In this document: one piece after another, positions 1-64,000 of the stretch
How positions within the stretch are numbered: the stretch's first letter is position 1
Layout of the letters: every line of letters begins with the position of its first letter
DNA from: Patescibacteria group bacterium
GTDB taxonomy: Bacteria > Patescibacteriota > Minisyncoccia > UBA6257 > UBA9933
Direction: 5' to 3'
NCBI GenBank assembly: GCA_030017615.1
Contig: JASEIG010000001.1
Coordinates: 22,518-86,517 of the forward strand
DNA: 64,000 nucleotides
Notes under the pieces: model-generated
The model's input: the letters and a program-made list of their open reading frames with translations, nothing else
What the model was told of the DNA's origin: nothing
Databases searched by the model: none
Position numbers and translations under genes: made by a program

Positions 1-1
1 T

Positions 2-91
2 TATGCCGACGCGATATTAGAGAAAGAAAAAGAACTCAGGGAACAAGGGGTAAAATTTATTATTCCAGCGCCTTTTGTGAGAGTTGTCTAA
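2..91 (+). CDS. 3' end of an upstream CDS of unknown product (partial, ...ILEKEKELREQGVKFIIPAPFVRVV*)
   Basis: Open frame running from the window edge to TAA at 89-91. No recognisable domain in the 30 visible residues. Confidence 0.3.
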   Translation, partial: YADAILEKEKELREQGVKFIIPAPFVRVV

Positions 92-95
92 TTTT

Positions 96-1028
96 ATGAA
101 ACAAATTAGGTGCAATTTTTGTGACAGTGATAATTCGTCATTGCTTTATAAAGCAAAAGACAGAATGATTCGCAGAAACGATTTGCGGGAATTTAACGTT
201 GTTATTTGCGGAGATTGCGGGCTTGTTTGTTTTAATCCGCAACCTGAATGGAAAGATTTAGAATATTTTTATGGAGACGATTATTATACAAATTTTTTTG
301 CAAATAAAAATAAAAAAAGCGCTGTTTATAATTTGATCAGAAAAGCAAAGAGAGCCGTCCTCGGCGCTTATATGCCGAAATTTTGGGATTTCGGAAAGAA
401 AAGCGGGAATTTTTTGAATATTGGATGCGGAAACGGCGATTATGAATCATATTTAATAAAAAATTATCAAAAATGGAAATTTTATGGCGTTGAACCAAAT
501 ATTTTATCTTATCAAATTGCAAAGACAATTGATGGATTTAAAGTATTTAACGGGGATTTGAAAAGCGCACGTTATAAAGATAATTATTTTGATGTTATTT
601 TAATGAATCATTCGCTTGAACACATGCCGAACCCTATGGAAAATATTGCCGAGTGTTTTCGCATTCTAAAACCTGGCGGGCGACTGGTTGTGGCTGTCCC
701 GAATTTCAATTGTTTTACGAGGCGTTTATTTGGCAGTTACTGGTTTCATCTTGACGCTCCGCGTCATCTTTTTCATTTTTCTTCCGATGTTTTAAAAGCT
801 ATGTTAGAAAAAAATAATTTTAAAATTAATTCGCTAAAATTTGAAGTTCTTTCGGGAAGCATAATGCGAAACATAGATTATAAATTAAACAGAAAAGAAT
901 GTTTTTTTGACAAACCATTTATATCGCTTATTATTCATTACCTGATTTTTCCGATTGACAGGTTTATAGAATTAATCGGCTTGGCCAGCGGCTTAAGGAT
1001 AATAGCGGTGAAATGTAAATATAATTAA
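96..1028 (+). CDS. Class I SAM-dependent methyltransferase with N-terminal CxxC...CxxC zinc ribbon
   Basis: N-terminal RCNFCDS...CGDCGL zinc-ribbon pattern. Motif I LNIGCGNGDY and an acidic post-I region, Methyltransf_11/23-like. ATG at 96 is preferred over the TTG at 84 used by the ORF track. Confidence 0.6.
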   Translation: MKQIRCNFCDSDNSSLLYKAKDRMIRRNDLREFNVVICGDCGLVCFNPQPEWKDLEYFYGDDYYTNFFANKNKKSAVYNLIRKAKRAVLGAYMPKFWDFGKKSGNFLNIGCGNGDYESYLIKNYQKWKFYGVEPNILSYQIAKTIDGFKVFNGDLKSARYKDNYFDVILMNHSLEHMPNPMENIAECFRILKPGGRLVVAVPNFNCFTRRLFGSYWFHLDAPRHLFHFSSDVLKAMLEKNNFKINSLKFEVLSGSIMRNIDYKLNRKECFFDKPFISLIIHYLIFPIDRFIELIGLASGLRIIAVKCKYN

Positions 1029-1107
1029 AAAGTAAAATTTTAAATTTTTTATTTTATATAATAGAGAATAAAATTAAAAAGAATAGTTTTTAGTTTATAT
1101 CAAAAAT

Positions 1108-2160
1108 ATGAAAATTCACATCAGTAATTGCAGTAAAAAAGCCCCTTATCAATTTATTAATCTACTTGCAGACGCTTTTGAAAAAGAAGGGCATCGGGTT
1201 TTTAAATTTGATGATAGGGATTATACATCGGTGTATTTGAAAGTTGACAGTTTTATTAGAAGATCGCCACTTTTTCTGTTGACTAAACATTATTCGAAAC
1301 CTTTTGATTTTAAGCAAAAGTACAAGGAATTTATCGGCGAACAATGGCTTAAAACATTAAAAGATTTTAATCCGGATGTGGTTTTAATTGTTAACACGGG
1401 TTGGCTTTCACAAAAAGCCGTGAGTATTGCCAGAGAAAAATTACAATCTAAATTTGTTTTTTGGGTTGTTGATAATCCTGTTTTGCCGGCTGCTGAAGAT
1501 TTAATTAGTTTTTTGCCTTATTGCAATATATTGCTTGTTGCTGATTCTGGCTGGATTCCTCTTATTGGTTTTTTTAATAAGAATGTTGTGTACCTTCCGT
1601 TAGCCAGTTCAGATATTTGTTATAAGACATTTAACCAACCGCGTGACTTGGATTTTTCTTTCACGGGAAGTTTTTTCCCAAAAGAATCGGCCGGTTTTTT
1701 GAGAGCATATATTCTTTCAAATATTCCATCTAAATACAAAGCGGAAATTTATGGTTATAATATCGGTCATTTTTTAAATATTTATCCCAAATTAAAGAAT
1801 TTTAATTGTTATAATAAAAATATCAGCGAATCGTACCTTAATAATCTTTGGAATCGCTCTAAATTAACTGCCGTTATTTATCATCCGCAGGTTATCCATG
1901 GTGTTGCTCCTCGTGTTTTTGACGCCGCTCTTACGAAAACTCCGCAAATTATTCAATACACAACTTCTCTTCAAGATTTATTTCCGGGGATTGCAATACC
2001 AACTTTTAAATCGACGGCTGAATTTTCGGAAAAAGTTGAATATTATTTAAGTCATCTGAAAGAAAGAGAAGAATTAGCAGAAGAAATGTTTGATGTTACG
2101 AAAAACAATCATTTATTTATTCATCGAGTAAGGAAAATAATGGAATTACTAAACAAATAA
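1108..2160 (+). CDS. Putative glycosyltransferase, CgeB/DUF3880-like (GT1-fold C-terminal domain)
   Basis: C-terminal PRVFDAALTKT segment resembles the Glyco_trans_1_2 motif of CgeB-like proteins. Lies inside a glycosyltransferase gene array. Weak recognition. Confidence 0.4.
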   Translation: MKIHISNCSKKAPYQFINLLADAFEKEGHRVFKFDDRDYTSVYLKVDSFIRRSPLFLLTKHYSKPFDFKQKYKEFIGEQWLKTLKDFNPDVVLIVNTGWLSQKAVSIAREKLQSKFVFWVVDNPVLPAAEDLISFLPYCNILLVADSGWIPLIGFFNKNVVYLPLASSDICYKTFNQPRDLDFSFTGSFFPKESAGFLRAYILSNIPSKYKAEIYGYNIGHFLNIYPKLKNFNCYNKNISESYLNNLWNRSKLTAVIYHPQVIHGVAPRVFDAALTKTPQIIQYTTSLQDLFPGIAIPTFKSTAEFSEKVEYYLSHLKEREELAEEMFDVTKNNHLFIHRVRKIMELLNK

Positions 2161-3059
2161 TGGCTGACAAATTAAAATTTAGCATAATTATTCCTTCTTA
2201 TAACGAGGGCGATGACATAAGGTTATCTATTGAATCGGCGATTAATCAAACATATCAGAATAAAGAAATTTTAGTAGTTGACGATTCAAATGACAATACT
2301 CCTAAAATTATCAAAGAATACGAAAATTCTGACGTGTTGTTTTTAAACGGGCCGAGAAGGGGATGTTGCGGAGCGCGTAATTTTGGGATGAAAGAGGCGC
2401 GCGGAGATATCGTGGTTTTATTAAATGGAGATGTGGTATTACCGCCTGATTTTTTGGAAAAAATATTAAGACATTATAATAATGGCGCTGATTATGTTTT
2501 GGTTGAATCAAGGGGATTTAATTTGGAAAATTTATGGGCGCGGTTTGTTGAGATGCAACATCGCTATGAAATGAAAAAAATAGGCGAAACGGCGGAATGG
2601 ACAGAGGGATTTTCATGTCGCAGACAGGCGGCTTTGGATATCGGATTAATTCCGGGAGATTTTTCCGCGCGATTTTGCAGAGATTGGTTTTTAGGGAAAA
2701 AGTTAAAAGAAGCCGGATTTAAGAAAAAAGTTGATTTTTCAATTTTAGTTACGCACAAATCGCCGGATAATTTCAAAGAATATTGGCGGGTCAGAAAAAA
2801 CCGTGGCAAATTTTCCGCTTTAACGCAATGTTTTTTGCTTCGGCATAATCGCGGTTTTTTAACGTTGAAATTCTTATTTAAAAATTTGTTACGGCTTTTG
2901 GAATTTGTTTTAATTTTTCTGGCGGCGATAAAAATATATAAAATAAGCAAATTTTCCGAAAAGCCGGCAAAAAATTTCCTTCCCTTTTTATTCGCGTATT
3001 TTATCCAAAAAATCGCTTTTGTATACGGAGAATGGAGCGGGTTAATTTTTAAGAAATAA
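2160..3059 (+). CDS. Glycosyltransferase family 2 (membrane-anchored)
   Basis: N-terminal FSIIIPSYNEGDDI...VVDDSNDNT...GCCGARN GT2 (GT-A fold) signature. Hydrophobic C-terminal segment. Start overlaps the upstream stop (TAATGG). Confidence 0.75.
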   Translation: MADKLKFSIIIPSYNEGDDIRLSIESAINQTYQNKEILVVDDSNDNTPKIIKEYENSDVLFLNGPRRGCCGARNFGMKEARGDIVVLLNGDVVLPPDFLEKILRHYNNGADYVLVESRGFNLENLWARFVEMQHRYEMKKIGETAEWTEGFSCRRQAALDIGLIPGDFSARFCRDWFLGKKLKEAGFKKKVDFSILVTHKSPDNFKEYWRVRKNRGKFSALTQCFLLRHNRGFLTLKFLFKNLLRLLEFVLIFLAAIKIYKISKFSEKPAKNFLPFLFAYFIQKIAFVYGEWSGLIFKK

Positions 3060-3179
3060 TAAATAAAGGTCGAGATAATTTGAATAAATTAAATATCAAA
3101 CAGTGGTTGGTATGGACAAATTTTAAATTATAAACCATCATTATTTATAATTAAAGGAATTACTTTTAAAATAAATAAT

Positions 3180-3950
3180 ATGAAAAAGTTTATTAAAAAG
3201 ATATTACCAGAACCGTTGGCCAAGTTATATTGGTTATTTAAGGTGGCGCGCATAAAATTTATAACATGGATACCAAAATATAACGAAGATGAGTTAATAA
3301 CAGGACATAACGCTGATTTTATGAAAGACGAGCGATTTATGTCCGCGTATAATTCAGCGGTTAAAGCCGGGCTTGCAATTTCAGATAAAATTCATTGGCG
3401 GGCGCATACAATTTGTTGGGCGGCATTACGGGCAAGTCAATTGGAGGGTGATTTTGTTGAAGTTGGAGTGGCTAAAGGATTCTTATCTAAGGTGATTGTG
3501 GATTATCTTAATTTTAAAGAGCTTTCAAAAAATTTTTTCTTATTGGATACATTTGAGGGGTTTATAGAAAAGTATTTTACTGAGAGTGAGAAAAAAAACG
3601 GGAGGAAAGGAGGTAATTATCTTAATAGTGCCAGCTATGAACAGGTTAGAGAAACTTTTCGGGATTATAAAAATGTAAAAATTATAAAAGGAATCGTGCC
3701 TGATATTTTGTCGCGAGTGGATTTTTCTAAAATTGCTTATCTCCATATAGATATGAATTGTACGATTCCGGAAATCTTAGCTGCAGAATATTTTTGGGAT
3801 AAAATGGTATCTGGAGCGATTATGATATTAGACGACTACGGACATAGCGGACATGAAGAGCAAAAATATGCGTTTGATGAGTTTGCTAAAAGGAAAAATG
3901 TTTCTATTTTGTCTTTGCCAACTGGACAGGGCTTAATAATTAAGCCGTAA
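3180..3950 (+). CDS. TylF/MycF-family (macrocin-O-methyltransferase-like) sugar O-methyltransferase
   Basis: LHIDMNCTIPEILAAEYFWDKMVSGAIMILDDYG block and GVAKGFL motif are typical of the TylF class I methyltransferase family. Confidence 0.6.
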   Translation: MKKFIKKILPEPLAKLYWLFKVARIKFITWIPKYNEDELITGHNADFMKDERFMSAYNSAVKAGLAISDKIHWRAHTICWAALRASQLEGDFVEVGVAKGFLSKVIVDYLNFKELSKNFFLLDTFEGFIEKYFTESEKKNGRKGGNYLNSASYEQVRETFRDYKNVKIIKGIVPDILSRVDFSKIAYLHIDMNCTIPEILAAEYFWDKMVSGAIMILDDYGHSGHEEQKYAFDEFAKRKNVSILSLPTGQGLIIKP

Positions 3951-3970
3951 AATATATCGGTGTTTACTAA

Positions 3971-5119
3971 ATGAAGATAATAATTTCAGTCGGAGGGAGG
4001 TTTCATGCTTTTAATTTAACTCAACAGCTTTTAAAGAAAAATTATTTGGAGCGTTTGATCACTTCATACCCGAAATTTGAAGTTGTTAAATATGGCATTC
4101 CGAAAGAAAAAATAAGAACAATTTTAATCAAGGAAATTTTGGAGAGGAGCTGGAGAAAATTGCCGAAAATTCTGAGAAATTTTTACAATCCTCAATATTT
4201 ACTTCATGAAATTTTTGACAAAGCGGCGGCAAAAAAATTAGTTCCGGCGGATATTTTTGTCGGATGGGCAAGTTTTTCCCTGCATTCAATGATGAAAGCA
4301 AAAGAAATGGGGATGAAAATTATTTTGGACGAGGGAAGTTCCCATATTGAATATAGAAGAGATATTGTTAAAGAAGAATATGAGAAGTTTGGCATTAAGC
4401 CGGAATTGCCGCACTCTAAAATCGCTGAAAAAGAATTGAAAGAATATGAGGAGGCGGATTATATTTGCGTTTCTTCTTTGTTTGCCAAAAGAACTTTTTT
4501 AGAAAAAGGAATTTCGGAAAATAAAATTATTCATGTTCCTTACGGAGTGGATTTATCCGACTTTCGGCAAATTCCAAAAAACGACAATGTTTTTCGCGTT
4601 ATTTTTGTCGGTGGAATGGCTTTAAGAAAAGGGGTTCATTATCTTTTACAATCATTTTCAGAATTAAATCTTCCTAATTCGGAACTTCTTTTGGTCGGAT
4701 CGCTGACTGACGAAATTAAGCCGTTTTTTAAAAAATATGAAGGAAAATTTAGATGGGCAGGAACTGTTCCTCAAAAAAATCTTTATAAATATTATTCACA
4801 GAGCTCGGTGTTTGTTCTTAATTCCATTGAAGACGGGTTTGGCATGGTGATTATTCAGGCAATGGCTTGCGGGTTGCCGGTTATTTGCACTGAAAATACA
4901 GGAGGTCCGGATATTGTTCGCAACGGAAAAGACGGATTTATAATTCCAATTAGAGATATTGAAAAATTGAAAGAAAAATTATTATATTTATACAACAATA
5001 AAAAAATTTTGAAACAGATGAGTCAATCGGCTAAAGAAAGAGTTAGTAAAGGATTTACTTGGGATGTTTACGGAAATAAGATTGTGAGAGCTTATAAACG
5101 TGTTTTATCTAATTCGTAA
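3971..5119 (+). CDS. Glycosyltransferase family 4 (GT-B, retaining)
   Basis: C-terminal EDGFGMVIIQAMACGLPVICTENTGGPDIV is the GT4/GT1 EX7E region. Lies in the glycosyltransferase array. Confidence 0.75.
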   Translation: MKIIISVGGRFHAFNLTQQLLKKNYLERLITSYPKFEVVKYGIPKEKIRTILIKEILERSWRKLPKILRNFYNPQYLLHEIFDKAAAKKLVPADIFVGWASFSLHSMMKAKEMGMKIILDEGSSHIEYRRDIVKEEYEKFGIKPELPHSKIAEKELKEYEEADYICVSSLFAKRTFLEKGISENKIIHVPYGVDLSDFRQIPKNDNVFRVIFVGGMALRKGVHYLLQSFSELNLPNSELLLVGSLTDEIKPFFKKYEGKFRWAGTVPQKNLYKYYSQSSVFVLNSIEDGFGMVIIQAMACGLPVICTENTGGPDIVRNGKDGFIIPIRDIEKLKEKLLYLYNNKKILKQMSQSAKERVSKGFTWDVYGNKIVRAYKRVLSNS

Positions 5120-5126
5120 TTAAATT

Positions 5127-6326
5127 ATGAAGATTAAATTAATGAGAAAAATTGATTGGTATGTGGGGGTGCCGCTTTGTTATTTTTTAAGTGTATTAAA
5201 CGGAATAAAAAAAACTCTTTTCAATAAAAAGTTAAATAAAGTCAGAAAAATTTTAGTTATAAAATTTTTTGGCATCGGCAGTATTGTGTTGACGTCTCCC
5301 GCACTAATTGCTTTAAGAGATAGATTTCCTGAAGCGGAAATAGATTTTTTAACTTTCAAACAGAATGAGGAAATTTTAAACCTTTTAAATTTAACCTATA
5401 AAAATTATTTTATTGATTCAAAAAATATTTTTAAATTTGTTTTTAGTGTTTTTAAAATTATCTATCAATTAAGAAAAGAAAAATATGACATTGTTTTTGA
5501 TTTGGAATTTTTTGCCAAATTTCCGTTAATAATGGCATTTTTAACCGGCGCCCGCCGGAAAGCGGGTTTTTATCTGGTGATAGAACCATGGAGAAAATCC
5601 TTACTTGATTATTATGGCTATTATAATCATTACTATCACACAAAAGACATATTTTTATCCCTTGTTTATTTGGTTAAAGAAAATGATCCGTATTATCTGA
5701 ATTTTGATGAATATATTCAAGCTTATGAATTTCCCCGTTTTGTTTTATCGGAAAATGATAAAAAAGGAATTACGCAAAGATTAAAAAATTTAGGATGGCA
5801 AGGGGAAAAGATTATTTTAATAAATCCGAATGCCGGACTGGAGTTAGCTCCGACACTTAAAAAATGGCCGAAAGATCATTTTGCCTTATTTATAGAAAAA
5901 TTTACCCACGAATATCCTAAAGTTTTTATTATTTTAACCGGATCAAAATCCGAAAAGTCATATGTTCAAGAAATTATTGATATTATGGTTAAAAGTAATA
6001 AGAAAATCACTAATCTTGCCGGAGAAACTTCATTAAAAGAACTTTTATGCCTGTTTGAATTATCCTCTTTGTTTGTGAGTGTCGATAGCGGACCTATGCA
6101 TTTGGCTACTTTGACAAATATTCCGATTATTGGATTATTCGGCGCCGGTATTCCCGTAGTTGATGGTCCTAAAAGTAAAAATTCGGTTGCTTTATACAAA
6201 AATTTATATTGCGTACCCATGCTTACCGTATATAACGGCAAACAAACCGAATTAAAAGAAAATATACCGGTGAAATTAATAACTGTTGATGAAGTTTTTA
6301 ATAAAGCTAAGGAAATAATGATATAA
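5127..6326 (+). CDS. Glycosyltransferase family 9 (heptosyltransferase-like)
   Basis: N-terminal KILVIKFFGIGSIVLTSPALIALRDRFPEAEIDFLTF resembles ADP-heptose:LPS heptosyltransferase (RfaF/WaaC family). C-terminal DSGPMHLA motif. Confidence 0.65.
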   Translation: MKIKLMRKIDWYVGVPLCYFLSVLNGIKKTLFNKKLNKVRKILVIKFFGIGSIVLTSPALIALRDRFPEAEIDFLTFKQNEEILNLLNLTYKNYFIDSKNIFKFVFSVFKIIYQLRKEKYDIVFDLEFFAKFPLIMAFLTGARRKAGFYLVIEPWRKSLLDYYGYYNHYYHTKDIFLSLVYLVKENDPYYLNFDEYIQAYEFPRFVLSENDKKGITQRLKNLGWQGEKIILINPNAGLELAPTLKKWPKDHFALFIEKFTHEYPKVFIILTGSKSEKSYVQEIIDIMVKSNKKITNLAGETSLKELLCLFELSSLFVSVDSGPMHLATLTNIPIIGLFGAGIPVVDGPKSKNSVALYKNLYCVPMLTVYNGKQTELKENIPVKLITVDEVFNKAKEIMI

Positions 6327-6330
6327 ATTT

Positions 6331-7197
6331 ATGCAATGCCCGATTTGTGATTCTAAAAATATTAAAAATGTAATATTGAAGGAATATACCGGATATAAAT
6401 GCCTGAATTGCGAGGTAGAATTTGTTTGGCCCCAGCCCACAAAAGAAGAATTAAGCAAAATTTATCAGGACGGCTATTACAAATCTTGGGGCGTGGAAGG
6501 AAATAAAAATGATGAAGTGCGTCTGATGAAAATTGCAACATCAAAGAAATATTTGAAAGCGGTTAAAAAATACAAAGAGAAAGGAAAATTATTGGATATT
6601 GGGTGCGCTTTCGGTTATTTACTTGAAGCAGCCGAAGAATCGGGATTTGACATTTATGGAGTTGAACTTTCCCGGTTTAGCAGCGATTTCGCTCAAAAAA
6701 AATTTGTATCCAAAATATTCAACGGCGAATTAAAGGAAGCAAAATTTCCTGAAAATAATTTTGATGTAATTGTAATGTCCGATTTATTGGAGCATATTCC
6801 AAAACCGGTTGAATTTTTAATTGAGGTAAAAAGAATAATAAAAAAAGACGGCGTGATTGTCATAATTACGCCTGATACGGACAGTTTTTCCAGAAAAATT
6901 TTAAGGCCGGATAACTGGTTTCATTACAAATTAGAGCACTTATTTTATTATAATAAGAAATCTTTGAGTAATTTATTGAATAAATTTGATTTTTCATTAT
7001 TGAATAAAAAACCGGCGGTAAAGGCGATTAGCTTGTTGTATTTGAAAAATCAACTTAATATTTTTCGCAATCATATTTTTACGCCGGTTATAAATTTTAT
7101 TTTTTTCTTAAGTCCGGAGTTTATAAAAAAAAAATATCTTTACATTTCAGGAGGGGAAATGTTTGCTATTTTTAAAAAAACTCACGATTGTTATTAA
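6331..7197 (+). CDS. Class I SAM-dependent methyltransferase with N-terminal zinc ribbon
   Basis: CPICDS...CLNCE zinc ribbon. Motif I LLDIGCAFGYLLE. DVIVMSDLLEH motif. Same architecture as the first gene in the window. Confidence 0.6.
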   Translation: MQCPICDSKNIKNVILKEYTGYKCLNCEVEFVWPQPTKEELSKIYQDGYYKSWGVEGNKNDEVRLMKIATSKKYLKAVKKYKEKGKLLDIGCAFGYLLEAAEESGFDIYGVELSRFSSDFAQKKFVSKIFNGELKEAKFPENNFDVIVMSDLLEHIPKPVEFLIEVKRIIKKDGVIVIITPDTDSFSRKILRPDNWFHYKLEHLFYYNKKSLSNLLNKFDFSLLNKKPAVKAISLLYLKNQLNIFRNHIFTPVINFIFFLSPEFIKKKYLYISGGEMFAIFKKTHDCY

Positions 7198-7304
7198 TTA
7201 GTCTGGTTAATTTTCCGTTAACCATCATTGTCATTGAAAAATTTTAAATTTTATGGTTAAATTTTTTCAGTTCTTATCCAAAAATTGACGAGGAGGAATT
7301 TTAA

Positions 7305-8600
7305 ATGAAAATGTTGCTGATAGGGATTACAAGCGAGGTTGAACCCTTAGGGATGATGTATTTAGCCGCGTCTTTAAAGTTACGGGGCCATTCAGTCGAT
7401 TTCCAAATCTTCAAGAATGAAATGAAGGTAAAAGAAGCGACTCTTAAAAACGGCTATGATTTCATCGGTTTCAGCGTTTTGACTGGCTCTCACAAATCAT
7501 TAAAGGATTTGTCGCTGAGATATATGGAGGCTGGAATAAAAACCGTCATTGGCAACGCTCATGCAACTTTTTTTTCCGAGGATTGTTTGAATGTCGCGAA
7601 CTTTGTTCTTGTCGGAGAAGGTATAAATTTAATCAACGATATTGTTGAAAATAAGGTTTCTGAAGGCAAGGTTTTCTCTCCAAACTTGTGTGATGTAAAT
7701 GATATGCCGATGCCGGATCGTGAAATTATTTATAGGGATGGTGAAAGAAAAAATAACCCCATAAAAAATGTCATGACCAGTTTTGGTTGCCCCTTTCGTT
7801 GTAGCTACTGTTACAACGACCAGTATAAAAAACTGTACCCCGGGTATAAAGTCAGATTAAGAAGCGTGGAAAGTGTAATTGATGAATGCGGGTTTTTGAA
7901 AAAAAATTATTCTCTTGGAATGATTTTTTTCCAGGATGACTATTTTGGATTCAATATTCCGTGGCTGGAAGAATTTTCCCGAAAATATTCGGAAATGATA
8001 AAAATACCTTTCCATTGCCAGATGAGAGTGGAAGGTGTCATGGAATTACGGATGGGATTGCTGAAAAAAAGCGGTTGTCACGGCATTACCATTGCCATAG
8101 AAAGCTCCAATAATCGGATAAGAAGGAGGTTACTGAACAGAAAAATGTCTGACAAGCAAATTTGGGATGCCTGCCGCCTGATCAAAGAAAAAGGATTCAA
8201 ATTAAGAACAGAGCAGATAATAGGGTTGCCGGAAAGCTCCATAGATGACGACATTGAGCTTTTAAGATGGAATTGCCAGATAGCCCCCGATATAGCCTGG
8301 ACTTCGATATACGCTCCTTTCAGAGGGACAAGCTTGGGGGAATATTGCGTTAAGCATGGCTTATACACTGGCAATAATGATGATATCGCAGATTCTTTCT
8401 TTGATTCCACGGTTTTGAATTTTAATAAAAAGCATCAAAATCAAATCAACAAGTTGCAAAGAATCTTCTCGCTTTGCGCTAAAATCCAAGATGGTCATAT
8501 TTTAGCGGAAAAATTAATAAAACTGGAAAATCTGGATATAAATTTACTGGCCAAGTTGTTAAAAAATCACTTGTACAATTATGGGCTCTATAAGATTTAG
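7305..8600 (+). CDS. B12-binding domain radical SAM protein
   Basis: N-terminal Rossmann-like B12-binding region, then the FGCPFRCSYCYN radical-SAM CxxxCxxC cluster motif. Confidence 0.7.
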   Translation: MKMLLIGITSEVEPLGMMYLAASLKLRGHSVDFQIFKNEMKVKEATLKNGYDFIGFSVLTGSHKSLKDLSLRYMEAGIKTVIGNAHATFFSEDCLNVANFVLVGEGINLINDIVENKVSEGKVFSPNLCDVNDMPMPDREIIYRDGERKNNPIKNVMTSFGCPFRCSYCYNDQYKKLYPGYKVRLRSVESVIDECGFLKKNYSLGMIFFQDDYFGFNIPWLEEFSRKYSEMIKIPFHCQMRVEGVMELRMGLLKKSGCHGITIAIESSNNRIRRRLLNRKMSDKQIWDACRLIKEKGFKLRTEQIIGLPESSIDDDIELLRWNCQIAPDIAWTSIYAPFRGTSLGEYCVKHGLYTGNNDDIADSFFDSTVLNFNKKHQNQINKLQRIFSLCAKIQDGHILAEKLIKLENLDINLLAKLLKNHLYNYGLYKI

Positions 8601-8616
8601 TAGAAGAATAGTTAAA

Positions 8617-8648
8617 ATCCCCCGCGATGTTATGCAGGGGGTTTTTTA
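8617..8648 (+). terminator. Rho-independent terminator (CCCCCGC...GCAGGGGG stem plus T-run)
   Basis: GC-rich inverted repeat 8619-8641 followed by TTTTTT, immediately after the stop of the B12-rSAM gene. Confidence 0.55.
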
Positions 8649-8799
8649 ATATAAAAACAGAAAGCAAATGACTTGATTTGTAGATTAATTTATCGTATTA
8701 TTATCCGAATTGGATTTGATTAACTGGTATTAAAATTATGATAAAGGGCAATGATTTTTAACTTTTAATTCATTGAGATTGGGGCAATTTATAATTATT

Positions 8800-11244
8800 A
8801 TGAAAAGTAAGTGTAAGTATTTGATTTTGATTTTATTACTAACGGCAATAATGATTGGCGTTAATTTTTATAAGTTTAGTGATACATATTACGGAGGGGA
8901 TACAATTTACGGGGCTCAAGTGGCAAGAAACGTGATGGCTGGGAAAGGTTATGTTACTTCGGAGATGCCGCTTTATGCCATAAATCTTTATCAAAAATTA
9001 GGCCTTTCACTTGACGGGCCATGGCTTAACACTCACAGGTTCGTTTTGCCGGTTTATCTTGATATTCTTTTTATCAAAACATTCGGCAATAATATAAAGA
9101 GTGTAACGTTTTTTTACGACTATCTTTTCTTTTTTTTAACCATAATTTTAATATATTTTTTAGGGTTAAAAATTTGGCCTGATAAGCCGGCTCTGGCATT
9201 TTTAGCCGCCTTTGTATCCTTAATCAATCCATTAGTGCTTGGTTCCGATGTGTTTGTTTTTTTTGTGTTTCTATATGTAATGAATTTATGGAAAGAAAGC
9301 GATTCAAAATGGTATTTGCTTTTGGCAGGTTTGGTTTCCGGAGCGGCGTTTTTAAGCCGTTATAATTACGGCCTTTTTATTGTAGCGGCTTTTCTCGCGA
9401 TGCTTTACTTTTTGGTTTTCAAACAACGAAAACAGCAGCCGCTGAAAATTTTATTAAAACAATTTATTGGCAAGTATCTTGTTTATTTTAGCGGTTTTCT
9501 TGCGGTAGTAGTCGGTTTTGTTATTTGGAATTTAAAAAATACGGGACATGTATTTTTATCAATAAACGGCCTTTTCCAATTATTTCACGATACTCGTTTT
9601 TACAGTTATATCGATGGCTGGTATAAATTGGAATATATCTTCCCGACGGACAATCCTTTTGGTTATCTGTTCACGCATCGTGATGCGTTAGTGGCCGTGA
9701 CTGCCAGATGGTTCAAATATGCTATTTCGGATATCATAAGATTGATTTCGTTTCAAGGAATTTTATGGTGGCCGCCTTTAGTTTTCGGATATTTCATGAT
9801 TTCCCGAAAAATTAAGGATGACTCTTTAAAAACAGTAAATTTTCTTCTGTGGATTGTATTTATTTTAACATTTTTTCAAATCATAATTTTGCCAATTTGG
9901 GCCGGAGGCGTAGGTTATTTTATGTTTTTGTTTCCCATTTTTAGCTTTCCCATCGCCTATGTTTTATATTTTACGTATCAGAAATTTGCAGGCTTCTCGA
10001 TTTTTAACGGCATTGATACCATTTCTTTTTTAAAAAAAATCGGGAATAATATTTTTGGAAAAACAACTTCCGAAAATATTTTGAATATTATTTTGATTAT
10101 TCTGATATTGACATCCTTTATTTTTTTGATTTACCCCCTTCCTACGGCTATTGCCCAATTTTTGGGCACAAAAGGTTCTCCGCTGATGGTTTTAATAATT
10201 TTTTGCTTTATTCTGTTCTTAATTTTAGGCGCGATATTTGTTTCACTAAATAATTACAGCAAGTTATTATTTCCAACCTTTTTATTAATTGGGATGTCCT
10301 ATCTTTTTATTGTCAGAGTCGGTATTTTTAACGACATATCCGGAATGAGCCCGAAATCCAGATGGGATTTGGAGGATAATTTTGAAAATATCAAATTATT
10401 AGAAAAAACTGGTAATAATGGCGTTATTCTTTCATTGGCTCCGTGGAATGTCGTTTGGTGGAGCGCTAATAAGTTGAAATCTCTTCCAATTCCGGAATAC
10501 CCCGATGAAGTTTATCTGCTTGAAACGAAATATAATCAGAAAATTGACGCTATTTATTTGAATAAAATAAATAAATACGTCGTACAAGTGATATCTTACC
10601 CCTGGTCCGCGTATCAAAGGGCTGTTAATTTTGGCTATACATTTGACGGATTTAAAGTTTCAAAAAGGTTACTTGATACCAGCGGCATAATTTTAGAGAG
10701 GGATAAGAATTTCCGTTTTCCTTTATCGACAGATTTGATTGATTTTGGAAAGGAATCGGCCAGTAGCCATTTAATCTGGGGATGGGGAGAAAATCTCAAA
10801 GATGGAGACAGAGATTACGTTTCTGCCGGAGAATTCAGGTATTTGATGAATAAAGATGAATATCACAACGAAGATATTAGGGAAGTTTTCGGTATATTTA
10901 TGGAATCGGGCGTGACTTATAAGCCTAATGTTGAAGTAACTTTTCTTGCGAGTGATAACAAAAAGCCGAATAAGATAGAAATTGCACTGAAGAGTTTGGT
11001 TGAAAAACAAAATATGGAGTTGATTCTTAATGGAAATCTTTTATATGTTGGTCAGCCGGGCGTTGATTTGGGAAATTTTAACATAAGCACTAAGTGGCAA
11101 AAATTGGTGATTAATATAGATTCTCAAAAATTAAATAATGGCACCAATAAATTATCTTTTGTTTTTGCCGCAACTCGCAAAGGAGTTCCTCCGGAAGAGG
11201 ACCAATTTGCCTTGTTTGATTACATAAAATTCTACGGCGATTAA
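8800..11244 (+). CDS. GT-C fold membrane glycosyltransferase (ArnT/PMT-like) with large C-terminal extracytoplasmic domain
   Basis: About 12 predicted TM helices over the first ~500 aa, with aromatic-rich loops typical of the PMT_2/ArnT family. The soluble C-terminal ~300 aa domain is not recognised. ATG at 8800 is preferred over the TTG at 8773. Confidence 0.5.
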   Translation: MKSKCKYLILILLLTAIMIGVNFYKFSDTYYGGDTIYGAQVARNVMAGKGYVTSEMPLYAINLYQKLGLSLDGPWLNTHRFVLPVYLDILFIKTFGNNIKSVTFFYDYLFFFLTIILIYFLGLKIWPDKPALAFLAAFVSLINPLVLGSDVFVFFVFLYVMNLWKESDSKWYLLLAGLVSGAAFLSRYNYGLFIVAAFLAMLYFLVFKQRKQQPLKILLKQFIGKYLVYFSGFLAVVVGFVIWNLKNTGHVFLSINGLFQLFHDTRFYSYIDGWYKLEYIFPTDNPFGYLFTHRDALVAVTARWFKYAISDIIRLISFQGILWWPPLVFGYFMISRKIKDDSLKTVNFLLWIVFILTFFQIIILPIWAGGVGYFMFLFPIFSFPIAYVLYFTYQKFAGFSIFNGIDTISFLKKIGNNIFGKTTSENILNIILIILILTSFIFLIYPLPTAIAQFLGTKGSPLMVLIIFCFILFLILGAIFVSLNNYSKLLFPTFLLIGMSYLFIVRVGIFNDISGMSPKSRWDLEDNFENIKLLEKTGNNGVILSLAPWNVVWWSANKLKSLPIPEYPDEVYLLETKYNQKIDAIYLNKINKYVVQVISYPWSAYQRAVNFGYTFDGFKVSKRLLDTSGIILERDKNFRFPLSTDLIDFGKESASSHLIWGWGENLKDGDRDYVSAGEFRYLMNKDEYHNEDIREVFGIFMESGVTYKPNVEVTFLASDNKKPNKIEIALKSLVEKQNMELILNGNLLYVGQPGVDLGNFNISTKWQKLVINIDSQKLNNGTNKLSFVFAATRKGVPPEEDQFALFDYIKFYGD

Positions 11245-11256
11245 ATGAAATACCGA

Positions 11257-12948
11257 TTAATTATTTAACAAATTAGAATTTTTAAGGAACTTTTTACTTT
11301 CTTTATTTAAAATATTTTTATTAAATTTCCCGTTGGATAAAATTGTTTTTCCGTTAATTTTAATTGTCGCGTCAGCTATGGTACCGTCATAATGCGGACC
11401 ATTATTTTCCCCGCCGAAATAGCTGTTATTGCCGAAGCCAACGTGGATAGTGCCGGCTTTTTTTTCATCTTCCAAAATTGTCCGGTTCAATATGCAGTTT
11501 GGATTTATTCCGATGCCTATCTCGGCAATATACGATAATGTCGGGTATTTTTTAAAGTATCTTTTAATAATCCCTTTATCCTCTCCTTCAATTTTTATTA
11601 TTTTTCCATTTTGGATATGAAATGTAAGAGGAAATTGGGAAACATCTCCTAATTCGTCAAAACTAATATTAAAAATTAAAGTTCCGTTAGCATCGTTTGA
11701 AGTTATTCCGAATGAAATTTCGCCGGAAGGAAAATTGCCTCCGCTTCCTGGATTTTGATAAAGACCGCTTTCAACAAATGCGGAAGAATATTTTAACTTG
11801 AGATTCAAGCCTTTTTTGTTGGAGATTTCTATAATACCATTATTTTTAATTTTATTTAAAACATCATCGCCAAGAGCCGCCATTTTCTTGAAATCAGTGA
11901 AAAAACCGCCGTTCTTTAAAATTTCAGGACACATTCCATAACATTCAAGAACTTTATTTTTATATTCATATTTTGCCCTGCGTCTTGTGGGGGCGTGATA
12001 CCAAGATTGCGATGCAGCCAGAATTATAACACTATAATTCTTTATTTTATTTTTAATAGTAGTCGGAAAATCGTTTTTAAAATCAAGCGGGAGATTTTTA
12101 TCAATATCAACTAATGCACCAGACTCCTTTAATAATCTGCTCAATGAATCAATAAATAATTCGGAACTTTTTATATCTGAAAGTATTAAAATTTTATCTT
12201 TTGATTTAATTCTCCAATAGCGAGAAAAATTATTTATTATCGTTTTTTTATTAATTGTTTGATAATATTGATCTTTAATTTTATTTGTTTGTTTTACAAG
12301 CTCCGAAAATTTTTTTCCGCTTGCGTAAATCGGAAAGACGTCAAGATAGTAAAAATTATATTTACGTTTAGTTTGAGTAAGTTTATGGTAGGCCCACGGC
12401 CCTTCAATCCAAATTGCTGAAATAGCGATGACTTTCGCGCCAGCTTTTTTGGCCAAATTTAAAAGGACTTCAATAGTGTTTCCCGTGGAGATGACATCAT
12501 CAAATATCAGGATTTTTTTATTTTTGATAAGTGATGCGTTAAATTTATCAAGATACAGTTTTTGCTTGTAAGAAGAAGTAGCTGTTGATTTTAATTCTTC
12601 GGCTAAATAAACTTTACTGTCGTTTTTGATATTTTTTCTCGCAACAGCCATATTTTTGAGATTTAATTGTTTTGAAAGTTCATAAGCTATCGGAATCGGT
12701 CTTGATTCGGCAGTCAAAATACAGTCGATTTTTAATAAAGTTACCATTTTTCTGGCGGCTAATTTTGTGAATTCCACGTCAGACCCGAAACTTAGTTTAG
12801 TATTGCCGACAATATTAATTTCACCGCTTTTGCATATAGGCAAAGACCGTTCTAAGCCATAAAAATTTAATTCGTAATTTTTTACGTGATTATTTTTTCT
12901 AATATCAATAAATTTTGTGCTATTGGAAAAAATATCGGGATCTAGCAT
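11257..12948 (-). CDS. Fusion protein: type I phosphoribosyltransferase domain (N) + M29 (AmpS/PepS-like) aminopeptidase domain (C)
   Basis: PRTase PRPP-binding motif ILIFDDVISTGNTIEVL in the N-terminal third. C-terminal EIGIGINPN...AGTIHVGFGNNSYFGGENNGPHYDGTIADATIKINGKTI matches the M29 thermophilic aminopeptidase core. Continuous 563-aa ORF. Confidence 0.55.
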   Translation of the reverse strand: MLDPDIFSNSTKFIDIRKNNHVKNYELNFYGLERSLPICKSGEINIVGNTKLSFGSDVEFTKLAARKMVTLLKIDCILTAESRPIPIAYELSKQLNLKNMAVARKNIKNDSKVYLAEELKSTATSSYKQKLYLDKFNASLIKNKKILIFDDVISTGNTIEVLLNLAKKAGAKVIAISAIWIEGPWAYHKLTQTKRKYNFYYLDVFPIYASGKKFSELVKQTNKIKDQYYQTINKKTIINNFSRYWRIKSKDKILILSDIKSSELFIDSLSRLLKESGALVDIDKNLPLDFKNDFPTTIKNKIKNYSVIILAASQSWYHAPTRRRAKYEYKNKVLECYGMCPEILKNGGFFTDFKKMAALGDDVLNKIKNNGIIEISNKKGLNLKLKYSSAFVESGLYQNPGSGGNFPSGEISFGITSNDANGTLIFNISFDELGDVSQFPLTFHIQNGKIIKIEGEDKGIIKRYFKKYPTLSYIAEIGIGINPNCILNRTILEDEKKAGTIHVGFGNNSYFGGENNGPHYDGTIADATIKINGKTILSNGKFNKNILNKESKKFLKNSNLLNN

Positions 12949-12957
12949 GGTTTAGTA

Positions 12958-13788
12958 TTAAAAAGTTAAAATAAATTTATTTATTAATTTAAATAAATAT
13001 TCGGATTTGATTTTGCCGACATTCCAGATTTTATCCAAATTTATTTTTGATTTGCCTTTAAGCGAAGTAATATCGCTTACGCAAGAAATAGCGGCAATAT
13101 TTGTATTGGCTTGGCGCGCGGCTAAAACTTCTGGGACTATTGACCAACCGACTATGTCGGCGCCTATTTTTTTTAATAAAGAAAGCTCCGCCGGCGTTTC
13201 AAAATTAGGGCCGATAAGAAAAGCAAAGATTCCTTCATTGGCTTTGATTTTTTCTTTTTTAGCAATGGCAATAAGTTTTTTATTCCACTCTTTTTTATAG
13301 GCGTTTGTCATATCAACAAAATAAGATCCTAAATTTTCATCAGACATTATCAGAGGATTAAAATCGGTTAAATTGATATGATCTTTTAAAATAATAAAAT
13401 CGCCGACTTTATGTTTCTGATTAATGCCGCCGACTAAATTGGTAAAAATAACGCCTTGCTTGCTGATTTTAGCCGCCACTCGCGCGTTATAGGCGACCTC
13501 CTGGGCATTATAACCTTGGTATGCATGAATTCTTCCGTGAAATATTAAAACGTTTTTACCGCCCAATGTTCCGAATCGCAATAATCCTTTATGGGTTTTA
13601 ATTACTGGCTTTACAAAATTTGGAATTTTTTCATAAGGAATAACAATTTTTTCTTTGAATAATTTATTATCCGGCTCAAATCCAGACCCGAGAATAATTG
13701 AAAAATCAATTTTTAAAGCAATATTTTTTTTGATAAAAGCGATTGATTCCGATATTTTTTTTGAAATCAGTTTTTGGGATTTATTCAT
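12958..13788 (-). CDS. Purine nucleoside phosphorylase / MTA phosphorylase family (PNP_UDP_1)
   Basis: VLIFHGRIHAYQGY and GIFAFLIGPNFETPAE motifs of trimeric PNP/MTAP enzymes. Length 276 aa. Confidence 0.7.
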   Translation of the reverse strand: MNKSQKLISKKISESIAFIKKNIALKIDFSIILGSGFEPDNKLFKEKIVIPYEKIPNFVKPVIKTHKGLLRFGTLGGKNVLIFHGRIHAYQGYNAQEVAYNARVAAKISKQGVIFTNLVGGINQKHKVGDFIILKDHINLTDFNPLIMSDENLGSYFVDMTNAYKKEWNKKLIAIAKKEKIKANEGIFAFLIGPNFETPAELSLLKKIGADIVGWSIVPEVLAARQANTNIAAISCVSDITSLKGKSKINLDKIWNVGKIKSEYLFKLINKFILTF

Positions 13789-13811
13789 AAAATCTGCAGT
13801 TTAATTTTAAA

Positions 13812-14840
13812 TTAAATATTTTTATCTTTTAACCAATCAACCGTGTCTTTGATGGTTTTATCAATATTAATGTAATCAAGCCCAAGTTCTTTTTGGGATT
13901 TTGTCCCATCATATCCGGGTTTTAAACGGGCAATATGAAGGCTTTTCGGCGCGACAATTGGCGGTATTTTGGTAATATAACTGACAGCTAAATTTAAATA
14001 GGCGATTAGATATGCGAACCAATACGGGATTTCAAACCATTTTAATTTAAGATTAGCTGCCTTGGCAATACGCTTAAAAAGATCATTCATTGTCAGATTG
14101 GCCGCACATAAGATATATTTTTCTTTTTCTTTGGCTTTGGTAAGCGCTAAAAAATGGGCACGTCCCACGTCTCTCACGTCAACTAGTCCTATACGTGTGT
14201 CCAGCGAGGCCTTATTTTTTCCTTTCAAAAATCTGTAAATTAATTCCATGGTTGGAGGAATTGATTTATTTCCTATATTAGGTCCGATTACCGCGGCGGG
14301 ATTCAGGATTTTAATGGAAATATTTTCATTGCTTTCCAATAACAGTTTTTCTGATAAGTATTTTGACTGGCCGTAATCATTATCAATATTGCGGAAATTA
14401 TACGGAATTTTTTCATTTGCAACTTCATTTTCCGGCAGCAGACCTATGGTTTTAATACTGCTTGTGTAAATGAATTGCTCAATTCCTTTTTGAACTGCCA
14501 AATTAAGTAAATTTTCCGTTGCTTCAACATTTGTTTTATACAGCAAATTTATATCATCGATCCATATTTTATGTATGGCCGCGGAATGGAAAACATAATT
14601 TATTCCGTCAAGGGCGCTGGAATAAGAATTCGGATTTAAAATATTTCCTCCAATCAATTTCACTCCAAGGGATCTAAGTTTTTCAACGGAATGTTTATCG
14701 GAGTTTTTTCTGATCAGAGCTTTTACAGAAATATTGTTTTCAAGCAGATTTTTAATTATATAAAACCCTACAAATCCGGTGCCGCCGGTGACAAAAGCGA
14801 TTTTTTGAACTATTTTAGATGATATTTTTTGTAATGACAT
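13812..14840 (-). CDS. NAD(P)-dependent epimerase/dehydratase-family SDR reductase
   Basis: N-terminal FVTGGTGFVGFYII Rossmann motif and YGQSK catalytic YxxxK. Overlaps the upstream Cys-rich gene by 26 bp, which suggests an operon. Confidence 0.65.
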   Translation of the reverse strand: MSLQKISSKIVQKIAFVTGGTGFVGFYIIKNLLENNISVKALIRKNSDKHSVEKLRSLGVKLIGGNILNPNSYSSALDGINYVFHSAAIHKIWIDDINLLYKTNVEATENLLNLAVQKGIEQFIYTSSIKTIGLLPENEVANEKIPYNFRNIDNDYGQSKYLSEKLLLESNENISIKILNPAAVIGPNIGNKSIPPTMELIYRFLKGKNKASLDTRIGLVDVRDVGRAHFLALTKAKEKEKYILCAANLTMNDLFKRIAKAANLKLKWFEIPYWFAYLIAYLNLAVSYITKIPPIVAPKSLHIARLKPGYDGTKSQKELGLDYINIDKTIKDTVDWLKDKNI

Positions 14841-15978
14841 ATTTTATATCATTTTTAAATGGGCATGATACGGTTATTCCATCTTTATATATGTCAGTTT
14901 CTTTATTATATTCAAGTAAGAGCAAGTAGGGGAAAATACGCGTAAAAAGATGGAGACAGATAATTTTTGAAAAATCAAAATTGAATACTTGGTTTTCTTT
15001 ATGTTTTAACAAGCAATAATTCTTTGTTTTTTTAACCGTTAATGAAGTTTTTGATTTGTCATTCGGGTCTCTGCTAATCATAAATTCAACTTTTCCGCCG
15101 GGATTTGGGCATTGAACTTGCGCACTGTTGATATCTTTGCTCCATTTGAAATAGCCCCCATTTTGAAATGTTGTTATGTAGGGGATTGCGATGTTAAAAA
15201 CATACGGGCATAGGCTATCCGGCATCAATTCTTTTAAAGTTATTTCTCTTTTTTGCCATAATTTATTTTCACATTTTACATCATTCAAAGAAGTAATTGT
15301 AAATTGGGATAAGTCAGGAAGGCAGAAAAATTGATTATTTGATGATTGTATCGCTTTGGGGCATGAGGTGCAGTTTTGGCAGGAATTTTCGTTAAAGTTG
15401 ACGCTATAGGCGATATCGGTAGCCGAATCGGGGCAAAAAAATTTTATTCTATCAGCACCGTATTTTTTAAGAGATTCATTTCTATTGTATAAATGAATTA
15501 ATGGATATACGGAAAAGAAGGAAGCGGGGCAAAGTTCTTTAATGTCGGGAATTTTTATTTCACATTCATCTCCTTTTTTTAATGCGCAATTATTTCCTGA
15601 GTTTAAAACTTCCAGTTTTATTAGTTTATCAATTGCATCTTTTGGAAATCCAAGTTTTCTGAATATTTTTTCCGCAATATTTAGGATAAATTTAATTTTT
15701 TTAAATCTGTAGCTTATTTTCAGCAAGGTCGGATCACTGGCATTTGGACAACTTACAACGATTTCATTTTTATCTAACTGTTTGCCAAATTTGGCATTAT
15801 ATAAAAGTGCTAAAAGGTACGGATAGACCGCGTAATAAGCATCAATACAAAAATTTTTAGGGTGCAGGGCATCATTGTTATATATTTCTTTGCCGGTTTT
15901 ACAATAGCCACAACCCTTATTTTTTGTTAAATGTTGGCATACGTTTATTTGTTCCAGATTTGTGCAATATTTAACCAT
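14815..15978 (-). CDS. Cysteine-rich protein (about 22 Cys) with four internal ~40-aa C-x8-[YIF]P...[YF][NQ]...C-P repeats; unknown function, candidate radical-SAM partner or substrate
   Basis: Repeats seen directly: FCIDAYYAVYPYLLALLYNAKF..SCPNASD; LCPASFFSVYPLIHLYNRNE..FCPDSATD; LCPYVFNIAIPYITTFQNGG..QCPNPGG; ICLHLFTRIFPYLLLLEYNKET..SCPFKND. Starts 12 bp after the SPASM-rSAM gene stop. Confidence 0.5.
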   Translation of the reverse strand: MVKYCTNLEQINVCQHLTKNKGCGYCKTGKEIYNNDALHPKNFCIDAYYAVYPYLLALLYNAKFGKQLDKNEIVVSCPNASDPTLLKISYRFKKIKFILNIAEKIFRKLGFPKDAIDKLIKLEVLNSGNNCALKKGDECEIKIPDIKELCPASFFSVYPLIHLYNRNESLKKYGADRIKFFCPDSATDIAYSVNFNENSCQNCTSCPKAIQSSNNQFFCLPDLSQFTITSLNDVKCENKLWQKREITLKELMPDSLCPYVFNIAIPYITTFQNGGYFKWSKDINSAQVQCPNPGGKVEFMISRDPNDKSKTSLTVKKTKNYCLLKHKENQVFNFDFSKIICLHLFTRIFPYLLLLEYNKETDIYKDGITVSCPFKNDIKYVITKNII

Positions 15979-15990
15979 TACGATAAAAAG

Positions 15991-17049
15991 TTATTTCCAA
16001 AGCATTTTTTTAATAACATCCATCCAATCCTCAAAATTTAACGCAAAAAATGTAGTTGATTCATCGGAACTTCCGCAAGCTATGCATTTTGCCTTTGGTC
16101 CCAATTTTTCCCAGGCATCTTTAATATTGCCATTATTTACTTTGGATGCGTATTCCGGCCGGAAAAAAGTTGTCGGACAAGGGCATAGGGTATTATCTCC
16201 ATCAAGCCAGCAAATTAAACGTCCATGCCTGCATTCATCGTATTTATAATCGGAAGGCAGATTTTCCTTAAAACCGATTGAGGTATAGCTAATAGGCCAA
16301 TCCGCAGCTTTTTTAAGGGAATTAAACGTATTACTGATAGGATAACCCTGTTTTTTCAGTTCAATCAGTTTTTGATATACTTTTTTGGTTTCTTCGGTTG
16401 TTAGTTCTCCGGTACCCACAGATTTTGTATTTTCCGCTCCGGAAACGACGGATACACAGAAAGAAACTTGGGTGTTATATTTTTTTGCCAAATCAAAAAG
16501 ACTCATAATAGATTCATTATTAAAAGCACTTTCCCTGACAAGAGCGGCATGAATTTCAAAGGGTATTTTATTTGCAAAAGCAGCATCCATTCCTTCAATA
16601 ACTTTTTGATAAATTCCTTTTCCTCTCGTTTGTTCAACTATCTGTTCATTGCCATCAAGGCTAAAACTTAGCTGGTCCGCTCCAAGAAGGGCATCAATTC
16701 TATTTGCCACTAATACTCCATTTGTAGAAATTCGACAAAAACGTTCCTTATTTTTTATGTATGATATAATTTCTTTCAAATCCGGTCTTAAACAAGGCTC
16801 GCCGCCTTGTAAAAGAAATATTCTTGTTCCAAGTTTAATAAATTGGTTAATGTAACTCTTAAGTTGTTGGGTATTATAATCCGGTATTCCCACATTTTCT
16901 TGATCCTTGGCATAACAAAATATGCAATTTAAGTTACATTTATTTGTTAATCCTAAAGAAACCATTAAGGGAACTCTTCTTTTTGTAATTTTATAATTTA
17001 AAGAGTGGAGAAAAATAAAAAATCCATTAATAACATATTCTTTTTTCAT
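15991..17049 (-). CDS. Radical SAM protein with C-terminal SPASM/twitch-like cysteine cluster
   Basis: CNLNCIFCYA (CxxxCxxC) near the N-terminus. C-terminal CRHGRLICWLDGDNTLCPCP...CIACGSSDE auxiliary-cluster pattern. Confidence 0.7.
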   Translation of the reverse strand: MKKEYVINGFFIFLHSLNYKITKRRVPLMVSLGLTNKCNLNCIFCYAKDQENVGIPDYNTQQLKSYINQFIKLGTRIFLLQGGEPCLRPDLKEIISYIKNKERFCRISTNGVLVANRIDALLGADQLSFSLDGNEQIVEQTRGKGIYQKVIEGMDAAFANKIPFEIHAALVRESAFNNESIMSLFDLAKKYNTQVSFCVSVVSGAENTKSVGTGELTTEETKKVYQKLIELKKQGYPISNTFNSLKKAADWPISYTSIGFKENLPSDYKYDECRHGRLICWLDGDNTLCPCPTTFFRPEYASKVNNGNIKDAWEKLGPKAKCIACGSSDESTTFFALNFEDWMDVIKKMLWK

Positions 17050-17170
17050 ATTTAATGAATATTACATTAATAATAATTAAAACAATTTTAATTAACCCTA
17101 ATTAAATAGTCAATTAATTTTGATGTTTGAGTTATTGCGTTTATTGTCGGAATAAGCGTAAAATAAATAG

Positions 17171-18370
17171 ATGAAAATTCTTCATATTGTTCCGACTTAT
17201 TATCCGGCTGTGCGCTATGGCGGGCCTATAAAGAGCGAATATGAATTGAATAAATGGTTAGTTAAAAAAGGGGCTGATGTGACCGTTTACACCACAAATC
17301 TTGACGGGAAAGGGGTTTTGGACGTTTCATTGGGAAAAGAGGTGATTATTGATGGCGTTAAAGTTTATTATTTCCCAATAACTTTTAGATCGTGGCAGTA
17401 TTCTTGGCAACTTCATCGCGCTTTGGCAAAAAATGTCCAAAATTTTGATTTGATTCGCATCACGTCTGTTTTTTTAGCAGTTTCCACTTTAGGAGCTTAT
17501 TATGCTAAAAAATTTAAAAAACCGTATGTTATTTCACCGCGCGGGAGTTTAATGAAAGAGCCACTTATCAGAAAAAGCTCTCTTAAAAAGAAAATTTATC
17601 TTAATTTGGTTGAAAAAAGAAATTTAAAAGACGCAATAATCAATTTTACGACTGAGATGGAAAAAAAGGAGTATTTGGATTTAAATTTTCCCCTAAAAAA
17701 TTCAATTATAACTCCGAATGGCATTGATGTTAATGAATTCAGTAAAAAAGTTCCACAAGGATTTTTTAGAAATAAATTCAAAATTTCAAATGACAAAAAA
17801 ATAATTCTATCTTTGGGACGGTTAAATTGGAAAAAAGGTTTTGACACTTTTATTCCGGCTTTTGCTAAAATAATTAAAAAAGAACCGAAAGCGGTTTTGG
17901 TTATTGCTGGGGGAGATGATGAGGGATACGGACAAAAAATCAAATCTCAAATCTCAAATCTCAAAATTGAGGATAAAACTATCTTTACGGGAATGCTAGC
18001 TGGTGATGATAAAATTGCGGTTTATCAGGACAGTAATATTTTTGTTTTACCGTCGTATTCGGAAAATTTTGGCAATGTTGTTTTGGAGGCGGCATATTTT
18101 GGCTTACCGGTTGTTGTCACTAAAGGAGTTGCTGTCGGTTTGGAATTTGAAAAAGCCGGTGCTGGAATTGCTGTTGAAAAAAATGTCCAAGAATTGGCCG
18201 AAGCGATTTTAAAGATTTTAAAAAATTCGGGATTAGGCAAAAAGATGGGCATAGTTGGGAAAAAATTTGTTGAAACTGAATTTTCTTGGTTGAAAATAAC
18301 GGAGAATTTTATAAAAAAGTATAGTGATTTATTGATAAATAAACAAATTAATGAAACCAATTTATCTTGA
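17171..18370 (+). CDS. Glycosyltransferase family 4
   Basis: ILHIVPTYYPAVRYGGP N-terminus and the ENFGNVVLEAAYFGLPVVVT EX7E motif. Contains the in-frame heptanucleotide repeat tract. Confidence 0.75.
   Translation: MKILHIVPTYYPAVRYGGPIKSEYELNKWLVKKGADVTVYTTNLDGKGVLDVSLGKEVIIDGVKVYYFPITFRSWQYSWQLHRALAKNVQNFDLIRITSVFLAVSTLGAYYAKKFKKPYVISPRGSLMKEPLIRKSSLKKKIYLNLVEKRNLKDAIINFTTEMEKKEYLDLNFPLKNSIITPNGIDVNEFSKKVPQGFFRNKFKISNDKKIILSLGRLNWKKGFDTFIPAFAKIIKKEPKAVLVIAGGDDEGYGQKIKSQISNLKIEDKTIFTGMLAGDDKIAVYQDSNIFVLPSYSENFGNVVLEAAYFGLPVVVTKGVAVGLEFEKAGAGIAVEKNVQELAEAILKILKNSGLGKKMGIVGKKFVETEFSWLKITENFIKKYSDLLINKQINETNLS
17938..17965 (+). repeat. Heptanucleotide tandem repeat (AAATCTC)x3 plus partial units, in frame inside the GT4 CDS (encodes KSQISNLK)
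   Basis: aaatc-aaatctc-aaatctc-aaatctc-aaaa read directly. An identical unit is repeated x4 at 36456-36483 in the carbamoyltransferase gene. Confidence 0.8.
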
Positions 18371-19520
18371 TTACGCGGCCGCCACATATATTGACCCGGC
18401 GGTTTTAAGGAAAATAACACCATATTTAAAAAGGAATTTCGGCAATCCGTCCTCTTTGCATTTACCGGGCAGAAACGCAAAAATGGCAATTGAAAATTCC
18501 AGAACAATTATTGCCGGTATTTTGGGCGTTGAATCACAAGAAATTATTTTTACCGGTTCCGGAACAGAATCGGATAATTTGGCGATTTTTGGTATTGCTA
18601 GAGCGCATAAAAATAAAGGCAACCATGTTATTATTTCAAAAATAGAACATAAAGCGGTCTTGGAAGCGGCTAAAAAACTGAGAAAAGAAGGTTTTGAAAT
18701 AACTTATCTAAATGTTGATTCGGAGGGAATGGTAAAATTGCCGGAAATTAAAAAAGCTTTAAGAAAAAACACAATTTTAGTTTCAATAATGTATGCGAAT
18801 AATGAAATCGGAACTATTCAACCGATTAGTGAAATTTCAAAAATTATCAGAGATTTTAGAAAAAACAATTTGTTTCCGGTATTTCATACCGACGCATGCC
18901 AGGCGGCCGGCGCTTTGGATTTGAATATTGGGAAATTAGGAGTTGATTTAATGACTCTAAATAGTTCAAAAATTTATGGTCCCAAAGGAGCCGGATGTCT
19001 TTATGTGTCAAAAAACATTAATTTAGAATCGCTGATTGTCGGCGGCGGACAAGAACGTAATATAAGAGCCGGAACGGAAAATACGGCTTTAATTGTTGGT
19101 TTTAGCGAAGCTTTAAAATTAGCGGAAAAATTAAGAAAAAAAGAATCTCTGAGACTAAAAAAACTTAGAAATTATTTTATTAAAAAATTTTTAAAAACTA
19201 TTCCAGATTCTCGTCTTAATGGCCATAAAGAAAAACGGCTTCCTAATAATATAAATATTTCAATTAATGAAGCTGAAGGGGAATCGTTAATGCTGATGTT
19301 GGATAAAAATAAAATTTTTGCTTCAACCGGATCTGCTTGCACATCAGACAGTTTGGAAGTGTCTCATGTGCTTTTAGCAACCGGCCTTTCACCTGAACTT
19401 TCTCATTGCAGTCTAAGATTTACTTTAGGCAGAAAAACAGCTAAAAGCGATATTGACTGTGTATTGAAAATTTTACCAGAAATAGTTTATAAATTAAGAA
19501 AGATTTCTTCTTTCAAATAA
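18351..19520 (+). CDS. iscS: Cysteine desulfurase (class V aminotransferase, IscS/NifS)
   Basis: PIYLDYAAATYIDP N-terminus. SSKIYGPKGAGCLYV active-site Cys loop. HK PLP-lysine context. Confidence 0.8.
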   Translation: MKPIYLDYAAATYIDPAVLRKITPYLKRNFGNPSSLHLPGRNAKMAIENSRTIIAGILGVESQEIIFTGSGTESDNLAIFGIARAHKNKGNHVIISKIEHKAVLEAAKKLRKEGFEITYLNVDSEGMVKLPEIKKALRKNTILVSIMYANNEIGTIQPISEISKIIRDFRKNNLFPVFHTDACQAAGALDLNIGKLGVDLMTLNSSKIYGPKGAGCLYVSKNINLESLIVGGGQERNIRAGTENTALIVGFSEALKLAEKLRKKESLRLKKLRNYFIKKFLKTIPDSRLNGHKEKRLPNNINISINEAEGESLMLMLDKNKIFASTGSACTSDSLEVSHVLLATGLSPELSHCSLRFTLGRKTAKSDIDCVLKILPEIVYKLRKISSFK

Positions 19521-19528
19521 TTAAAACA

Positions 19529-20008
19529 ATGGAAGATAAAAATAACAAACAAACAAAAGGAGATGTTGTCTCTAACGACAAATATAAAGAAGAGTCATGG
19601 GTTTATAGCGGAATAGTTAAAGATCATTTTTTCAATCCGAGAAATATTCTTTTGGATAGCGATGCGTTATATGAAGCTGATGGTATTGGAGTTGCCGGAA
19701 GTCCCGCTTGCGGCGATATGATGACTGTTTGGATAAAAATTAATCCGGAGACAAAAAAAATAAAGGAATGCAAATGGCGCACATTCGGTTGCGCTTCCGC
19801 AATAGCTTCAACATCAATGATGTCCGTTATGGTTACTGAAAACGGCGGTATGGATATAAAAGAAGCCATTAATTTAAAACCGCAACAGATTCTTGAACGG
19901 CTTGGCGGCTTGCCTGACAGGAAATTTCATTGTTCTGTTTTGGGGCATATCGCTTTAAGAGAATCAATCAACGATTATCTTAAAAAAAATGGATCCGCAA
20001 AAAAATAA
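19529..20008 (+). CDS. iscU: Fe-S cluster assembly scaffold, NifU/IscU N-terminal domain family
   Basis: GSPACGDMMTVWIKI and CASAIAST...HC conserved Cys pattern of IscU/NifU scaffolds. Immediately downstream of iscS. Confidence 0.7.
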   Translation: MEDKNNKQTKGDVVSNDKYKEESWVYSGIVKDHFFNPRNILLDSDALYEADGIGVAGSPACGDMMTVWIKINPETKKIKECKWRTFGCASAIASTSMMSVMVTENGGMDIKEAINLKPQQILERLGGLPDRKFHCSVLGHIALRESINDYLKKNGSAKK

Positions 20009-20732
20009 ATTATTCGTTCTTAGAAATAGAATAAATGAAGCTGATGATATAGCGACTTTTAAATTTATGCCGGTTAAAGGAAAAAATTTACCTTTTATAG
20101 CCGGACAATTCGTGAATGTTTATTTTTTAGATAATCGTTGCGGCGGACAAGGCAAGCCGTATTCTATTTCAAGCATTCCAAGCGATAAATTTTTAAGCAT
20201 TACCGTTAAAAAAATCGGGAAATTTTCGGGCGCTTTGCATGATTTGAAAATAGGAGAAAGGGTGAAAATAACCGAACCACAAGGATATTTTTGTCCGGAA
20301 AATCAAATGAAAAATATTGTTTTTTTAGCGGGCGGTATCGGCATTACCCCCTTTTACAGCGTGATAAAAGATTATTTTAGCAAAAAAGCCGATAAAAATC
20401 TTTTTCTTTTTTATGGTAATAAAACAAAAAAAGACGCCGTTTTCTTAAAAGAATTGAGCGACTTGGCGAAAAGTTGGGAAAGATTGAAAATAATCAATGC
20501 TTTCACGCGGGAACCTATTTTACCGTCTGACAAAAAGTGCGTGACAATATCAATGAATGTAAAAAACGAATTTAAGAGAATTGACGTTAAAATGCTTAAA
20601 AAACATTTGAAAAATTTAAACAATAAGCATTATTTTATTTGCGGTTCAATCGGTTTTGTCACCGATTTATGGAAAGAGCTTAAAGAAAACCAAATTAAAG
20701 AAGATTATATCAGAGTGGAATCGTTTTATTAA
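19989..20732 (+). CDS. Ferredoxin-NADP reductase-like FAD/NAD(P)-binding oxidoreductase
   Basis: KPYSISS (RxYS-type FAD motif) and VFLAGGIGITPFYSV NAD-binding GxGxxP motif. No extra Fe-S domain. Confidence 0.6.
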   Translation: MDPQKNKLFVLRNRINEADDIATFKFMPVKGKNLPFIAGQFVNVYFLDNRCGGQGKPYSISSIPSDKFLSITVKKIGKFSGALHDLKIGERVKITEPQGYFCPENQMKNIVFLAGGIGITPFYSVIKDYFSKKADKNLFLFYGNKTKKDAVFLKELSDLAKSWERLKIINAFTREPILPSDKKCVTISMNVKNEFKRIDVKMLKKHLKNLNNKHYFICGSIGFVTDLWKELKENQIKEDYIRVESFY

Positions 20733-20944
20733 TCCTCAATTTTAATTGCTTTTACTGGGCACATCAATGCCGCATTTTTGACACAACCAGTGTTTTCAAC
20801 TTCAAGTTCAAAGTCGTTGATATTTTTTTTGGAATTTTTAAGTTGTGCTAAATTATCTTCGAGGTTAATCTCAAAAAAATCCGGGCATATCGAGGCGCAA
20901 GCTCCGCATCCGACACATTTTTCTTTTTGGTGGACAATTTTCAT
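20729..20944 (-). CDS. 4Fe-4S ferredoxin (2 x CxxCxxCxxxCP)
   Basis: CVGCGACASICP and CVKNAALMCPVKAI. 71 aa. Confidence 0.65.
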   Translation of the reverse strand: MKIVHQKEKCVGCGACASICPDFFEINLEDNLAQLKNSKKNINDFELEVENTGCVKNAALMCPVKAIKIED

Positions 20945-21009
20945 TGTATTAAACTATAATTGATTGAACAAATAAAATCTATTTTATCATTAAACATTAT
21001 TATTATCAA

Positions 21010-22083
21010 ATGCTCATATTTTCAAAAAAATTTTTTAAAAAAATATCTTCGGTAGTTCCAAATCGTTTTAAGGAGCTTGTTCCGAAACATGTTAAAAATT
21101 TTTTAAGGGGAAAATATATTTCGCGAACAGTAATTATAGACATTGTAGGAACGTGCAATTTAAAGTGTCCATCTTGTCCTAATGGAAACGTTGAAAAAAG
21201 AAACCCAGTCGGGATGATGAATTTGGGTATATTTAATAAGATGTTAGACAAAGTTGCGCTTGAGCATCCAGGGACAACAGTGGCAATTTATAATTGGACT
21301 GATCAATTTCTTCATCCTCAAATAATTGAATTTATAAAAGCTATTCATAAACGTGGTTTTAAATCGCGATTAAGTAGTAATCTCAATTTGCTCCCCGTTA
21401 ATCTTAAAGAATTTGCGGAAACAAATCCAGGCGGAATTACCATATCGCTTTCCGGTTTTACACAAAAAGTTTATGAAATTGCTCATAAGGGAGGCGATAT
21501 TGAAATTATCAAAGAAAATATGCGCAAATTAAGCATGGCTTTGCGAGAAGCAAATGTGTCCACAAGCGTGAATGTGTATTACCATAAATATAAACATAAT
21601 TTGGACGAGGTAAAATTAATGGAAGATTTTGCAAAATCTTTAGGATTTGGTTTTGGAGCGGATTGGGCGTATTTTATGCCAATTGAAGGGGTTAAAAGAT
21701 ATATTGATGGCAATGCTCCCGAGGAAGATGTTAAATTTATAGAAACAAATCTGGCTTTAGATATTAAGAAGGCTGTTGAAGTAGCTAAAGCTTTTAAGGA
21801 TGAGCCGTGCCTTTTTCCGTCAACATTGCTCACGATTGATTGGCGGGGACAAGTCCAATTATGTTGCGGCGTTTATGATTCAAGCCTGTTTTCTTTGGGA
21901 TCTTATCTGGATATGCCATGGGAAATTATTGAGAGCAGATTAAAAAATCACCCTTTTTGCAATGAATGCAAAAAGAATGGACTTCATACCTATATTTCCT
22001 GGAGTAGCAATGAAAAAATTCGTCCAATATATAAAAAAATTGCTGAAGAAAGCATTAAAAATAACAACACAAAAAACAAATGA
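21010..22083 (+). CDS. Radical SAM protein (possible twitch/SPASM-like C-terminus)
   Basis: IVGTCNLKCPSCPNG CxxxCxxC. C-terminal CCGVYDS...HPFCNECKKNG Cys cluster. Confidence 0.65.
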   Translation: MLIFSKKFFKKISSVVPNRFKELVPKHVKNFLRGKYISRTVIIDIVGTCNLKCPSCPNGNVEKRNPVGMMNLGIFNKMLDKVALEHPGTTVAIYNWTDQFLHPQIIEFIKAIHKRGFKSRLSSNLNLLPVNLKEFAETNPGGITISLSGFTQKVYEIAHKGGDIEIIKENMRKLSMALREANVSTSVNVYYHKYKHNLDEVKLMEDFAKSLGFGFGADWAYFMPIEGVKRYIDGNAPEEDVKFIETNLALDIKKAVEVAKAFKDEPCLFPSTLLTIDWRGQVQLCCGVYDSSLFSLGSYLDMPWEIIESRLKNHPFCNECKKNGLHTYISWSSNEKIRPIYKKIAEESIKNNNTKNK

Positions 22084-22766
22084 AAATTACTTTATTTATT
22101 CCAACCTTTAATGAAATACAGGGAATTAAAATGATTATGCCCAGAATAAAAAAAGAATGGGTTAATGAAATTTTAATTATTGATGGAAATTCGACTGATG
22201 GGACCAAAGAGTGGTTGGAACAAAGTGGCTATAGAGTAGCAACTCAAAAAGAACCCGGACTTTTGTCTGCCTGGTGGCAGGGGTTTGAAACGGCAACTGG
22301 TGACATTATAATCTCGTTTAGTCCGGATGGCAATTCGGTCCCGGAGTTGATACCTGCTTTAGTCGATAAAATAAAAGAAGGTTATGATATAGTTATCGCT
22401 TCTCGTTATAAAGACGATGCAAAAAGCGATGATGACACTTGGATGACGGGCTTAGGCAACTTTATGTTTACTAAAATAATTAATCTTCTTTTTGGCGGAC
22501 ATTATACTGATGCTTTGGGTATGTACCGCGCTTTTAGAAAAGAATTGATCACCTCATTGAAATTAGATAATGATAAAAATGAAATTTTTGAAGTGCTTTT
22601 GTCTATTAGAGCCGCCAAGCAAAGGTTGAAAATCGCCGAAATTCCCGGAGACGAACCGCCGAGAGTTGACAAAGAAGACAGTCGGGCGCACCCGGGCATT
22701 TGGGGTAAATTTAAAGGGGGCTTGAAAATGATTTCTATTATTATTAAGGAATTTTTTAAGAGTTGA
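22080..22766 (+). CDS. Glycosyltransferase family 2 (dolichyl/polyprenyl-phosphate sugar synthase-like)
   Basis: ITLFIPTFNE...IIDGNSTDGT...GDIIISFSPDG...ASRY motifs of DPM1/GtrB-like GT2. 4-bp start/stop overlap with the upstream rSAM gene. Confidence 0.7.
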   Translation: MKITLFIPTFNEIQGIKMIMPRIKKEWVNEILIIDGNSTDGTKEWLEQSGYRVATQKEPGLLSAWWQGFETATGDIIISFSPDGNSVPELIPALVDKIKEGYDIVIASRYKDDAKSDDDTWMTGLGNFMFTKIINLLFGGHYTDALGMYRAFRKELITSLKLDNDKNEIFEVLLSIRAAKQRLKIAEIPGDEPPRVDKEDSRAHPGIWGKFKGGLKMISIIIKEFFKS

Positions 22767-22782
22767 TTTATTATGAAAAATT

Positions 22783-23190
22783 CAGAATACAAATTAATGA
22801 GTGAGATTGAGGATGACCATTGGTGGTGGTTAGGACGAAACAAAATAATTGAAGCGGTTATAAAAAATCAGATTGATTTTTCAGACAGAGTTATTAATAG
22901 CGGATGTTGGTTGCGGTTATGGGACAAATATCCTAATGCTTAAAAATATGGAAATGTTACCGCTTTAGAATTAAACGATGAGGCGATTTCCGAGCTTAAG
23001 GAAAAATTTGGAGGATAAATTAATATTATAAAGTGGAAATCTCCAGAGAAAATTAATAGAAAATTTGATTTAATTTTACTCACTTAACACAATTTTTAAA
23101 AACATTCTTTTTATAGGAGCGAAATTAATCCGAAAAATTTCACTGCCATTTGGCATAGCTATGGTTATTCTTATTCAGAAACATTATCGC
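22783..23190 (+). pseudogene. Decayed class I SAM-methyltransferase pseudogene (multiple frameshifts)
   Basis: Frame 1 gives MKNSEYKLMSEIEDDHWWWLGRNKIIEAVIKNQIDFSDRVINS and stops. A second frame continues as DVGCGYGTNILMLKNM (motif I). A third gives GNVTALELNDEAISELKEKFGG, then KFDLILL. No intact ORF. Confidence 0.5.
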
Positions 23191-23210
23191 GATTAAAAAA
23201 GGTGTTGTGT

Positions 23211-24854
23211 TTATTTTCGGACAAATACATAATAATCCGGCCACTCCATCAAGTTTTCATTCACTATCACTTTGTTTTCTTTAACATTTTTTGATATCAG
23301 ATATTTTGCCAATGTTTTTAAATTGAATTGCGGGAATGCAAATGTGCTTTTTGTTTGGAAAATTAGCGTGTAATTTTGATTTAATAAATTAAGATATTCG
23401 TCTGTTACGTTAACTTTTGTGCTTTGCGGTAAAATAACCAGATAGTCTCCGGATTTTATTTCGTCAATATTGTCATTTTTAAAAACGGTAAAAGGGACTG
23501 TGATTTTTGAAATAAGAGGAAGCGGTGTTTCGGTTCTAACATTTGATTTAAGGTCAAATTGATTATCTGAGAGTCCTTTGAATCGTAGAAATTCCGCCAG
23601 GACAAAATAAGTCCCTCTTCCCGTGCCGCGGTCAACTCCGCCCATAAAAATATTGGCTTGCTTTGAAGAGTTTTTTGAATTTATATCCCTGATTATAAAA
23701 TCGATACTGTTGTTGAAGTTGATTGGCAGGTATTTGTAATAAGTCAAGTAATGAAGTCCTGAGGGAATGACGTTGATGATAAATAATAAGGCGGTTATTC
23801 CTCCAAAAAATTTCCAAAAATTTATGCTTAGTTGATACTGATTAAAAAAATAAATCAACACAGGTAGGGTTAAAACATAAGCCGGCAACAAGTAGTAGGG
23901 ACCGTACATATTCAGGGCGAAAAAGGCCGCAACATAAAAAAAAGCCGATATTAGCAGGGAATCCATGACGGGTTCCACCCTTTCTTTTTTGAAAATTATT
24001 TTAAATAATCTCCATAAAGCCAGTGGCAGCAATACCAAGATAAGAAGAGGATCGGAAAAAAGCGCGTAGTTTAAAATGTTTTTTACAGAAACTATCCAAT
24101 CAAACGAAGTGTTCCCGTAAATATTTGCACCGCGGTTAATGTAGGTGTAAAAATAATAAAAAATGAGATAAATTAAGGAACTTAACAGCAGAAGTCCATC
24201 AAAGATTTTTAACTTCAAATCAGCGGCTTTGATTGAAAAAATCAGATGGAAAAAAGCGAAAGCGCCAATGGCAATAAAGGCAGTTTCTTTGTAATAAATT
24301 GCAAGATTGACAAAAATAAGACTTAAAAGAATAAAAGTTATTTTTTTATTTTTTATATAGTTGAGATAGAAAAATAAAAAAATCGTCAAAAAAAAGATAA
24401 CATTTCTTTCGTTCATCTGCATTCTAAACCAGGAGATTGCAAAACCTGGGGTTAAGAAAAGCAAAACAGAAGCACTATATATAAGTAATTTATTTTTTGT
24501 AAATAAGGAAAGTATTTTTACAATCAGTATTGAAAGAATAACAAGTTGAATTGCATGATAGAAATAGTACCAAAAAGGATCGGGTGATTTGGAAAAAATT
24601 CCGAATAAATTGTATTCCATTGCGGCAAGCGGGGTAAATCGTCCCATTGTGGCTGCGTCATAATAAGGAAAATCAGAAGAATAATAAAGAATCGGTTTGC
24701 CTGATTGAAGAGTGCGGAGAAAAATAAAATCATCGGTCGGAGCCAGTTGTGGGCTTATGAGAAGAAGAATTACATAAGCGCAGACAAAAACCAGAAATCC
24801 GGAAAGAAACAAATCATTTTTGAGCGCATTAAGTGTTTTTTTAAAGATATTCAT
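23211..24854 (-). CDS. GT-C fold polytopic membrane glycosyltransferase (ArnT/PMT/YkcB-like)
   Basis: About 12-13 TM helices. APTDDFIF acidic motif in the first extracytoplasmic loop. Size and topology match 4-amino-arabinose/mannosyltransferase-type GT-C enzymes. Confidence 0.5.
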   Translation of the reverse strand: MNIFKKTLNALKNDLFLSGFLVFVCAYVILLLISPQLAPTDDFIFLRTLQSGKPILYYSSDFPYYDAATMGRFTPLAAMEYNLFGIFSKSPDPFWYYFYHAIQLVILSILIVKILSLFTKNKLLIYSASVLLFLTPGFAISWFRMQMNERNVIFFLTIFLFFYLNYIKNKKITFILLSLIFVNLAIYYKETAFIAIGAFAFFHLIFSIKAADLKLKIFDGLLLLSSLIYLIFYYFYTYINRGANIYGNTSFDWIVSVKNILNYALFSDPLLILVLLPLALWRLFKIIFKKERVEPVMDSLLISAFFYVAAFFALNMYGPYYLLPAYVLTLPVLIYFFNQYQLSINFWKFFGGITALLFIINVIPSGLHYLTYYKYLPINFNNSIDFIIRDINSKNSSKQANIFMGGVDRGTGRGTYFVLAEFLRFKGLSDNQFDLKSNVRTETPLPLISKITVPFTVFKNDNIDEIKSGDYLVILPQSTKVNVTDEYLNLLNQNYTLIFQTKSTFAFPQFNLKTLAKYLISKNVKENKVIVNENLMEWPDYYVFVRK

Positions 24855-24899
24855 CCAATAATTATAACCGAAACAAGATTAACCGCAAACAGAAATCGT

Positions 24900-24942
24900 T
24901 TGACAAACCCGTCTTTTATGTTAGATATTAGGTAGTACAAAG
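24900..24942 (+). promoter_or_regulatory. Promoter/leader cassette copy A: TTGACA-N17-TAGATA + GGTAGTACAAA box
   Basis: ttgacaaacccgtcttttatgttagatattaggtagtacaaag, about 50 nt upstream of the fcl-like start. Same architecture recurs at 26010, 27905, 29228, 31899 (and a degenerate copy at 30305). Confidence 0.5.
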
Positions 24943-24994
24943 ATCGTTTTATAAGGCGAATAAAATAAAATAAGAATGAAAGGAGCAGAAAACC

Positions 24995-25933
24995 ATGTTA
25001 GACAGAAATGATAAAATTTATATTGCCAATCATGCGGGATTATTGGGTTTTGCGCTGGAGAAGGCGTTGAGAGGTAAAGATTTTGGGAATCTTTTGATAA
25101 AAGCAAAGGAAGATTTGGATTTATTGGATGATAAATCAGTAGCAGAATTTTTTCAGAAAGAAAAACCGAATCATGTTTTTTTACCGAGTTATAAAAGCGG
25201 CAGCATTCAGGCGAATATTAAATATCCGGCTGAATTTATTTATGAAAATTTAGTTACTCAAAATAACGTTATTCATAACGCTTATTTGAGTGGCGTCAAA
25301 AAACTTTTGTTTGTTGGCGCTTCGTGCGTGTATCCCAAAGATTCACCCCAACCAATGAAAGAGGATTATTTGATGACCGGGGAAATTGAGATCACTAATC
25401 AGGCATATTCAGTGGCAAAAATAGCCGGTATCGAAATGTGTAGGGCGTATAACAAACAATATGGAACAAAGTTTATTTCGGTAATTCCAGCGACTCTTTA
25501 TGGTCCGAACGATCATTTTGATCTGGAAAATTCCCATGTCCTTTCCTCGTTAATAAGAAAATTTCACGAAGCAAAGATAAAAAATCAAAGTGAGGTTATT
25601 TTATGGGGGAGCGGGAAACCAAGAAGGGAATTTTTATATTCCGACGATCTGGCTGATGCCTGTGTTTTTTTGATGAGCGGAAATTTCAACGTTGATTTGG
25701 TAAATATCGGAAGTGGCGAAGATTTTGAAATAAAAGAGCTGGCTGAAAAGGTAAAAAATGCCACCGGATTTAACGGAAAAATAATATGGGATATTTCAAA
25801 ACTTGATGGTGTTATGAAGAAATTATTGGATTCAAGTATGATTAAAAATGTCGGATGGAAGCATAAAGTTGACATTGACGATGGTATCAAAAGAATGTAT
25901 GAATGGTTTGTTGTAAATTGTGCGAAGAGATGA
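24995..25933 (+). CDS. fcl: GDP-L-fucose synthase family (Fcl/ColC-like GDP-4-keto-6-deoxy-sugar 3,5-epimerase/4-reductase)
   Basis: YPAEFIYENL, KLLFVGASCVYPK, TNQAYSVAKIAGIEMC, LYGPNDHF..NSHV and WGSGKPRREFLYSDDLA align closely to E. coli Fcl. Second Fcl-family gene in the window, so the exact substrate (fucose vs colitose vs 6-deoxyheptose) is open. Confidence 0.75.
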   Translation: MLDRNDKIYIANHAGLLGFALEKALRGKDFGNLLIKAKEDLDLLDDKSVAEFFQKEKPNHVFLPSYKSGSIQANIKYPAEFIYENLVTQNNVIHNAYLSGVKKLLFVGASCVYPKDSPQPMKEDYLMTGEIEITNQAYSVAKIAGIEMCRAYNKQYGTKFISVIPATLYGPNDHFDLENSHVLSSLIRKFHEAKIKNQSEVILWGSGKPRREFLYSDDLADACVFLMSGNFNVDLVNIGSGEDFEIKELAEKVKNATGFNGKIIWDISKLDGVMKKLLDSSMIKNVGWKHKVDIDDGIKRMYEWFVVNCAKR

Positions 25934-25963
25934 TAATAAGAAGTCTATTCAATAAGTTAATTT

Positions 25964-25997
25964 TAATCCCGGGACGATTCTAATCCCGGGTTTTTTA
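25964..25997 (+). terminator. Rho-independent terminator (aatcccggg..cccggg + T6)
   Basis: Inverted repeat CCCGGGA/TCCCGGG with a 9-nt loop, followed by TTTTTT. Lies after the fcl-like stop. Confidence 0.55.
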
Positions 25998-26009
25998 TAT
26001 GTTAATAAT

Positions 26010-26052
26010 TTGACAGGATTGTTGTTTTCTATTAAATATTAGTCAGTACAAA
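26010..26052 (+). promoter_or_regulatory. Promoter/leader cassette copy B: TTGACA-N17-TAAATA + TCAGTACAAA box
   Basis: ttgacaggattgttgttttctattaaatattagtcagtacaaa. Downstream leader (aagcgaataaaaatgaataaggagga) is also similar to copy A. Confidence 0.5.
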
Positions 26053-26091
26053 TTGCTATATTAAGCGAATAAAAATGAATAAGGAGGACTT

Positions 26092-26907
26092 ATGAAGCCT
26101 GAAATATTGGATTTTTTAACGAAAAAAGCATTGTGGGTAAGAAGAGAAACAATAAAAATTCATGGCATTGCTCCTGAAACAAGACTGGCTTCGTCGCTGT
26201 CTGATGTTGAGATTTTCGTGTCTTTGTATTACGGAAAAATTTTGAATTTTAATCCAAAAAAGCCGAAATGGTTGGGCAGGGATCGTTTTATAATCAGCAA
26301 AGCCCATGGGGCAATTTCTTTGTATCCGATATTGGCGGACTTCGGTTTTTTTGAAAAAAGCGAACTAACAAGAGTTTGCCAAAAGGGATCTTTTTTGGGA
26401 GGAATTCCAGATACACAAATTTCAGGGTTTGAAACCGTTAACGGAGCTTTGGGTCATGGTCTTGGAGTCGCTTGCGGATCAGCTATTGTTTTAAAGTCAA
26501 AGGGTCTAAAAGTTTTTGTTTTGATGGGTGACGGAGAGTTGTTTGAAGGCGCGGTTTGGGAAGCTGTAATGTTTGCTTTTCAGCATAAGCTTGGAAATCT
26601 AGTTTTGATCATTGATAATAATAAGATTTCCATGCTTGATTATTGCAAAAACATTATCAATTTAGACCCATTGGAAAAAAAATTTCAGGCGTTTGGATGG
26701 AAAGCTGTTGTTGTGGATGGTCATAATATTGATAAATTGGCAAATTCTTTAAAGGATTTAAAGGCGGATAATAGTGATTATCCTAAGGTGTTGATAGCAA
26801 ATACCGTCAAAGGTAAGGGCGTTTCTCAACTTGAAAATGATGTTTTGTGCCATGTAAAATCTTTAAATAAAGAGGAGATTGCCAGAGCAATGGAGGAATT
26901 GAAATGA
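26092..26907 (+). CDS. tktA: Transketolase, N-terminal (TPP pyrophosphate-binding) subunit
   Basis: GHGLGVACGSA...VLMGDGELFEGAVWEA TPP-binding motif (GDG...E). 271 aa, split-transketolase form. Confidence 0.8.
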   Translation: MKPEILDFLTKKALWVRRETIKIHGIAPETRLASSLSDVEIFVSLYYGKILNFNPKKPKWLGRDRFIISKAHGAISLYPILADFGFFEKSELTRVCQKGSFLGGIPDTQISGFETVNGALGHGLGVACGSAIVLKSKGLKVFVLMGDGELFEGAVWEAVMFAFQHKLGNLVLIIDNNKISMLDYCKNIINLDPLEKKFQAFGWKAVVVDGHNIDKLANSLKDLKADNSDYPKVLIANTVKGKGVSQLENDVLCHVKSLNKEEIARAMEELK

Positions 26908-27848
26908 ATATAAAACCAAGGACAATGAGAGACTCTTTTATAGAAGCTGTCTGCGAAAGAATGGATGAAAATAAAAACATTTTTTTCGTAACAGCCGATT
27001 GCGGTGCTCCGGCTTTGGACAAGCTGAAGGAAGATTTCAGCGACAGATTCATAAATGTCGGAATTGCCGAACAAAATTTGATAAATGTCGCGGCAGGACT
27101 TGCTTTGGAAGGATGCGTCGTTTACGCCTATGCGATCGCCCCTTTTCTTACCATGAGGGCTTATGAGCAGATAAGGCAAAATTTATCCATTGCTTCACAA
27201 GTAAGGCCTGTTAACGTAAATCTTATCGGTGTTGGAGCGGGGATGAGTTATGTTGTTTCCGGGCCGACCCATCATTGTTTTGAGGATATCGCGATTATGA
27301 GGCTTATGCCGAATATGACGGTATTTTCTCCAAGTGATTGGAAATTAGCCGCTGATTTTGCCGGTTATACAATTCATAAAAGCGGACCCAAGTATTTGCG
27401 GTTTGATGGGAAAACATTGCCTTTAATTTACAAAGACACAGACAACATTGTTTTGGAAAACGGTTTTTATAAACTGTTGAATGGCGATAAAGTTTGTATT
27501 ATTTCCACCGGATACATGACGCATAAGGCGCTGAAAGTTGCAAGCGAATTTCAAAATGTAGGCGTCATAGACGTTTTTATACTCAAACCGCTGAATGAAA
27601 AATTGCTGTTTGAAGCCATTAAAAATTACCGGCATATCATCACCGTCGAGGAAACATTCATAAATAACGGCGGGTTGGATTGTCTGGTGTCAAAAGTCAT
27701 CCGGGATAACCGGCCAAATATCGGTTTTGACAATCTGGGTATCAGTGATAAGCATATTTTTGAGCTTGGAAACAGGGATTATCTACATAAGCTTAACGGG
27801 TTGGATGAGGAAAATATTAAAGAAATTATTTGGGAAAATAATTGGTAA
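26904..27848 (+). CDS. tktB: Transketolase, C-terminal (pyrimidine-binding) subunit
   Basis: Transketolase Pyr domain (IAEQNLINVAAGLALEG) and a C-terminal domain. 4-bp overlap with the N-terminal subunit gene. Confidence 0.8.
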   Translation: MNIKPRTMRDSFIEAVCERMDENKNIFFVTADCGAPALDKLKEDFSDRFINVGIAEQNLINVAAGLALEGCVVYAYAIAPFLTMRAYEQIRQNLSIASQVRPVNVNLIGVGAGMSYVVSGPTHHCFEDIAIMRLMPNMTVFSPSDWKLAADFAGYTIHKSGPKYLRFDGKTLPLIYKDTDNIVLENGFYKLLNGDKVCIISTGYMTHKALKVASEFQNVGVIDVFILKPLNEKLLFEAIKNYRHIITVEETFINNGGLDCLVSKVIRDNRPNIGFDNLGISDKHIFELGNRDYLHKLNGLDEENIKEIIWENNW

Positions 27849-27863
27849 CAATTTAGAGTTGTA

Positions 27864-27896
27864 GCAGGCCCCGGCATTTTGTCGGGGCTTTTTTAT
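27864..27896 (+). terminator. Rho-independent terminator (gccccgg...ccggggc + T-run)
   Basis: GC stem with a 9-nt loop followed by TTTTTTATT, directly after the transketolase C-subunit gene. Confidence 0.6.
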
Positions 27897-27904
27897 TGGT
27901 TAGA

Positions 27905-27948
27905 TTGACGACCAAATCATTTTCTGTTAAATATTTGTTAGTACAAAA
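27905..27948 (+). promoter_or_regulatory. Promoter/leader cassette copy C: TTGACG-N17-TAAATA + TTAGTACAAAA box
   Basis: ttgacgaccaaatcattttctgttaaatatttgttagtacaaaaa, followed by a small hairpin ccgcttttgcgg and RBS aaaggagagg. Confidence 0.5.
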
Positions 27949-27990
27949 ACCGCTTTTGCGGCAAAAATTGAAAAAGGAGAGGACAATAAT

Positions 27991-29160
27991 ATGGATATCA
28001 GATATTATCTTGCGGAAGATACGATTGATAAGCGGGATATTGACGCGTTAATCCGGTGGTTAGGGACTTGCCCGCGTCTGACTAAAGGAAAGCTAACTCC
28101 GGAATTTGAAGAAAAATGGAGCAATTGGATTGGAATGAAGTATTCGGTTTTTTGTAATTCTGGTTCATCGGCAAATTTGTTGATGTATTATACTTTGCTG
28201 ACTTCCGGAGTTCTTAGAAATAAAAAGGTTATCGTTCCGAGTGTCGGCTGGGTGACGACAATCGCGCCGGCAATCCAATTCGGTTTTGAACCGATAATGT
28301 GCGAGGCGGATCCCGATACTTTCAGTCTGGATTTGAACCATCTCCAGGAGCTTCTTAAAAAACACGATCCTTCAACGGTTATATTGGTCCAAGTTTTGGG
28401 AGTTCCTCACAAGATGGATGAAATCATGAAGCTTAAGGAAAAGTACGGTTTTATTCTACTTGAGGATGCTTGTGCCGCAATGGGTTCTTCGTACCACGGA
28501 AAGAAAGTCGGATCTTTCGGGGATATGAGTAGTGCCTCGTTGTATTTTGGACATCAGATTTCAACTATTGAAGGTGGATTGGTTTCCACTAACAATAAGG
28601 AATTTTATGATGTTCTACTTATGATTAGGAGCCACGGGTGGAGTAAGGATTTAGATCAAGAAACCCATAATCAGCTTGTTCAAAAACATAACATAGATGA
28701 TTTTCACTCCCCGTTTGTCTTTTATGAGCTTGGTTTTAATCTCCGTTCGACCGACTTAAACGCTTTTTTGGGAATAAGACAAATTGATAAAATGGAATGG
28801 CTGGTTTCACGGAGATGGGAAAACCATTGTTTTTACAAAGATCTTTTGGATAATAAATTTTATTCCCAGAAGTATGACGCGGATTCAATTGTTTGCAGTA
28901 TTCATTTTGGAATGCTGGCAAATAATGGAGATGAACGAAAAAAAATCATAAAAGCTCTAGAAAAGAATGGTATTGAAACGCGTATTTTTTCCGCAGGCAA
29001 TCTCGGACTTCACCCGTTTTGGTATGAACGGTATGGAAAATTTTCCGCGCCGATGGCGGACAGAATTCATCATACTGGTTTGTTTCTTCCTCAAAATCCG
29101 TCGCTTAAACCGAAAGATATCAGATTTATTTCGGAAGTGATATTAGATAGTGTGAAGTAA
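27991..29160 (+). CDS. DegT/DnrJ/EryC1-family PMP-dependent sugar 3-dehydratase (ColD / CDP-6-deoxy-hexulose 3-dehydrase E1-like; His replaces the PLP lysine)
   Basis: Family fold is evident. In the conserved SFHxxKxITTGEGG block the sequence reads SLYFGHQISTIEGG, with His at the Lys position. This is the hallmark of ColD (GDP-4-keto-6-deoxymannose 3-dehydratase) and E1 dehydrases. Confidence 0.65.
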   Translation: MDIRYYLAEDTIDKRDIDALIRWLGTCPRLTKGKLTPEFEEKWSNWIGMKYSVFCNSGSSANLLMYYTLLTSGVLRNKKVIVPSVGWVTTIAPAIQFGFEPIMCEADPDTFSLDLNHLQELLKKHDPSTVILVQVLGVPHKMDEIMKLKEKYGFILLEDACAAMGSSYHGKKVGSFGDMSSASLYFGHQISTIEGGLVSTNNKEFYDVLLMIRSHGWSKDLDQETHNQLVQKHNIDDFHSPFVFYELGFNLRSTDLNAFLGIRQIDKMEWLVSRRWENHCFYKDLLDNKFYSQKYDADSIVCSIHFGMLANNGDERKKIIKALEKNGIETRIFSAGNLGLHPFWYERYGKFSAPMADRIHHTGLFLPQNPSLKPKDIRFISEVILDSVK

Positions 29161-29163
29161 ATT

Positions 29164-29200
29164 GCATCCCCGCGCCTGAAAAGGCCGCGGGGATTTTTTG
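29164..29200 (+). terminator. Rho-independent terminator (atccccgcg...cgcggggat + T6)
   Basis: Perfect 9-bp GC-rich inverted repeat followed by TTTTTTG, after the dehydratase stop. Confidence 0.65.
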
Positions 29201-29227
29201 TTGCAATGTTAATAAATTTTTATAAGT

Positions 29228-29270
29228 TTGACTATAAGTTTATTTCTTGTTAAATATTTAACAGTATAAA
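29228..29270 (+). promoter_or_regulatory. Promoter/leader cassette copy D: TTGACT-N17-TAAATA + ACAGTATAAAA box
   Basis: ttgactataagtttatttcttgttaaatatttaacagtataaaa, followed by a small hairpin atcacttttaagtgat and RBS agggagg. Confidence 0.45.
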
Positions 29271-29313
29271 ATCACTTTTAAGTGATATTAAAATTTAATA
29301 TAGGGAGGTTGAT

Positions 29314-30249
29314 ATGTTTAAAATTTTAATAACAGGAGCGGCAGGATATTTGGGTTCAGTGTTGGTGCCGGAGCTTTTAATCAAGGGTTATACAGTTGTT
29401 GCTATTGATAATTTTCTTTTTAATCAGACATCTCTTCTGGATGTTTGCTGTTACAAGGAATTAATAGTGATTCGCGGAGATGCAAGAGATAAAAAATTAA
29501 TTTCCAAACATCTTAAAGGAGTCGATTTTATAATTCCTTTGGCTTGTATTGTGGGAGCGCCTGCATGTAAAAAAGATCCGGAAGCGTCTAAAAGCACTAA
29601 TCTGGACGCGATTAAGATGATTCTTGAACTTCGCGAAGAAGACCAGAAGATAATTTATCCGAATACCAACAGCGGTTACGGTATAGGCGAAAAAGAAAAA
29701 TATTGCGACGAAAAAACGCCGCTTAATCCCATCTCGTTTTATGGAAAACTCAAGGTTGAGGCGGAAAAAGACATTTTGAGAGCGGGAAACGGAATTACTT
29801 TAAGACTGGCTACTGTATTTGGAATCAGTCCGCGTATGCGTTTGGATCTTCTGGTAAATGATTTTGTATATCGGGCAGTATACGACCGTTTCGTTGTTCT
29901 TTTTGAATCGCATTTCAAGCGGAATTACATTCACGTAAGAGACGTTGCCCGGGCTTTCCTGCACGCGATGGAAAATTTTGATGCAATGAAAAATGAGGCG
30001 TATAATGTCGGTTTGAGTGATGCAAATCTCAGCAAGATGGAGTTGTGCGAAAAAATTAAAAAACAACTACCTGAGTTTTATTTTGTTGAAGCCGAGATCG
30101 GCAAGGATCCGGACAGACGGGATTACATTGTCAGCAATGAAAAGATAGAAGGAACCGGTTTTAAAACGTTGGTTTCGCTCCAGGATGGAATTGCGGAACT
30201 GATAAAGGGATATCAGGTTATCAAGAGAACGCAGTTTGCGAACGTTTGA
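29314..30249 (+). CDS. NAD-dependent epimerase/dehydratase family protein (nucleotide-sugar 4,6-dehydratase/epimerase/reductase)
   Basis: ILITGAAGYLGSVLV Rossmann motif. YGKLK catalytic YxxxK. 311 aa extended SDR. Confidence 0.65.
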   Translation: MFKILITGAAGYLGSVLVPELLIKGYTVVAIDNFLFNQTSLLDVCCYKELIVIRGDARDKKLISKHLKGVDFIIPLACIVGAPACKKDPEASKSTNLDAIKMILELREEDQKIIYPNTNSGYGIGEKEKYCDEKTPLNPISFYGKLKVEAEKDILRAGNGITLRLATVFGISPRMRLDLLVNDFVYRAVYDRFVVLFESHFKRNYIHVRDVARAFLHAMENFDAMKNEAYNVGLSDANLSKMELCEKIKKQLPEFYFVEAEIGKDPDRRDYIVSNEKIEGTGFKTLVSLQDGIAELIKGYQVIKRTQFANV

Positions 30250-30267
30250 TTGATTTGTTTTTATTAT

Positions 30268-30305
30268 AAGCTCCTTATAGAATTTTCCGTAAGGAGCTTT
30301 TTTAT
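30268..30305 (+). terminator. Rho-independent terminator (aagctcctta...taaggagctt + T-run)
   Basis: 10-bp inverted repeat with an 11-nt loop followed by TTTTTTATT. Confidence 0.6.
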
Positions 30306-30376
30306 TGACAAAAGTCAAATTAATTAACAATATATGAGCAGTTCTTAATCCAATAAAATACGAAATGGAGGATTAA

Positions 30377-31876
30377 ATGAAACAGACCGATGTATTATTT
30401 GTTGTTCCCGGAAACCATAAAAAAGTGTTTCAGGGTCTTGGAAATGATTTTGCGGCGATTGAATCGCCGGCTCAAACTGGATTATTTGCCAATTATTTAA
30501 AAATGATTAAAGGTTGTTCTGTCGGTGTTATTGATATGCCCGCATTGGGCGATTTATCCTGTAATGCGGCGGCAGAAATAGTTTTTGCTTATAATCCAAT
30601 TCTTGTTGTAATGATGGTTTATGGGCATCAGCCTTCGGCGTCCACTCAAAATATGCTGGCGGCAAGATCAGCTTGTGAAGCCATCAAAGAAAAGATGCCC
30701 GATGCCAAAATACTAATGACTGGAACTCATCCCGCGGCATTGCCTAAACGAACTCTTATGGAAGAACCAATTGATTTTGTGTGCGATGGTGAGGGACTTG
30801 TGACAATCTATGAAACATTGCAGATGTTAAAGTCCGGGACTGACGATTTTAGTAAGGTAAGTAATTTATGGTATTGGCAAAATAGAATGCCGAAAAGATC
30901 AAAACTTTCGGCGGCGCTTATTACCAATCTTAACTCCGAATTTCTTCACGGAATTGCGTGGGATTTATTGCCAATGGAAAAGTATCGGACTCATAACTGG
31001 CATTGCTTTGATAATATTGAAAATCGTTCGCCTTACGCGGCGATACATACCTCTTTTGGTTGCCCATTTTCTTGCGTTTTTTGTTGTATCAACGCTCCGT
31101 TTGGAAAATCGTCTTATCGGATGTTTTCTCCGGAACATGTGATTTACGAAATAGACATTCTTGTCAATAAATATAATGTCAGAAATATAAAGTTTGTTGA
31201 TGAGTTGTTTGTTTTAAACGAGGAACACGTGAACGGGATTTGCGATTTGATAATCCAGCGCGGTTATGATTTGAACATCTGGGCTTATGCCAGAGTTGAT
31301 ACGGCAAAAGAGCGTCTGCTGGATAAAATGAGGCGAGCCGGAATCAGATGGCTGGCTTTAGGCATTGAATCCGGCAGCAAACATGTCAGAGACGGCGCCA
31401 AAAAGAAATTCAGCAATGAAGACGTAATTAATGTGGCAAGGAAAATCCAGAATGCTGGAATTTACGTCGGGGCAAATTATATTTTCGGTTTGCCTGACGA
31501 CACCTTGGAAACGATGCAAGAAACATTTAATCTTGCTTTAGAAATTAACGCTGAATGGGCGAACTTTTATTGCGCGATGGCTTATCCGGGCTCAAAACTG
31601 TATAACATCGCAAAGAAAAAAGAATTACCTTTACCAGACGACCCTGACGGTCCGGGATGGATAGGTTATTCCCAATACTCTTACGAATGTTTACCGCTTC
31701 CGACAGAAAATTTGTCGGCGGCAGATGTTCTGCGTTTTAGGGACAACGCGTTTCAGGTCTATTTTACAGAACGTCGTTATCTGAAAATGATAAGCGAAAA
31801 ATTTGGAAAAAAGGCCGTGGAACATATCAGGTTAATGACATCCAGTTTTCCACTAAAAAGGAAAATATTGGGATGA
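30377..31876 (+). CDS. B12-binding domain radical SAM protein (class B rSAM-like; candidate sugar C-methyltransferase or rearrangement enzyme)
   Basis: N-terminal B12-binding-like Rossmann region. FGCPFSCVFCC CxxxCxxC motif. Sits inside the deoxysugar cassette series. Confidence 0.7.
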   Translation: MKQTDVLFVVPGNHKKVFQGLGNDFAAIESPAQTGLFANYLKMIKGCSVGVIDMPALGDLSCNAAAEIVFAYNPILVVMMVYGHQPSASTQNMLAARSACEAIKEKMPDAKILMTGTHPAALPKRTLMEEPIDFVCDGEGLVTIYETLQMLKSGTDDFSKVSNLWYWQNRMPKRSKLSAALITNLNSEFLHGIAWDLLPMEKYRTHNWHCFDNIENRSPYAAIHTSFGCPFSCVFCCINAPFGKSSYRMFSPEHVIYEIDILVNKYNVRNIKFVDELFVLNEEHVNGICDLIIQRGYDLNIWAYARVDTAKERLLDKMRRAGIRWLALGIESGSKHVRDGAKKKFSNEDVINVARKIQNAGIYVGANYIFGLPDDTLETMQETFNLALEINAEWANFYCAMAYPGSKLYNIAKKKELPLPDDPDGPGWIGYSQYSYECLPLPTENLSAADVLRFRDNAFQVYFTERRYLKMISEKFGKKAVEHIRLMTSSFPLKRKILG

Positions 31877-31881
31877 ATTAC

Positions 31882-31920
31882 GGAGGATTTCGCGAAGTTT
31901 GCGGAATCCTCTTTTATTTT
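31882..31920 (+). terminator. Rho-independent terminator (gaggatttcgc...gcggaatcctc + T-run)
   Basis: 11-bp imperfect inverted repeat followed by TTTTATTTT. Overlaps the -35 of the next cassette promoter. Confidence 0.55.
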
Positions 31921-31943
31921 AAATATTCTGTGTTAGTATAAAT
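31899..31943 (+). promoter_or_regulatory. Promoter/leader cassette copy E (weaker -35 TTGCGG; AAATAT + TGTTAGTATAAA box)
   Basis: ttgcggaatcctcttttattttaaatattctgtgttagtataaa upstream of the GHMP kinase gene. Confidence 0.35.
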
Positions 31944-31984
31944 TATTATTCATAATTGAAGATTAAATTTCCAAACCTTAATTT

Positions 31985-32998
31985 ATGGTTATTACGCGAA
32001 CACCTTTTAGAATTTCTTTTTTCGGAGGGGGAACTGATTATCCTGTTTGGTATAAAAAGAACGGCGGAGCGGTGCTTTCCGCGTCAATTGATAAATATTG
32101 TTATATTACTTGCAGACATTTGCCGCCGTTTTTTGAGCATAAGATCAGGGTTGTTTGGTCAAAAATAGAAAGCGTCAAACATCATGATGAAATTCAGCAT
32201 CCATCGGCAAAAGAATGTTTGAAGCATCTTAATTTTGATAAAGGCATTGAAATACATCACGATGCCGATTTGCCGGCGCGCTCGGGTCTTGGTTCAAGTT
32301 CGGCCTTTACCGTCGGTCTTCTTAATGCCTTGTATGCTTTGAACGGAAAAATGGTGACTAAAAGGCAGTTGGCGCTTGATGCCATTCATGTTGAACAGGA
32401 AAGAATAAAAGAAAACGTTGGCTCACAGGACCAGACAGTCGCGGCTTTCGGTGGGTTCAATAAAATTGAATTCGGCGCTCCACATAAAATAAATGTTTTA
32501 CCCATTGTTTTAAAACATGACAGATTAAATGATCTTCAGAATCATTTGATGATGTTTTTTACCGGTTTTTCAAGAAATGCTTCGGATATTGCGGCGGAAC
32601 AGATTAAAAACACTCCTAAAAAATTTTCGGAATTAAAAGCCATGCATGAGATGGTGGAAAAAGCGATAGGCATACTTAACAGCGGTAAAAATCTTGACGA
32701 GTTCGGCAAACTTCTGGATGAAAACTGGAAAATAAAAAGAGGCCTTACTTCCCAAATAACCAATTCTTCAATAGATGAAATTTATGAAGCCGGATTGAAA
32801 GCCGGAGCCACCGGCGGTAAATTATTGGGGGCCGGAAGCGGAGGATTTATATTATTTTTTGTGAGACCGGAAAATCAGCAGAAAGTTAAAGACAGGTTAA
32901 AAAATCTTCTTTATGTTCCGTTTAAATTTGAAAATTCCGGGAGCCAGGTGATTTATTATGCTCCGCACGGAAATTTTCATGACAGTAACTCAAGCTGA
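31985..32998 (+). CDS. GHMP-family sugar kinase (HddA-like D-glycero-D-manno-heptose 7-phosphate kinase / sugar-1-kinase)
   Basis: PARSGLGSSSAFTVGLLNAL GHMP ATP-binding motif. About 337 aa. Paired with a downstream sugar-1-P nucleotidyltransferase. Confidence 0.7.
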   Translation: MVITRTPFRISFFGGGTDYPVWYKKNGGAVLSASIDKYCYITCRHLPPFFEHKIRVVWSKIESVKHHDEIQHPSAKECLKHLNFDKGIEIHHDADLPARSGLGSSSAFTVGLLNALYALNGKMVTKRQLALDAIHVEQERIKENVGSQDQTVAAFGGFNKIEFGAPHKINVLPIVLKHDRLNDLQNHLMMFFTGFSRNASDIAAEQIKNTPKKFSELKAMHEMVEKAIGILNSGKNLDEFGKLLDENWKIKRGLTSQITNSSIDEIYEAGLKAGATGGKLLGAGSGGFILFFVRPENQQKVKDRLKNLLYVPFKFENSGSQVIYYAPHGNFHDSNSS

Positions 32999-33063
32999 TT
33001 TAATTATTTAGGTCTTATGTAATCATTCGGATTCTTTAATAAAAAAATAATATGAGGAGATAA

Positions 33064-33360
33064 TGACAAAGATTGATATCGGGCCGAATGTTTCTTCCTG
33101 GGCAAAAAAAGAGGATGATTTTTCAGTCCAAACGCTCAAAGATGAATTTCTTAAGGAAGCCAAAAAGTTTCTGCCTGATTTGGAGACCGATGATTTAAAA
33201 TGAGCGTACAGCGGATTGAGAGCAAAAATTCGGCGAGGAAGATTTTATTATCAGGAAAGAAGCGGGAAATCCAACACTCATTAATCTGATAGGAATTGAA
33301 TCGCCCGGATTTACCGCCGCGTTTGCCATTGGCGAATACATGGCGGAAATGGTAGATTAA
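33064..33360 (+). pseudogene. Remnant of the C-terminal end of an FAD-dependent oxidoreductase (LhgO/GlpA-like), disrupted by frameshifts
   Basis: Three frames together give ...PDLETDDLK / AYSGLRAK / DFIIRKEAGNPTLINLIGIESPGFTAAFAIGEYMAEMVD*. This matches the C-terminal motif (GIESPGLT..AIAE) of FAD-dependent oxidoreductases. No upstream catalytic domain is present. Confidence 0.4.
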
Positions 33361-33427
33361 AAAAATATTCCAACGTAATGTTGAGGTATTTCTTGCCAAA
33401 AAGGAATAAAAGTTTTATAAATAATTT

Positions 33428-34156
33428 ATGAACAAGCAACGGCAAAACAGGCATTTTAACGATATTGATGTTGTAATTTTATGCGGTGGTCAAGGGACAA
33501 GAATAAAGCCTGTGATTGGTAATAAGCCAAAAGTACTTGCCGATATAAACGGAAAGCCGTTTTTGGAAATTCTTATTAACCAGCTTGTTTTAAACGACTT
33601 TAAAAAAATTATATTGAGTGTTGGGTATTTAAAGGAGCAGATAAAAGATTATATTCAGAACGTATTTAATAATAATCAGGTAGAAATTAGTTTTTCAGAA
33701 GAGGAAACTATGCTTGGAACCGGAGGCGCGGTAAAGAAAGTAAAAGATTTGATTAAAAACCACCACTTTTTAGTTGTGAACGGAGATACTTATTTTCCGA
33801 TTGATTTTAACCGATTTTTTGCGAATTACTTATCCAATAAAGCGCTGGTTTCAGCGGTAATCGCCAGAATTTCGGATGTTTCCGATTATGGAAGCGTAAA
33901 ATTAGATGACAATGGTAGAATAATTAGTTTTAATGAAAAAAGCGTTAATGAAAATGACTTGGTAAATGCGGGAATGTATTTTATGTCCAAAGAAATTTTT
34001 AATTTGATGCCAAGTAATGACGTTTTTTCTCTTGAATATGATTTATTTCCTAAAATTTTAAATAACAAATGCCATGGGTTTATTGGCGAGGGAGAATTAA
34101 TTGACATTGGAACGCCGGAAAAATATGAAAAAGCAAAAATTTATTTCAAAATTTAA
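33428..34156 (+). CDS. Sugar-1-phosphate nucleotidyltransferase (HddC/RfbF-like guanylyl- or cytidylyltransferase)
   Basis: VILCGGQGTRIKPVIGNKPKVLADINGKPFLE N-terminal NTP-transferase signature. 242 aa. Confidence 0.7.
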   Translation: MNKQRQNRHFNDIDVVILCGGQGTRIKPVIGNKPKVLADINGKPFLEILINQLVLNDFKKIILSVGYLKEQIKDYIQNVFNNNQVEISFSEEETMLGTGGAVKKVKDLIKNHHFLVVNGDTYFPIDFNRFFANYLSNKALVSAVIARISDVSDYGSVKLDDNGRIISFNEKSVNENDLVNAGMYFMSKEIFNLMPSNDVFSLEYDLFPKILNNKCHGFIGEGELIDIGTPEKYEKAKIYFKI

Positions 34157-34160
34157 TTGT

Positions 34161-34958
34161 ATGAAATTTCCAATTAGCGCAATTATTTTAACTTATAACG
34201 AGGAATTAAATATAGATAATTGTTTGAAAAATATAAACGATTTATGCGATGAAATTTTTATTGTTGATTCTTACAGTACGGACGGCACGAAACAAATTGC
34301 AAATCGCTATGGCGTTAAATTCATTCAACACTCTTTTAAAAATCAAGCGGACCAATTTAACTGGGCGCTTGATAATTTACCGATTAAAAATGAATGGATT
34401 TTGCGGTTGGATGCGGATGAATATCTGACTGAAGAATTAAAAAATGAAATAATTAAAAAGATAAAAAACATACCAAATGATGTGGTTGGATTTTATTTAA
34501 ATCGGAGAGTTTATTTTATGGGAAAATGGATAAAACATGGCGGTTATTATCCGACATGGATTTTGCGGTTATTCAGGCGCGGAAAGGCGCGTTCGGAGCA
34601 AAGGGAAATGGACGAGCATATTGTTTTATTTGAGGGCAGGGCGGGAAAATTTGAAAATGATTTTATTGATGATAATAAAAAAGATTTAACTTGGTGGATT
34701 GAGAAACATAATAATTACGCTTTGCGTGAAGCGCGGGAGGCGTTATTAGGAAATTATGGCCGAGGCATGAAAAAAAAATATTATAAGTTGCCGTTATTCT
34801 GTCGTGTTGTCGCTTATTTTATTTATCGTTATTTTTTCCGCTTTGGTTTTCTTGACGGCAAAGAGGGGTTGATATTTCATTTTTTACAAGGATTTTGGTA
34901 TAGATTTTTAGTGGACGCAAAGATATATGAAAAGTTAAGAATTAATAAAAAGGCGTAA
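34161..34958 (+). CDS. Glycosyltransferase family 2
   Basis: ISAIILTYNEELNIDNCL...IVDSYSTDGT and a LDADE (DxD) motif. ATG at 34161 is preferred over the TTG at 34101, which would overlap the upstream gene. Confidence 0.65.
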   Translation: MKFPISAIILTYNEELNIDNCLKNINDLCDEIFIVDSYSTDGTKQIANRYGVKFIQHSFKNQADQFNWALDNLPIKNEWILRLDADEYLTEELKNEIIKKIKNIPNDVVGFYLNRRVYFMGKWIKHGGYYPTWILRLFRRGKARSEQREMDEHIVLFEGRAGKFENDFIDDNKKDLTWWIEKHNNYALREAREALLGNYGRGMKKKYYKLPLFCRVVAYFIYRYFFRFGFLDGKEGLIFHFLQGFWYRFLVDAKIYEKLRINKKA

Positions 34959-35315
34959 ATTTATAAAAAATTATGGGATTCTCGTCGAAAATTCCCTAAA
35001 ATCATTCAAATATTATTTGTTGATCACCAACAGTATCAAGACCATATCCTAAATCTTTCGCTCCGGTTTTTTTTATCTATAAAACTTCCTCCTGCTACTC
35101 CGCTTACATACCCTTTTGTTTTGATTTTTATTTGGATAAGACTTGTGTTAATTTCTATACTATCGTTTAATATTACTGTGTGTATAATGTGTCCTCCCAA
35201 ACTGATAGATTTTTTTTATAAAAGATACTAAAATTTAATATAATTAATATTATTTAAAATGCCAAATTTTTTAAATATTATATTTACCTTGTAAAAAATT
35301 TTTAATCAAAAGTTT

Positions 35316-37061
35316 ATGTATATTTTAGGGATTAATGCTTATCATGGCGATTCATCAGCTTGTTTGATTAAGGATGGAAAACTTGTTGTCGCGCTAGAGG
35401 AAGAAAGAATTAGGAGAATAAAACATTGGGCGGGTTTACCAATAAAAGCAACCCAATTTTGCCTGGATTTTGCTGGCATCAAATTTGGCGATGTTGATTA
35501 CATCGCCGTTTCCCGTGACCCAAAGGCGCATTTATTAAACAAAATTATTTTTACACTTTTAAGACTGCCGAAAATAACTTCGGTCATTGACCGCCTTAAT
35601 AATCGCAGGAAAATCAGGGGATTTTACAAAGAATTGGCAGCGGCTTTCAACGCCAACGGGCAAAAGCTTAAGAATAAAATATATAACATTGAACATCATC
35701 GCTCTCATTTGGCGAGCGCTTTTTTTGTTTCCCCGTATGAGCGGGCCGCAGTTTTGTCAATTGACGGAATGGGTGATTTTATTTCAACTATGTGGGGAAT
35801 TGGCAAAGGCAATAAAATAAAGGTTTTTGGTCAGGTCAAATATCCGCATTCGCTCGGTTTTCTTTACACGGCAATTACCCAATACTTGGGTTTTTGGAAA
35901 TACGGCGACGAATATAAAGTAATGGGACTTTCGGCTTTCGGCAAGCCGATTTATCTTGAAAATATGAGAAAAATGATAAAATTTAAGCATAATGGCGGGT
36001 TTAAACTAACCCTTGATTATTTTATCCATCAAAAAAAAGGAGTAAAAATGGCTTGGCAAGGAGGAGAGCCAATACTTGGCAAATTATACTCCGATAAATT
36101 AATTGAATTGCTTGGCCCGGCAAGGGGAAAAGAAGAGTCATTGACGCATCGGCACGAAAATATCGCCGCTTCAGTTCAGGCGCTTTATGAGGAGGTGTTT
36201 TTTTATATTTTAGATAATCTTTATGAAAAGACCGGTTGTGATAATCTGTGTTTTGCAGGCGGCACTGCCCAAAATAGCTTAGCGAACGGGAAAATTTTCA
36301 GAAATTCCAAGTTTAAAGATATCTATATTCCGCCTGCCGGTTCTGACGCAGGTACCGCGGTTGGCGCGGCTTATTATCTTTACAATCAGATTCTGTATAA
36401 TCCGCGCGAATTTGTGATGAGTTCGTCGTTTTGGGGGCCGGAATATTCCGAAGAAAATCTCAAATCTCAAATCTCAAATCTCAAAAACAGGGGCAATTTT
36501 TTGATTGAACATCTTGATGACAAAAAATTAATTGAAAAAGCGGCCAAGTTTTTGGCGGACAGCAAGGTGGTCGGCTGGTTTCAGGGCAGAACCGAATGGG
36601 GGCCCAGGGCTTTGGGCAACAGAAGCATATTGGCAAATCCTTGCGATCCCAAGATAAAGGATATTTTAAATCTTAAAATCAAAAAAAGAGAATCGTTCAG
36701 GCCGTTCGCTCCGGCGATTTTAGAAGAGGAAGTTTTAAATTATTTTACGGAAAATAAGCCAGTGCCTTTTATGGAAAAGGTTTTTTCAATCAAGCCGGAA
36801 AAAAGGAAAATAATTCCAGCCGTCGTTCATGCGGACGGAACAGGAAGGTTACAGACTGTAAGTCGTGAAAATAATCCCTTATATTACGATTTAATAAAAG
36901 AATTCGGGCGCTTGACCGGTGTTCCGATTTTAATAAACACTTCTTTTAACGAAAATGAACCAATAGTTAATAAACCGGAGGAAGCGATAAATTGTTTTTT
37001 GAGAACTGATATGGATGTTTTGGTTTTGGGAAATTATATAGTGCTACGAAATACAAAATGA
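35316..37061 (+). CDS. Carbamoyltransferase (NodU/CmcH family)
   Basis: MYILGINAYHGDSSACLIKDGKLVVALEEERIRRIKHWAG N-terminus and the C-terminal VVGWFQGRTEWGPRALGNRSIL motif. Contains the (AAATCTC)4 tract. Confidence 0.8.
   Translation: MYILGINAYHGDSSACLIKDGKLVVALEEERIRRIKHWAGLPIKATQFCLDFAGIKFGDVDYIAVSRDPKAHLLNKIIFTLLRLPKITSVIDRLNNRRKIRGFYKELAAAFNANGQKLKNKIYNIEHHRSHLASAFFVSPYERAAVLSIDGMGDFISTMWGIGKGNKIKVFGQVKYPHSLGFLYTAITQYLGFWKYGDEYKVMGLSAFGKPIYLENMRKMIKFKHNGGFKLTLDYFIHQKKGVKMAWQGGEPILGKLYSDKLIELLGPARGKEESLTHRHENIAASVQALYEEVFFYILDNLYEKTGCDNLCFAGGTAQNSLANGKIFRNSKFKDIYIPPAGSDAGTAVGAAYYLYNQILYNPREFVMSSSFWGPEYSEENLKSQISNLKNRGNFLIEHLDDKKLIEKAAKFLADSKVVGWFQGRTEWGPRALGNRSILANPCDPKIKDILNLKIKKRESFRPFAPAILEEEVLNYFTENKPVPFMEKVFSIKPEKRKIIPAVVHADGTGRLQTVSRENNPLYYDLIKEFGRLTGVPILINTSFNENEPIVNKPEEAINCFLRTDMDVLVLGNYIVLRNTK
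36456..36483 (+). repeat. Heptanucleotide tandem repeat (AAATCTC)x4, in frame inside the carbamoyltransferase CDS (encodes LKSQISNLK)
   Basis: aaatctcaaatctcaaatctcaaatctc read directly. Same unit as at 17938-17965. Confidence 0.8.
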
Positions 37062-37849
37062 ATACAAAATTACGAAATTACGAAAAAGAAAATCAGCCGT
37101 CAGTTTCAATAATTACAGTTGTTTTTAATAATAAGAATTTCATTGAAGGCGCTATTAAAAGCGTTTTGAGCCAGACCTATCAAAACATTGAATATATCGT
37201 TATTGATGGCGGCTCAATCGACGGCACAAAAGAAATTATTGAAAAATATGGAAATAAAATCGCTAAATTTGTTTCCGAGCCGGACAAAGGAATTTACGAC
37301 GCGATGAACAAGGGGTTGAAATTGGCAACAGGGAAAATTGTCGGTATTTTGAATTCCGATGATTTCTACGCAGATAAAAATGTGATTGAAAAAGTCGTTA
37401 AAAAATTTGAAGAAACAAAAATTGATTGTTTGTGGAGTGATTTAGTTTATGTTGACAGAAAAGATGTTAATAAAATTGTCAGATTTTGGAAGTCGTCGGA
37501 ATACACCGAAAGAAAATTTAGAATGGGAGGGTATCCTCCTCACCCAACATTTTTTGTAAAAAAAGAGATATATGACAAATATGGATTGTTTAATTTGAAT
37601 TTTAAGATTGCGGCTGATATTGAAATAATGCTGAGATTTTTAGAAAGGTTTAAAATATCGTCGGCATATATTTCAGAAGTTTTGGTAAAAATGAGAATTG
37701 GAGGAATAAGCGCTAAAAACATAAAAAATATAATCAAGGCGAATATTGAAACTTATCGCGCGTGGAAAGTTAACGGACTAAAAATGGGTTTTTGGACAAT
37801 TTTTTTGAAACCGTTGTCAAAAATTTCCCAGCTTATAAAGAGAAAATAA
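37058..37849 (+). CDS. Glycosyltransferase family 2
   Basis: VSIITVVFNN...IVIDGGSIDGT...LNSDD motifs. 4-bp overlap with the carbamoyltransferase gene. Confidence 0.7.
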   Translation: MNTKLRNYEKENQPSVSIITVVFNNKNFIEGAIKSVLSQTYQNIEYIVIDGGSIDGTKEIIEKYGNKIAKFVSEPDKGIYDAMNKGLKLATGKIVGILNSDDFYADKNVIEKVVKKFEETKIDCLWSDLVYVDRKDVNKIVRFWKSSEYTERKFRMGGYPPHPTFFVKKEIYDKYGLFNLNFKIAADIEIMLRFLERFKISSAYISEVLVKMRIGGISAKNIKNIIKANIETYRAWKVNGLKMGFWTIFLKPLSKISQLIKRK

Positions 37850-37910
37850 TGTGCCGCTTTTGACTTTGACAGAATTATAAATTTGTGATTAAAATAAATA
37901 ATAACTATTT

Positions 37911-39310
37911 ATGAAGAATTTATACGGCGTTATTTTAGCCGGCGGTTCCGGAACTCGGTTGTGGCCTATCAGCCGCGAACTTTATCCAAAACAACTTCTG
38001 AAACTTTTTGGAAACAAGACTTTAATCCAGCAAACTTTTGCTCGGCTTAAAAAAATTATTTCTCCTGAACATATATATATTATAACCAGCGGTAGTTTTG
38101 CCGATGGTGTTTATTTGCAGCTTAGGCATCTCGGGCTTGAACGCGGCAATATAATAATTGAAGTGGCGAGAAAAAATACGGGACCCGCGGCGGCCTTGGC
38201 CTCAAAGAAAATTTTTGAAAAAGACAAGGCGGCAGTTATTTTGGTTTCTCCCGCGGATCATATCATAAAATCGGAGGCGGAATTTTTTAAAAACGTCAAA
38301 GCCGCGGTAAAGGAGGCGGGACGCGGTTTTCTTGTTATTTTTGGGATTTCTCCGAATTATTCCAATATTGATTACGGCTATATCAAAACGAGTTTAAAAA
38401 ATAAGGATAAAAAATTGAAAACCGTTCTGGCTGTTGAAAAATTTATTGAGAAGCCGGATTTTAAAAAGGCAAAAAAATTAATTGATGAAAATTATCTTTG
38501 GAACAGCGGGATTTTTGTTTGGAAAGCAAAAACGGTTCTTAATGAAATTAAAAACCATTTGCCTAAAGTCCATAAAGCGATAAATTCAGATAATCGGAAA
38601 TTGTATTCTTCGCTTCAAGCGGTTTCCATAGATGAGGGAGTTTTGGGAAAATCCAATAAAATCAGAGTTGTTCCCGCGAGTTTTAAATGGACAGATATTG
38701 GTTCCTGGAAGACCTTGCACGATTTTTTGCCCAAAAATTCGGATAATAACGTTTTGACGGGCAAAATTTTTGCGTTGGAGTGCAAAAATTCTCTTATTCA
38801 TGGGACATCGGAAAAAAGAGCGATAATGGCGATAGGTCTGAATAATTTGGCGGTTGTTGACACTGAGGACGCGGTCTTGATTTCTCATAAAGACAAGACT
38901 CATAATGTAAAGAAGCTTTTAAAAAAGATGAAATCAGACAATATTCCCCAGTATTCACAACATATGACGATGTTTCGGCCATGGGGAATGTTCACCGTGG
39001 TGGAAGAGGGCGATGGCTTTAAGGTTAAAAAAATAGTCGTTAACCCCAAACAAAAAACCAGTTTACAGAGACATGATAAGCGTTCTGAACACTGGGTTGT
39101 TTTAAAAGGAGTTGCCAAAGTTGCATTAAATGATAATATTATTTATCTGAATCAGCATCAAAGCATTGATATTCCAATAGGAGTAATACACCGCTTGGAA
39201 AATTCAGAAATAATTCCTTTGGAAATTATTGAAGTGCAAAATGGAAATTATCTGGGCGAAGACGATATTATAAGAGTTAAAGATAAATATAAAAGAAATA
39301 CTCAAACAAT

Positions 39311-39314
<4 letters not shown>
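37911..39314 (+). CDS. manC: Mannose-1-phosphate guanylyltransferase / mannose-6-phosphate isomerase (bifunctional ManC/CpsB type with C-terminal cupin)
   Basis: [22 protein letters not shown]-terminal NTP-transferase motif. C-terminal cupin HRLEN...EVQ. 467 aa. Confidence 0.8.
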
Positions 39315-41244
<1,930 letters not shown>

Positions 41245-41266
41245 ATTTAATTTAAAAAGTCCTTAA

Positions 41267-42742
41267 TTAAGGACTTTTTATTTTCGCCAATCTTATTAGT
41301 AATTTTACTTCGTCCATTATTTTTTCTTTCAGTAAATATAAGGCGATTGCGTAAATTCCGATTGAAACGGCGATGTTTATAATTACATTTACGCCAAATT
41401 TGTCAAAAACAAAACTTGAAATTCCCATTATAATTGTCGCTAAGATTATTTTTTTAATATGAATAAAAGTTTCAAAACCGTTTATTTTTTTAATCATTTT
41501 CCAAGAAAGAGCGTTGCTTATAAATTGGGATATAATAGTTGCGATTGCCGAGCCGGCGATTCCGTAAACCGGTATTAAAAACGCGTTAAGCGCTATGTTG
41601 CCGAATGCGGCAATTGCCATATAAACAGCCAATTTTTTTTGTTTATTATATGCAAGAATGGCATTTCCCATCAATGTTCCGGGGAAAATTATAATCATTG
41701 TGCCTACGAGGATTTGAAAAGAGATTACGGCTGGCAGATATTCCGCGCCGTAAATCAAAGAAATTATTGATTTGCCCAAAATAACGCCTCCGACCGTCAT
41801 TGGTATGGCTATCATAAACACCATCGCCATAGTTATTTCTATAAGTTGTTTTGTTTTCTCTTTATTTTGCTGGCCCACAAAACGTGAAAGAGGCGGAAAA
41901 GTCGCGCCCGCAAAAATTGCCGGCAGGGAATAAAGTGTTTGGATAATTTTTTGTCCGGCTGAGTAGAAGCCAATTTCTTCGGCTGTTCTCATCCAGCCAA
42001 GCATAATAAGATCTGTGTTAAGCATAAAAGCGCCAATTATTCCGGTTAAAGCTATTGGCCATGCGGAATTTATAAGGGGTTTTACTAATTTTTTTTCAAA
42101 ATAACCAACTACTTTTTTAAATTCTCCTCTGATAATAATTATTGATGCCAAAGCGCCGATACCAGTACTGATAGCGTAAGAAAATGTTAACGCTTTTAAG
42201 GATGCGGTGAAATAGAGGGCTATAAAACCCAAAGCAGTAATAGAAAAATTTGTCAGAAGATTTGCGAACGCCTCATATTCCATTTTTTCTTTTGCTCTGT
42301 AAATTGACTGGGAGAATTCCCTTAATCCGTCAAATACTATTATCATAACCACGAAGTACATCATCGTAGCTACGCCGGAAATTTTTGAAAAATGAGGCGC
42401 TATAATTAATACTATTGCCGTCGTTAAAGAGAACAGTAGAATTTTTATCCAGAAAGCTGTTGAAAAATATTCGGAAGCGCGATCGGGTTTTTGTGAAATT
42501 TCTTTGGTAACTGTTTGATTGATTCCGATGTCGGAAAAAATAGTAAAGAAACCGGCTAATCCGAGCAAATAAGAAAAAAGTCCGTAATTAGCAGCTCCTA
42601 AAACGCGCGCGGCATAAATTATTACAACTGCTCTTATCAAGCGGCTACCCACCTGGCTTATACTGAGCCAAAAAGTGTTTTTTATTATCGTTTGTTTAGC
42701 GCTACGATTCTGGAAAAGCAGTTCTTTTAATCTTTTTAACAT
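41267..42742 (-). CDS. Polysaccharide/oligosaccharide flippase (Wzx-like, MOP superfamily)
   Basis: 491 aa, about 12-14 TM helices. Polysacc_synt-like N-terminal region. Directly downstream of the phosphoglycosyltransferase on the same strand. Confidence 0.65.
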   Translation of the reverse strand: MLKRLKELLFQNRSAKQTIIKNTFWLSISQVGSRLIRAVVIIYAARVLGAANYGLFSYLLGLAGFFTIFSDIGINQTVTKEISQKPDRASEYFSTAFWIKILLFSLTTAIVLIIAPHFSKISGVATMMYFVVMIIVFDGLREFSQSIYRAKEKMEYEAFANLLTNFSITALGFIALYFTASLKALTFSYAISTGIGALASIIIIRGEFKKVVGYFEKKLVKPLINSAWPIALTGIIGAFMLNTDLIMLGWMRTAEEIGFYSAGQKIIQTLYSLPAIFAGATFPPLSRFVGQQNKEKTKQLIEITMAMVFMIAIPMTVGGVILGKSIISLIYGAEYLPAVISFQILVGTMIIIFPGTLMGNAILAYNKQKKLAVYMAIAAFGNIALNAFLIPVYGIAGSAIATIISQFISNALSWKMIKKINGFETFIHIKKIILATIIMGISSFVFDKFGVNVIINIAVSIGIYAIALYLLKEKIMDEVKLLIRLAKIKSP

Positions 42743-42744
42743 TT

Positions 42745-44058
42745 TTATTTCAAAGAAGTGAATAAATATTTAACGGTTTTAAGGAGAATTAGAAAATCAA
42801 TCGGGAGCGATCTGTTTTTAATGTAATAAATATCATATCTAAGTTTTTCTTTCGCTTCCTCAACCGACGCGCTTGGTTTGTAATTGACTTGCGCCCAACC
42901 GGTTAATCCGGGTTTTATTATGTGTCGCAAATCGTAATATGACAATTGCCGGTAAAGTTCCGCCAATTCGGTTCTTTCCGCTCGCGGGCCGATAAATGAA
43001 ATATCTCCCTTTAAAATATTGTAGAGCTGGGGAATTTCGTCTAAGTGACTATAGCGCAGGAATTTTCCGATAGAAGTGAGACGACTGTCGTTTTGGGTGG
43101 TCCATAAAGGACCATTGTGTCCGGTAACCATTGTGCGGAATTTATAAAGAACAAACGTTTTATTATTTAAGCCAGTTCTTTCTTGTTTGTAAATTGATGG
43201 TCCTTTTGAAGTAATTTTAACCAGCAAAGCGATTATTGCTATTACAGGAGACAGCGCGATAAGCAAAATAAAAGAAAGGAAAATATCAAACATTCTTTTT
43301 AAAAATTCGTAGGCGGGACGGAGAATAATTATTTTTTCCACGAACCAACTTTCCTCCAATTCTTCAAAAGCGAGTTTTTGGAATATGGTTTCGTAAAAAG
43401 TGACGGAATCTGTTATTAAAATTTTTGCGGCGAGAAGCTTATAAGCGGCTTTGGCTATTTCGGTGTCTTTTTTGAAATTGGGCTGGATAATGACAGTATT
43501 GACGTGCTTTTCTGAAATAATTTGACTGAGGTTTTTTATTTCGGATAAATCGGAAACTTGACCGGCTATGTCATATCCCATTTGAGGGTTTGATTTGAGA
43601 TGCCCGATTATTTCGTTAATAATCGGCGACTGCCCGACAGTCAAAATGCGGTTTCTCCATCCGCTTGAGATGTATAATTTTGCCAGACTAAATCTCCACC
43701 CGAGATCAAGAAGCGCGAAAATCACGGAAAAAATAAATAAATTGGTTTTCGGAGTGAGTTGAAAAAAAGAGGCGAATAAATAAAAAAGAACAATGGAAAT
43801 TATCGCTCCCAAGAAAACACTAAATAAACATCTCTGAATTGTTGAAAAATTGAGGGCCACAAATCTTTCCCGATAAAGATCGTTTAAATAAAAAATTATA
43901 ATCCAAATAATGAAAATAACCGAAAATGGTTTTATGTGATTTGTGAAAACTTCGGGAAACTCACTGGTTTTGTATCGGATAAGAAGAGTGGCTACCAGTG
44001 ACGCGTATAAAAGAATAATGTCTCCAAATAAAATTATAAGTTTTTTAGCTTTAGACAT
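42745..44058 (-). CDS. Initiating polyprenyl-phosphate sugar phosphotransferase (WbaP/CpsE bacterial sugar transferase family)
   Basis: C-terminal FDIFLSFILLIALSPV...KGPSIYKQERTG...KFRTM...DEIPQLYNILKGDISFIGPRA is the Bac_transf domain signature. N-terminal TM helices. Confidence 0.75.
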   Translation of the reverse strand: MSKAKKLIILFGDIILLYASLVATLLIRYKTSEFPEVFTNHIKPFSVIFIIWIIIFYLNDLYRERFVALNFSTIQRCLFSVFLGAIISIVLFYLFASFFQLTPKTNLFIFSVIFALLDLGWRFSLAKLYISSGWRNRILTVGQSPIINEIIGHLKSNPQMGYDIAGQVSDLSEIKNLSQIISEKHVNTVIIQPNFKKDTEIAKAAYKLLAAKILITDSVTFYETIFQKLAFEELEESWFVEKIIILRPAYEFLKRMFDIFLSFILLIALSPVIAIIALLVKITSKGPSIYKQERTGLNNKTFVLYKFRTMVTGHNGPLWTTQNDSRLTSIGKFLRYSHLDEIPQLYNILKGDISFIGPRAERTELAELYRQLSYYDLRHIIKPGLTGWAQVNYKPSASVEEAKEKLRYDIYYIKNRSLPIDFLILLKTVKYLFTSLK

Positions 44059-44398
44059 ATTTGTTTTGTCCGGTTTTTCGGATTTTACAATATAGAATTT
44101 ATACCATAAGAAAGGAAATTAGTTAAGTTTTTACGGGATTGTATAGTTATATGAATAGTCAATATGGATAAAAATACAGTTAAAAATACAGTGAAAAAAA
44201 TATTTTAAAATATTTCATTAAAGTATTTCACAATTGTGATTTATTTTAGTAGGTGGGGATAAGTGTATTTGGAAAATAAATAATCGGGTTTTATAATGAA
44301 ATAATTAAACCTAGTGAGGAGGGTATTGTTTTTTACAGTTACAAAAAAGTTGATGAAATAATAATTTATAGATATAGTGGGTAGAATATTTTTGAAAT

Positions 44399-44989
44399 AT
44401 GGAAATATCAAATAATAATCAAAACGAGCAATTAAATCCCAATTCTTCTAAAAAATCGTATCTAAAGTTTGTTTTGGGGTTTTTTGGGATTGTTGCCGCG
44501 GTTTTTATAGGAACTCCTTTAGCAATAAATATTTATAATAATTATAAAGATAAACACAGATTTGACGATTATTTTCAGGCTGAAAAAGAGTATTTAGACG
44601 CTTTAAAAAATGATACTTATGGAGGGAAGACACCTCAAGAAACGTATGAAATGTTTGTTAAAACTATAAAGACTAACAATATCTTGGAAGCGGCTAAATT
44701 TTATTACGGGGATAATACTGTAAGCGCTTATAAGCGATTCAAAAAAATGCAGGACGACGGGAGCTTGGAAAATTGGATAAATGAATTGCCAAAATGGGGG
44801 AATATGAAAGAAGTGGAATATTGGGATTCAAATGGAAAAGAGTTTGAATATGAGTATGTGCAAAAAAAGGAAGAACTTATTCATGATCTTTCTGGGCTAG
44901 ATATTAAAATACCTGTCGGGCAAAGAATTAAATCCATTATTTTTCAACAAAGTAAATCAGCTAATATTTGGAAAATTTACGAGCTATGA
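44399..44989 (+). CDS. Hypothetical membrane-anchored (N-terminal TM) protein
   Basis: One N-terminal hydrophobic helix (FVLGFFGIVAAVFIGTPLAI). No recognisable domain. Confidence 0.35.
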   Translation: MEISNNNQNEQLNPNSSKKSYLKFVLGFFGIVAAVFIGTPLAINIYNNYKDKHRFDDYFQAEKEYLDALKNDTYGGKTPQETYEMFVKTIKTNNILEAAKFYYGDNTVSAYKRFKKMQDDGSLENWINELPKWGNMKEVEYWDSNGKEFEYEYVQKKEELIHDLSGLDIKIPVGQRIKSIIFQQSKSANIWKIYEL

Positions 44990-46635
44990 AAATAAATAAA
45001 TTAAAATTTTTTACGGTTTCTATTACTCTATTCTTTTTTGTGTTCTCATTTTCTTTTGCGCTGGCTTACGAGCCTATTCCCACTCATCGCGATTTAACGA
45101 AAAAAATAATAGAAGTTTATAACAAGTATTATGAACCAAAAATTTCCGAACAGGAAGCTCAGTGGATAATGGACGGGACTGTAAAAGAAGACATAATTCC
45201 AAGGTGGATTAATCATTTCTACGACCCTATTTATAATCAAGGATGGACTGGAGAAAAAGAAGGAGATATGTCTGCGGAAACGGTGCAAAAATTATCCAAA
45301 ATTTTTATTTCCACAAGCAACGCGCTTTCTTCGGTAAATTGGCTGCATAATCAGGATGAGCAGTGGAAATACGGACTTTATGAAGGAAATCAAACTTATG
45401 ACAGAGCTTTAAAAGCTTTTGGATGGGCGGAAAATATTAAAAATAAAAATTTCACAAGCAACGCGCCTTCTTGGGTAAGTTATGTATCCGCTTATAAAGC
45501 TTTAGGACATACGCTTCATTTATTGGAAGATTTAGGAGTGCCGGCGCACACAAGAGGAGATACTCACGCGGATGTAGTCGGGTCAAATGATAACGGCGAT
45601 CCTTATGAAACGTGGGTTGCGGAAGGGAATAACGGAGATTTAAATTTTTTAAATAATTTGAATTTACAGAACAATTCATATTGTTCAAAAATTAATGAAT
45701 GTTTTATAAATTTGGCGAAATATTCAAATGAGAATTTTTATAGCAAGGATACAATTGATGATCTGAAATATAGTATTTTAAAATTTAAATATCAAAAATT
45801 AGAAAATAATAAAATTTTTCTTTATAGAGAAGATAATTTTGGAAATAATTATATTTTTAAAGTTTATGATAATGAAATTAATAAAAATGTAATTAGTAAT
45901 CCTCAAGTTCACAAATCATACTGGCAACTTCTTTCAAAACAAATTGTGTTGTCAGGTGTTCAAGTAATAAAGCAATTTCGTGAAGATGCGAGAGATAGCA
46001 CTGAAAATTTGGCTTTAAACCCTCCGTCAAGTTCGTTTAGTTGTGATGGTGTTTTATGCAAAGGATTTAATCTTTCATTTCTTAGTTTATTTGATAAAGC
46101 TGTGGGCTCGGTAAAATCTGTTTGGGGACAATTAGCGAATACAGCTAACAATCTCATATCCGCCGTTAAGGGGGTTTTTGCTTCAAATTATAATGATGGC
46201 TTTAAGCAGATTGGGGAGATTAATTTGGAAACGCAAACAACGAAAGATGCGTCAAAAGAAGCGAATGGAATTTCTACGCAAGCCGACGACAATAAAAAAT
46301 CCGACGGCAATTCCAAAAATGACGACAGAGAAATCAGTAAATTAAAAAAAGAAATCACGTCTTTAAAAAAGGAAATCAGCGCGCTGAAAAATGGAAAAAA
46401 TCAGAAAGAAGAACCCGCGTCTGAAGAAAATTCCCTCGCTTCATCATCAAATAAGCCGGATAAAAATAAAAAAGAAAGTAATTCTAAAAATAAAAACAAT
46501 GAAATTGATAAAAATGAAATAAAACATCCATGTTTTTTTAATACTGGCGGCAATCCTTCGCATTCGGGAATGATTATAAATGAAATAGCGTGGATGGGAC
46601 CATCAACAGCGCCAGCGACGAATGGATGGAGCTGA
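44986..46635 (+). CDS. N-terminal part of a giant secreted protein: signal peptide, Zn-hydrolase (P1 nuclease/phospholipase C-like HxxxDxxxxxH) region, coiled coil, start of lamin-tail domain; truncated by a frameshift near 46605
   Basis: Signal peptide FTVSITLFFFVFSFSFALA. GHTLHLLEDLGVPAHTRGDTH fits H-x3-D-x5-H zinc ligands. KLKKEITSLKKEISALK coiled coil. C-terminal IINEIAWMG is the first half of an LTD motif. Confidence 0.5.
   Translation: MKINKLKFFTVSITLFFFVFSFSFALAYEPIPTHRDLTKKIIEVYNKYYEPKISEQEAQWIMDGTVKEDIIPRWINHFYDPIYNQGWTGEKEGDMSAETVQKLSKIFISTSNALSSVNWLHNQDEQWKYGLYEGNQTYDRALKAFGWAENIKNKNFTSNAPSWVSYVSAYKALGHTLHLLEDLGVPAHTRGDTHADVVGSNDNGDPYETWVAEGNNGDLNFLNNLNLQNNSYCSKINECFINLAKYSNENFYSKDTIDDLKYSILKFKYQKLENNKIFLYREDNFGNNYIFKVYDNEINKNVISNPQVHKSYWQLLSKQIVLSGVQVIKQFREDARDSTENLALNPPSSSFSCDGVLCKGFNLSFLSLFDKAVGSVKSVWGQLANTANNLISAVKGVFASNYNDGFKQIGEINLETQTTKDASKEANGISTQADDNKKSDGNSKNDDREISKLKKEITSLKKEISALKNGKNQKEEPASEENSLASSSNKPDKNKKESNSKNKNNEIDKNEIKHPCFFNTGGNPSHSGMIINEIAWMGPSTAPATNGWS

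Positions 46636-64000: not shown

What the first reader, a model, noticed from the sequence alone, without database searches (positions are those of the whole stretch)
11257..12948. Unusual fusion of a phosphoribosyltransferase domain with an M29-type aminopeptidase domain, next to a purine nucleoside phosphorylase
A single 563-aa ORF contains a canonical type I PRTase PRPP loop (ILIFDDVISTGNTIEV) and then a full M29 (AmpS/PepS) metallopeptidase-like region (EIGIGINPN...TIHVGFG...GPHYDGTIADATIKINGKTI). I do not know this architecture as a standard one. It may be a regulatory or moonlighting fusion, or the M29-like half may have been recruited as a non-peptidase hydrolase. The downstream PNP (12958-13788) makes a compact purine salvage pair, consistent with an auxotrophic small-genome lifestyle.
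Basis: partly seen in the sequence, partly recalled or inferred. Interest (0 to 1): 0.55.

Follow-up and report, generated by a model that had tools for sequence, protein, structure and literature searches.

The report
Fused adenine-recycling and NicX-like enzyme
The ORF is a real and very rare fusion of two neighbouring genes (an adenine phosphoribosyltransferase and a NicX/M29-like metalloenzyme) from a conserved, uncharacterised gene cassette that sits in radical-SAM-rich cell-envelope clusters of several phyla and probably handles the adenosine-derived products of those enzymes.

Summary
The 563-aa ORF (11257-12948, minus strand; NCBI MDI6717451.1, Patescibacteria MAG) is real and uninterrupted. 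Residues 1-232 are an APRT2-type phosphoribosyltransferase. Residues 236-563 belong to the M29 superfamily but to its NicX branch (PF26233). They do not reach the Peptidase_M29 threshold, yet they keep the five AmpS-type metal ligands, not NicX's iron ligands.

The fusion is not an isolated oddity. In 13 other loci from Scalindua, Planctomycetales, Nitrospinota and unassigned metagenome contigs, the two halves are separate adjacent genes. They overlap at stop/start in the four boundaries read and follow the same unusual PNP wherever the upstream sequence is present. Only three fused proteins were found among 1.84 billion representatives, and the fusion arose at least twice.

All eight linked PNPs aligned have Asp where 6-oxopurine PNPs have Asn243, and a hydrophobic residue in place of the 5'-OH-binding His. 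This suggests a 5'-modified adenosine substrate. The three genes travel with a 350-aa radical-SAM enzyme, a TIGR04076 protein, an HpnA-like reductase and several B12 radical-SAM genes.

Best reading: the PNP releases adenine from 5'-deoxyadenosine or an adenosyl adduct, and the fusion recycles the adenine and processes the sugar phosphate. The NicX-like step is inferred only.

The parts
11257..12948 (-). Fusion ORF, 563 aa (NCBI MDI6717451.1): an APRT2-type PRTase joined to a NicX/M29-like domain
   Evidence: ORF list; identity to P0001 and its accession; AlphaFold model with mean pLDDT 88 and pTM 0.70
12253..12948 (-). PRTase domain, aa 1-232. It includes a C-terminal extension of about 45-50 aa (aa 183-232, window 12253-12402) that the 175-180 aa APRT2 enzymes lack but the split-gene PRTases of the module share
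   Evidence: PF00156 over aa 72-188; PRK07322 at 111 bits over aa 23-184; PDB matches 5zgo/6fsp/1vch/7f06 by sequence and by fold, TM 0.8; extension seen in the alignment
12466..12513 (-). PRPP-binding loop ILIFDDVISTGNTIEV (aa 146-161)
   Evidence: Sequence; aligned to the PRPP loop of Thermus APRT2
12211..12285 (-). Fusion seam, aa 222-246 (NKIKDQYYQTINKKTIINNFSRYWR). The PRTase tail runs directly into the [EQ][YF]PGA-type N-terminus of the stand-alone NicX-like proteins
   Evidence: Alignment of fused and split versions and the gene-boundary DNA of split loci
11260..12243 (-). NicX-like domain of the M29 superfamily, aa 236-563
   Evidence: Precomputed PF26233; profile against PDB: NicX 7cn3 E=6e-18, AmpS 1zjc E=3e-4; Foldseek: 7cn3 E=2e-21 with TM 0.71, PepS/AmpT TM ~0.5; no PF02073 hit
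11386..11730 (-). Metal-ligand region: E410 (PSGE), E476 (AEIGIG), E495/K496 (EDEK), H502 (HVGFG), H519 and D521 (HYD)
   Evidence: Invariant columns in A1 and A3; aligned to AmpS E/E/H and to the NicX HxD motif; coordinates checked
12958..13788 (-). Asp-type trimeric-family purine nucleoside phosphorylase, the first gene of the trio. D239 (13072-13074) replaces the Asn243 equivalent, L251 replaces the His257 equivalent, and W215 replaces the Met219 equivalent
   Evidence: PRK08202 at 257.8 bits; PDB alignments; alignment of eight module PNPs; coordinates
13812..14840 (-). HpnA-like SDR (NAD-dependent epimerase/reductase), cassette member
   Evidence: PF01370; TIGR03466 HpnA at 249.9 bits, below the cutoff of 367.65; orthologues in L097, L095 and L094
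14815..15978 (-). Cys-rich tandem TIGR04076 protein, cassette member
   Evidence: TIGR04076 at 97.6 bits; homologues in L001, L094, L095, L097, L098, L100 and L102
15991..17049 (-). Radical SAM enzyme of 352 aa (SPASM/twitch type), cassette member and first gene of the minus-strand operon
   Evidence: PF04055 and Fer4_12; NCBIfam hits are generic, with AhbC 91, MoaA 83 and HpnH 57 bits; orthologues in L095, L097, L099, L100 and L102

Best explanation
The ORF is a bifunctional protein made by fusing genes 2 and 3 of a conserved three-gene module, which itself is part of a six-gene cassette (radical SAM, TIGR04076, HpnA-like SDR, PNP, PRTase, NicX-like). Proposed mechanism: the cluster's many radical-SAM enzymes turn SAM into 5'-deoxyadenosine. 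The upstream Asp-type PNP cleaves this, or another 5'-modified adenosine, with phosphate into adenine plus a (5-deoxy)ribose-1-phosphate. The N-terminal APRT2-type domain converts the adenine with PRPP into AMP. The C-terminal NicX-like domain, a dinuclear metallohydrolase of the M29 superfamily, removes or converts the other product, most plausibly by hydrolysing the stable sugar-1-phosphate. Removing both products would pull the reversible phosphorolysis forward. What is shown: the fusion is real, the module and cassette are conserved, fusion occurred independently at least twice, the domain families are as stated, the metal ligands are kept and the PNP carries active-site substitutions. What is inferred: the PNP substrate, adenine as the PRTase base, and the reaction of the NicX-like domain (the weakest step). 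Rough confidence by step: fusion of a conserved functional module 0.9; adenine release and recycling 0.6; NicX-like domain acting on the sugar-1-phosphate 0.25.
For: Split, adjacent PRTase and NicX-like genes were found in 13 loci, with overlapping or abutting stop/start in the four boundaries read. A PNP gene comes first in the 12 of them whose contig extends upstream: L001-L004, L005, L011, L012, L014, L015, L095, L097, L098, L100, L101 and L102; L099 is cut there. Only two other full-length fusions exist among 1.84e9 representatives, and each is a singleton. Trees of both domains place P0015 with the split pair of L012 and place the window with P0002; the three fusions were monophyletic in 0 of 100 bootstraps. 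All eight module PNPs examined have Asp at the Asn243 position, a Leu, Val or Ile at the His257 position and Trp at the Met219 position. In human PNP, Asn243Asp together with Glu201Gln confers use of adenosine substrates (PMC2799393), and His257 contacts the 5'-OH (PMC4308819). The PRTase half matches Thermus APRT2 by sequence and fold, and a Thermus APRT prefers adenine (PMC6317416). The PRPP loop is intact. The NicX-like half keeps the E/E/H/H/D ligands and the EDEK motif. Every module locus with several kb of flank is packed with radical-SAM and B12 radical-SAM genes, and orthologues of the window's rSAM, TIGR04076 and SDR genes travel with the trio. 5-deoxyribose-1-phosphate is stable and is known to need a dedicated phosphatase in a PNP-type 5'-deoxyadenosine route (PMC8102628).
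Against: No experiment or structure with ligand bears on the NicX-like domain. M29 enzymes are peptidases and NicX is a dioxygenase, and neither is a phosphatase. The known 5-deoxyribose-1-phosphate and 5-fluororibose-1-phosphate phosphatases belong to other families, such as HAD (PMC8102628). The PRTase scores below the PRK07322 subfamily cutoff (111 against 143), and its base specificity is unknown. The module PNPs keep the Glu201 equivalent (FET motif), so the Asp alone may not give full adenine specificity. The trio is tied to one particular rSAM plus an SDR, which fits a biosynthetic role at least as well as a clean-up role. The P0002 fusion has no PNP in the 640 nt upstream.
Confidence: 0.45

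Rival explanations
1. Biosynthetic adenosylation and depurination, as in the hopanoid side chain. The cassette's 352-aa radical-SAM enzyme adds the 5'-deoxyadenosyl radical to an alkene on an envelope lipid or glycan precursor. The PNP removes adenine from this adduct, as HpnG does. The HpnA-like SDR and the NicX-like hydrolase process the resulting ribosyl-1-phosphate unit, and the PRTase half recycles adenine.
For: The SDR's best family match is HpnA (249.9 bits, full length). The B12 rSAM's best match is HpnJ, followed by the lipid B12-rSAM family TIGR04072. HpnH adenosylates and HpnG, a PNP homologue, removes adenine, and the expected phosphoribosyl intermediate has never been observed, so a dephosphorylating step is unassigned (PMC13459092). 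The trio co-travels with one specific rSAM, TIGR04076 and SDR, not just with any rSAM. The PNP lacks the His that binds the 5'-OH, as expected for a substrate substituted at C5'.
Against: The 352-aa rSAM matches HpnH at only 57.5 bits (cutoff 225), more weakly than AhbC or MoaA. The PNP belongs to the trimeric PNP family, and no hopanoid HpnG model appears among its hits. All hopanoid-family scores are below their cutoffs. The Trp at the Met219 position suggests a small 5' pocket rather than room for a bulky adduct (inference). No acceptor substrate is evident.
Confidence: 0.2
2. The NicX-like half is a purine aminohydrolase acting on adenine or AMP. The fusion would then convert adenine released by the PNP into IMP and feed guanine-nucleotide synthesis.
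For: C-N hydrolysis at a dinuclear metal centre is chemically close to M29 chemistry. NicX and the nearest non-module relatives act on, or sit among genes for, N-heterocycles and amides (PMC3831237). Fusions often join consecutive steps. It would be useful to a purine auxotroph.
Against: The module also occurs in non-reduced genomes and always in rSAM/glycan clusters, where IMP production has no obvious role. Known adenine and AMP deaminases belong to other folds (my own knowledge). No sequence feature specific to this reaction was found.
Confidence: 0.1
3. One reading: a general purine-salvage PRTase of an auxotroph fused to a true M29 aminopeptidase, or to a regulatory or moonlighting domain, with PNP as a housekeeping salvage partner.
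For: The host is a Patescibacterium. The M29-type ligands and the EDEK motif are intact, so peptidase chemistry is possible. Several homologues pass the PF02073 threshold.
Against: The same three genes are linked in Scalindua, Planctomycetales and Nitrospinota. The PNP is a specialised variant. The domain is closer to NicX, and NicX and Hpo have no Leu-pNA aminopeptidase activity (PMC3831237). The 75 more distant NicX-like loci from the metagenome scan lack PNP and PRTase neighbours, so the linkage is specific to this subfamily.
Confidence: 0.1
4. Peptide (RiPP-type) processing: the NicX-like half trims a ribosomal peptide that the cluster's SPASM and B12 radical-SAM enzymes modify.
For: SPASM and B12 radical-SAM enzymes and aminopeptidases occur together in RiPP clusters (my own knowledge). 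Small ORFs of 62-65 aa follow the module in L005 and L094.
Against: No such small ORF lies next to the fusion in the window, where a convergent gene ends 12 nt away. The neighbours are glycosyltransferases, sugar epimerases and aminotransferases. The tight linkage and repeated fusion with a PRTase is unexplained by this model.
Confidence: 0.05
5. Artefact: two separate genes were merged by a sequencing or assembly frameshift in the A-rich seam.
For: The seam contains an A7 run. In split loci the two genes are in different frames and overlap by 1-4 nt, so a single indel could fuse them.
Against: Homologous residues lie in one frame on both sides of the seam. P0002 (a different sample, 56% identity) has the same continuous seam with the same 7-aa insertion. 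P0015 is an independent fusion.
Confidence: 0.02

Closest known systems
Thermus thermophilus APRT2 / PRK07322-type adenine phosphoribosyltransferases (PDB 5zgo, 6fsp, 1vch) and adenine phosphopsicosyltransferase (7f06)
   Same: Best sequence matches (E about 1e-14) and best fold matches (TM about 0.8) for aa 23-184, with the same PRPP loop. A Thermus APRT prefers adenine (PMC6317416). I did not verify that this enzyme is the same protein as the 5zgo or 6fsp chain.
   Different: Below the PRK07322 cutoff. It carries a conserved C-terminal extension of about 45-50 aa (WIEGPW...LDVFPIYA) and is fused or translationally coupled to a NicX-like protein.
NicX / Hpo 2,5-dihydroxypyridine 5,6-dioxygenase (PDB 7cn3; Pfam PF26233)
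   Same: Best sequence-profile match (E=6e-18) and best fold match (TM 0.71 over about 350 residues), similar size, and a shared HxD motif.
   Different: NicX binds one Fe(II) through His265/Ser302/His318/Asp320. Here the aligned positions are Glu476 (at His265) and His502 (where NicX has Leu300), and Glu410 sits where NicX has Phe. The context is anaerobic and radical-SAM-rich, not nicotinate degradation.
Peptidase family M29 (AmpS 1zjc, PepS 4icq, AmpT 2ayi; Pfam PF02073)
   Same: The Glu/Glu/His ligand columns align with AmpS, the His-x-Asp pair is invariant in the family and aligns with NicX His318/Asp320, and an acidic pair aligns with the AmpS 'DE'. I take that pair to correspond to AmpS His381/Asp383 from memory; the AmpS alignment itself stops before it. 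Relatives pass the PF02073 threshold.
   Different: This protein does not reach PF02073. It is about 330 aa rather than about 410, the fold match is weaker (TM about 0.5), and no evidence of peptidase function exists.
5'-deoxyadenosine / MTA salvage by phosphorylase (MtnP), with a dedicated 5-deoxyribose-1-phosphate phosphatase in Synechococcus (PMC8102628); DHAP shunt
   Same: The logic matches: a PNP-family phosphorylase releases adenine from a SAM by-product, and the stable sugar-1-phosphate then needs its own enzyme.
   Different: The phosphorylase is a PNP-type enzyme with Asp, not MtnP. The candidate sugar-phosphate enzyme belongs to a different fold from the HAD phosphatase. No isomerase or aldolase of the DHAP shunt appears in the cassette's domain lists. 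An APRT is built into the module.
Hopanoid side-chain enzymes HpnH / HpnG / HpnA (PMC13459092)
   Same: The combination of a radical-SAM enzyme, a PNP-family adenine-removing enzyme and an HpnA-like SDR in one cluster, with HpnA as the SDR's best family match.
   Different: All scores are below the family cutoffs. The PNP is of another subfamily. Hopanoid clusters do not contain a PRTase or a NicX-like gene (my own knowledge). I did not search for a squalene-hopene cyclase.
5'-halo-adenosine pathways (SalT/SalN/SalM, FlB/FdrA/FdrC) and mycobacterial methylthioxylose capping
   Same: The recalled order of steps is PNP, then phosphoesterase, then SDR acting on a 5'-modified adenosine, and the sugar of a SAM by-product is reused through a small GT2 lipid-donor synthase and a GT-C transferase. 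FdrA is mentioned in PMC8102628, and mtxS (Rv0539) makes the lipid-linked MTX donor (PMC12088412). The remaining details are from memory and were not verified here.
   Different: No sequence relationship to these enzymes was tested. They serve only as analogies for how the cassette could work.

Membership tests
Type I phosphoribosyltransferase (Pfam PF00156) | Profile match above the gathering score | tested here: met
   44.6 bits against 26.3, aa 72-188
Type I phosphoribosyltransferase (Pfam PF00156) | PRPP-binding loop: hydrophobic run, two acidic residues, then the small-residue/Thr-Gly-x-Thr motif | tested here: met
   ILIFDDVISTGNT at aa 146-158, aligned to VAIVDDVVSTGST of 5zgo
APRT2 / PRK07322 adenine phosphoribosyltransferase subfamily | NCBIfam NF005592 score at or above the curated cutoff | tested here: not met
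   111 bits against a cutoff of 143; it is still the best-scoring model
APRT2 / PRK07322 adenine phosphoribosyltransferase subfamily | Fold match to solved APRT2 structures | tested here: met
   5zgo E=8e-14 with TM 0.81; 1vch TM 0.82
APRT2 / PRK07322 adenine phosphoribosyltransferase subfamily | Adenine-specific phosphoribosyl transfer | not testable with these tools
   Requires an enzyme assay. Supported only indirectly by the Asp-type partner PNP.
Peptidase M29 (Pfam PF02073; AmpS/PepS/AmpT) | Profile match above the gathering score (27 bits) | tested here: not met
   No hit for the full protein or for the C-terminal half even at E<=10. Homologues P0007, P0013 and P0014 do pass, at 44-48 bits.
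Peptidase M29 (Pfam PF02073; AmpS/PepS/AmpT) | Five ligands of the dinuclear metal site (AmpS Glu253, Glu319, His348, His381, Asp383; numbering from memory) | tested here: met
   E410, E476, H502, H519 and D521 are invariant in A1 and A3. The first three align to AmpS E/E/H; the AmpS alignment ends before the H-x-D pair, which aligns to NicX His318/Asp320.
Peptidase M29 (Pfam PF02073; AmpS/PepS/AmpT) | Overall M29 architecture of about 410 aa | tested here: inconclusive
   Foldseek E about 1e-10 but TM only about 0.5 to 4icr and 2ayi; the domain is about 330 aa
Peptidase M29 (Pfam PF02073; AmpS/PepS/AmpT) | Aminopeptidase activity | not testable with these tools
   Requires an assay. The relatives NicX and Hpo lack Leu-pNA activity (PMC3831237).
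NicX family (Pfam PF26233; 2,5-dihydroxypyridine dioxygenase) | Profile match to PF26233 | tested here: met
   A precomputed PF26233 hit is recorded for this exact protein (P0001) and for its homologues. The model is absent from the local Pfam copy, so I could not re-score it.
NicX family (Pfam PF26233; 2,5-dihydroxypyridine dioxygenase) | Closest solved relative by both sequence and fold | tested here: met
   7cn3: hmmsearch E=6e-18; Foldseek E=2e-21 with TM 0.71
NicX family (Pfam PF26233; 2,5-dihydroxypyridine dioxygenase) | Mononuclear Fe(II) ligand set His265/Ser302/His318/Asp320 | tested here: not met
   Only the HxD pair is shared. Glu476 sits at the His265 position, and His502 sits where NicX has Leu300.
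NicX family (Pfam PF26233; 2,5-dihydroxypyridine dioxygenase) | Genomic context of aerobic pyridine or nicotinate degradation | tested here: not met
   The neighbours are radical-SAM enzymes, glycosyltransferases, a PNP and an SDR
Trimeric purine nucleoside phosphorylase (NCBIfam PRK08202), the partner gene | Score at or above the curated cutoff | tested here: met
   257.8 bits against 218
Trimeric purine nucleoside phosphorylase (NCBIfam PRK08202), the partner gene | Asn243-type determinant of 6-oxopurine specificity and the His257 contact to the 5'-OH | tested here: not met
   Asp239 and Leu251 in the window; Asp plus Leu, Val or Ile in all eight module PNPs
Hopanoid side-chain set (HpnH, HpnG, HpnA) | Family scores at or above the cutoffs for the rSAM (TIGR03470) and the SDR (TIGR03466) | tested here: not met
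   HpnH 57.5 against 225; HpnA 249.9 against 367.65, though it is the best hit
DHAP shunt / 5-deoxyribose salvage | Presence of a 5-deoxyribose-1-phosphate isomerase and a class II aldolase next to the phosphorylase | tested here: not met
   No such domains appear in the gene lists of the window or of L001, L005, L094, L095 or L097

The most novel reading that the evidence does not exclude
The six-gene cassette encodes an undescribed pathway that uses the adenosyl part of SAM as a building block rather than as waste. One version is an HpnH/HpnG-like adenosylation and depurination that installs a ribose-derived C5 unit on an envelope lipid or glycan. The other converts the 5-deoxyribose of radical-SAM by-products into a cell-surface sugar decoration through the cluster's small GT2 and GT-C transferases, in the way mycobacteria make methylthioxylose caps. 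In both versions the NicX-like domain would be a new kind of sugar-1-phosphate-processing metalloenzyme that is physically coupled to adenine recycling.
Probability: 0.2. Interest if true: 0.8.

Novelty: new variant of a known kind. Interest (0 to 1): 0.6.

Why it matters
The fusion works as a Rosetta stone. It ties a large, functionally unassigned branch of the M29/NicX superfamily to nucleoside chemistry rather than to peptide chemistry. It also exposes a conserved cassette, found in several phyla, that no paper I could find describes. If the proposed role holds, the cassette would be a dedicated system, carried within the cluster, for dealing with the inhibitory 5'-deoxyadenosine made by radical-SAM enzymes, or a new route that builds envelope components from SAM's adenosyl group. 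It would also supply a candidate for the unassigned dephosphorylation step that follows PNP-type cleavage of adenosyl adducts, such as the never-observed phosphoribosyl intermediate of hopanoid biosynthesis. The predictions can be tested directly with three recombinant proteins.

Tried and rejected
- Pfam on the C-terminal half alone, at E<=10, gave nothing. The M29 link had to be made through homologues and profiles.
- Literature searches for the gene combination, for TIGR04076 and for SalT/SalN/SalM found nothing useful. The paper on methylthioxylose biosynthesis is not held in the library.
- Contexts of the more distant NicX-like proteins are unrelated: P0011, P0013 and P0014, L017-L019, the remaining genome loci of L020-L093 and the 75 metagenome loci that lack PNP/PRTase neighbours. 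They do not inform the function of this subfamily.
- I considered a RiPP role because of small ORFs after the module in L005 and L094. I rejected it because no such ORF exists in the window and it does not explain the PRTase link.
- I considered NicX-type dioxygenase chemistry. I rejected it because the Fe ligand set is not kept and the context is anaerobic radical-SAM chemistry.
- The promoter and terminator scan of 10900-17400 found no more sites than in shuffled sequence. The one good promoter-like site upstream of the rSAM gene (17113-17085) is only suggestive.
- Rfam and tRNA scans of the window were empty.
- I could not extract inter-domain contacts or pocket geometry from the model, because the tools return only confidence values and secondary structure.
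Full report
**1. The observation**

One search shows one uninterrupted ORF on the minus strand, 11257..12948, ATG start, 563 aa. The longest stop-to-stop ORF in 20 shuffles of the window was 111-206 aa, so the ORF is not a chance feature.

The protein is identical to a public entry, MDI6717451.1, named 'phosphoribosyltransferase family protein' from a Patescibacteria-group MAG on an 87.2-kb contig. The neighbouring gene at 12958-13788 is a purine nucleoside phosphorylase (PRK08202, 257.8 bits against a cutoff of 218). It is on the same strand, 9 nt away, and is therefore upstream of the fusion in the direction of transcription.

**2. The two halves**

The N-terminal half passes Pfam Pribosyltran (44.6 bits, aa 72-188). 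Its best NCBIfam model is the PRK07322 adenine phosphoribosyltransferase subfamily (111 bits, below the cutoff of 143). Its best solved relatives are Thermus thermophilus APRT/APRT2 (5zgo, 6fsp, 1vch) and an adenine phosphopsicosyltransferase (7f06), both by sequence and by fold (TM about 0.8). The PRPP loop is intact.

The C-terminal half gives no Pfam hit in the local library, even alone and at E<=10. The precomputed annotation of this exact protein lists PF26233, which another tool names 'NicX'. A profile of the domain family matches NicX (7cn3) at E=6e-18, AmpS (1zjc) at 3e-4, PepS at 0.01 and AmpT at 0.11. Several stand-alone homologues pass the Peptidase_M29 gathering score.

A full-length AlphaFold model (mean pLDDT 88, pTM 0.70, C-terminal domain mostly above 90) matches NicX best (E=2e-21, TM 0.71, whole chain). 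It matches PepS and AmpT less well (TM about 0.5).

**3. Metal ligands**

Six positions are invariant across the family: E410, E476, E495/K496, H502, H519 and D521. In the profile alignments, the first three ligand columns align with the AmpS residues at chain positions 256, 322 and 351. With the 3-residue tag offset these are the Glu253, Glu319 and His348 that I remember as AmpS ligands. NicX has Phe, His265 and Leu300 at those columns and shares only the His318-x-Asp320 pair.

The domain therefore looks like NicX overall but carries the dinuclear hydrolase ligand set of the aminopeptidases. NicX and its relative Hpo have no Leu-pNA aminopeptidase activity (PMC3831237).

**4. The fusion joins two neighbouring genes of a conserved module**

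The stand-alone homologues closest to the C-terminal half (36-43% identity) lie immediately after a separate 210-240 aa PRTase gene. That gene follows a PNP gene wherever the contig extends far enough upstream.

- The loci are Ca. Scalindua (L001-L004), L005/L006, L011, L012, a Nitrospinota MAG (L014), a Planctomycetales MAG (L015), L095/L096, L097 and L098-L102.
- In the split versions the PRTase stop and the NicX-like start overlap or nearly touch (TGATG, GTGA, TTGA, TAATTATG).
- The fused proteins run from the PRTase tail straight into the [EQ][YF]PGA N-terminal motif of the stand-alone proteins.
- The module's PRTases, fused or split, share a C-terminal extension of about 45-50 aa that the 175-180 aa APRT2 enzymes lack. 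I take this, by inference, as a docking element for the NicX-like partner.

An exhaustive HMMER search of 1.84 billion representatives found only two other full-length fusions: P0002 (550 aa, 57%) and P0015 (544 aa, 38%). All three fusions are singletons among about 15 billion proteins.

Neighbour-joining trees of both domains place P0015 with the split pair of L012. They place the window protein with P0002 in 100 of 100 bootstraps. The three fusions were monophyletic in 0 of 100. The fusion therefore arose at least twice, which argues for a physical or kinetic coupling of the two activities. It also effectively excludes an assembly artefact.

**5. The partner PNP is specialised**

In an alignment of the eight module PNPs with canonical PNPs (1vmk, 8swu), all eight have C[IV]SD where the canonical enzymes have TN. 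This puts Asp at the position of human Asn243. All eight also have Leu, Val or Ile where 8swu has the His of NHEEV (human His257), and VGWS in place of VGMS.

In human PNP, Asn243Asp together with Glu201Gln switches the enzyme to adenosine-type substrates (PMC2799393). His257 contacts the 5'-hydroxyl (PMC4308819). The inference is a phosphorylase for an adenine nucleoside with a missing or altered 5'-OH, such as 5'-deoxyadenosine, MTA or a C5' adduct. This fits an adenine-type PRTase next door. A Thermus APRT prefers adenine (PMC6317416), although I did not verify that this enzyme is the crystallised APRT2.

**6. The wider cassette**

The window's minus-strand operon has five genes, with gaps of -26 to +23 nt between them:

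- a 352-aa radical-SAM enzyme (15991-17049);
- a Cys-rich tandem TIGR04076 protein (14815-15978);
- an SDR whose best family is HpnA (13812-14840; 249.9 bits);
- the PNP;
- the fusion.

Orthologues of the first three genes accompany the trio in L097, L095, L094, L001, L098, L100 and L102, in permuted order. Every module locus with several kb of flank is dense in radical-SAM and B12 radical-SAM genes. L095 has eight in about 20 kb and L097 has six. These loci also contain small GT2s, GT-C enzymes (YfhO, PMT_2-like), methyltransferases and sugar epimerases.

The window itself is a glycan locus of at least 33 kb with four radical-SAM genes. More distant NicX-like proteins lack the PNP and PRTase neighbours. 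These are the 75 metagenome loci without such hits, the remaining genome loci of L017-L093, and P0011, P0013 and P0014.

**7. Mechanism**

Radical-SAM enzymes release 5'-deoxyadenosine, which inhibits them. One known route cleaves it with a phosphorylase into adenine and 5-deoxyribose-1-phosphate. That sugar phosphate is stable and needs a dedicated phosphatase (PMC8102628). My best-supported model has three steps:

- the Asp-type PNP performs the phosphorolysis;
- the PRTase half recycles the adenine to AMP;
- the NicX-like hydrolase half removes the sugar-1-phosphate, so that both products of a reversible reaction are swept away by one polypeptide or complex.

Only the first two steps have indirect sequence support. 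The third is inference from context and from the hydrolase-type metal site.

The main rival is a biosynthetic route like the hopanoid side chain. There HpnH adenosylates the substrate and the PNP homologue HpnG removes adenine, and the expected phosphoribosyl product has never been observed (PMC13459092). The HpnA-like SDR and the fixed association with one particular radical-SAM enzyme favour this rival. The weak HpnH score (57.5 against 225) does not.

They are listed in the rival explanations with their evidence.

**8. Comparison, novelty and verdict**

The domain families are known. The fused architecture is new and extremely rare. The module and cassette appear to be undescribed, since literature searches found nothing.

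I file the N-terminal half as an APRT2-like type I PRTase, short of the subfamily cutoff. I file the C-terminal half as a NicX-family member of the M29 superfamily that fails the defining ligand test for NicX dioxygenases and the profile test for M29 peptidases.

The finding is best classed as a new variant of known SAM by-product and adenine salvage logic, with an unassigned third enzyme. Interest is moderate to high. The fusion gives a concrete, testable functional link for a large uncharacterised enzyme family and points to a new pathway for handling adenosyl products. The mechanism of the NicX-like step remains unproven.

Noticed in passing
window 14815-15978 (-); L001 320-958 and 955-2316: The Cys-rich 387-aa protein is a tandem TIGR04076 protein (97.6 bits) with no known function. 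In Scalindua its two halves are a separate 212-aa ORF and the N-terminal part of a 453-aa adh_short protein. That is a second, different fusion/fission event inside the same cassette.
   Followed up: partly
window 1-33000: One long cell-envelope glycan locus. It contains GT1-like, GT2, GT4 (two) and GT9 glycosyltransferases, a TylF-type and a class I methyltransferase, four radical-SAM genes (7305-8600, 15991-17049, 21010-22083, 30377-31876), a small GT2 (22080-22766), DegT and class V aminotransferases, epimerases and a GHMP kinase.
   Followed up: partly
window 26092-26907 and 26904-27848 (+); L005 2653-3800: A split transketolase (N-terminal and C-terminal halves as separate overlapping genes) lies in the window's locus. 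A similar split TPP enzyme pair lies two genes upstream of the PNP in L005. In Synechococcus a transketolase converts 5-deoxyribose into 7-deoxysedoheptulose (PMC8102628), so this may or may not be a coincidence.
   Followed up: no
window 8773-11244 (+): An 823-aa polytopic membrane protein with only a weak PMT_2 (GT-C) match (21.5 bits, below the cutoff). It is convergent with the fusion gene and ends 12 nt from it. YfhO-type GT-C genes occupy comparable positions in L001 and L097.
   Followed up: no
L094 2118-3653: An HldE-like bifunctional protein with the adenylyltransferase domain at the N-terminus and the sugar kinase domain at the C-terminus, the reverse of the order in the HldE (PRK11316) model. 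It sits in the cluster that carries the independent P0015 fusion.
   Followed up: no
L007 1-642: The second fusion of the window's lineage (P0002) has about 630 nt upstream with no ORF longer than 47 aa and no PNP gene, unlike the other module loci whose upstream flank is available.
   Followed up: partly
P0063 (771 aa) and P0112 (778 aa): Long proteins that match the NicX-like domain in two stretches and carry a C-terminal Peptidase_M29 match, with no PRTase. This is another, different multi-domain architecture of the family.
   Followed up: no
L018 7008-12312 (Clostridium culturomicium): A 313-aa M29-like relative sits among S-Me-THD-like, DUF1177, AroM and Asp/Glu/hydantoin racemase genes. 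This looks like an N-heterocycle or amide catabolic cluster and shows that the wider family is functionally diverse.
   Followed up: no
window 1-64000: No tRNA gene and no Rfam family reaches threshold anywhere in the 64 kb. GC skew is positive in every 2-kb window, while the cassette lies on the minority (minus) strand.
   Followed up: no
window 23211-24854 (-): A 547-aa ORF on the minus strand with no Pfam match at E<=1e-5.
   Followed up: no
L016 and L103: Close NicX-like homologues (33-36% identity) with no PNP or PRTase within the short flank available, but adjacent to pairs of B12 radical-SAM genes. The NicX-like gene may sometimes travel with the radical-SAM genes alone, or the contigs may simply be too short.
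   Followed up: partly

What the first reader, a model, noticed from the sequence alone, without database searches (positions are those of the whole stretch)
13812..17049. Candidate novel radical-SAM maturation system: SPASM-type rSAM + 22-Cys protein with four C..YP..YN..CP repeats + SDR reductase
Three genes on the minus strand are tightly linked: 12-bp gap, then a 26-bp overlap. The rSAM has a CxxxCxxC core plus a C-terminal auxiliary Cys cluster of SPASM/twitch type. This class usually modifies a co-encoded Cys-containing peptide or protein (sactipeptide/ranthipeptide thioethers, QhpD acting on QhpC, anSME on CxPxR). The adjacent 387-aa protein has four ~40-aa repeats, each with two Cys: C-x8-[YIF]P-x5-[YF][NQ]-x13-15-C-P-x3-5-[D/N/G], with CP followed closely by Asp/Asn (SCPNASD, FCPDSATD, SCPFKND). 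This is reminiscent of Cys-to-Asp/Asn crosslink motifs. The trailing SDR could reduce or epimerise the product, or be unrelated. I do not recognise the repeat as a known family.
Basis: partly seen in the sequence, partly recalled or inferred. Interest (0 to 1): 0.8.

Follow-up and report, generated by a model that had tools for sequence, protein, structure and literature searches.

The report
Radical-SAM enzyme with conserved Cys-rich partner
A radical-SAM enzyme, a four-domain cysteine-rich protein of an uncharacterised family (TIGR04076) and a reductase form a gene module that recurs in several uncultured bacterial phyla, but the cysteine-rich protein looks more like a metal-binding partner than the enzyme's target.

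Summary
Three tightly packed minus-strand genes encode a radical-SAM (rSAM) enzyme, a 387-aa Cys-rich protein and an SDR reductase. Corrections:
- The protein has 20 Cys, not 22.
- The repeats are four ~80-aa domains of the catalogued but uncharacterised NCBIfam family TIGR04076, each with three conserved Cys.
- The rSAM has four invariant C-terminal Cys, a twitch-like pattern for one auxiliary cluster. It matches no SPASM model.

The linkage is real. In all 20 independent loci that could be judged (Patescibacteria, Omnitrophota, Planctomycetia, sediment metagenomes), an rSAM lies beside the TIGR04076 protein; 19 are clearly of this family. An SDR is adjacent in about half. Four family members are fused to SDRs and one to a DUF362-ferredoxin. 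The module sits in glycosyltransferase, methyltransferase and B12-rSAM islands. In the window the operon continues into a purine nucleoside phosphorylase and an adenine-phosphoribosyltransferase-like gene, a pairing that recurs elsewhere.

My best reading (about 0.4) is that the TIGR04076 protein is a folded, probably metal-binding partner of an rSAM/SDR step acting on a non-peptide substrate. Function is unknown, and the fold has no solved relative.

The parts
15991..17049 (-). Radical-SAM enzyme, 352 aa. It has the CxxxCxxC motif (C38/C42/C45) and a twitch-like C-terminal Cys set (C273, C291, C322, C325). There is no N-terminal peptide-recognition domain.
   Evidence: PF04055 scores 74 bits. 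The Cys are invariant in alignment A2 of 23 homologues. The AF2 model has pLDDT 91, with the core starting at about residue 29. Foldseek neighbours are anSME, BlsE, MoaA, SuiB, SkfB, DesII and viperin, at TM 0.5-0.63. The C-terminal 112 aa match no SPASM or other model.
14815..15978 (-). Cys-rich protein, 387 aa, made of four tandem TIGR04076 domains. D1 is about nt 15697-15951, D2 15388-15630, D3 15064-15315 and D4 14821-15051. A conserved helix and GFPKDAIDK linker joins D1 and D2. The D2-D3 linker is disordered.
   Evidence: TIGR04076 scores 97.6 bits against a cut-off of 33. The four domains align to each other. In alignment A1, the conserved Cys are C23, C44, C77, C131, C150, C182, C257, C290 and C322. 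The AF2 model has pLDDT 81 and pTM 0.86. There is no Pfam match, no PDB sequence match and no fold match. The maximum Kyte-Doolittle 19-residue score is 1.49, so no transmembrane segment and no signal peptide.
13812..14840 (-). Extended SDR, an NAD(P)-dependent carbonyl reductase of the HpnA/DFR/CCR-like class, 342 aa. It overlaps the upstream gene by 26 bp.
   Evidence: PF01370 scores 102 bits and PF01073 94 bits. The nearest NCBIfam is HpnA (TIGR03466) at 250 bits, below its cut-off of 368. PDB neighbours are 3wj7, vestitone reductase, cinnamoyl-CoA reductase and dihydroflavonol reductase. Orthologues at 39-51% identity sit next to the pair in other loci.
12958..13788 (-). Purine nucleoside phosphorylase, 276 aa, 23 bp downstream of the SDR. 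It is probably part of the same operon.
   Evidence: PRK08202 scores 258 bits against a cut-off of 218. PDB PNPs match at E=1e-51. A 38%-identical PNP lies in the distantly related rSAM/TIGR04076 locus L009.
11257..12948 (-). Adenine-phosphoribosyltransferase-like domain (residues ~23-190) fused to a ~350-aa region of unknown family. It lies 9 bp downstream of the PNP.
   Evidence: PF00156 is matched, and PRK07322 scores 111 bits. The nearest structures are the APRTs 5zgo and 6fsp. The C-terminal region has no Pfam match. A phosphoribosyltransferase directly follows the TIGR04076 gene in L009/L010 and L021.
17085..17113 (-). Promoter-like site upstream of the rSAM gene. Evidence is weak.
   Evidence: TTGACT-17-TAAAAT matches 10 of 12 positions. 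It is one of four sites tied at the top score in the scanned region, and the total number of sites is no greater than in shuffled sequence.
5127..8600 (+). Accessory genes that travel with the module in other phyla: a GT9 glycosyltransferase (5127-6326), a class-I methyltransferase (6331-7197) and a B12-binding rSAM (7305-8600).
   Evidence: Pfam assignments are. Homologues at 26-40% identity lie beside the trio in L001, L003, L004, L008 and L011.
8773..11244 (+). An 823-aa polytopic membrane protein with a weak GT-C/PMT_2 match. It lies between the accessory genes and the operon. Whether it belongs to the module is uncertain.
   Evidence: PMT_2 scores 21.5 bits, below its cut-off. No homologue was detected in the related loci, although PMT/STT3-type genes occur in the Omnitrophota clusters.

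Best explanation
The minus-strand operon (rSAM, four-domain TIGR04076 protein, SDR, then PNP and an APRT-like gene) encodes one radical tailoring step of the surrounding glycoconjugate island (glycosyltransferases, methyltransferases, B12-rSAM).

Proposed steps, all inferred:
1. The twitch-like rSAM uses the 5'-deoxyadenosyl radical on a non-peptide substrate, either sugar-derived or lipid-linked.
2. The HpnA/DFR-like SDR handles the resulting or preceding carbonyl with NAD(P)H.
3. The TIGR04076 protein is a cytoplasmic, folded, pseudo-repeated partner whose domains each bind a metal, most likely an Fe-S cluster, possibly zinc. The ligands would be three conserved Cys plus a His, Cys or Asp. 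It works in a complex with the rSAM and the SDR, as an electron relay or substrate-presenting subunit. It is not a leader-peptide-type substrate.
4. The PNP and APRT clear and recycle the adenine of the 5'-deoxyadenosine by-product.

Shown: gene linkage, domain architecture, the conserved residues, the fusions and the genomic context. Inferred: metal binding, complex formation, the nature of the substrate and the salvage role.
For: **Linkage.**
- In all 20 independent loci with readable flanking sequence, an rSAM lies beside the TIGR04076 gene. In 17 it is separated by a gap of about 40 bp or less, or by a 1-4 bp overlap; in the rest by up to about 400 bp. In 19 it clearly belongs to the A2 family; in L021 it scores only 27 bits.
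- The domain number per locus stays near four. It occurs as one gene, as two di-domain genes (L005, L018) or as a single di-domain gene. This fits a fixed assembly rather than a variable substrate.

**Fusions.** All five long family members are fusions: three to classical SDRs (at either the N- or the C-terminus), one to an extended SDR that is itself preceded by an rSAM, and one to DUF362 plus a 2x[4Fe-4S] ferredoxin.

**Ligand-like residues.**
- Three Cys per domain are invariant in D1 and D2 across 25 diverse sequences.
- Two of the three are Cys-Pro.
- A His or Cys sits at +3 of the first Cys in 21 of 25 sequences.
- Asp184 follows the third Cys of D2 in 21 of 25.

**A folded protein.** AF2 gives pTM 0.86 from only 15 sequences. 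Conservation runs the whole length and includes non-Cys motifs (YPY helix, GFPKDAIDK, GGYFKW).

**The rSAM.** It has no N-terminal peptide-recognition domain and only four invariant auxiliary Cys.

**Context.** GT9, methyltransferase, B12-rSAM and GT2/PMT/STT3 genes are present both in the window and in Omnitrophota. A 31%-identical rSAM without a TIGR04076 neighbour sits among GT, aminotransferase and transketolase genes.

**PNP and PRT.** They recur with the pair in L009/L010 (PRT, adenine deaminase, PNP), and a PRT recurs in L021.
Against: - No direct evidence for metal binding.
- D3 and D4 have lost one or two of the three Cys in the Omnitrophota orthologues. This is odd if every domain must bind a metal.
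- A flavin-less SDR is not an obvious partner for an electron-transfer protein.
- An FNR-like reductase and a ferredoxin lie nearby and could already supply electrons.
- Tight rSAM-plus-Cys-rich-protein adjacency is also the signature of protein-modifying systems such as QhpD/QhpC.
- anSME, a protein-modifying enzyme, is the top structural neighbour of the rSAM.
- PNP and PRT are absent from the closest (Omnitrophota) clusters, so their link may be loose.
Confidence: 0.4

Rival explanations
1. The TIGR04076 repeat protein is the substrate of the rSAM, which installs thioether crosslinks or oxidises Cys in each domain (QhpD/QhpC-like or anSME-like). The SDR then tailors the modified protein.
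For: - The rSAM and the Cys-rich gene are invariably adjacent.
- The conserved Cys are followed by Pro and often by Asp or Asn. Asp184 occurs in 21 of 25 sequences.
- The top Foldseek neighbour of the rSAM is anSME, and SuiB and SkfB are also near.
- Loss of some Cys in D3 and D4 would be tolerable for a multi-site substrate.
- From memory, not checked here: SDRs do tailor some ribosomal peptides, for example ElxO.
Against: - No acceptor residue is conserved across the four domains. Asn79 occurs in only 9 of 25 sequences.
- No anSME-type C-x-[PA]-x-R motif is present in the sequence.
- The rSAM has no recognition domain and only one auxiliary-cluster Cys set.
- Fusion of the protein to SDRs and to a DUF362-ferredoxin is unusual for a substrate.
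- The cluster is otherwise glycan or small-molecule tailoring.
- The scores against the anSME, PapB, sactipeptide and mycofactocin maturase models are all far below cut-off.
Confidence: 0.22
2. A hopanoid-side-chain-like adenosylation route acting on a non-hopanoid acceptor:
1. The rSAM adds the 5'-deoxyadenosyl radical to an alkene, as HpnH does.
2. The PNP removes the adenine, as HpnG does.
3. The APRT recycles the adenine.
4. The HpnA-like SDR reduces the opened ribose.
5. Glycosyltransferases and B12-rSAMs then decorate the resulting polyol.

The TIGR04076 protein would present the substrate or supply the quenching hydrogen atom and electron.
For: - The operon order is rSAM, TIGR04076 protein, HpnA-like SDR, PNP, APRT-like gene.
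- HpnA is by far the nearest NCBIfam family of the SDR: 250 bits, against 128 for the next.
- PNP, PRT and an adenine deaminase recur with a ~30%-identical rSAM/TIGR04076 pair in L009, and a PRT recurs in L021.
- B12-rSAM and GT genes parallel HpnJ/P/R and HpnI.
- The literature says that HpnG is a PNP homologue, and that both HpnA's function and the ribosylhopane-to-BHT reductase are unassigned (PMC12583986; PMC13459092).
Against: - The rSAM is not specifically HpnH-like. It scores 57.5 bits against a cut-off of 225, lower than its scores for AhbC, MoaA and NirJ.
- The PNP is a canonical PNP above its own equivalog cut-off, and no HpnG model appears among its hits.
- PNP and PRT are missing within 8 kb in the five closest clusters (L001, L003, L004, L008, L011). 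This fits housekeeping salvage better than an obligatory pathway step.
- No squalene-hopene cyclase or other obvious alkene-lipid gene was seen in the window.
Confidence: 0.15
3. The TIGR04076 protein is a carrier or scaffold. The small-molecule intermediate would be covalently tethered to a Cys, as a thioester or thioether, while the rSAM and the SDR act on it.
For: - The SDR belongs to the class that includes thioester and aldehyde reductases. The thioester-reductase domain model scores 81 bits and NAD_binding_4 81 bits, and cinnamoyl-CoA reductases are among the nearest structures.
- Repeated fusions of SDRs to the repeat protein would suit a carrier.
Against: - Nine or more conserved Cys in a fixed three-per-domain pattern are more than a carrier needs.
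- No loading enzyme (ligase or acyltransferase) is conserved in the clusters.
Confidence: 0.08
4. The three genes are neighbours by chance and functionally unrelated.
For: None beyond the compactness of small genomes.
Against: The pair is conserved in all 20 evaluable loci across at least three phyla and a G+C range of 33-68%. Gene fusions link the repeat protein to SDRs.
Confidence: 0.01

Closest known systems
TIGR04076 family (NCBIfam; JGI name 'uncharacterized repeat protein, TIGR04076 family')
   Same: All four domains match the model (97.6 bits against a cut-off of 33). The Cys pattern and the YP helix are the family signature.
   Different: The family has no assigned function, no Pfam entry and no solved structure. 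The literature mentions it only as an annotation label. This subfamily consists of two- to four-domain proteins that always sit beside a particular rSAM clade.
Twitch-domain rSAM enzymes acting on sugars or nucleotides, some with a separate reductase (BtrN, MoaA, DesII, BlsE; the AprD4/AprD3 dehydratase plus reductase pair)
   Same: - An rSAM core plus a C-terminal hairpin Cys pair and a CxxC that could hold one auxiliary [4Fe-4S] cluster.
- BlsE, MoaA and DesII are among the top structural neighbours.
- An NAD(P) reductase is encoded alongside.
- The setting is a glycan-tailoring island.
   Different: - Sequence similarity is limited to the generic core, at 14-18% identity.
- None of these enzymes has a TIGR04076-type partner.
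- The BtrN Cys spacing and the AprD4/AprD3 analogy come from memory and were not tested with models here.
Protein-modifying SPASM rSAMs with a co-encoded Cys-containing protein substrate (QhpD/QhpC, anSME)
   Same: An rSAM encoded next to a Cys-rich protein. anSME is the top Foldseek hit.
   Different: - No SPASM model match.
- Only four invariant auxiliary Cys, not seven or eight.
- anSME model score 48.7 against a cut-off of 349.
- No C-x-P-x-R motif.
- The Cys-rich protein is four times larger, repeated, and fused to SDRs elsewhere.
Hopanoid side-chain module HpnH (rSAM), HpnG (PNP homologue), HpnA (SDR), with HpnI/J/P/R
   Same: The same set of enzyme classes in one cluster. HpnA is the SDR's nearest family. 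Adenine-handling genes are adjacent.
   Different: All three membership scores fall below cut-off or are absent. No hopene-forming genes were seen. The TIGR04076 protein has no counterpart in hpn clusters as described.

Membership tests
Radical SAM superfamily | A PF04055 match above the gathering score, and a conserved CxxxCxxC motif | tested here: met
   74.2 bits against 29.5. C38/C42/C45 are invariant in 23 sequences.
SPASM-domain rSAM (TIGR04085 / PF13186) | A match to the SPASM domain model, with 7-8 Cys for two auxiliary clusters | tested here: not met
   PF13186 does not appear at E<=0.01. The C-terminal 112 aa match nothing in Pfam or NCBIfam at E<=5. Only C273, C291, C322 and C325 are invariant.
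Twitch-domain rSAM | A truncated SPASM-like C-terminal domain with about four Cys for one auxiliary [4Fe-4S] cluster | tested here: inconclusive
   The C-x17-C-x30-C-x2-C set is invariant. Matches to the mycofactocin and ScmE maturase models extend to residues ~292-313. The neighbours anSME, SkfB, MoaA and BlsE carry such domains. No dedicated model or metal analysis was available.
RiPP rSAM maturase | An N-terminal peptide-recognition (RRE/PqqD-like) domain and a short precursor with a leader | tested here: not met
   The rSAM core starts at residue ~29, after one helix. The neighbouring protein is a 387-aa folded four-domain protein. The PapB, StsB, WgkB and mycofactocin models all score far below cut-off.
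Anaerobic sulfatase-maturating enzyme (TIGR03942) | A score above the equivalog cut-off, and a substrate motif C/S-x-P/A-x-R | tested here: not met
   48.7 bits against 349. None of the 20 Cys lies in a C-x-[PA]-x-R context (sequence).
TIGR04076 family | A model score above the cut-off | tested here: met
   97.6 bits against 33, in three matched stretches. Four domains are found with a family-derived HMM.
HpnH adenosyl-hopene transferase (TIGR03470) | A score above the equivalog cut-off | tested here: not met
   57.5 bits against 225, covering the core only.
HpnA hopanoid-associated SDR (TIGR03466) | A score above the cut-off | tested here: not met
   249.9 bits against 367.65. It is nevertheless the nearest family, with full-length coverage.
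HpnG hopanoid-associated phosphorylase | A match of the PNP-family gene to the HpnG model | tested here: not met
   All 11 NCBIfam hits of the PNP are PNP, MTAP or xanthosine phosphorylase models. PRK08202 scores 258 bits against a cut-off of 218.
Fe-S or zinc protein (for the TIGR04076 domains) | Conserved ligands close together in space, and bound metal | not testable with these tools
   Only the sequence pattern is available: three invariant Cys per domain, plus His/Cys at +3 or Asp. Model coordinates could not be read, and no solved homologue exists.
QhpD/QhpC crosslinking system | A QhpD-type SPASM rSAM, and a small subunit with conserved Cys and Asp/Glu acceptor pairs | tested here: inconclusive
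   No QhpD model appears among the best 25 NCBIfam hits, but the list was truncated. Acceptor Asp/Asn is not conserved across the domains.

The most novel reading that the evidence does not exclude
The TIGR04076 repeat is a new kind of radical-SAM partner: a Cys3-metal module on a fold with no solved relative. It would form an obligate complex with a dedicated twitch-type rSAM clade and an SDR. In uncultured Patescibacteria, Omnitrophota and Planctomycetia, this complex would carry out chemistry not yet described. One candidate is HpnH-like adenosylation of a non-hopanoid lipid or glycan carrier, followed by adenine removal and ribose reduction. The other is rSAM-installed crosslinks that turn the repeat protein into a built-in cofactor.
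Probability: 0.2. Interest if true: 0.8.

Novelty: new variant of a known kind. Interest (0 to 1): 0.6.

Why it matters
Radical-SAM enzymes are usually understood one family at a time through their partners or substrates. Here a specific rSAM clade is tied across several candidate phyla to a domain family that has had a database number for years but no function, structure or Pfam entry.

The fusions to SDRs and to a ferredoxin give a concrete, testable handle on what TIGR04076 domains do. The recurrent adenine-salvage neighbours hint either at how genome-reduced bacteria cope with 5'-deoxyadenosine or at adenosyl-transfer chemistry outside hopanoid producers.

Either outcome would assign a function to several hundred unannotated proteins and to part of the cell-envelope glycosylation islands of Patescibacteria and Omnitrophota.

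Tried and rejected
- **AlphaFold-database fold search (afdb50):** the library was not available.
- **PDB sequence and profile searches for the Cys-rich protein:** nothing.
- **Pfam on single domains and on the C-terminal region of the PRT fusion at E<=5:** nothing.
- **Metagenome locus scan with the broad alignment A3:** It was rerun with A4.
- **Domain-profile search of the 5.8-billion-protein set (A5):** only two hits were returned, so fusions and contexts of ordinary single-domain TIGR04076 proteins could not be surveyed.
- **tblastn against plasmids:** no match.
- **Genome collection scan:** only two loci, Omnitrophota and Planctomycetia.
- **Haft & Basu 2011,** where the family may have been defined: not held in the library.
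- **A ferredoxin-like cluster in the window protein's CxxCxxC linker:** rejected as a conserved feature, because it is absent from all orthologues.
- **PNP and APRT as chance purine-salvage neighbours:** considered, then kept as a loose link only, because they recur in L009 and L021 but not in the closest clusters.
- **The nearby NifS/NifU, FNR-like and ferredoxin genes as module parts:** not seen in any related locus, so listed only as noticed in passing.

Full report
**1. What is in the sequence**

They are separated by a 12-bp gap and a 26-bp overlap. The identical Cys-rich and rSAM proteins are on record from a Patescibacteria (CPR) metagenome-assembled genome, on an 87-kb contig. The window averages about 30-40% G+C.

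The Cys-rich protein has 20 cysteines, not 22. It has no hydrophobic segment that could be a signal peptide or membrane helix.

The operon probably continues for two more genes on the same strand. A canonical purine nucleoside phosphorylase lies at 12958-13788, after a 23-bp gap. It scores 258 bits on PRK08202, above the cut-off of 218. A 563-aa protein lies at 11257-12948, after a 9-bp gap. Its N-terminal domain is adenine-phosphoribosyltransferase-like, and its C-terminal ~350 aa match nothing. A promoter-like site, tied with three others for the top score in the scanned region, sits just upstream of the rSAM gene. This is weak evidence, because such sites are no commoner here than in shuffled sequence.

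**2. The three proteins**

*The rSAM.*
- It matches PF04055, and C38-x3-C42-x2-C45 is invariant.
- In an alignment of 23 homologues at 29-64% identity, exactly four further Cys are invariant: C273, C291, C322 and C325 (C-x17-C-x30-C-x2-C). A fifth, C280, is conserved only among close orthologues.
- The SPASM models are not matched, either in the whole protein or in the isolated C-terminal 112 residues.
- All NCBIfam hits (AhbC, MoaA, AhbD, NirJ, mycofactocin maturase, HpnH, anSME, PapB and others) lie far below their cut-offs.
- The AF2 model (pLDDT 91) has one N-terminal helix and then goes straight into the core, so there is no peptide-recognition domain.
- Its structural neighbours are a mixed group at TM 0.5-0.63. 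They include protein or peptide modifiers (anSME, SuiB, SkfB) and small-molecule enzymes (BlsE, MoaA, DesII, viperin).
- I therefore call it a twitch-like rSAM with a single auxiliary cluster, of no characterised family.

*The Cys-rich protein.*
- It consists of four tandem TIGR04076 domains (97.6 bits against a cut-off of 33). When cut out, all four align in register.
- Each domain is a beta-hairpin carrying the first Cys, a helix that begins with the second Cys (usually Cys-Pro) and contains the YP motif, and a strand ending in the third Cys-Pro.
- Among 15 four-domain orthologues at 38-51% identity, the conserved Cys are C23, C44 and C77 in D1, C131, C150 and C182 in D2, C257 and C290 in D3, and C322 in D4.
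- D3 has lost its hairpin Cys, and D4 its third (sometimes second) Cys, in the Omnitrophota sequences.
- The CxxCxxC stretch in the D2-D3 linker of the window protein is unique to it.
- A helix and the motif GFPKDAIDK between D1 and D2 are invariant.
- Across 25 diverse D1-D2 units, the six Cys are invariant. The residue three positions after the first Cys is His (18) or Cys (3) in 21 of 25. Asp follows the third Cys-Pro of D2 in 21 of 25, but Asn79 of D1 occurs in only 9 of 25.
- AF2 folds the protein confidently (pLDDT 81, pTM 0.86) from only 15 sequences.
- The literature held here mentions TIGR04076 only as an annotation label.

*The SDR.*
- It is an extended SDR with an intact glycine-rich motif and YxxxK.
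- Its nearest NCBIfam family, by a wide margin, is the hopanoid-associated HpnA (250 bits, cut-off 368; the next family scores 128).
- Its nearest structures are 3wj7 and the dihydroflavonol, cinnamoyl-CoA and vestitone reductase class. These are carbonyl or thioester reductases rather than nucleotide-sugar epimerases.

**3. Is the linkage real?**

Yes. I collected loci in three ways: exact-protein look-ups, a genome scan and a metagenome scan. I then annotated the neighbours with HMMs built from the window proteins.

- After removing duplicates there are about 24 independent loci. Twenty have enough flanking sequence to judge.
- In all 20, an rSAM lies beside the TIGR04076 gene. In 17 it is separated by about 40 bp or less, or by a 1-4 bp overlap; in the rest by up to about 400 bp. 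In 19 it is clearly of this clade, with A2-profile scores of about 230-580 bits, or, on contig fragments and contigs without DNA, a smaller score or a Pfam call on a similar-sized gene. In L021 the score is only 27 bits.
- The loci span Patescibacteria, Omnitrophota, Planctomycetia and unassigned sediment bacteria, with G+C from 33% to 68%.
- The four domains can be one gene, two di-domain genes (L005/L006, L018), a di-domain gene alone, or a single domain plus another ORF (L030).
- An SDR is adjacent or within two genes in 11 loci.
- An exhaustive profile search of 1.84 billion cluster representatives finds only 380 family members at E<=0.001.
- The five long members are all fusions. Three are to classical SDRs (N- or C-terminal), one is to an extended SDR, and one is to DUF362 plus a two-cluster ferredoxin. 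The extended-SDR fusion is itself preceded by an rSAM.
- The pair also travels with a GT9 glycosyltransferase, a class-I methyltransferase and one or more B12-binding rSAMs. In Omnitrophota it also travels with PMT/STT3/GT2 genes.
- The same GT9, methyltransferase and B12-rSAM trio lies at 5127-8600 in the window, inside a longer glycosyltransferase and methyltransferase island.
- The rSAM is the best-conserved member (52-64% identity), followed by the SDR (39-51%) and the repeat protein (34-44%, with only partial alignment to the split L005 genes).

**4. What it most likely does**

The gene-fusion and synteny evidence says the three proteins work together physically. The question is whether the repeat protein is a substrate or a component. 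I favour component, at about 0.4, for these reasons:
- The conserved Cys look like metal ligands: three per domain, two of them Cys-Pro, with a fourth His, Cys or Asp.
- No crosslink acceptor is conserved.
- The rSAM has no recognition domain and only one auxiliary cluster.
- Fusions to SDRs and to a ferredoxin-containing protein fit a redox or substrate-handling subunit.
- The number of domains per locus stays near four.
- The neighbourhood is glycan or small-molecule tailoring.
- A 31%-identical rSAM works without any TIGR04076 neighbour in a sugar-type cluster containing GT9, GT2, an aminotransferase and a split transketolase.

On this view, the rSAM performs a radical step on a sugar-derived or lipid-linked intermediate. 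The SDR deals with the carbonyl. The repeat protein relays electrons or presents the substrate. Metal binding, complex formation and substrate class are all inferences.

**5. Rivals**

It is not excluded. Strict adjacency is what such systems show, anSME is the top fold neighbour, and Asp184 after a Cys-Pro is well conserved. However, the membership tests for SPASM, anSME and RiPP maturases all fail.

*Hopanoid-like adenosylation (about 0.15).* This lead comes from the operon's tail. PNP and an APRT-like gene follow the SDR. In L009/L010, a distant version of the pair (about 30% identity) is followed by a phosphoribosyltransferase, an adenine deaminase, a 38%-identical PNP, a B12-rSAM and a second rSAM. 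In L021 a phosphoribosyltransferase again overlaps the end of the TIGR04076 gene.

This enzyme set, together with an HpnA-like SDR, mirrors hopanoid side-chain synthesis. [quoted passage not shown] The reductase that makes bacteriohopanetetrol is unassigned, as is HpnA's function (PMC12583986; PMC13459092).

Against it:
- The rSAM, PNP and SDR all fail the Hpn membership scores.
- The five closest clusters lack PNP and PRT within 8 kb.

That absence fits the more modest reading I adopt. In small genomes these genes clear and recycle the adenine of 5'-deoxyadenosine, which the several rSAM enzymes of the island produce.

*Covalent-carrier role for the repeat protein (about 0.08).* This is suggested only by the thioester-reductase flavour of the SDR.

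*Chance adjacency.* Excluded.

**6. Novelty and verdict**

The claim of a conserved, uncharacterised rSAM-centred module is well supported. The specific 'maturation of a Cys-rich protein' mechanism is not, although it survives as a rival.

The domain family is already catalogued, so the repeat is not new as a sequence family. What appears undescribed in the material I could search:
- its obligate pairing with one twitch-type rSAM clade;
- its recurrent fusion to SDRs;
- the absence of any solved structural relative.

I rate it a new variant of a known kind (an rSAM tailoring module with an accessory protein), with interest 0.6. If the repeat proved to be a new class of rSAM partner, a self-crosslinked cofactor protein, or part of an adenosyl-transfer route outside the hopanoids (joint probability about 0.2), interest would be about 0.8.

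Noticed in passing
window 11257-13788 (-): A canonical purine nucleoside phosphorylase and an APRT-like phosphoribosyltransferase directly follow the SDR on the same strand, with gaps of 23 and 9 bp. PRT, adenine deaminase and PNP recur beside a ~30%-identical rSAM/TIGR04076 pair in L009/L010, and a PRT recurs in L021. This suggests 5'-deoxyadenosine or adenine handling linked to the module.
   Followed up: partly
window 11257-12300 (-), C-terminal ~350 aa of the 563-aa PRT fusion: This region has no match in Pfam (E<=5). When the whole fusion was searched, NCBIfam and the PDB matched only the PRT domain. The PRT in L009 and L021 lacks this extension.
   Followed up: partly
window 15360-15381 (-), residues 200-206 of the Cys-rich protein (with Cys219 at 15322-15324): A ferredoxin-like CxxCxxC...C(L)P stretch sits in the disordered D2-D3 linker (pLDDT<50). 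It is present only in this Patescibacteria protein and absent from all 14 orthologues.
   Followed up: yes
window 17171-22766: The next block reads, in order: GT4 glycosyltransferase, cysteine desulfurase (Aminotran_5), NifU_N scaffold, an FNR-like FAD/NAD oxidoreductase, a 71-aa single-cluster ferredoxin (minus strand), another rSAM (21010-22083) and a GT2. This could be an Fe-S assembly and electron-supply set for the island's rSAM enzymes. It was not seen in related loci.
   Followed up: partly
window 84-11244 (+): A long glycan-tailoring island: a methyltransferase, a GT, a GT2, a TylF-like O-methyltransferase, a GT4, a GT9, a methyltransferase, a B12-binding rSAM and an 823-aa membrane protein with only a sub-threshold PMT_2 match.
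   Followed up: partly
L001/L003/L011 ~13700-15300; L004 12728-14416; L008 4601-6544: A 520-650-aa protein with no Pfam domain is conserved next to the B12-rSAM genes in the Omnitrophota-type clusters. No homologue was detected in the window.
   Followed up: no
L007 (contig of P0039): A 31%-identical rSAM of the same clade has no TIGR04076 neighbour. It sits among three other rSAM/SPASM genes, GT9, GT2, a class-III aminotransferase, a B12-rSAM and a split transketolase/DXS-like pair. This looks like a related but distinct sugar-tailoring cluster.
   Followed up: no
L009/L010 931-2091 and protein P0054: A DUF362 plus 4Fe-4S ferredoxin protein is encoded just upstream of the rSAM in L009. The same architecture is fused to three TIGR04076 domains in P0054. 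DUF362 is itself uncharacterised and belongs to the same Pfam clan as the LarA N-terminal domain.
   Followed up: partly

What the first reader, a model, noticed from the sequence alone, without database searches (positions are those of the whole stretch)
17938..17965. Identical in-frame heptanucleotide repeat (AAATCTC)n in two unrelated glycan genes: candidate phase-variation tracts
The GT4 gene carries (AAATCTC)x3 with partial flanks at 17938-17965, and the carbamoyltransferase carries (AAATCTC)x4 at 36456-36483. Both are in frame and encode the same octapeptide KSQISNLK in proteins with no other similarity. A 7-nt unit is not a multiple of 3, so gain or loss of one unit by slipped-strand mispairing would frameshift the gene. 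This is the classic contingency-locus mechanism for switching surface glycan structures. Identical nucleotide tracts in two genes argue for recent spread or expansion of the repeat rather than chance.
Basis: seen in the sequence. Interest (0 to 1): 0.6.

Follow-up and report, generated by a model that had tools for sequence, protein, structure and literature searches.

The report
Fixed in-frame 7-base repeats in genes
Two unrelated sugar-coat genes of a tiny uncultured bacterium each hold the same short 7-base DNA stutter, an old fixed-length feature also found in essential genes of related bacteria, so it is probably a tolerated by-product of DNA copying slips rather than an on/off switch.

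Summary
(AAATCTC)x3.7 sits at 17940-17965 in a GT4 glycosyltransferase and (AAATCTC)x4.4 at 36455-36485 in a carbamoyltransferase. Both are in frame, both encode KSQISNLK, and the proteins share nothing else.

It is a DNA-level repeat, not a conserved peptide: the chance of these exact codons given the peptide is about 2e-6.

It is not a recent expansion. Orthologs at 43-78% identity carry 7-nt-periodic arrays at the same site and register, with the same or related units (AAATTAC, AATTACY, AAAATTG, AAATTTC, AAGTTGC). Length is fixed at about 4 units.

In 828 kb of related loci, period 7 is almost the only tandem-repeat period. All arrays are in frame.

The same array occurs in LeuRS, CysRS, Fmt and an M16 peptidase of other Patescibacteria.

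I saw no length variant or frameshifted allele among about 90 orthologs and about 45 close strain variants.

Both window tracts encode a short alpha-helix.

Best reading: a position-fixed coding heptanucleotide microsatellite. It is generated and homogenised by 7-nt slippage, tolerated because it encodes a helix, and shared between genes of one genome.

Frameshift switching is mechanically possible but unsupported. Read-level data would decide.

The parts
17940..17965 (+). Perfect heptanucleotide array, 3.7 units of AAATCTC (TRF phase TCAAATC). With 2 mismatches it extends to 17935-17968 (4.9 units). It encodes K258-K265 (KSQISNLK) of the GT4.
   Evidence: AlphaFold model: residues 254-263 form the helix between strands 241-246 and 270-272.
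17171..18370 (+). Host gene 1: GT4-family glycosyltransferase, 399 aa, intact. The predicted E-x7-E catalytic motif (SENFGNVVLEA, about aa 297-307) lies downstream of the tract.
   Evidence: (100% identical to an NCBI Patescibacteria MAG protein).
36455..36485 (+). Perfect heptanucleotide array, 4.4 units of AAATCTC. It encodes N381-K390 (NLKSQISNLK) of the carbamoyltransferase.
   Evidence: AlphaFold model: helix 379-390 followed by strand 395-399. The array is identical in the L204 ortholog.
35316..37061 (+). Host gene 2: NodU/CmcH-type carbamoyltransferase, 581 aa, intact. The tract lies between Carbam_trans_N (3-352) and Carbam_trans_C (410-577).

Best explanation
The two tracts are position-fixed, in-frame heptanucleotide microsatellites, not a peptide motif and not a working on/off switch.

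Shown: each tract is a short array of about 4 units of AAATCTC that encodes one alpha-helix. In the GT4 this is the helix of a beta-alpha-beta unit in the C-terminal Rossmann domain. In the carbamoyltransferase it is the first helix after the N-terminal domain.

Shown: the orthologous site in many Patescibacteria genomes carries a 7-nt-periodic array in the same codon register. The unit is either the same or a related one. Within a gene the array is internally uniform, but it differs between lineages, which is concerted evolution. Total length is constant and the array is always in frame.

Shown: 7 is almost the only tandem-repeat period in these loci. Equivalent arrays occur in a third glycan gene (a GT2) and in essential housekeeping genes.

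Inferred mechanism: a lineage-wide bias towards 7-nt slipped-strand misalignment creates and keeps homogenising arrays in AT-rich helix-coding stretches. This is the bias already proposed to explain heptamer over-representation in bacteria. The homogenising likely works by transient out-of-register pairing that copies a neighbouring unit without changing length.

Inferred: purifying selection on the protein fixes the length and frame and allows only units with an xAAT core, which encodes the nearly invariant Ile and the commonly retained Asn at this site. A 7-nt repeat is tolerable because all three of its frames spell the same cyclic heptapeptide (KSQISNL). That peptide has hydrophobic residues spaced 3 and 4 apart and fits an amphipathic helix.

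Inferred: the same unit in several genes of one genome arises by ectopic copying between arrays.

A one-unit slip would knock out either enzyme. At about 4 units such events should be rare, and they leave no trace in the comparative data.
For: DNA-level, not peptide-level: P(exact codons | peptide) = 2e-6. Perfect 31-nt arrays are identical between orthologs that share only 54-64% of residues and only 55-65% of codons at identical residues.

Site-specific 7-periodicity: among 77 distinct GT4 orthologs, 26% have >=75% lag-7 matches at aa 258. The figure is <=1% at every other position and for every other lag from 3 to 12.

Different units in the same register at that column: AAATCTC, AAATTTC, AATTACY, AAATTAC, AAAATTG, AAATTRG, AAGTTGC. 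The carbamoyltransferase site shows AAATCTC, AAAAATC, AAATATC and AAAATCT.

Period specificity in 828 kb: for perfect tracts, period 7 = 13, periods 8/14/15 = 1/1/2, all others 0, triplet shuffles 0. For 4-unit arrays with <=2 mismatches, period 7 = 32 against 0-3 for periods 5, 6 and 8-12.

Always in frame: all 13 perfect arrays lie in intact ORFs, including 7 that played no part in choosing the loci.

Not restricted to glycan genes: LeuRS, CysRS, Fmt, M16 peptidase and Pth.

Fixed length and no OFF alleles.

Helix location.

No nucleic-acid structure in the arrays and no Rfam family.

Sharing within a genome: a second-gene AAATCTC array occurs in 3 of 7 loci with an AAATCTC GT4 array, against <=1 of 70 without one (Fisher p=0.002). 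In L209 the GT4 and the GT2 share both the array and the same GC-rich insert.

Literature: heptameric SSRs are over-represented in many bacteria, and a polymerase-slippage cause has been proposed (PMC4692102).
Against: A mutational bias alone does not explain why the arrays stay perfect for so long at the same site. Homogenisation without length change is inferred, not shown.

Single-unit slippage is a frameshift, so how a 4-unit in-frame array arises in an essential gene is unexplained.

The recurrence of exactly AAATCTC x4.4 in three gene families, and of array-plus-hairpin composites, could instead point to a copied cassette or small mobile element.

My ortholog sets came from protein-based searches that favour intact genes. 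Consensus assemblies hide minority alleles, so rare OFF variants could have been missed.

The NJ tree used to judge polyphyly of array types is star-like and weak.
Confidence: 0.55

Rival explanations
1. Low-rate contingency loci. The arrays are kept in glycan genes because occasional one-unit slippage switches the GT4 or the carbamoyltransferase off and back on, varying the surface glycan under phage or host pressure.
For: The unit is not a multiple of 3, and the other frames stop within 1-11 codons. The host genes belong to a surface-glycan cluster, which is the typical target class. Unit turnover at constant length is what repeated loss and regain of units would produce. An assembly gap removes exactly the tract-plus-insert region in one carbamoyltransferase allele (P0245/P0243), which could reflect population heterogeneity. 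The permissive H. influenzae survey counts >=3 heptamer units as candidates.
Against: No out-of-frame or length-variant allele appears in about 90 orthologs or about 45 close variants. The truncated cluster members break at homopolymers elsewhere. All 7 bystander arrays are in frame, where (1/3)^7 = 5e-4 would be expected if frame were free. The 3.7-4.4 units fall below the >=5 cut-off and below proven heptanucleotide switches of 13-38 copies. Identical arrays occur in LeuRS, CysRS and Fmt, where OFF would be lethal.
Confidence: 0.2
2. Copied cassette or miniature element. A unit of about 30 nt made of AAATCTC repeats, often carrying a GC-rich hairpin, is pasted in frame into helix or loop-coding sites of many genes. 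The pasting would be by ectopic gene conversion or by a dedicated mobile process, in the manner of Rickettsia palindromic elements. Pure arrays would be hairpin-less copies.
For: The same 31-nt array recurs in GT4, carbamoyltransferase and GT2, and arrays of similar length (3.1-4.9 units) occur in LeuRS, CysRS and the M16 peptidase. GC-rich inserts lie inside or next to the arrays in L137, L121, L025 and L209. In L209 the same array and the same insert occur in two genes. Arrays co-occur within genomes (p=0.002). The window's YchF has a GC-rich hairpin flanked by AAAATTTCT and AAAATCTCT. The hairpin insert varies in length between close strains.
Against: At the GT4 site the array is not an insertion. 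Orthologs with and without arrays have the same length (19 aa). Other units at the same site argue for in-place evolution. I saw no terminal inverted repeats, no clear target duplications and no associated transposase. The arrays themselves have no secondary structure. The scan that found the other hosts was seeded with AAATCTC, so its apparent predominance is biased.
Confidence: 0.15
3. A functional nucleic-acid signal embedded in coding sequence. For example, a binding site for a DNA- or RNA-binding protein, or a recombination anchor for in-frame module exchange between glycan gene clusters.
For: There is perfect conservation of 31 nt, including rare codons, across divergent orthologs. The arrays lie at domain or sub-domain boundaries.
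Against: Single or paired AAATCTC units are not enriched and show no strand bias in the window. Many orthologs carry different units at the site. There is no structure and no Rfam match. The hosts include unrelated housekeeping genes.
Confidence: 0.05
4. A conserved peptide motif (KSQISNLK) selected at the protein level in both enzymes, with the repeat as an incidental encoding.
For: The peptide recurs at the same position in orthologs. L123 keeps a near-identical peptide with three synonymous changes. Ile is nearly invariant at the site and Asn is common there.
Against: The exact repeat encoding has probability about 2e-6 given the peptide, yet it recurs in many independent genes. The closest orthologs have quite different peptides at the site, each again encoded by a 7-nt repeat. 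The host proteins and folds are unrelated.
Confidence: 0.03

Closest known systems
SSR-driven phase-variable (contingency) genes of Haemophilus, Neisseria and Campylobacter. Examples include intragenic tetranucleotide tracts in LPS glycosyltransferases, and the (AATTTTG)14 tract with a frameshift inside hmw1a of H. influenzae PittAA (PMC2651432).
   Same: A tandem repeat whose unit is not a multiple of 3 lies inside a surface-glycan biosynthesis ORF. One-unit slippage would truncate the product.
   Different: Copy number is only 3.7-4.4, against roughly 5 to 38. Length is invariant across strains and orthologs, and no OFF allele was seen. The arrays lie mid-gene in a structural helix. The same arrays occur in essential genes.
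Over-represented heptameric simple sequence repeats of bacteria (Mrazek et al. 2007, as cited in PMC4692102). Examples are cyanobacterial STRR repeats, Xanthomonas/Nostoc GGGAATC repeats and the Beggiatoaceae TAACTGA direct repeats (PMC4679880).
   Same: Period 7 is strongly preferred over every other period. The (AAATCTC)n unit itself also occurs in Microcoleus, Planctomycetota, Verrucomicrobiota and Bacteroidota.
   Different: Those repeats are mostly intergenic, variable in length and often long. Here the arrays are coding, in frame, fixed at about 4 units, conserved in position across deeply diverged orthologs, and they turn over their unit in concert.
Rickettsia palindromic elements: selfish repeats inserted in frame into unrelated protein-coding genes (from my own knowledge; not checked in the library).
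   Same: Short repeated DNA is tolerated in frame at permissive sites of unrelated genes, including essential ones. This applies especially to the GC-rich hairpins and the roughly 31-nt RTSDV palindrome seen at the same sites.
   Different: The heptamer arrays are direct repeats, not palindromes, at about 30 nt rather than 100-150 nt. At the GT4 site they replace the native helix codons without adding length.

Membership tests
SSR-mediated phase-variable (contingency) locus | Tandem repeat with a unit not divisible by 3, located in an ORF or promoter | tested here: met
   7-nt unit inside both ORFs.
SSR-mediated phase-variable (contingency) locus | Gain or loss of one unit abolishes the product | tested here: met
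   Alternative frames stop 1 and 11 codons after the GT4 tract and 6 and 7 codons after the carbamoyltransferase tract. The C-terminal halves would be lost.
SSR-mediated phase-variable (contingency) locus | Repeat number in the hypermutable range | tested here: not met
   3.7 and 4.4 units. PhasomeIt uses >=5 for long units. Documented heptanucleotide switches have 13-38 units. No array in 828 kb of related loci exceeds 4.9 perfect units.
SSR-mediated phase-variable (contingency) locus | Repeat-number polymorphism, including out-of-frame alleles, among strains or orthologs | tested here: not met
   0 of 80 GT4 loci are split at the tract. Region length is constant. About 45 full-length members of nine >=90%-identity clusters show only point changes. 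Carbamoyltransferase fragments break elsewhere or at an assembly gap. The searches favour intact genes.
SSR-mediated phase-variable (contingency) locus | Length heterogeneity within a population (reads or colonies) | not testable with these tools
   No read data were available.
Over-represented bacterial heptameric SSRs | Period 7 in excess over neighbouring periods | tested here: met
   13 of 17 perfect tracts have period 7, and there are 32 imperfect period-7 arrays against 0-3 for periods 5, 6 and 8-12.
Over-represented bacterial heptameric SSRs | Mostly intergenic, with length variable between relatives | tested here: not met
   All 13 perfect arrays are coding and in frame. Length is fixed between relatives.
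Conserved short peptide motif | Peptide conserved while synonymous sites vary freely | tested here: not met
   The exact repeat codons recur. P = 2e-6 given the peptide. Only L123 and L122 show partial decay.
In-frame selfish palindromic element (RPE-like) | Palindromic or hairpin-forming repeat dispersed in frame in unrelated genes | tested here: not met
   The arrays have no significant fold (z = -1.9 and +0.7). The feature is met by the accompanying GC-rich inserts and the RTSDV palindrome (z = -2.7 and -6.7), not by the tracts themselves.
GT4 glycosyltransferase / NodU-CmcH carbamoyltransferase (host genes) | Pfam domain architecture above the gathering score | tested here: met
   Glycos_transf_1 at 132.9 bits and Glyco_transf_4 at 38.8 bits. 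Carbam_trans_N at 203 bits and Carbam_trans_C at 240 bits.

The most novel reading that the evidence does not exclude
Patescibacteria may have an active, sequence-copying process that writes and keeps homogenising short 7-nt arrays, and associated GC-rich hairpins, in frame into helix- or loop-coding segments of many genes and spreads them between genes of one genome. That would be a new class of intragenic mini-repeat. In dispensable surface-glycan genes such arrays might additionally serve as slow frameshift switches.
Probability: 0.2. Interest if true: 0.7.

Novelty: new variant of a known kind. Interest (0 to 1): 0.45.

Why it matters
A coding repeat with a non-triplet unit is usually read as a switch. 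This case shows that such a repeat can instead be an old, stable, fixed-length part of a protein helix, shared by essential and non-essential genes. That matters for automated 'phasome' predictions in uncultured, small-genome bacteria, which would flag these tracts as phase-variable.

If the pattern holds genome-wide, it gives a clean natural system for studying how 7-nt slippage, templated conversion and protein constraints shape coding sequence. The pattern is period-7 exclusivity, a conserved position with unit turnover, and sharing between genes. It may also expose a previously undescribed family of in-frame mini-repeats and hairpins in Patescibacteria.

If read data do show length heterogeneity, it would be, as far as my literature search shows, the first evidence for repeat-mediated phase variation of surface glycans in this radiation.

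Tried and rejected
Exact look-up of the two window proteins in the assembly index found nothing, so no sister strains of this genome could be compared.

The single genome-contig scan went on the bare (AAATCTC)3 pattern.

I looked for frameshifted GT4 alleles as split tblastn hits and found none.

I examined short members of >=90%-identity clusters as possible OFF alleles. They break at homopolymer runs in long contigs, or at an assembly gap, not at the heptamer tract.

Pairwise synonymous-codon comparison was too weak per pair because an alignment gap cut the tract window. I replaced it with the codon-usage likelihood.

A synthetic (KSQISNL)n query returned only 34-79 aa ORFs, apparently spurious calls over long arrays, so it gave no census of host families.

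The NJ tree of GT4 orthologs is star-like, so I treat polyphyly of array types as suggestive only.

Rejected explanations:
- Chance.
- An assembly artefact, because the same arrays appear in many independent assemblies.
- A dispersed uptake or binding motif.
- A structured RNA or DNA element.
- A conserved peptide.
Full report
**1. Observation**

The window reads ...GGACAAAAAATCAAATCTCAAATCTCAAATCTCAAAATTGAG... at 17930-17972. It reads ...GAAGAAAATCTCAAATCTCAAATCTCAAATCTCAAAAACAGG... at 36448-36492. Tandem Repeats Finder reports 17940-17965 (period 7, 3.7 copies, 100% matches) and 36455-36485 (period 7, 4.4 copies, 100% matches).

Two tandem units occur only at these two places. Five overlapping matches are seen against 0.11 expected, and no shuffle out of 100 reaches five.

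Both tracts lie in intact + strand ORFs. The first is 17171-18370, a GT4 glycosyltransferase. The second is 35316-37061, a carbamoyltransferase with Carbam_trans_N and Carbam_trans_C domains. Both are read in the same register as KSQISNLK. BLASTP finds no other similarity between the two proteins.

The window comes from a Patescibacteria MAG: both proteins have 100%-identical NCBI entries on one 87.2-kb contig.

**2. Not a conserved peptide**

With the codon usage of 43 long ORFs of the window, the codons AAT CTC AAA TCT CAA ATC TCA AAT CTC AAA have probability 2e-6 given the peptide. CTC is 3.9% of Leu codons and ATC is 15% of Ile codons.

Yet the same 31 nt, (AAATCTC)x4.4, is found in several other genes:
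- GT4 orthologs L121, L167 and L208, and L209 with an added insert.
- The carbamoyltransferase ortholog L204.
- A GT2 gene in L167.

These orthologs share only 54-64% of residues. At identical residues they share only 55-65% of codons.

**3. Not recent: an old site-specific array that evolves in concert**

I aligned 120 GT4 homologs and fetched DNA for 83 orthologous loci. Between the conserved EGY and IFTG motifs the region is almost always 19 residues.

In roughly half of the orthologs the strongest DNA autocorrelation there is at lag 7. All are in the same codon register, but the units differ: AAATCTC, AAATTTC, AATTACY, AAATTAC, AAAATTG, AAATTRG, AAGTTGC and GCGAATG.

I profiled 77 distinct orthologs column by column. 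At residue 258, 26% have at least 75% lag-7 matches. No other position, and no other lag from 3 to 12, exceeds 1%.

Arrays are uniform within a gene and differ between lineages. That is the signature of continuing homogenisation. L122 shows two adjacent units sharing the same C>T change, and L123 shows a decaying array.

The Ile at this site is nearly invariant and the Asn two residues after it is common. Together they force an xAAT core on any viable unit. This may explain why a few units recur in several places on a weak, star-like tree.

The carbamoyltransferase site behaves the same way:
- Identical (AAATCTC)x4.4 in L204, at 78% protein identity.
- AAAAATC, AAATATC and AAAATCT units in L205, L206, L150 and L154.
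- No array in more distant homologs.

**4. A general habit of these genomes, specific to period 7**

I surveyed 828 kb (the window plus 87 Patescibacteria loci).
- Perfect tandem tracts with at least 14 consecutive lag matches: period 7 = 13, period 8 = 1, period 14 = 1, period 15 = 2, every other period from 4 to 13 = 0. Triplet-shuffled controls give none.
- Four-unit arrays with up to 2 mismatches: period 7 = 32, period 5 = 3, period 8 = 1, and periods 6 and 9-12 = 0.

The periods normally tolerated in coding DNA (6, 9, 12) are absent.

Additional arrays lie in a GT2 glycosyltransferase next to the GT4, at two variable linker sites: (AATTCCA)3, (GCACCCC)3.9, (GAAAAAG)4.9, (AACAACC)3.9 and (AAATCTC)4.7. 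Others lie in a second GT4-like gene and in peptidyl-tRNA hydrolase.

All 13 perfect arrays are in frame in intact ORFs. That includes seven that played no part in selecting the loci. No perfect array exceeds 4.9 units.

**5. The same array in essential genes**

The genome-collection scan for (AAATCTC)3 hit many phyla. There the arrays are often intergenic or at gene starts, and reach up to 20 copies.

The five Patescibacteria hits are all in frame inside long ORFs:
- A Saccharibacteria GT4, at the same structural site as in the window.
- Leucyl-tRNA synthetase.
- Cysteinyl-tRNA synthetase.
- Methionyl-tRNA formyltransferase.
- An M16 peptidase.

On/off switching of LeuRS or CysRS would be lethal. 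As a class, therefore, these arrays are not contingency loci.

**6. Tests of phase variation**

In favour: the unit is not a multiple of 3. The other two frames stop within 1-11 codons in the GT4 and 6-7 codons in the carbamoyltransferase, so a one-unit slip is a null allele. The genes belong to a surface-glycan cluster.

Against:
- No GT4 ortholog is split at the tract.
- Array length is constant across orthologs.
- About 45 full-length sequences in nine clusters at >=90% identity show only point substitutions in the array.
- Fragmentary members of the carbamoyltransferase cluster break at homopolymer runs elsewhere. In one case they flank an assembly gap that removes the tract region.
- Copy numbers of 3.7 and 4.4 are below the >=5 cut-off used for long units (PMC6321876). 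They are far below documented heptanucleotide switches of 13-38 copies (PMC2651432).

Caveats: protein-based retrieval favours intact genes, and consensus assemblies hide minority alleles.

**7. What the tracts encode**

AlphaFold models have mean pLDDT of 83.8 and 84.3. In the GT4, the tract is helix 254-263, between strands 241-246 and 270-272 of the C-terminal Rossmann domain. In the carbamoyltransferase, the tract is helix 379-390, just before strand 395-399.

Seven and three share no factor, so all three frames of a 7-nt repeat spell the same cyclic heptapeptide. For AAATCTC this is KSQISNL, with Ile and Leu spaced 3 and 4 residues apart. That is the pattern of an amphipathic helix.

As single strands the arrays have no significant structure. 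No Rfam family matches anywhere in the window. Isolated AAATCTC heptamers are not enriched.

**8. Sharing between genes, and the GC-rich inserts**

Excluding the window, a second gene with an AAATCTC array is present in 3 of 7 loci whose GT4 has that array. It is present in at most 1 of 70 loci without it (Fisher p=0.002).

GC-rich hairpin-forming inserts sit inside or next to AAATCTC arrays in four places: L137 (GT4), L121 (carbamoyltransferase), L025 (Fmt) and L209.

In L209 the GT4 and the GT2 carry both the array and the same insert (...GGCTCGCCTCGGGCGGC, read as PRLASGG). This argues for copying between sites. The insert in the carbamoyltransferase differs by 27 nt between close strains.

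A separate palindrome of about 31 nt, always read as [R/G]TSDV, occupies the same variable sites in other orthologs.

The window's own YchF gene has in-frame GC-rich hairpins. One is flanked by AAAATTTCT and AAAATCTCT.

These sites are therefore permissive hot spots that collect short repeats of two kinds.

**9. Interpretation**

The best-supported reading is a position-fixed coding heptanucleotide microsatellite.

A bias towards 7-nt misalignment creates and homogenises arrays in AT-rich helix-coding stretches. Such a bias has already been proposed for the known excess of heptameric repeats in bacteria (PMC4692102). Protein-level selection fixes frame and length and restricts the allowed units. 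Arrays are occasionally copied between genes of one genome.

The steps shown here are:
- The periodicity and its site specificity.
- The unit turnover.
- The fixed length and frame.
- The helix location.
- The range of host genes.
- The sharing within genomes.

The steps inferred are homogenisation without length change, the slippage bias as the cause, and ectopic conversion as the route of sharing.

Frameshift switching remains mechanically possible for the two glycan genes. At about 4 units it should be rare, and nothing in the comparative data supports it.

The main unexplained points are:
- How in-frame four-unit arrays arise in essential genes.
- Why they stay perfect for so long.
- What the associated hairpins are.

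**10. Novelty and score**

Intragenic non-triplet repeats and the heptamer excess are both known.

What appears undescribed is a fixed-length, position-conserved, concertedly evolving in-frame heptamer array, shared by glycan and housekeeping genes across Patescibacteria. My searches found no paper linking simple sequence repeats or phase variation with this radiation.

I rate it a new variant of a known kind, with interest 0.45. It would rise if reads show length heterogeneity or if a copying element is demonstrated.

Noticed in passing
L130:1305-1337, L132:6575/11803/11839, L134:5556, L149:6824/6863, L158:8172, L188:6812, L206:3296: A palindrome of about 31 nt, AATAT(T/A)(A/G)GGACRTC-N-GAYGTCC(A/C)AAATATT, occurs 14 times. 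It is always in frame and always read as [R/G]TSDV[Q/P]. It sits at the same variable sites of GT4, a GT4 paralog and GT2 that hold heptamer arrays in other orthologs. Peptides of the same type occur at the carbamoyltransferase site (P0177, P0197, P0143). It looks like an in-frame selfish palindromic element.
   Followed up: partly
L137:6787-6807; L121:8185-8241; L025 near 6811-6870; L209:4740-4760 and 6363-6392: GC-rich, hairpin-forming inserts of 21-57 nt lie inside or directly after AAATCTC arrays in four different genes. In L209 the same insert is present in two genes. In the carbamoyltransferase cluster the insert differs by 27 nt between close strains (P0154 versus P0242).
   Followed up: partly
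window 55430-55475 and 55676-55710 (YchF ORF 54962-56047): The housekeeping GTPase YchF carries two in-frame GC-rich hairpin inserts. GDSSSRAKLATGHS is absent from the solved Thermus homolog 2dby. The second insert (SAQGGSAPGG) is flanked by AAAATTTCT and AAAATCTCT, resembling the array-plus-hairpin composites seen in other genomes.
   Followed up: partly
L154:6567-6596 and L132:6575-6589: The GT4 family has a second hot spot at about residue 190. L154 has (TCTCAAG)x4.3 there, and L132 has the RTSDV palindrome at the same place.
   Followed up: no
L001-L120 (e.g. L086:5711-5854, 20.6 copies; L021, L054 about 10 copies; L007, L018, L019, L043, L118 within a few codons of an ORF start): (AAATCTC)n is widespread in Microcoleus, Planctomycetota, Verrucomicrobiota, Bacteroidota and Acidobacteriota. 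There it is often longer, intergenic or right at the 5' end of ORFs. That is the classic position for regulatory or phase-variable repeats, unlike the mid-gene arrays of Patescibacteria.
   Followed up: no
window 47022-47047: (GGC)x8.7 encodes a poly-Gly run (STGGGGGGGGGVS) inside an 843-aa ORF, in an otherwise 35% GC window.
   Followed up: no
L121:5518-6177 and L208:9732-9995: Toxin-antitoxin or abortive-infection genes (AbiEii in L121, ParE in L208) are wedged next to the GT4 inside the glycan clusters.
   Followed up: no
P0027, P0029, P0033, P0078, P0110; L204:5993-8020: In several genomes the GT4 is fused to the neighbouring GT2 into one protein of 656-682 aa. In L204 the GT2 part carries (AACAACC)x3.9.
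   Followed up: no
P0247, P0248, P0281, P0282, P0292, P0293 (contigs of 118,617 and 585,693 nt): Several glycan genes on two very long contigs are truncated at A/T homopolymer runs. This is probably long-read homopolymer error rather than biology, but poly-A slippage was not excluded.
   Followed up: no
window 17058-17106, 46329-46397, 46459-46519, 49111-49140: Tandem Repeats Finder lists other short tandem repeats: period 25 just upstream of the GT4 start, periods 21 and 24 near 46.4 kb, and an exact 15-nt duplication at 49.1 kb. None was examined.
   Followed up: no

What the first reader, a model, noticed from the sequence alone, without database searches (positions are those of the whole stretch)
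24900..31943. Repeated promoter/leader cassette (TTGACA-N17-TAAATA + TTAGTACAAA box) in front of five to six consecutive monocistronic sugar-pathway genes, each with its own hairpin terminator
Copies are upstream of the fcl-like gene (24900), transketolase-N (26010), 3-dehydratase (27905), SDR (29228) and the GHMP kinase (31899), with a degenerate copy before the B12-rSAM (30305). Each shows a near-consensus sigma70-like -35/-10 at 17-bp spacing, followed by a conserved 11-13-nt box (GTAGTACAAA / TCAGTACAAA / TTAGTACAAAA / ACAGTATAAAA / TGTTAGTATAAA) at the predicted +1 to +15. Copies C and D also have a small hairpin before the RBS. Each gene ends with a strong GC-hairpin plus T-run terminator (25964, 27864, 29164, 30268, 31882). 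This organisation differs from the overlapping operons elsewhere in the window. It suggests a co-regulated regulon, either an operator for a shared repressor or a conserved 5' leader element, or a modular horizontally assembled cassette. The block also looks more GC-rich than its flanks by eye.
Basis: seen in the sequence. Interest (0 to 1): 0.65.

Follow-up and report, generated by a model that had tools for sequence, protein, structure and literature searches.

The report
Repeated promoter-leader modules splitting an operon
In one lineage of uncultured Patescibacteria, a sugar-pathway operon that is tightly packed in all other relatives examined has been cut into separate transcription units by four related ~140-175-bp inserts (three with a terminator); this is a real and selected feature, but it is built from ordinary parts.

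Summary
The repeat is real but smaller than claimed. It has four copies (A 24900, B 26010, C 27905, D 29228), not five or six. Each copy has TTGAC, a 16-17-nt spacer with a T-tract, TGn-TAAATA, about 6 nt, (C/T)AGYAYAAA, a 4-6-bp stem-loop, an A-rich stretch, a strong SD and ATG.

The 20-nt core occurs 4 times against 0.02 expected and nowhere else in the 64 kb. A profile built only from a related contig finds exactly these four copies.

The 'degenerate' copy before the rSAM gene and the 'copy' before the GHMP kinase gene are older, different promoters shared with relatives. All five terminators are confirmed.

Comparison decides the evolution. Three genomes carry the modules: the window, L001, and L138/L141. 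Six other Patescibacteria lineages have the same genes overlapping or 1-42 nt apart. An Elusimicrobia and a deltaproteobacterial homologue, in a different gene order, also have these genes tightly packed. The modules are therefore derived insertions into an ancestral operon.

Four-fold sites between window and L001 are only 50% identical. The -35, -10, box and stem-loop (compensatory changes) are therefore kept by selection.

The modules are not a generic promoter, a mobile element or a horizontally assembled cassette. The role of the box and hairpin, probably a shared 5' leader, is untested. Interest is moderate.

The parts
24900..24994 (+). Module A. It has -35 TTGACA (24900-24905), a 16-nt spacer and TGT+TAGATA (24919-24927). 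The box TAGTACAAAG lies at 24933-24942 and the stem-loop at 24944-24959. The SD AAAGGAG is at 24979-24985. It lies upstream of the fcl-like epimerase/reductase gene 24995-25933.
25967..25996 (+). Intrinsic terminator after the fcl-like gene: CCCGGG...CCCGGG stem plus T6, -12.4 kcal/mol.
26010..26091 (+). Module B. It has -35 TTGACA, a 17-nt spacer and TAAATA (within 26030-26038). The box CAGTACAAA lies at 26044-26052 and the stem-loop at 26053-26068. The SD AAGGAGG is at 26081-26087. It lies upstream of the overlapping tktN/tktC pair, 26092-27848.
27866..27894 (+). Intrinsic terminator after tktC: -18.7 kcal/mol, followed by T6.
27905..27990 (+). Module C. It has -35 TTGACG, a 17-nt spacer and TGT+TAAATA (27925-27933). 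The box TAGTACAAAAA lies at 27939-27949 and the stem-loop CCGC-UUUU-GCGG at 27950-27961. The SD is at 27973-27982. It lies upstream of the DegT-family 3-dehydratase gene 27991-29160.
29166..29199 (+). Intrinsic terminator after the 3-dehydratase gene: -22.6 kcal/mol, followed by T6.
29228..29313 (+). Module D. It has -35 TTGACT, a 17-nt spacer and TGT+TAAATA (29248-29256). The box CAGTATAAAA lies at 29262-29271 and the stem-loop AUCACU-UUUA-AGUGAU at 29271-29286. The SD AGGGAGG is at 29302-29308. It lies upstream of the SDR gene 29314-30249.
30268..30376 (+). Not a family member. This is an older terminator (30268-30303, -16 kcal/mol) plus promoter E: TTGACA (30305-30310), 17 nt, CAATAT (30328-30333), SD at 30366-30372. 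It lies upstream of the B12-rSAM gene. A terminator plus a TTGAC promoter also precedes the rSAM gene in relatives that lack modules A-D.
31882..31984 (+). Not a family member. This is a terminator (31882-31915, -19.8 kcal/mol) plus an older promoter F, upstream of the GHMP kinase gene.
24995..32998 (+). The genes served by these units, all part of a larger surface-glycan locus. They are the fcl-like SDR, the split TPP transketolase, the CDP-6-deoxy-4-hexulose 3-dehydrase-like DegT protein, a second SDR, a B12-radical SAM enzyme and a GHMP (heptose-type) kinase.

Best explanation
**What it is (shown).**
- Four paralogous expression modules sit in front of the fcl-like gene, tktN-tktC, the 3-dehydratase gene and the SDR gene.
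- B, C and D each fill a whole 142-158-bp intergenic gap and begin with a strong intrinsic terminator. A (95 bp inside a 140-bp divergent gap) heads the cluster and has no terminator of its own.
- Then comes a sigma70-type promoter: TTGAC, a 16-17-nt spacer ending in a T-tract, an extended -10 TGn (absent in copy B), and TAAATA.
- Then comes a common 5' leader: (C/T)AGYAYAAA at the predicted start, a 4-6-bp stem-loop, an A-rich tract and a strong Shine-Dalgarno.

**How it arose (inferred by parsimony).** The common ancestor of three sampled Patescibacteria genomes acquired the modules at the head of, and at three gene junctions within, an ancestral tight operon. This turned the fcl-to-SDR part into four separately initiated and terminated units.

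**How it works (inferred, untested).**
- Transcription starts at the A of the box.
- The box and stem-loop are the first ~27 nt of each mRNA. They act at the RNA level as a shared leader that gives all four units the same start, stability and translation input.
- The leader may also be a binding site for one common factor.
- The upstream terminator insulates each unit from read-through.
For: **Repeat and its limits.**
- The 20-nt core occurs 4 times against 0.02 expected.
- Cross-validated profiles find only the four copies in each genome.
- Eleven copies from three genomes keep TTGAC, the T-tract, TA...AT and AG.A(C).AA invariant or nearly so.

**Selection.**
- Four-fold degenerate sites between window and L001 are 50% identical over 860 sites, which is near saturation.
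- Orthologous and paralogous promoter cores are equally similar, 0.64-0.79. The shared positions are therefore constrained, not recent.

**Stem-loop.**
- All eight 26-nt segments after the box fold into a hairpin. Mean MFE is -4.84 against -0.91 +/- 0.45 in two null models, with 0 of 2000 reaching it.
- In register, 95.5% of cells pair. Two of four pairs show compensatory changes (UA/CG and GC/AU), one of them among orthologous D copies. Slid controls pair at 23-52%.

**Terminators.** They are present at the same places in the window and in L001.

**Derived state.**
- L002/L003, L004, L133/L134, L135, L136/L137 and L142 have overlaps or gaps of 1-42 nt at these junctions, in the same gene order.
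- The Elusimicrobia (L139) and deltaproteobacterial (L140) clusters carry the same gene set in a different order, also tightly packed.
- L001 and L138/L141 share the modules.

**Strong SD as part of the module.** Six of 7 genes in the block have an SD, against 6 of 49 elsewhere (p = 1.8e-4).
Against: - There is no transcript evidence. Start sites, termination and promoter activity are all predicted.
- The -10 hexamer lacks the usual T at -7. The simple promoter scan listed only A among the sites it showed.
- Each hairpin alone is weak (-3.3 to -6.7 kcal/mol) and not significant on its own.
- The registered hairpin alignment was trimmed to the stem, so it leans towards the structure.
- A hairpin that starts 9-11 nt from the 5' end is not the classical 5'-terminal stabiliser.
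- Only 64 kb of the genome was visible, so further copies elsewhere in the genome cannot be excluded.
- The box could act at the DNA level.
- The origin of the module is unknown.
Confidence: 0.55

Rival explanations
1. The box is a DNA operator. A single trans-acting repressor or activator binds AGYAYAAA at the transcription start of all four promoters and makes them a regulon.
For: The box is an 8-10-bp sequence that is invariant or varies only by transitions. It sits exactly at +1 in 11 copies, under selection. It is absent from other promoters.
Against: - The box has no conserved dyad or direct-repeat symmetry. The left half, TTTGT, is present only in copy C.
- No DNA-binding regulator is encoded in the window.
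- An operator does not explain the adjacent stem-loop, which keeps its pairing but not its sequence.
Confidence: 0.2
2. The box and hairpin form a loading site for processive antitermination or promoter-proximal pausing. Analogues would be lambda nut boxA+boxB, the LoaP leader hairpin, ops/RfaH, or a sigma-dependent pause at a -10-like TAYAAA. On this reading the intergenic terminators are conditional.
For: - The architecture is a linear box plus a small hairpin, promoter-proximal, with terminators downstream.
- TAYAAA in the box resembles the module's own TAAATA.
- Polysaccharide operons elsewhere use NusG paralogues. The deltaproteobacterial homologue of this cluster starts with one.
- The LoaP system needs a small leader hairpin (PMC12691694).
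Against: - No NusG paralogue lies in the window.
- The loops are U/A-rich, vary in length and are not UNCG-type.
- Giving every unit its own promoter makes read-through unnecessary.
Confidence: 0.1
3. The modules are copies of a small non-autonomous mobile element (MITE- or Correia-like) that carries an outward promoter and a terminator.
For: The inserts are all 140-175 bp, sit in intergenic positions and have related sequence. The stems of terminators B-D share a CCCCG(G/C) theme.
Against: - There are no terminal inverted repeats or target-site duplications.
- No further copies exist in 64 kb of the window or 21 kb of L001.
- None is found in the genome, metagenome or viral collections.
- Every copy is in the same orientation, placed exactly between a stop codon and the next start codon.
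Confidence: 0.07
4. The box is simply the organism's generic promoter/start-site context, and the similarity reflects ordinary strong promoters.
For: A (T/C)AG about 5-7 nt after the -10 recurs at several unrelated promoters of this clade, for example window 50945 (minus strand) and the promoters before the rSAM gene in L135 and L004. The first three bases of the box may therefore be generic.
Against: None of about 20 other TTGAC-type sites has YAYAAA or the hairpin. The promoter regions of housekeeping genes at 50-64 kb lack it. Profile searches give no further hit.
Confidence: 0.05
5. Read on the minus strand, the small hairpin followed by TTTTGTACT is an intrinsic terminator that blocks antisense transcription.
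For: One search lists 27962-27949 (minus strand) as terminator-like. A T-run of 3-6 follows the stem on the minus strand in most copies.
Against: The stems are only 3-6 bp (-3 to -7 kcal/mol). No minus-strand gene is upstream. This reading does not explain conservation of GTAC/AG beyond the T-run.
Confidence: 0.03

Closest known systems
Putative mobile promoters / promoter propagation (Matus-Garcia, Nijveen & van Passel 2012, PMC3488235)
   Same: Homologous promoter-containing upstream regions sit in front of non-homologous genes within one genome.
   Different: - Those families are defined as 50-100 nt with at least 80% identity. These copies are 68-81% identical over 37-47 nt, so they are old and kept by selection rather than recent.
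- All copies lie in tandem inside one former operon, three of the four paired with a terminator.
- They include a structured leader and an SD.
Operon death by insertion, rearrangement or replacement (Price, Arkin & Alm 2006, PMC1480536)
   Same: A conserved operon stops being one transcription unit in one lineage.
   Different: Here the genes stay adjacent, in the same order and orientation. They are separated by short regulatory inserts, not by inserted genes, inversions or gene replacement. All new units receive the same promoter.
Leader elements of polysaccharide and secondary-metabolite operons: ops/JUMPStart-RfaH, Bacteroides UpxY leaders (PMC11685472), the LoaP dfn leader hairpin (PMC12691694)
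   Same: Each is a short conserved element and/or small hairpin in the 5' leader of glycan or secondary-metabolite gene clusters that contain internal terminators.
   Different: - No NusG paralogue is nearby.
- The hairpin loop is not UNCG, and the box is unrelated to ops (GGCGGTAG; from my own knowledge).
- Those systems use one leader per long operon. Here there is one leader per gene.
Refactored synthetic gene clusters and phage T7-type repeated promoters (from my own knowledge)
   Same: Each gene is flanked by the same promoter with a fixed initial transcribed sequence, an RBS and a terminator.
   Different: This case is natural, uses host sigma70-type signals and is conserved across three diverged genomes.
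5' stem-loop mRNA stabilisers (ompA, ermC, aprE leaders; from my own knowledge)
   Same: A small hairpin lies near the 5' end of the transcript.
   Different: Those hairpins lie within a few nt of the 5' end. Here 9-11 unpaired conserved nt precede the stem.

Membership tests
Sigma70-type (housekeeping) bacterial promoter | -35 hexamer close to TTGACA | tested here: met
   TTGAC is invariant in 11 of 11 copies.
Sigma70-type (housekeeping) bacterial promoter | 16-18-bp spacer and a -10 hexamer close to TATAAT, with A at -11 and T at -7 | tested here: inconclusive
   - The spacer is 17 nt (16 in window copy A).
- The hexamer is TAAATA, TAGATA, TAAGTA or TAATCA. T-12 and A-11 are invariant, but -7 is A.
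- An extended -10 TGn is present in 10 of 11 copies.
- The consensus scan listed only A among the sites it showed.
Sigma70-type (housekeeping) bacterial promoter | Transcription initiates 6-8 nt downstream of the -10 | not testable with these tools
   No RNA data are available. The predicted +1 is the A of AGYAY.
Intrinsic (Rho-independent) terminator | GC-rich stem-loop directly followed by a U-run, located downstream of a stop codon | tested here: met
   Five sites fold to -12.4 to -22.6 kcal/mol and have T4-T6 runs. Four of the five have z-scores of -3.3 to -5.4. The orthologous sites in L001 also fold.
Putative mobile promoter family (PMC3488235) | 50-100 nt upstream sequence shared at 80% identity or more between non-homologous genes | tested here: not met
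   Paralogous identity is 68-72% over 47 nt and 70-81% over 37 nt. It is 0.64-0.79 over the promoter core.
MITE / Correia-like repeat element | Terminal inverted repeats, target-site duplication, and many dispersed copies | tested here: not met
   There are no consistent TIRs. No other copies occur in the window, in relatives or in the public collections.
LoaP-type leader hairpin | UNCG-type tetraloop hairpin in the leader, plus a cognate NusG paralogue | tested here: not met
   The loops are UUUU, UAUA, UUUA, GAAU or AUAUUA, 4-7 nt long. No PF02357 (NusG) protein is encoded in the window.
Any curated RNA family (Rfam 15) | Match at or above the family's gathering score | tested here: not met
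   There are no matches at gathering score in the window. Only sub-threshold chance hits occur, mostly over the terminators.

The most novel reading that the evidence does not exclude
The AGYAYAAA box plus the covarying stem-loop is an undescribed cis-regulatory 5'-leader RNA element of Patescibacteria glycan genes. A single trans-acting factor (protein or sRNA) would recognise it. That factor would coordinately set stability, translation or terminator read-through of units that were deliberately uncoupled from an ancestral operon. This would be an alternative to the NusG-paralogue antitermination used by other phyla for the same gene cluster.
Probability: 0.15. Interest if true: 0.65.

Novelty: new variant of a known kind. 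Interest (0 to 1): 0.4.

Why it matters
I found no transcription start-site mapping for Patescibacteria/CPR bacteria in the paper library, and most of them are uncultured. This locus gives 11 aligned, selection-filtered examples of what a strong promoter, start site, 5' leader, SD and terminator look like in one such lineage.

It also documents a clean case of an operon being broken up where it stands. The genes keep their order and orientation, but each gets a copy of the same expression module and, at the three internal junctions, a terminator. That differs from the usual routes of operon loss, and it resembles the design that synthetic biologists use to refactor clusters.

If the shared leader proves to be a regulatory RNA site, it would be a handle on how reduced-genome bacteria with few regulators coordinate surface-glycan synthesis.

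Tried and rejected
1. **Collection scans.** I scanned with TTGAC-N17-TTAAATAT-N5-AGYAYAAA.
   - GTDB species genomes gave 2 hits (Brachyspira, Bacteroidota) and JGI metagenomes gave 6. None has the leader, hairpin or SD, so all are chance.
2. **Exact look-up of the window's DegT protein.** It is not on record. The source was named only through the homologue search: a Patescibacteria MAG with an 87-kb contig.
3. **Rfam.** Nothing was found at gathering score. Only sub-threshold chance hits appeared, mostly over the terminators.
4. **Local regulator.** Pfam scans of all ~56 window genes found no DNA-binding regulator or NusG paralogue. The only signalling protein is a lone histidine kinase at 58506-60110.
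5. **MITE idea.** No terminal inverted repeats were found.
6. **Dyad symmetry of the box.** TTTGT-N4-ACAAA is perfect only in copy C and scores 2-4 of 5 in the others, so I rejected it as an operator signature (read).
7. **GTAC methylation-site idea.** I rejected it because three copies read AGCAC.
8. **Origin from the older rSAM promoter.** The L135 and L137 versions look similar from -35 to +4, but the profile scores are not significant (E 4-32). I left this open.
9. **RNAalifold on the plain MAFFT alignment.** It recovers the 4-bp helix but shifts the two D copies by one column. I re-aligned trimmed segments for the pair counts.
10. **Paper search on Patescibacteria promoters and start sites.** It found nothing relevant.

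Full report
**Source and context.** The window comes from an uncultured Patescibacteria MAG. Two homologue searches returned 100%-identical NCBI entries from an 87.2-kb contig, one named QMD86_00200. Positions 0-44 kb form one large surface-glycan locus. It encodes glycosyltransferases, methyltransferases, radical SAM enzymes, a flippase, the GDP-mannose/fucose genes and an initiating sugar transferase. Housekeeping genes follow at 50-64 kb.

The region in question encodes:
- an fcl-like SDR (24995-25933);
- a split TPP transketolase (26092-26907 and 26904-27848, overlapping by 4 nt);
- a DegT-family enzyme that sources name CDP-6-deoxy-D-xylo-4-hexulose 3-dehydrase (27991-29160);
- a second SDR (29314-30249);
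- a B12-radical SAM enzyme (30377-31876);
- a GHMP kinase (31985-32998), followed by a nucleotidyltransferase.

**The observation.** Four intergenic regions share one cassette. In order, it contains:
- TTGAC(N);
- a 17-nt spacer (16 in copy A) that ends in a T-tract;
- TGn followed by TAAATA (TAGATA in A; B has TAT instead of TGT);
- about 6 variable nt;
- (C/T)AGTA(C/T)AAA;
- a short stem-loop and an A-rich stretch;
- a strong GGAG/GAGG Shine-Dalgarno, then ATG.

The 20-nt core TAAATATT-N4-AGTAYAAA with at most 1 mismatch occurs four times against 0.02 expected. AGTACAAA occurs three times in 128 kb of both strands, all in the cassettes. A profile HMM trained only on the four copies of a related contig (L001) finds exactly the four window copies (E 2e-11 to 9e-4). 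The next hit has E 0.34. The reverse experiment gives the same result.

**What is not part of the family.**
- The 'degenerate' copy at 30305 is another promoter, TTGACA-17-CAATAT. A terminator plus a TTGAC promoter also precedes the rSAM gene in relatives that lack the cassette: L002/L003, L004, L135 and L137.

**Terminators.** Four of the five have z-scores of -3.3 to -5.4. L001 has terminators at the same five places with different stem sequences.

**Comparative evidence on evolution.** The closest relatives were fetched through the DegT protein and the fast-evolving membrane protein next to the cluster.

*Genomes that carry the modules:*
- the window;
- L001 (Logan SRR22388057; DegT 85% and membrane protein 74% identical), with A-D at orthologous positions;
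- L138 and L141 (two contigs of SRR22388141, presumably one genome), with A, C and D visible.

*Lineages with tight junctions in the same gene order.* These have overlaps or gaps of 1-42 nt at the same junctions:
- Hainich groundwater contigs L002/L003, L133/L134 and L136/L137;
- a Wolfebacteria MAG (L004);
- L135 and L142.

*Other phyla.* An Elusimicrobia genome (L139) and a deltaproteobacterial contig (L140) carry the same gene set in a different order. Their genes also overlap or lie a few nt apart.

By parsimony, the tight operon is ancestral and the ~140-175-bp inserts are derived in the common ancestor of the three module-bearing genomes. This excludes the 'horizontally assembled cassette' reading. 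The terminator-promoter pairs before the rSAM and GHMP genes are older and more widely shared.

**Evidence for selection.**
- Between window and L001, identity at four-fold degenerate sites is 0.50 over 860 sites, close to saturation for this base composition.
- In the promoter core, orthologous pairs (0.64-0.77) are no more alike than paralogous pairs (0.64-0.79). What the copies share is therefore what is constrained.
- Across 11 copies the following positions are invariant or nearly so:
  - TTGAC;
  - two T's of the T-tract;
  - G of TGn (10 of 11);
  - T-12, A-11 and the last two bases of TAAATAT;
  - AG.A(C).AA of the box.
- Variation in the box is mostly by transitions.

**The stem-loop.**
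- Mean MFE of the eight 26-nt segments is -4.84 kcal/mol. Both shuffles and GC-matched genomic windows give -0.91 +/- 0.45, and 0 of 2000 reach the observed value.
- The stem sequences differ (UCGU/GCGA, CCGC/GCGG, UCAC/GUGA).
- In a registered alignment of 11 copies, 42 of 44 cells pair. Two of four pairs show double changes: UA/CG and GC/AU. The GC/AU change separates D of the third genome from D of the other two. Slid controls pair in 23-52% of cells.
- Caveats: the alignment was trimmed to the stem, and there are few independent events.
- Conserved structure with changing sequence points to an RNA-level role, not a shared DNA operator.

**Specificity.**
- About 20 other non-coding TTGAC-N16-18-TAnnn(A/T) sites exist in the window and relatives. 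None has YAYAAA or the hairpin.
- Several of them have (T/C)AG about 5-7 nt after the -10. The first three bases of the box may therefore be a general start-site preference of the clade.
- Pattern scans of the GTDB species genomes, JGI metagenomes and IMG/VR found only chance matches.
- There are no terminal inverted repeats, no Rfam match, and no regulator or NusG paralogue in the window.

**The Shine-Dalgarno is part of the module.** Only 12 of 56 window genes have GGAG, GAGG or AGGA within 20 nt of the start. Six of those 12 are among the seven genes 24995-31876 (Fisher p = 1.8e-4).

**GC content.** The block is somewhat richer than its immediate flanks (0.38-0.40 against 0.32-0.35). Its GC3 (0.33-0.42) matches the housekeeping genes of the window, and it is the glycosyltransferase flanks that are low. 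This gives no support for foreign origin.

**Mechanism.**
- *Shown:* the anatomy, the copy number, the restriction to one lineage, the derived state, and purifying selection on -35, -10, box and stem.
- *Inferred:*
  - These are active housekeeping-sigma promoters that start at the A of the box.
  - The box and stem-loop are a common 5' leader.
  - Each upstream terminator insulates its unit.
  - As a result, four units get the same transcriptional and translational input instead of depending on one polycistronic message.
- *Most likely role of the box and stem:* a shared RNA leader that sets start, stability or translation, and possibly a site for one factor.
- *Alternatives:* a DNA operator, a nut/LoaP-like or sigma-pause loading site, a mobile element, a generic start context, and antisense terminators. 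These are weighed in the rival list.
- One comparison is worth noting. The deltaproteobacterial version of this cluster begins with a NusG paralogue, the usual device for carrying RNA polymerase through long glycan operons (PMC11685472, PMC12691694). The Patescibacteria lineage here may reach the same end by giving each gene its own promoter. This is speculation.

**Comparison with what is known.**
- The nearest concept is promoter propagation (PMC3488235). These copies fail its operational threshold of at least 80% identity over 50-100 nt. They are also arranged in tandem inside one former operon, three of them with terminators.
- The case is a form of operon death (PMC1480536), but not by the routes described there (gene insertion, rearrangement, replacement).
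- All the parts are ordinary: a sigma70-like promoter, an intrinsic terminator, an SD and a small leader hairpin. The combination, and its retention across three genomes, makes it a new variant of a known kind, not something categorically new.

**Verdict.** The feature is real, cleanly delimited and under selection. It is moderately interesting for operon evolution and as a rare window on expression signals in CPR bacteria. The regulon/leader idea remains open, and the horizontal-assembly idea is rejected.

Noticed in passing
window 33069-33360 (within the 429-nt gap 32999-33427): This is a frameshifted remnant covering only residues 270-370 of the FAD oxidoreductase (DAO family). The gene is intact in L001 (15091-16200) and in L133, L135 and L137, so here it is a truncated pseudogene between the GHMP kinase and nucleotidyltransferase genes.
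   Followed up: partly
window 22873-23181 (within the gap 22767-23210): This is a methyltransferase pseudogene. Three pieces in different frames match residues 1-72 and 180-212 of the Methyltransf_23 protein of L133.
   Followed up: partly
whole window, gene starts: Only 12 of 56 genes have a Shine-Dalgarno-like GGAG, GAGG or AGGA within 20 nt of the start. Ribosomal protein, hisS, pth and lepB genes lack one, so this organism seems to use mostly SD-independent initiation.
   Followed up: partly
L140 264-752: The deltaproteobacterial homologue of the sugar cluster is headed by a NusG paralogue (PF02357) followed by Wzz. No equivalent gene was found in the window or listed in any of the Patescibacteria loci fetched.
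   Followed up: no
window 20732-20941, minus strand: A small ferredoxin gene (~70 aa, 59% identical to L001's Fer4 protein) lies in what looks like a 277-nt intergenic gap. It falls below the 80-aa ORF cut-off.
   Followed up: yes
window 25965-25993: The terminator after the fcl-like gene is built from a direct repeat of TAATCCCGGG. The CCCGGG palindrome pairs with its second copy. The stems of terminators B, C and D all begin with CCCCG(G/C), which may mean the terminators were duplicated together with the promoters.
   Followed up: no
L133/L134, L135, L136/L137 versus window 24995-25933: The position of the fcl-like gene varies among relatives. In some it lies on the other side of the divergent membrane-protein gene. 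In L137 the transketolase pair sits after the rSAM gene. The cluster has therefore been rearranged repeatedly, even where its junctions are tight.
   Followed up: no
window 58506-60110: A 7TM-type histidine kinase has no response regulator adjacent to it. It is the only signalling protein in the window.
   Followed up: no

What the first reader, a model, noticed from the sequence alone, without database searches (positions are those of the whole stretch)
24995..34156. Second, distinct deoxy-sugar pathway: Fcl paralog + His-type PMP 3-dehydratase (ColD/E1-like) + split transketolase + GHMP kinase/nucleotidyltransferase
The window already has a canonical manC-gmd-fcl GDP-fucose set (37911-41244). 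In addition there is a second Fcl-family reductase (24995-25933) and a DegT-family enzyme whose PLP-lysine position is His (SLYFGHQISTIEGG), diagnostic of 3-deoxygenating dehydratases (ColD/E1). Together with Gmd product as substrate, these predict a 3,6-dideoxyhexose such as GDP-colitose. Split transketolase could supply sedoheptulose-7-P for an HddA/HddC-type GDP-heptose branch, consistent with the GT9 heptosyltransferase at 5127. No GmhA-like isomerase is in the window. Alternatively the SDR (29314) plus the Fcl paralog could act as DmhA/DmhB-like 6-deoxyheptose enzymes. Either outcome would be an unusual sugar repertoire for a small-genome bacterium.
Basis: partly seen in the sequence, partly recalled or inferred. 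Interest (0 to 1): 0.6.

Follow-up and report, generated by a model that had tools for sequence, protein, structure and literature searches.

The report
Conserved branched 3-deoxy-heptose sugar cassette
The flagged genes are not a colitose pathway but a widely shared gene cassette that most likely builds a nucleotide-activated seven-carbon sugar, removes its 3-hydroxyl and adds a carbon side-branch with a vitamin-B1 enzyme, giving a cell-surface sugar that has not been described.

Summary
All the ORFs exist, and the DegT-family protein (27991-29160) has His where aminotransferases have the PLP lysine. That His aligns with ColD His188 and is conserved in 83/83 relatives.

- The SDR at 29314 is not DmhA-like. 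It is 58% identical to C. jejuni Cj1427, the GDP-heptose C4-dehydrogenase.
- The kinase and nucleotidyltransferase are HddA/HddC-like, so the substrate is probably a GDP-heptose and the product is not colitose.

In 51 informative loci from other genomes (Patescibacteria, Elusimicrobia, Nitrospira, Deltaproteobacteria, one Nanoarchaeota MAG), the His-dehydratase, the Cj1427-like SDR and the kinase travel with a thiamine-diphosphate enzyme in 50. The class of that enzyme swaps between split transketolase, PDH-E1 alpha/beta-like and YerE/acetolactate-synthase-like. These are the three classes reported or proposed to add acyl branches to keto-sugars.

The window's transketolase has lost five canonical substrate-pocket residues. 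It is therefore unlikely to supply sedoheptulose-7-P.

Best reading: GDP-heptose, then 4-keto, then 3-deoxy-4-keto, then a C4 acyl branch, followed by tailoring by an Fcl-like SDR and the B12-radical SAM enzyme. The product structure is unknown, and I found no description of this cassette.

The parts
24995..25933 (+). Fcl-family extended SDR (epimerase/reductase). It is a cassette member and probably reduces or epimerises the modified heptose or its acyl branch.
   Evidence: NF047922 405 bits, below the 500 cut-off. Best PDB hits are 7anh, 7m13 and 7anc, all deposited as 'GDP-L-fucose synthase' (from memory these are C. jejuni heptose C4-reductases), scoring about the same as E. coli Fcl. An Fcl-model-only SDR sits in the cassette in Nitrospira, Elusimicrobia and Deltaproteobacteria, and an extra SDR is present in 47/51 loci. 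The gene carries the cassette-specific upstream motif.
26092..26907 (+). ThDP enzyme, PP-domain subunit (split transketolase, N part). Proposed carboligase that adds an acyl branch to the keto-sugar.
   Evidence: Transketolase_N 118 bits. Best PDB hit is 6yak, the split TK of C. hydrogenoformans, E 4e-52. The GDG ThDP motif, His66 and His261 are kept, but EcTK His26 is Arg and His100 is Ile.
26904..27848 (+). ThDP enzyme, Pyr + C-terminal-domain subunit (split transketolase, C part).
   Evidence: Transket_pyr + Transketolase_C. Best PDB hit 6yaj, E 2e-34. EcTK His461 is Gly, Asp469 is Ser, Arg520 is Gly; His473 is kept.
27991..29160 (+). ColD-type PMP/PLP-dependent sugar 3-dehydratase, with His188 in place of the Schiff-base Lys.
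   Evidence: DegT_DnrJ_EryC1 225 bits. Best PDB hit is ColD 2gms, E 4e-52, with His aligned on His188. His conserved in 83/83; no CxC Fe-S motif. 33% identical to ColD and 56-79% to cassette orthologues in many phyla.
29314..30249 (+). [quoted passage not shown]
   Evidence: PDB 6vo6/6vo8 E 1.7e-117, 179/308 identical without gaps. The 6vo6 sequence is a C. jejuni protein of 313 aa. Cj1427 function from PMC10680097. Adjacent to or near the dehydratase in 63/74 loci.
30377..31876 (+). B12-binding-domain radical SAM enzyme. Tailoring step of unknown chemistry (C-methylation, or another radical step).
   Evidence: Radical_SAM 65 bits; B12-binding 27.9 bits, below the 32.1 cut-off. Weak best NCBIfam hits are HpnJ, BchE and PhpK. 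Best PDB hit AprD4 6fd2, E 2e-15. CPFSCVFC at 229-236. A B12-rSAM is present in 44/51 informative loci.
31985..32998 (+). HddA/WcbL-family GHMP kinase (anomeric kinase of heptose phosphate).
   Evidence: NF049969 HddA 153 bits, cut-off 600. The best PDB hits are three heptose kinases, 3k85, 4usk and 4n3o, E 1e-34 to 1e-40. 53-74% identical in cassette loci.
33428..34156 (+). HddC-like sugar-1-phosphate (probably guanylyl) transferase.
   Evidence: NF049965 HddC 168.5 bits, cut-off 300; the next best hit is mannose-1-P guanylyltransferase. Present in 40/51 loci.
34101..34958 (+). GT2 glycosyltransferase overlapping the end of the nucleotidyltransferase gene. Possible user of the product.
   Evidence: Glycos_transf_2 68 bits. 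68% identical orthologue in the same position in Patescibacteria locus L080.
22080..22766 (+). Polyprenyl-phosphate sugar synthase-like GT2 (AglJ/ArnC/Dpm type). Associated, not core.
   Evidence: TIGR04182 104 bits. 46-63% identical copies next to the cassette in Patescibacteria and Elusimicrobia; 12/51 loci.
23211..24854 (-). 547-aa protein with no family match, probably membrane-bound. Conserved neighbour of the cassette in Patescibacteria.
   Evidence: No Pfam or NCBIfam hit. 41-64% identical neighbours in L005, L007-L010, L076 and L080. No similarity to the PMT-type protein that occupies this place in Elusimicrobia.
24921..24941 (+). Copy 1 of a promoter-like motif, TTAAATATT-N4-AGTAYAAA. 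The other copies are at 26032-26052, 27927-27947 and 29250-29270.
   Evidence: Exactly 4 matches in the 64-kb window, all on the + strand, each ending 40-54 nt before the start codon of 24995, 26092, 27991 or 29314. Chance expectation 0.34, and 0/100 shuffles reach 4. Longer shared context with a TTGAC box.
27866..27890 (+). Terminator-like hairpin after the transketolase genes. A second one lies at 31882-31912, after the radical SAM gene.
   Evidence: 11-pair and 14-pair stems followed by T runs.

Best explanation
Window 24995-34156, with accessory genes from 22080 to 34958, is one copy of a conserved, laterally spread cassette. It most likely makes a nucleotide-activated (probably GDP-) 3-deoxy, C4-acyl-branched heptose for a cell-surface glycan.

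Proposed order of steps:
1. [quoted passage not shown] The GmhA isomerase and GmhB phosphatase needed before and between these steps must be encoded elsewhere.
2. The Cj1427-type SDR oxidises C4. The 6-OH stays.
3. The ColD-type His-dehydratase removes the 3-OH by PMP chemistry without an E3 reductase, giving GDP-3-deoxy-4-keto-heptose.
4. The split transketolase-like ThDP enzyme adds an activated acyl unit to the C4 ketone, forming a tertiary alcohol as YerE does in yersiniose synthesis. The unit is probably acetyl from pyruvate, because the His that binds the donor hydroxyl is Ile.
5. The Fcl-family SDR reduces or epimerises, and the B12-radical SAM enzyme adds a methyl group or performs another radical step.

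How well each step is supported:
- Steps 2 and 3 rest on close or catalytically diagnostic homology.
- Step 1 rests on family-level homology.
- Step 4 rests on comparative genomics plus active-site changes.
- Step 5 is a guess at the chemistry.
For: Cj1427-type SDR:
- It matches PDB 6vo6/6vo8 at E 1.7e-117 and 58% identity without gaps.
- The 6vo6 sequence is a C. jejuni protein.
[quoted passage not shown] The C. jejuni HS:5 C3-dehydratase, which needs PLP and L-glutamate, accepts the Cj1427 product in vitro and gives GDP-D-glycero-3-deoxy-4-keto-heptose (PMC10680097).

Dehydratase:
- Its His lies on ColD His188 and is invariant in 83/83 relatives. There is no Fe-S motif.

Kinase and nucleotidyltransferase:
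- The kinase's best solved relatives are three heptose kinases.
- The transferase's best model is HddC.

Comparative genomics:
- There are 80 loci from GTDB genomes.
- In the 51 loci that hold the dehydratase (at least 56% identity), the Cj1427-like SDR and the kinase, 50 also hold a ThDP enzyme: E1 alpha/beta-like 28, ALS/YerE-like 14, split TK 4, TK + E1 4. The single exception lies on a short 11.9-kb contig.
- Near-identical cores carry different ThDP classes. Saccharibacteria L009 has a core 72-76% identical to the window but an ALS-type enzyme. Nitrospira loci carry ALS, E1 or TK types.
- These are the three ThDP classes reported or proposed to branch keto-sugars (PMC12247030; PMC9306805).

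Transketolase active site:
- EcTK His26, His100, His461, Asp469 and Arg520 are replaced in the window enzyme, and His461 is replaced in all 15 cassette transketolases aligned.
- His100 to Leu or Phe makes transketolase accept pyruvate (PMC7661550; PMC11997939).

Regulation:
- A cassette-specific promoter-like motif precedes the Fcl-like, TK, dehydratase and Cj1427-like genes.
Against: - No enzyme here has been assayed.
- The kinase (153 vs 600 bits), the transferase (168 vs 300) and the Fcl-like SDR (405 vs 500) all fall below NCBIfam equivalog cut-offs. The exact substrates are therefore not fixed, and an octose or mannose start is possible. Deltaproteobacterial loci carry a transaldolase plus a SIS isomerase.
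- No GmhA or GmhB was found in the window.
- No split transketolase has ever been shown to branch a keto-sugar (PMC12247030).
- ThDP enzymes readily take aldehyde acceptors, so chain elongation at an oxidised C7 instead of C4 branching is not excluded.
- If an Fcl-like enzyme reduces C4, as its relatives do, that competes with C4 branching.
- 7/51 loci lack the B12-radical SAM gene, so that step is accessory.
- gmd and manC lie 4-6 kb downstream, so the dehydratase could also see GDP-4-keto-6-deoxymannose.
Confidence: 0.58

Rival explanations
1. GDP-colitose pathway. Gmd makes GDP-4-keto-6-deoxymannose, the His-dehydratase acts as ColD and the Fcl paralogue as ColC. The other genes would be unrelated neighbours.
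For: The best solved relative of the dehydratase is ColD, with the catalytic His aligned. manC and gmd are in the window. The Fcl-like SDR at 24995 could in principle be ColC-like. In three related Patescibacteria loci, gmd and the Fcl1 orthologue lie beside the cassette (L011, L013, L069).
Against: Identity to ColD is only 33%, against 56-79% within the cassette clade. Relatives that sit with only gmd + fcl (L072, L073, L082, and the plasmid hits beside 'GDP-L-fucose synthase') form a separate group at 29-48%. The dehydratase is linked to the Cj1427-like SDR in 63/74 loci and to a ThDP enzyme in 50/51. In the window, gmd is 10 kb away behind three other genes. The four cassette genes share their own promoter-like motif.
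Confidence: 0.06
2. An unbranched modified heptose, as in C. jejuni capsules (GDP-3-deoxy- or 3,6-dideoxy-heptose). The ThDP enzyme would only supply precursors: sedoheptulose-7-P through transketolase.
For: The HddA/HddC-like, Cj1427-like, ColD-like and Fcl-like genes correspond to enzyme types used for GDP-heptose modification in C. jejuni (PMC10680097). A small-genome bacterium needs a source of S7P. Deltaproteobacterial loci carry a transaldolase + SIS isomerase that look like precursor supply.
Against: The ThDP slot is filled by E1 alpha/beta-like or ALS/YerE-like enzymes in 42/51 loci, and these are not known to form S7P. L001 has both a transaldolase and an E1-like pair. The window transketolase lacks the residues that bind substrate phosphate (EcTK His461, Arg520), the acceptor C2-OH (Asp469) and the donor hydroxyl (His100).
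Confidence: 0.14
3. Chain-elongated rather than branched higher sugar. The radical SAM enzyme (its nearest solved relative is the diol dehydratase AprD4) or an oxidase creates an aldehyde or ketone on the C6-C7 side chain. The ThDP enzyme extends the chain there, and the Fcl-like SDR reduces C4 as its relatives do.
For: The best PDB hit of the radical SAM domain is AprD4. Fcl-family enzymes normally reduce C4 of GDP-4-keto sugars. The use of Cj1427 rather than a 4,6-dehydratase keeps the C6/C7 diol. ThDP carboligases generally prefer aldehyde acceptors (PMC12247030).
Against: The AprD4 match is weak (60 bits) and limited to the radical SAM core. 7/51 cassettes lack the radical SAM gene yet keep the ThDP enzyme. 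The tight pairing of a 3-dehydratase with a ThDP enzyme reproduces the yersiniose, erwiniose and caryophyllose logic, where the 3-deoxy-4-keto sugar is the acceptor (PMC9306805).
Confidence: 0.12

Closest known systems
Campylobacter jejuni capsular GDP-heptose modification pathway (HddA, HddC, Cj1427 C4-dehydrogenase, HS:5 PLP-dependent C3-dehydratase, Fcl-like C4-reductases; PMC10680097)
   Same: The same enzyme families are used for activation, C4 oxidation, 3-deoxygenation and reduction. The Cj1427 orthologue is 58% identical. The combination Cj1427 + C3-dehydratase gave GDP-D-glycero-3-deoxy-4-keto-heptose in vitro.
   Different: In C. jejuni the natural C3-dehydratase follows a 4,6-dehydratase, and its pairing with Cj1427 was an artificial enzyme mix. 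There is no ThDP enzyme or B12-radical SAM enzyme in that pathway, and no separate C3/C5 epimerase here. I could not compare the dehydratase with the HS:5 enzyme because no sequence was available.
Yersiniose A / erwiniose / caryophyllose pathways (E1/E3 3-deoxygenation, then YerE-like ThDP acyl branching at C4, then YerF reduction; PMC9306805)
   Same: The logic is the same: 3-dehydratase, then a 3-deoxy-4-keto sugar, then ThDP carboligation, then SDR reduction. Nitrospira and Saccharibacteria versions of the cassette carry a TPP_enzyme_N/M/C (ALS/YerE-type) enzyme.
   Different: Those pathways use a CDP-hexose scaffold and an Fe-S E1 with an E3 reductase. This cassette uses a probable GDP-heptose, a ColD-type dehydratase and retained C6/C7 hydroxyls. 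The window's ThDP enzyme is a split transketolase, and there is an added B12-radical SAM step.
Heterodimeric alpha-KADH2 (E1 alpha/beta) and split-gene transketolase sugar-branching enzymes of actinomycete antibiotics (aldgarose, kibdelomycin KbDH; proposed for miharamycin/amipurimycin; PMC12247030)
   Same: The same two ThDP classes sit next to keto-sugar-forming enzymes. The split-gene architecture is shared.
   Different: The known examples are all in secondary-metabolite clusters. The 13 predicted split transketolases are all from Streptomycetes and none has been characterised. Here the enzymes lie in surface-glycan loci of uncultivated phyla and Nitrospira. Orthology to the actinomycete enzymes was not tested.
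GDP-colitose pathway (ManC, Gmd, ColD, ColC)
   Same: The dehydratase has the ColD fold and the catalytic His, needs no Fe-S cluster and no E3, and an Fcl-family SDR is present.
   Different: Identity to ColD is 33%. The gene linkage is to Cj1427-like, kinase and ThDP genes rather than to gmd/colC.

Membership tests
ColD-type sugar 3-dehydratase (PMP-dependent, E3-independent) | DegT/AAT type-I fold with His replacing the Schiff-base Lys | tested here: met
   His188 aligns with ColD His188 and is invariant in 83/83.
ColD-type sugar 3-dehydratase (PMP-dependent, E3-independent) | Acts on GDP-4-keto-6-deoxy-D-mannose and is encoded with gmd and colC | tested here: not met
   The gene is linked to the Cj1427-like SDR, the kinase and a ThDP enzyme. 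Relatives linked to gmd are a separate 41-48% group. Substrate not testable here.
E1 (DdhC/AscC/RfbH) CDP-hexulose 3-dehydrase | [2Fe-2S] cluster bound by a Cys motif including CxC (motif from memory), plus an E3 (AscD) reductase partner | tested here: not met
   No CxC. The only invariant Cys (C161) is also in ColD. The RfbH model scores 199 vs a 423 cut-off. The FNR-like gene at 19989-20732 shows only FAD- and NAD-binding domains, no ferredoxin domain, and no similar gene was seen in related loci.
[quoted passage not shown] | Full-length close similarity to the characterised enzyme, with the SDR Tyr-x3-Lys | tested here: met
   58% identity over 308 ungapped residues, E 1.7e-117. YGKLK aligns with YGIDK.
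[quoted passage not shown] | Tightly bound NADH recycled by alpha-ketoglutarate (ping-pong); heptose specificity | not testable with these tools
   Biochemical property described in PMC10680097.
HddA heptose-7-phosphate kinase / HddC guanylyltransferase | Score above the NCBIfam equivalog cut-off | tested here: not met
   HddA 153 vs 600; HddC 168.5 vs 300.
HddA heptose-7-phosphate kinase / HddC guanylyltransferase | Closest characterised or solved relatives are heptose kinases and HddC | tested here: met
   3k85, 4usk (named only 'sugar kinase' in the PDB entry; WcbL from memory) and 4n3o are the top PDB hits, E 1e-34 to 1e-40. HddC is the best model for the transferase.
Canonical transketolase (sugar-phosphate ketol transfer) | ThDP/metal-binding GDG...N motif and the split PP / Pyr + C architecture | tested here: met
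Canonical transketolase (sugar-phosphate ketol transfer) | Substrate-pocket residues EcTK His26, His100, His461, Asp469, Arg520 | tested here: not met
   They are Arg, Ile, Gly, Ser and Gly in the window enzyme. His461 is absent from all 15 cassette transketolases. Residue roles partly from memory, and PMC7661550 for His100.
ThDP-dependent keto-sugar branching enzymes (YerE-like / alpha-KADH2 / split TK) | Encoded beside enzymes that generate a deoxy-keto sugar, with an SDR for branch reduction | tested here: met
   50/51 loci. All three ThDP classes are found in the same slot.
ThDP-dependent keto-sugar branching enzymes (YerE-like / alpha-KADH2 / split TK) | Demonstrated carboligation onto a sugar ketone | not testable with these tools
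   Not shown for any split transketolase, even in the literature (PMC12247030).
GDP-L-fucose synthase (Fcl) | Score above the NF047922 cut-off (500) | tested here: not met
   24995: 405 bits. 40312: 292 bits.
Class B (cobalamin-dependent) radical SAM methyltransferase | N-terminal B12-binding domain plus CxxxCxxC radical SAM core | tested here: inconclusive
   CxxxCxxC is present and Radical_SAM scores 65 bits. B12-binding scores 27.9, below the 32.1 cut-off. No equivalog model comes near its cut-off; the best are HpnJ 145/578 and BchE 120/481.

The most novel reading that the evidence does not exclude
The cassette may make a new family of C9-or-larger heptose-derived sugars in which the B12-radical SAM enzyme does more than methylate. 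For example, it could close a ring between C7 and the carbonyl of the C4-acetyl branch. On paper that gives a carbocyclic sugar of the caryose type (4,8-cyclo-3,9-dideoxy-nonose, structure from memory). Caryose has the 3-deoxy position, a quaternary C4 and retained 6- and 7-hydroxyls, which is the pattern that Cj1427 + ColD-type + ThDP chemistry would set up. Swapping the ThDP enzyme class would then vary the substituent and diversify a surface antigen across Patescibacteria, a DPANN archaeon, Elusimicrobia and Nitrospira.
Probability: 0.12. Interest if true: 0.85.

Novelty: new variant of a known kind. Interest (0 to 1): 0.62.

Why it matters
- It would define a widespread sugar pathway that I could not find described. 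It occurs in nitrite-oxidising Nitrospira (including a cultured strain), Elusimicrobia, many Patescibacteria and a Nanoarchaeota MAG. The pathway joins two known logics: heptose C4 oxidation with 3-deoxygenation, and ThDP acyl branching.
- It would extend split-gene transketolases in a keto-sugar context beyond Streptomyces.
- It offers a natural experiment in which three ThDP enzyme classes replace each other in one pathway. That is useful for biocatalysis of tertiary alcohols.
- For ultra-small symbionts, it points to an elaborate surface glycan that may matter for host attachment.

Tried and rejected
- E1-type mechanism: rejected. There is no Fe-S Cys motif and no conserved E3 partner.
- DmhA/DmhB reading of the SDRs: rejected. 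29314 is Cj1427-like, not Gmd-like.
- Search for GmhA, GmhB and transaldolase in the window: none found.
- tblastn of the dehydratase against PLSDB plasmids, looking for an annotated cultured example of the cassette: only distant (29-33%) hits, four of them beside 'GDP-L-fucose synthase'.
- Literature searches for the cassette, for caryose biosynthesis and for the PDB codes 6VO6/6VO8: nothing relevant found. The Cj1427 structure paper is not held. I therefore tied 6vo6 to C. jejuni by a sequence search.
- Comparison of the 547-aa protein with the PMT-type protein of Elusimicrobia: no similarity.
- The promoter-like motif was not found in any related locus, so it is specific to this genome.
- All-against-all clustering of ORFs in the 84 loci found no further widely conserved cassette gene, such as a phosphatase or an isomerase.
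- Deciding which of the two Fcl-like genes is the true GDP-fucose synthase: unresolved.

Full report
**What is in the sequence**

The window comes from a Patescibacteria (CPR) MAG. The DegT protein is 100% identical to an NCBI protein from a 'Patescibacteria group' MAG. Positions 1 to about 50000 form a large glycan-biosynthesis island:
- glycosyltransferases, methyltransferases and radical SAM enzymes;
- manC, gmd and an Fcl-like gene;
- a Wzx-type flippase and a polyprenyl glycosylphosphotransferase;
- an LCP-family transferase.

- Fcl-family SDR, 24995-25933;
- split transketolase, 26092-26907 and 26904-27848;
- DegT-family protein, 27991-29160;
- extended SDR, 29314-30249;
- GHMP kinase, 31985-32998;
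- nucleotidyltransferase, 33428-34156;
- a GT2 gene overlapping the end of the nucleotidyltransferase gene.

**The His observation**

The protein contains SLYFGHQISTIEGG. Its best solved relatives are the ColD structures (E 4e-52), followed by E1 (E 1e-39) and then true aminotransferases. The alignment places the query His188 on ColD His188, which is the residue altered in the deposited H188N and H188K chains. In an alignment of 83 sequences (the window protein, ColD and 81 relatives from other genomes) the His is invariant. There is no CxC cysteine motif of the kind that binds the E1 iron-sulfur cluster (motif recalled from memory), and the only invariant Cys is shared with ColD.

**Why it is not a colitose pathway**

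The protein is only 33% identical to ColD. It is 64-79% identical to proteins in very distant lineages. The gene neighbourhood of those relatives is conserved.

A scan of one genome per GTDB species returned 80 loci:
- about 17 Patescibacteria, including Saccharibacteria;
- 13 Elusimicrobia;
- about 27 Nitrospira or Nitrospirota, including the cultured Nitrospira sp. BLG_1;
- several Deltaproteobacteria;
- single Binatia, Hydrogenedentes, Verrucomicrobiota, Oligoflexia and Nanoarchaeota MAGs, and a few Acidobacteriota.

tblastn of the window proteins against all loci shows that the dehydratase travels with orthologues of several window genes:
- SDR 29314, 55-76% identity, in 63 of 74 loci;
- the GHMP kinase, 53-74%;
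- the radical SAM enzyme, about 40-67%;
- the nucleotidyltransferase.

Loci where a His-DegT sits only with gmd and an Fcl gene, the expected colitose context, hold a different and more distant protein (41-48%; L072, L073, L082). The plasmid hits, four of which lie beside 'GDP-L-fucose synthase', are 29-33% identical.

**The scaffold is probably a GDP-heptose**

- SDR 29314 matches PDB 6vo6/6vo8 at E 1.7e-117, with 179 of 308 residues identical and no gaps.
- Searching the 6vo6 sequence returns a 313-aa Campylobacter jejuni protein at 96%. This fits my recollection that 6VO6 and 6VO8 are the Cj1427 structures. The structure paper itself was not available, but it is cited in PMC10680097.
[quoted passage not shown] It does not remove the 6-OH (PMC10680097).
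- The same paper shows that the PLP/glutamate-dependent C3-dehydratase of serotype HS:5 accepts the Cj1427 product and gives GDP-D-glycero-3-deoxy-4-keto-heptose. That combination was assembled in vitro and was presented among novel GDP-heptose modifications.
- The kinase's three best solved relatives are heptose kinases. The transferase's best model is HddC. Both are well below the equivalog cut-offs.
The DmhA/DmhB reading is not, because 29314 is not Gmd-like.
- No GmhA, GmhB or transaldolase was found in the window. No phosphatase or isomerase is a general cassette member. Deltaproteobacterial loci do add a SIS isomerase and a small transaldolase.

**The transketolase**

Among 51 informative loci (dehydratase at least 56% identical, plus the Cj1427-like SDR, plus the kinase), 50 contain a ThDP enzyme. 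The exception lies on a short 11.9-kb contig.

The class of ThDP enzyme varies:
- E1_dh + Transket_pyr/Transketolase_C pairs in 28 loci;
- TPP_enzyme_N/M/C (acetolactate-synthase/YerE type) in 14, mostly with a class I/II aminotransferase;
- split transketolase in 4;
- both a transketolase and an E1 pair in 4.

Cores that are nearly the same carry different classes. Saccharibacteria L009 has a core 72-76% identical to the window but an ALS-type enzyme. Nitrospira alone shows all three classes.

A 2025 review lists exactly these three classes as the ThDP enzymes that add acyl branches to keto-sugars (PMC12247030; PMC9306805):
- YerE-like enzymes in lipopolysaccharide sugars (yersiniose, erwiniose, caryophyllose);
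- alpha-KADH2 heterodimers in antibiotic sugars;
- split-gene transketolases, proposed for miharamycin and amipurimycin, with 13 predicted examples, all from Streptomycetes and none characterised.

In the lipopolysaccharide cases the acceptor is the 3-deoxy-4-keto sugar made by a 3-dehydrase. That is the same pairing seen here.

The window transketolase keeps the ThDP motif and the equivalents of E. coli TK His66, His261 and His473. It has Arg for His26, Ile for His100, Gly for His461, Ser for Asp469 and Gly for Arg520. His461 is missing from all 15 cassette transketolases aligned. His100 contacts the donor hydroxyl. It is Phe in DXP synthase, and changing it to Leu or Phe makes transketolase accept pyruvate (PMC7661550; PMC11997939). 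The roles I assign to His461 and Arg520 (substrate phosphate) and to Asp469 (acceptor C2-OH) are from memory.

Taken together, the enzyme is unlikely to be a sugar-phosphate transketolase that makes sedoheptulose-7-P. It more likely transfers an acetyl-type unit from a 2-oxoacid.

**Remaining genes**

- An SDR that matches only the Fcl model is a regular cassette member in Nitrospira, Elusimicrobia and Deltaproteobacteria, and an extra SDR occurs in 47 of 51 loci. The window's 24995 gene fills that role.
- Gene 24995 also shares a promoter-like motif, TTAAATATT-N4-AGTAYAAA, with the transketolase, dehydratase and Cj1427-like genes. The motif has four copies in 64 kb, all 40-54 nt upstream of those four start codons, against 0.34 expected by chance.
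- Whether the 24995 product reduces the branch carbonyl (a YerF-like role), reduces C4 or epimerises cannot be decided.
- The radical SAM enzyme has the CxxxCxxC motif and only weak similarity to any named family: HpnJ, BchE and PhpK models, and the AprD4 structure. Its identity to the window copy is about the same (50-54%) in the Nitrospira loci whichever ThDP class accompanies it. That suggests it acts on the constant part of the molecule. It is absent from 7 of 51 loci, so it is a tailoring step.
- A polyprenyl-phosphate-sugar-synthase-like GT2 (22080-22766) and an unassigned 547-aa protein (23211-24854, minus strand) are conserved neighbours in Patescibacteria. Elusimicrobia have the GT2 with a PMT-type protein instead. 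This hints at delivery through a lipid-linked sugar.

**Verdict**

The best-supported mechanism runs as follows: GDP-heptose is formed, C4 is oxidised, the 3-OH is removed by the ColD-type enzyme, a ThDP enzyme adds an acyl branch at C4, and an SDR and a radical SAM enzyme tailor the product.

How well each part is supported:
- The oxidation and deoxygenation steps rest on strong homology.
- The activation steps rest on family-level homology.
- The branching step rests on comparative genomics and active-site changes.
- The last steps are conjecture.

The rivals are listed separately: colitose, an unbranched heptose with the transketolase as a precursor supplier, and chain elongation. I found no description of this cassette in the literature I could search. 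It is best classed as a new variant of the known acyl-branched deoxy-sugar pathways. The product structure remains unknown.

Noticed in passing
window 24921-24941, 26032-26052, 27927-27947, 29250-29270: A promoter-like motif, TTAAATATT-N4-AGTAYAAA, with a TTGAC box about 20 nt upstream in three of the four copies. It occurs only four times in the window, each copy 40-54 nt before the start of a cassette gene. It is absent from all related loci, so it looks like a genome-specific shared promoter or operator.
   Followed up: partly
window 40312-41244 versus 24995-25933: The Fcl-like gene next to gmd scores lower on the GDP-fucose synthase model (292 bits) than the cassette copy (405 bits), and neither reaches the 500 cut-off. 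In related Patescibacteria (L011, L013, L069) the orthologue of 24995 is the one next to gmd. Which gene makes GDP-fucose, if either does, is open.
   Followed up: partly
window 7305-8600, 15991-17049 (-), 21010-22083: Three more radical SAM genes lie in the same glycan island, and one of them (7305-8600) has a B12-binding domain. That is an unusually high number of radical enzymes for a polysaccharide locus.
   Followed up: no
window 35316-37061: A NodU-like carbamoyltransferase lies just downstream of the cassette. Copies about 40% identical lie near the cassette in L042, L053 and L083, so the glycan may be O-carbamoylated.
   Followed up: no
L054 (Nanoarchaeota MAG JAUYPG010000004.1): A DPANN archaeal MAG carries the cassette: dehydratase 64%, Cj1427-like 64%, kinase 63%, and an E1 alpha/beta pair. 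This suggests transfer between domains among ultra-small groundwater organisms, or a binning error.
   Followed up: no
L022, L053, L061, L083: Some cassettes carry two or even three ThDP enzyme pairs (transketolase plus E1-like; L022 has two transketolase pairs and one E1 pair). This suggests more than one C-C bond-forming step, or alternative branches.
   Followed up: no
Nitrospira loci, e.g. L046 14767-16167: A class I/II aminotransferase of about 400-470 aa accompanies the ALS/YerE-type ThDP enzyme in the 14 ALS-type loci (20 of 51 loci have a match). It might make the 2-oxoacid donor from an amino acid, or aminate the branch ketone.
   Followed up: no
window 18351-20732: IscS/NifS-like, NifU-like and FNR-like flavin reductase genes sit in the middle of the glycan island. 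They may serve the many Fe-S radical SAM enzymes around them. The FNR-like protein shows no ferredoxin domain, so it is not an E3/AscD equivalent.
   Followed up: partly
window 11257-13788 (-): A nucleoside-phosphorylase-family gene and a 563-aa protein with a phosphoribosyltransferase domain lie on the opposite strand inside the island. Their function there is unclear.
   Followed up: no
window 32999-33427: A 429-bp gap between the kinase and the nucleotidyltransferase genes is the longest in the cassette and holds no ORF above 82 aa. No GmhB-like remnant was evident.
   Followed up: partly
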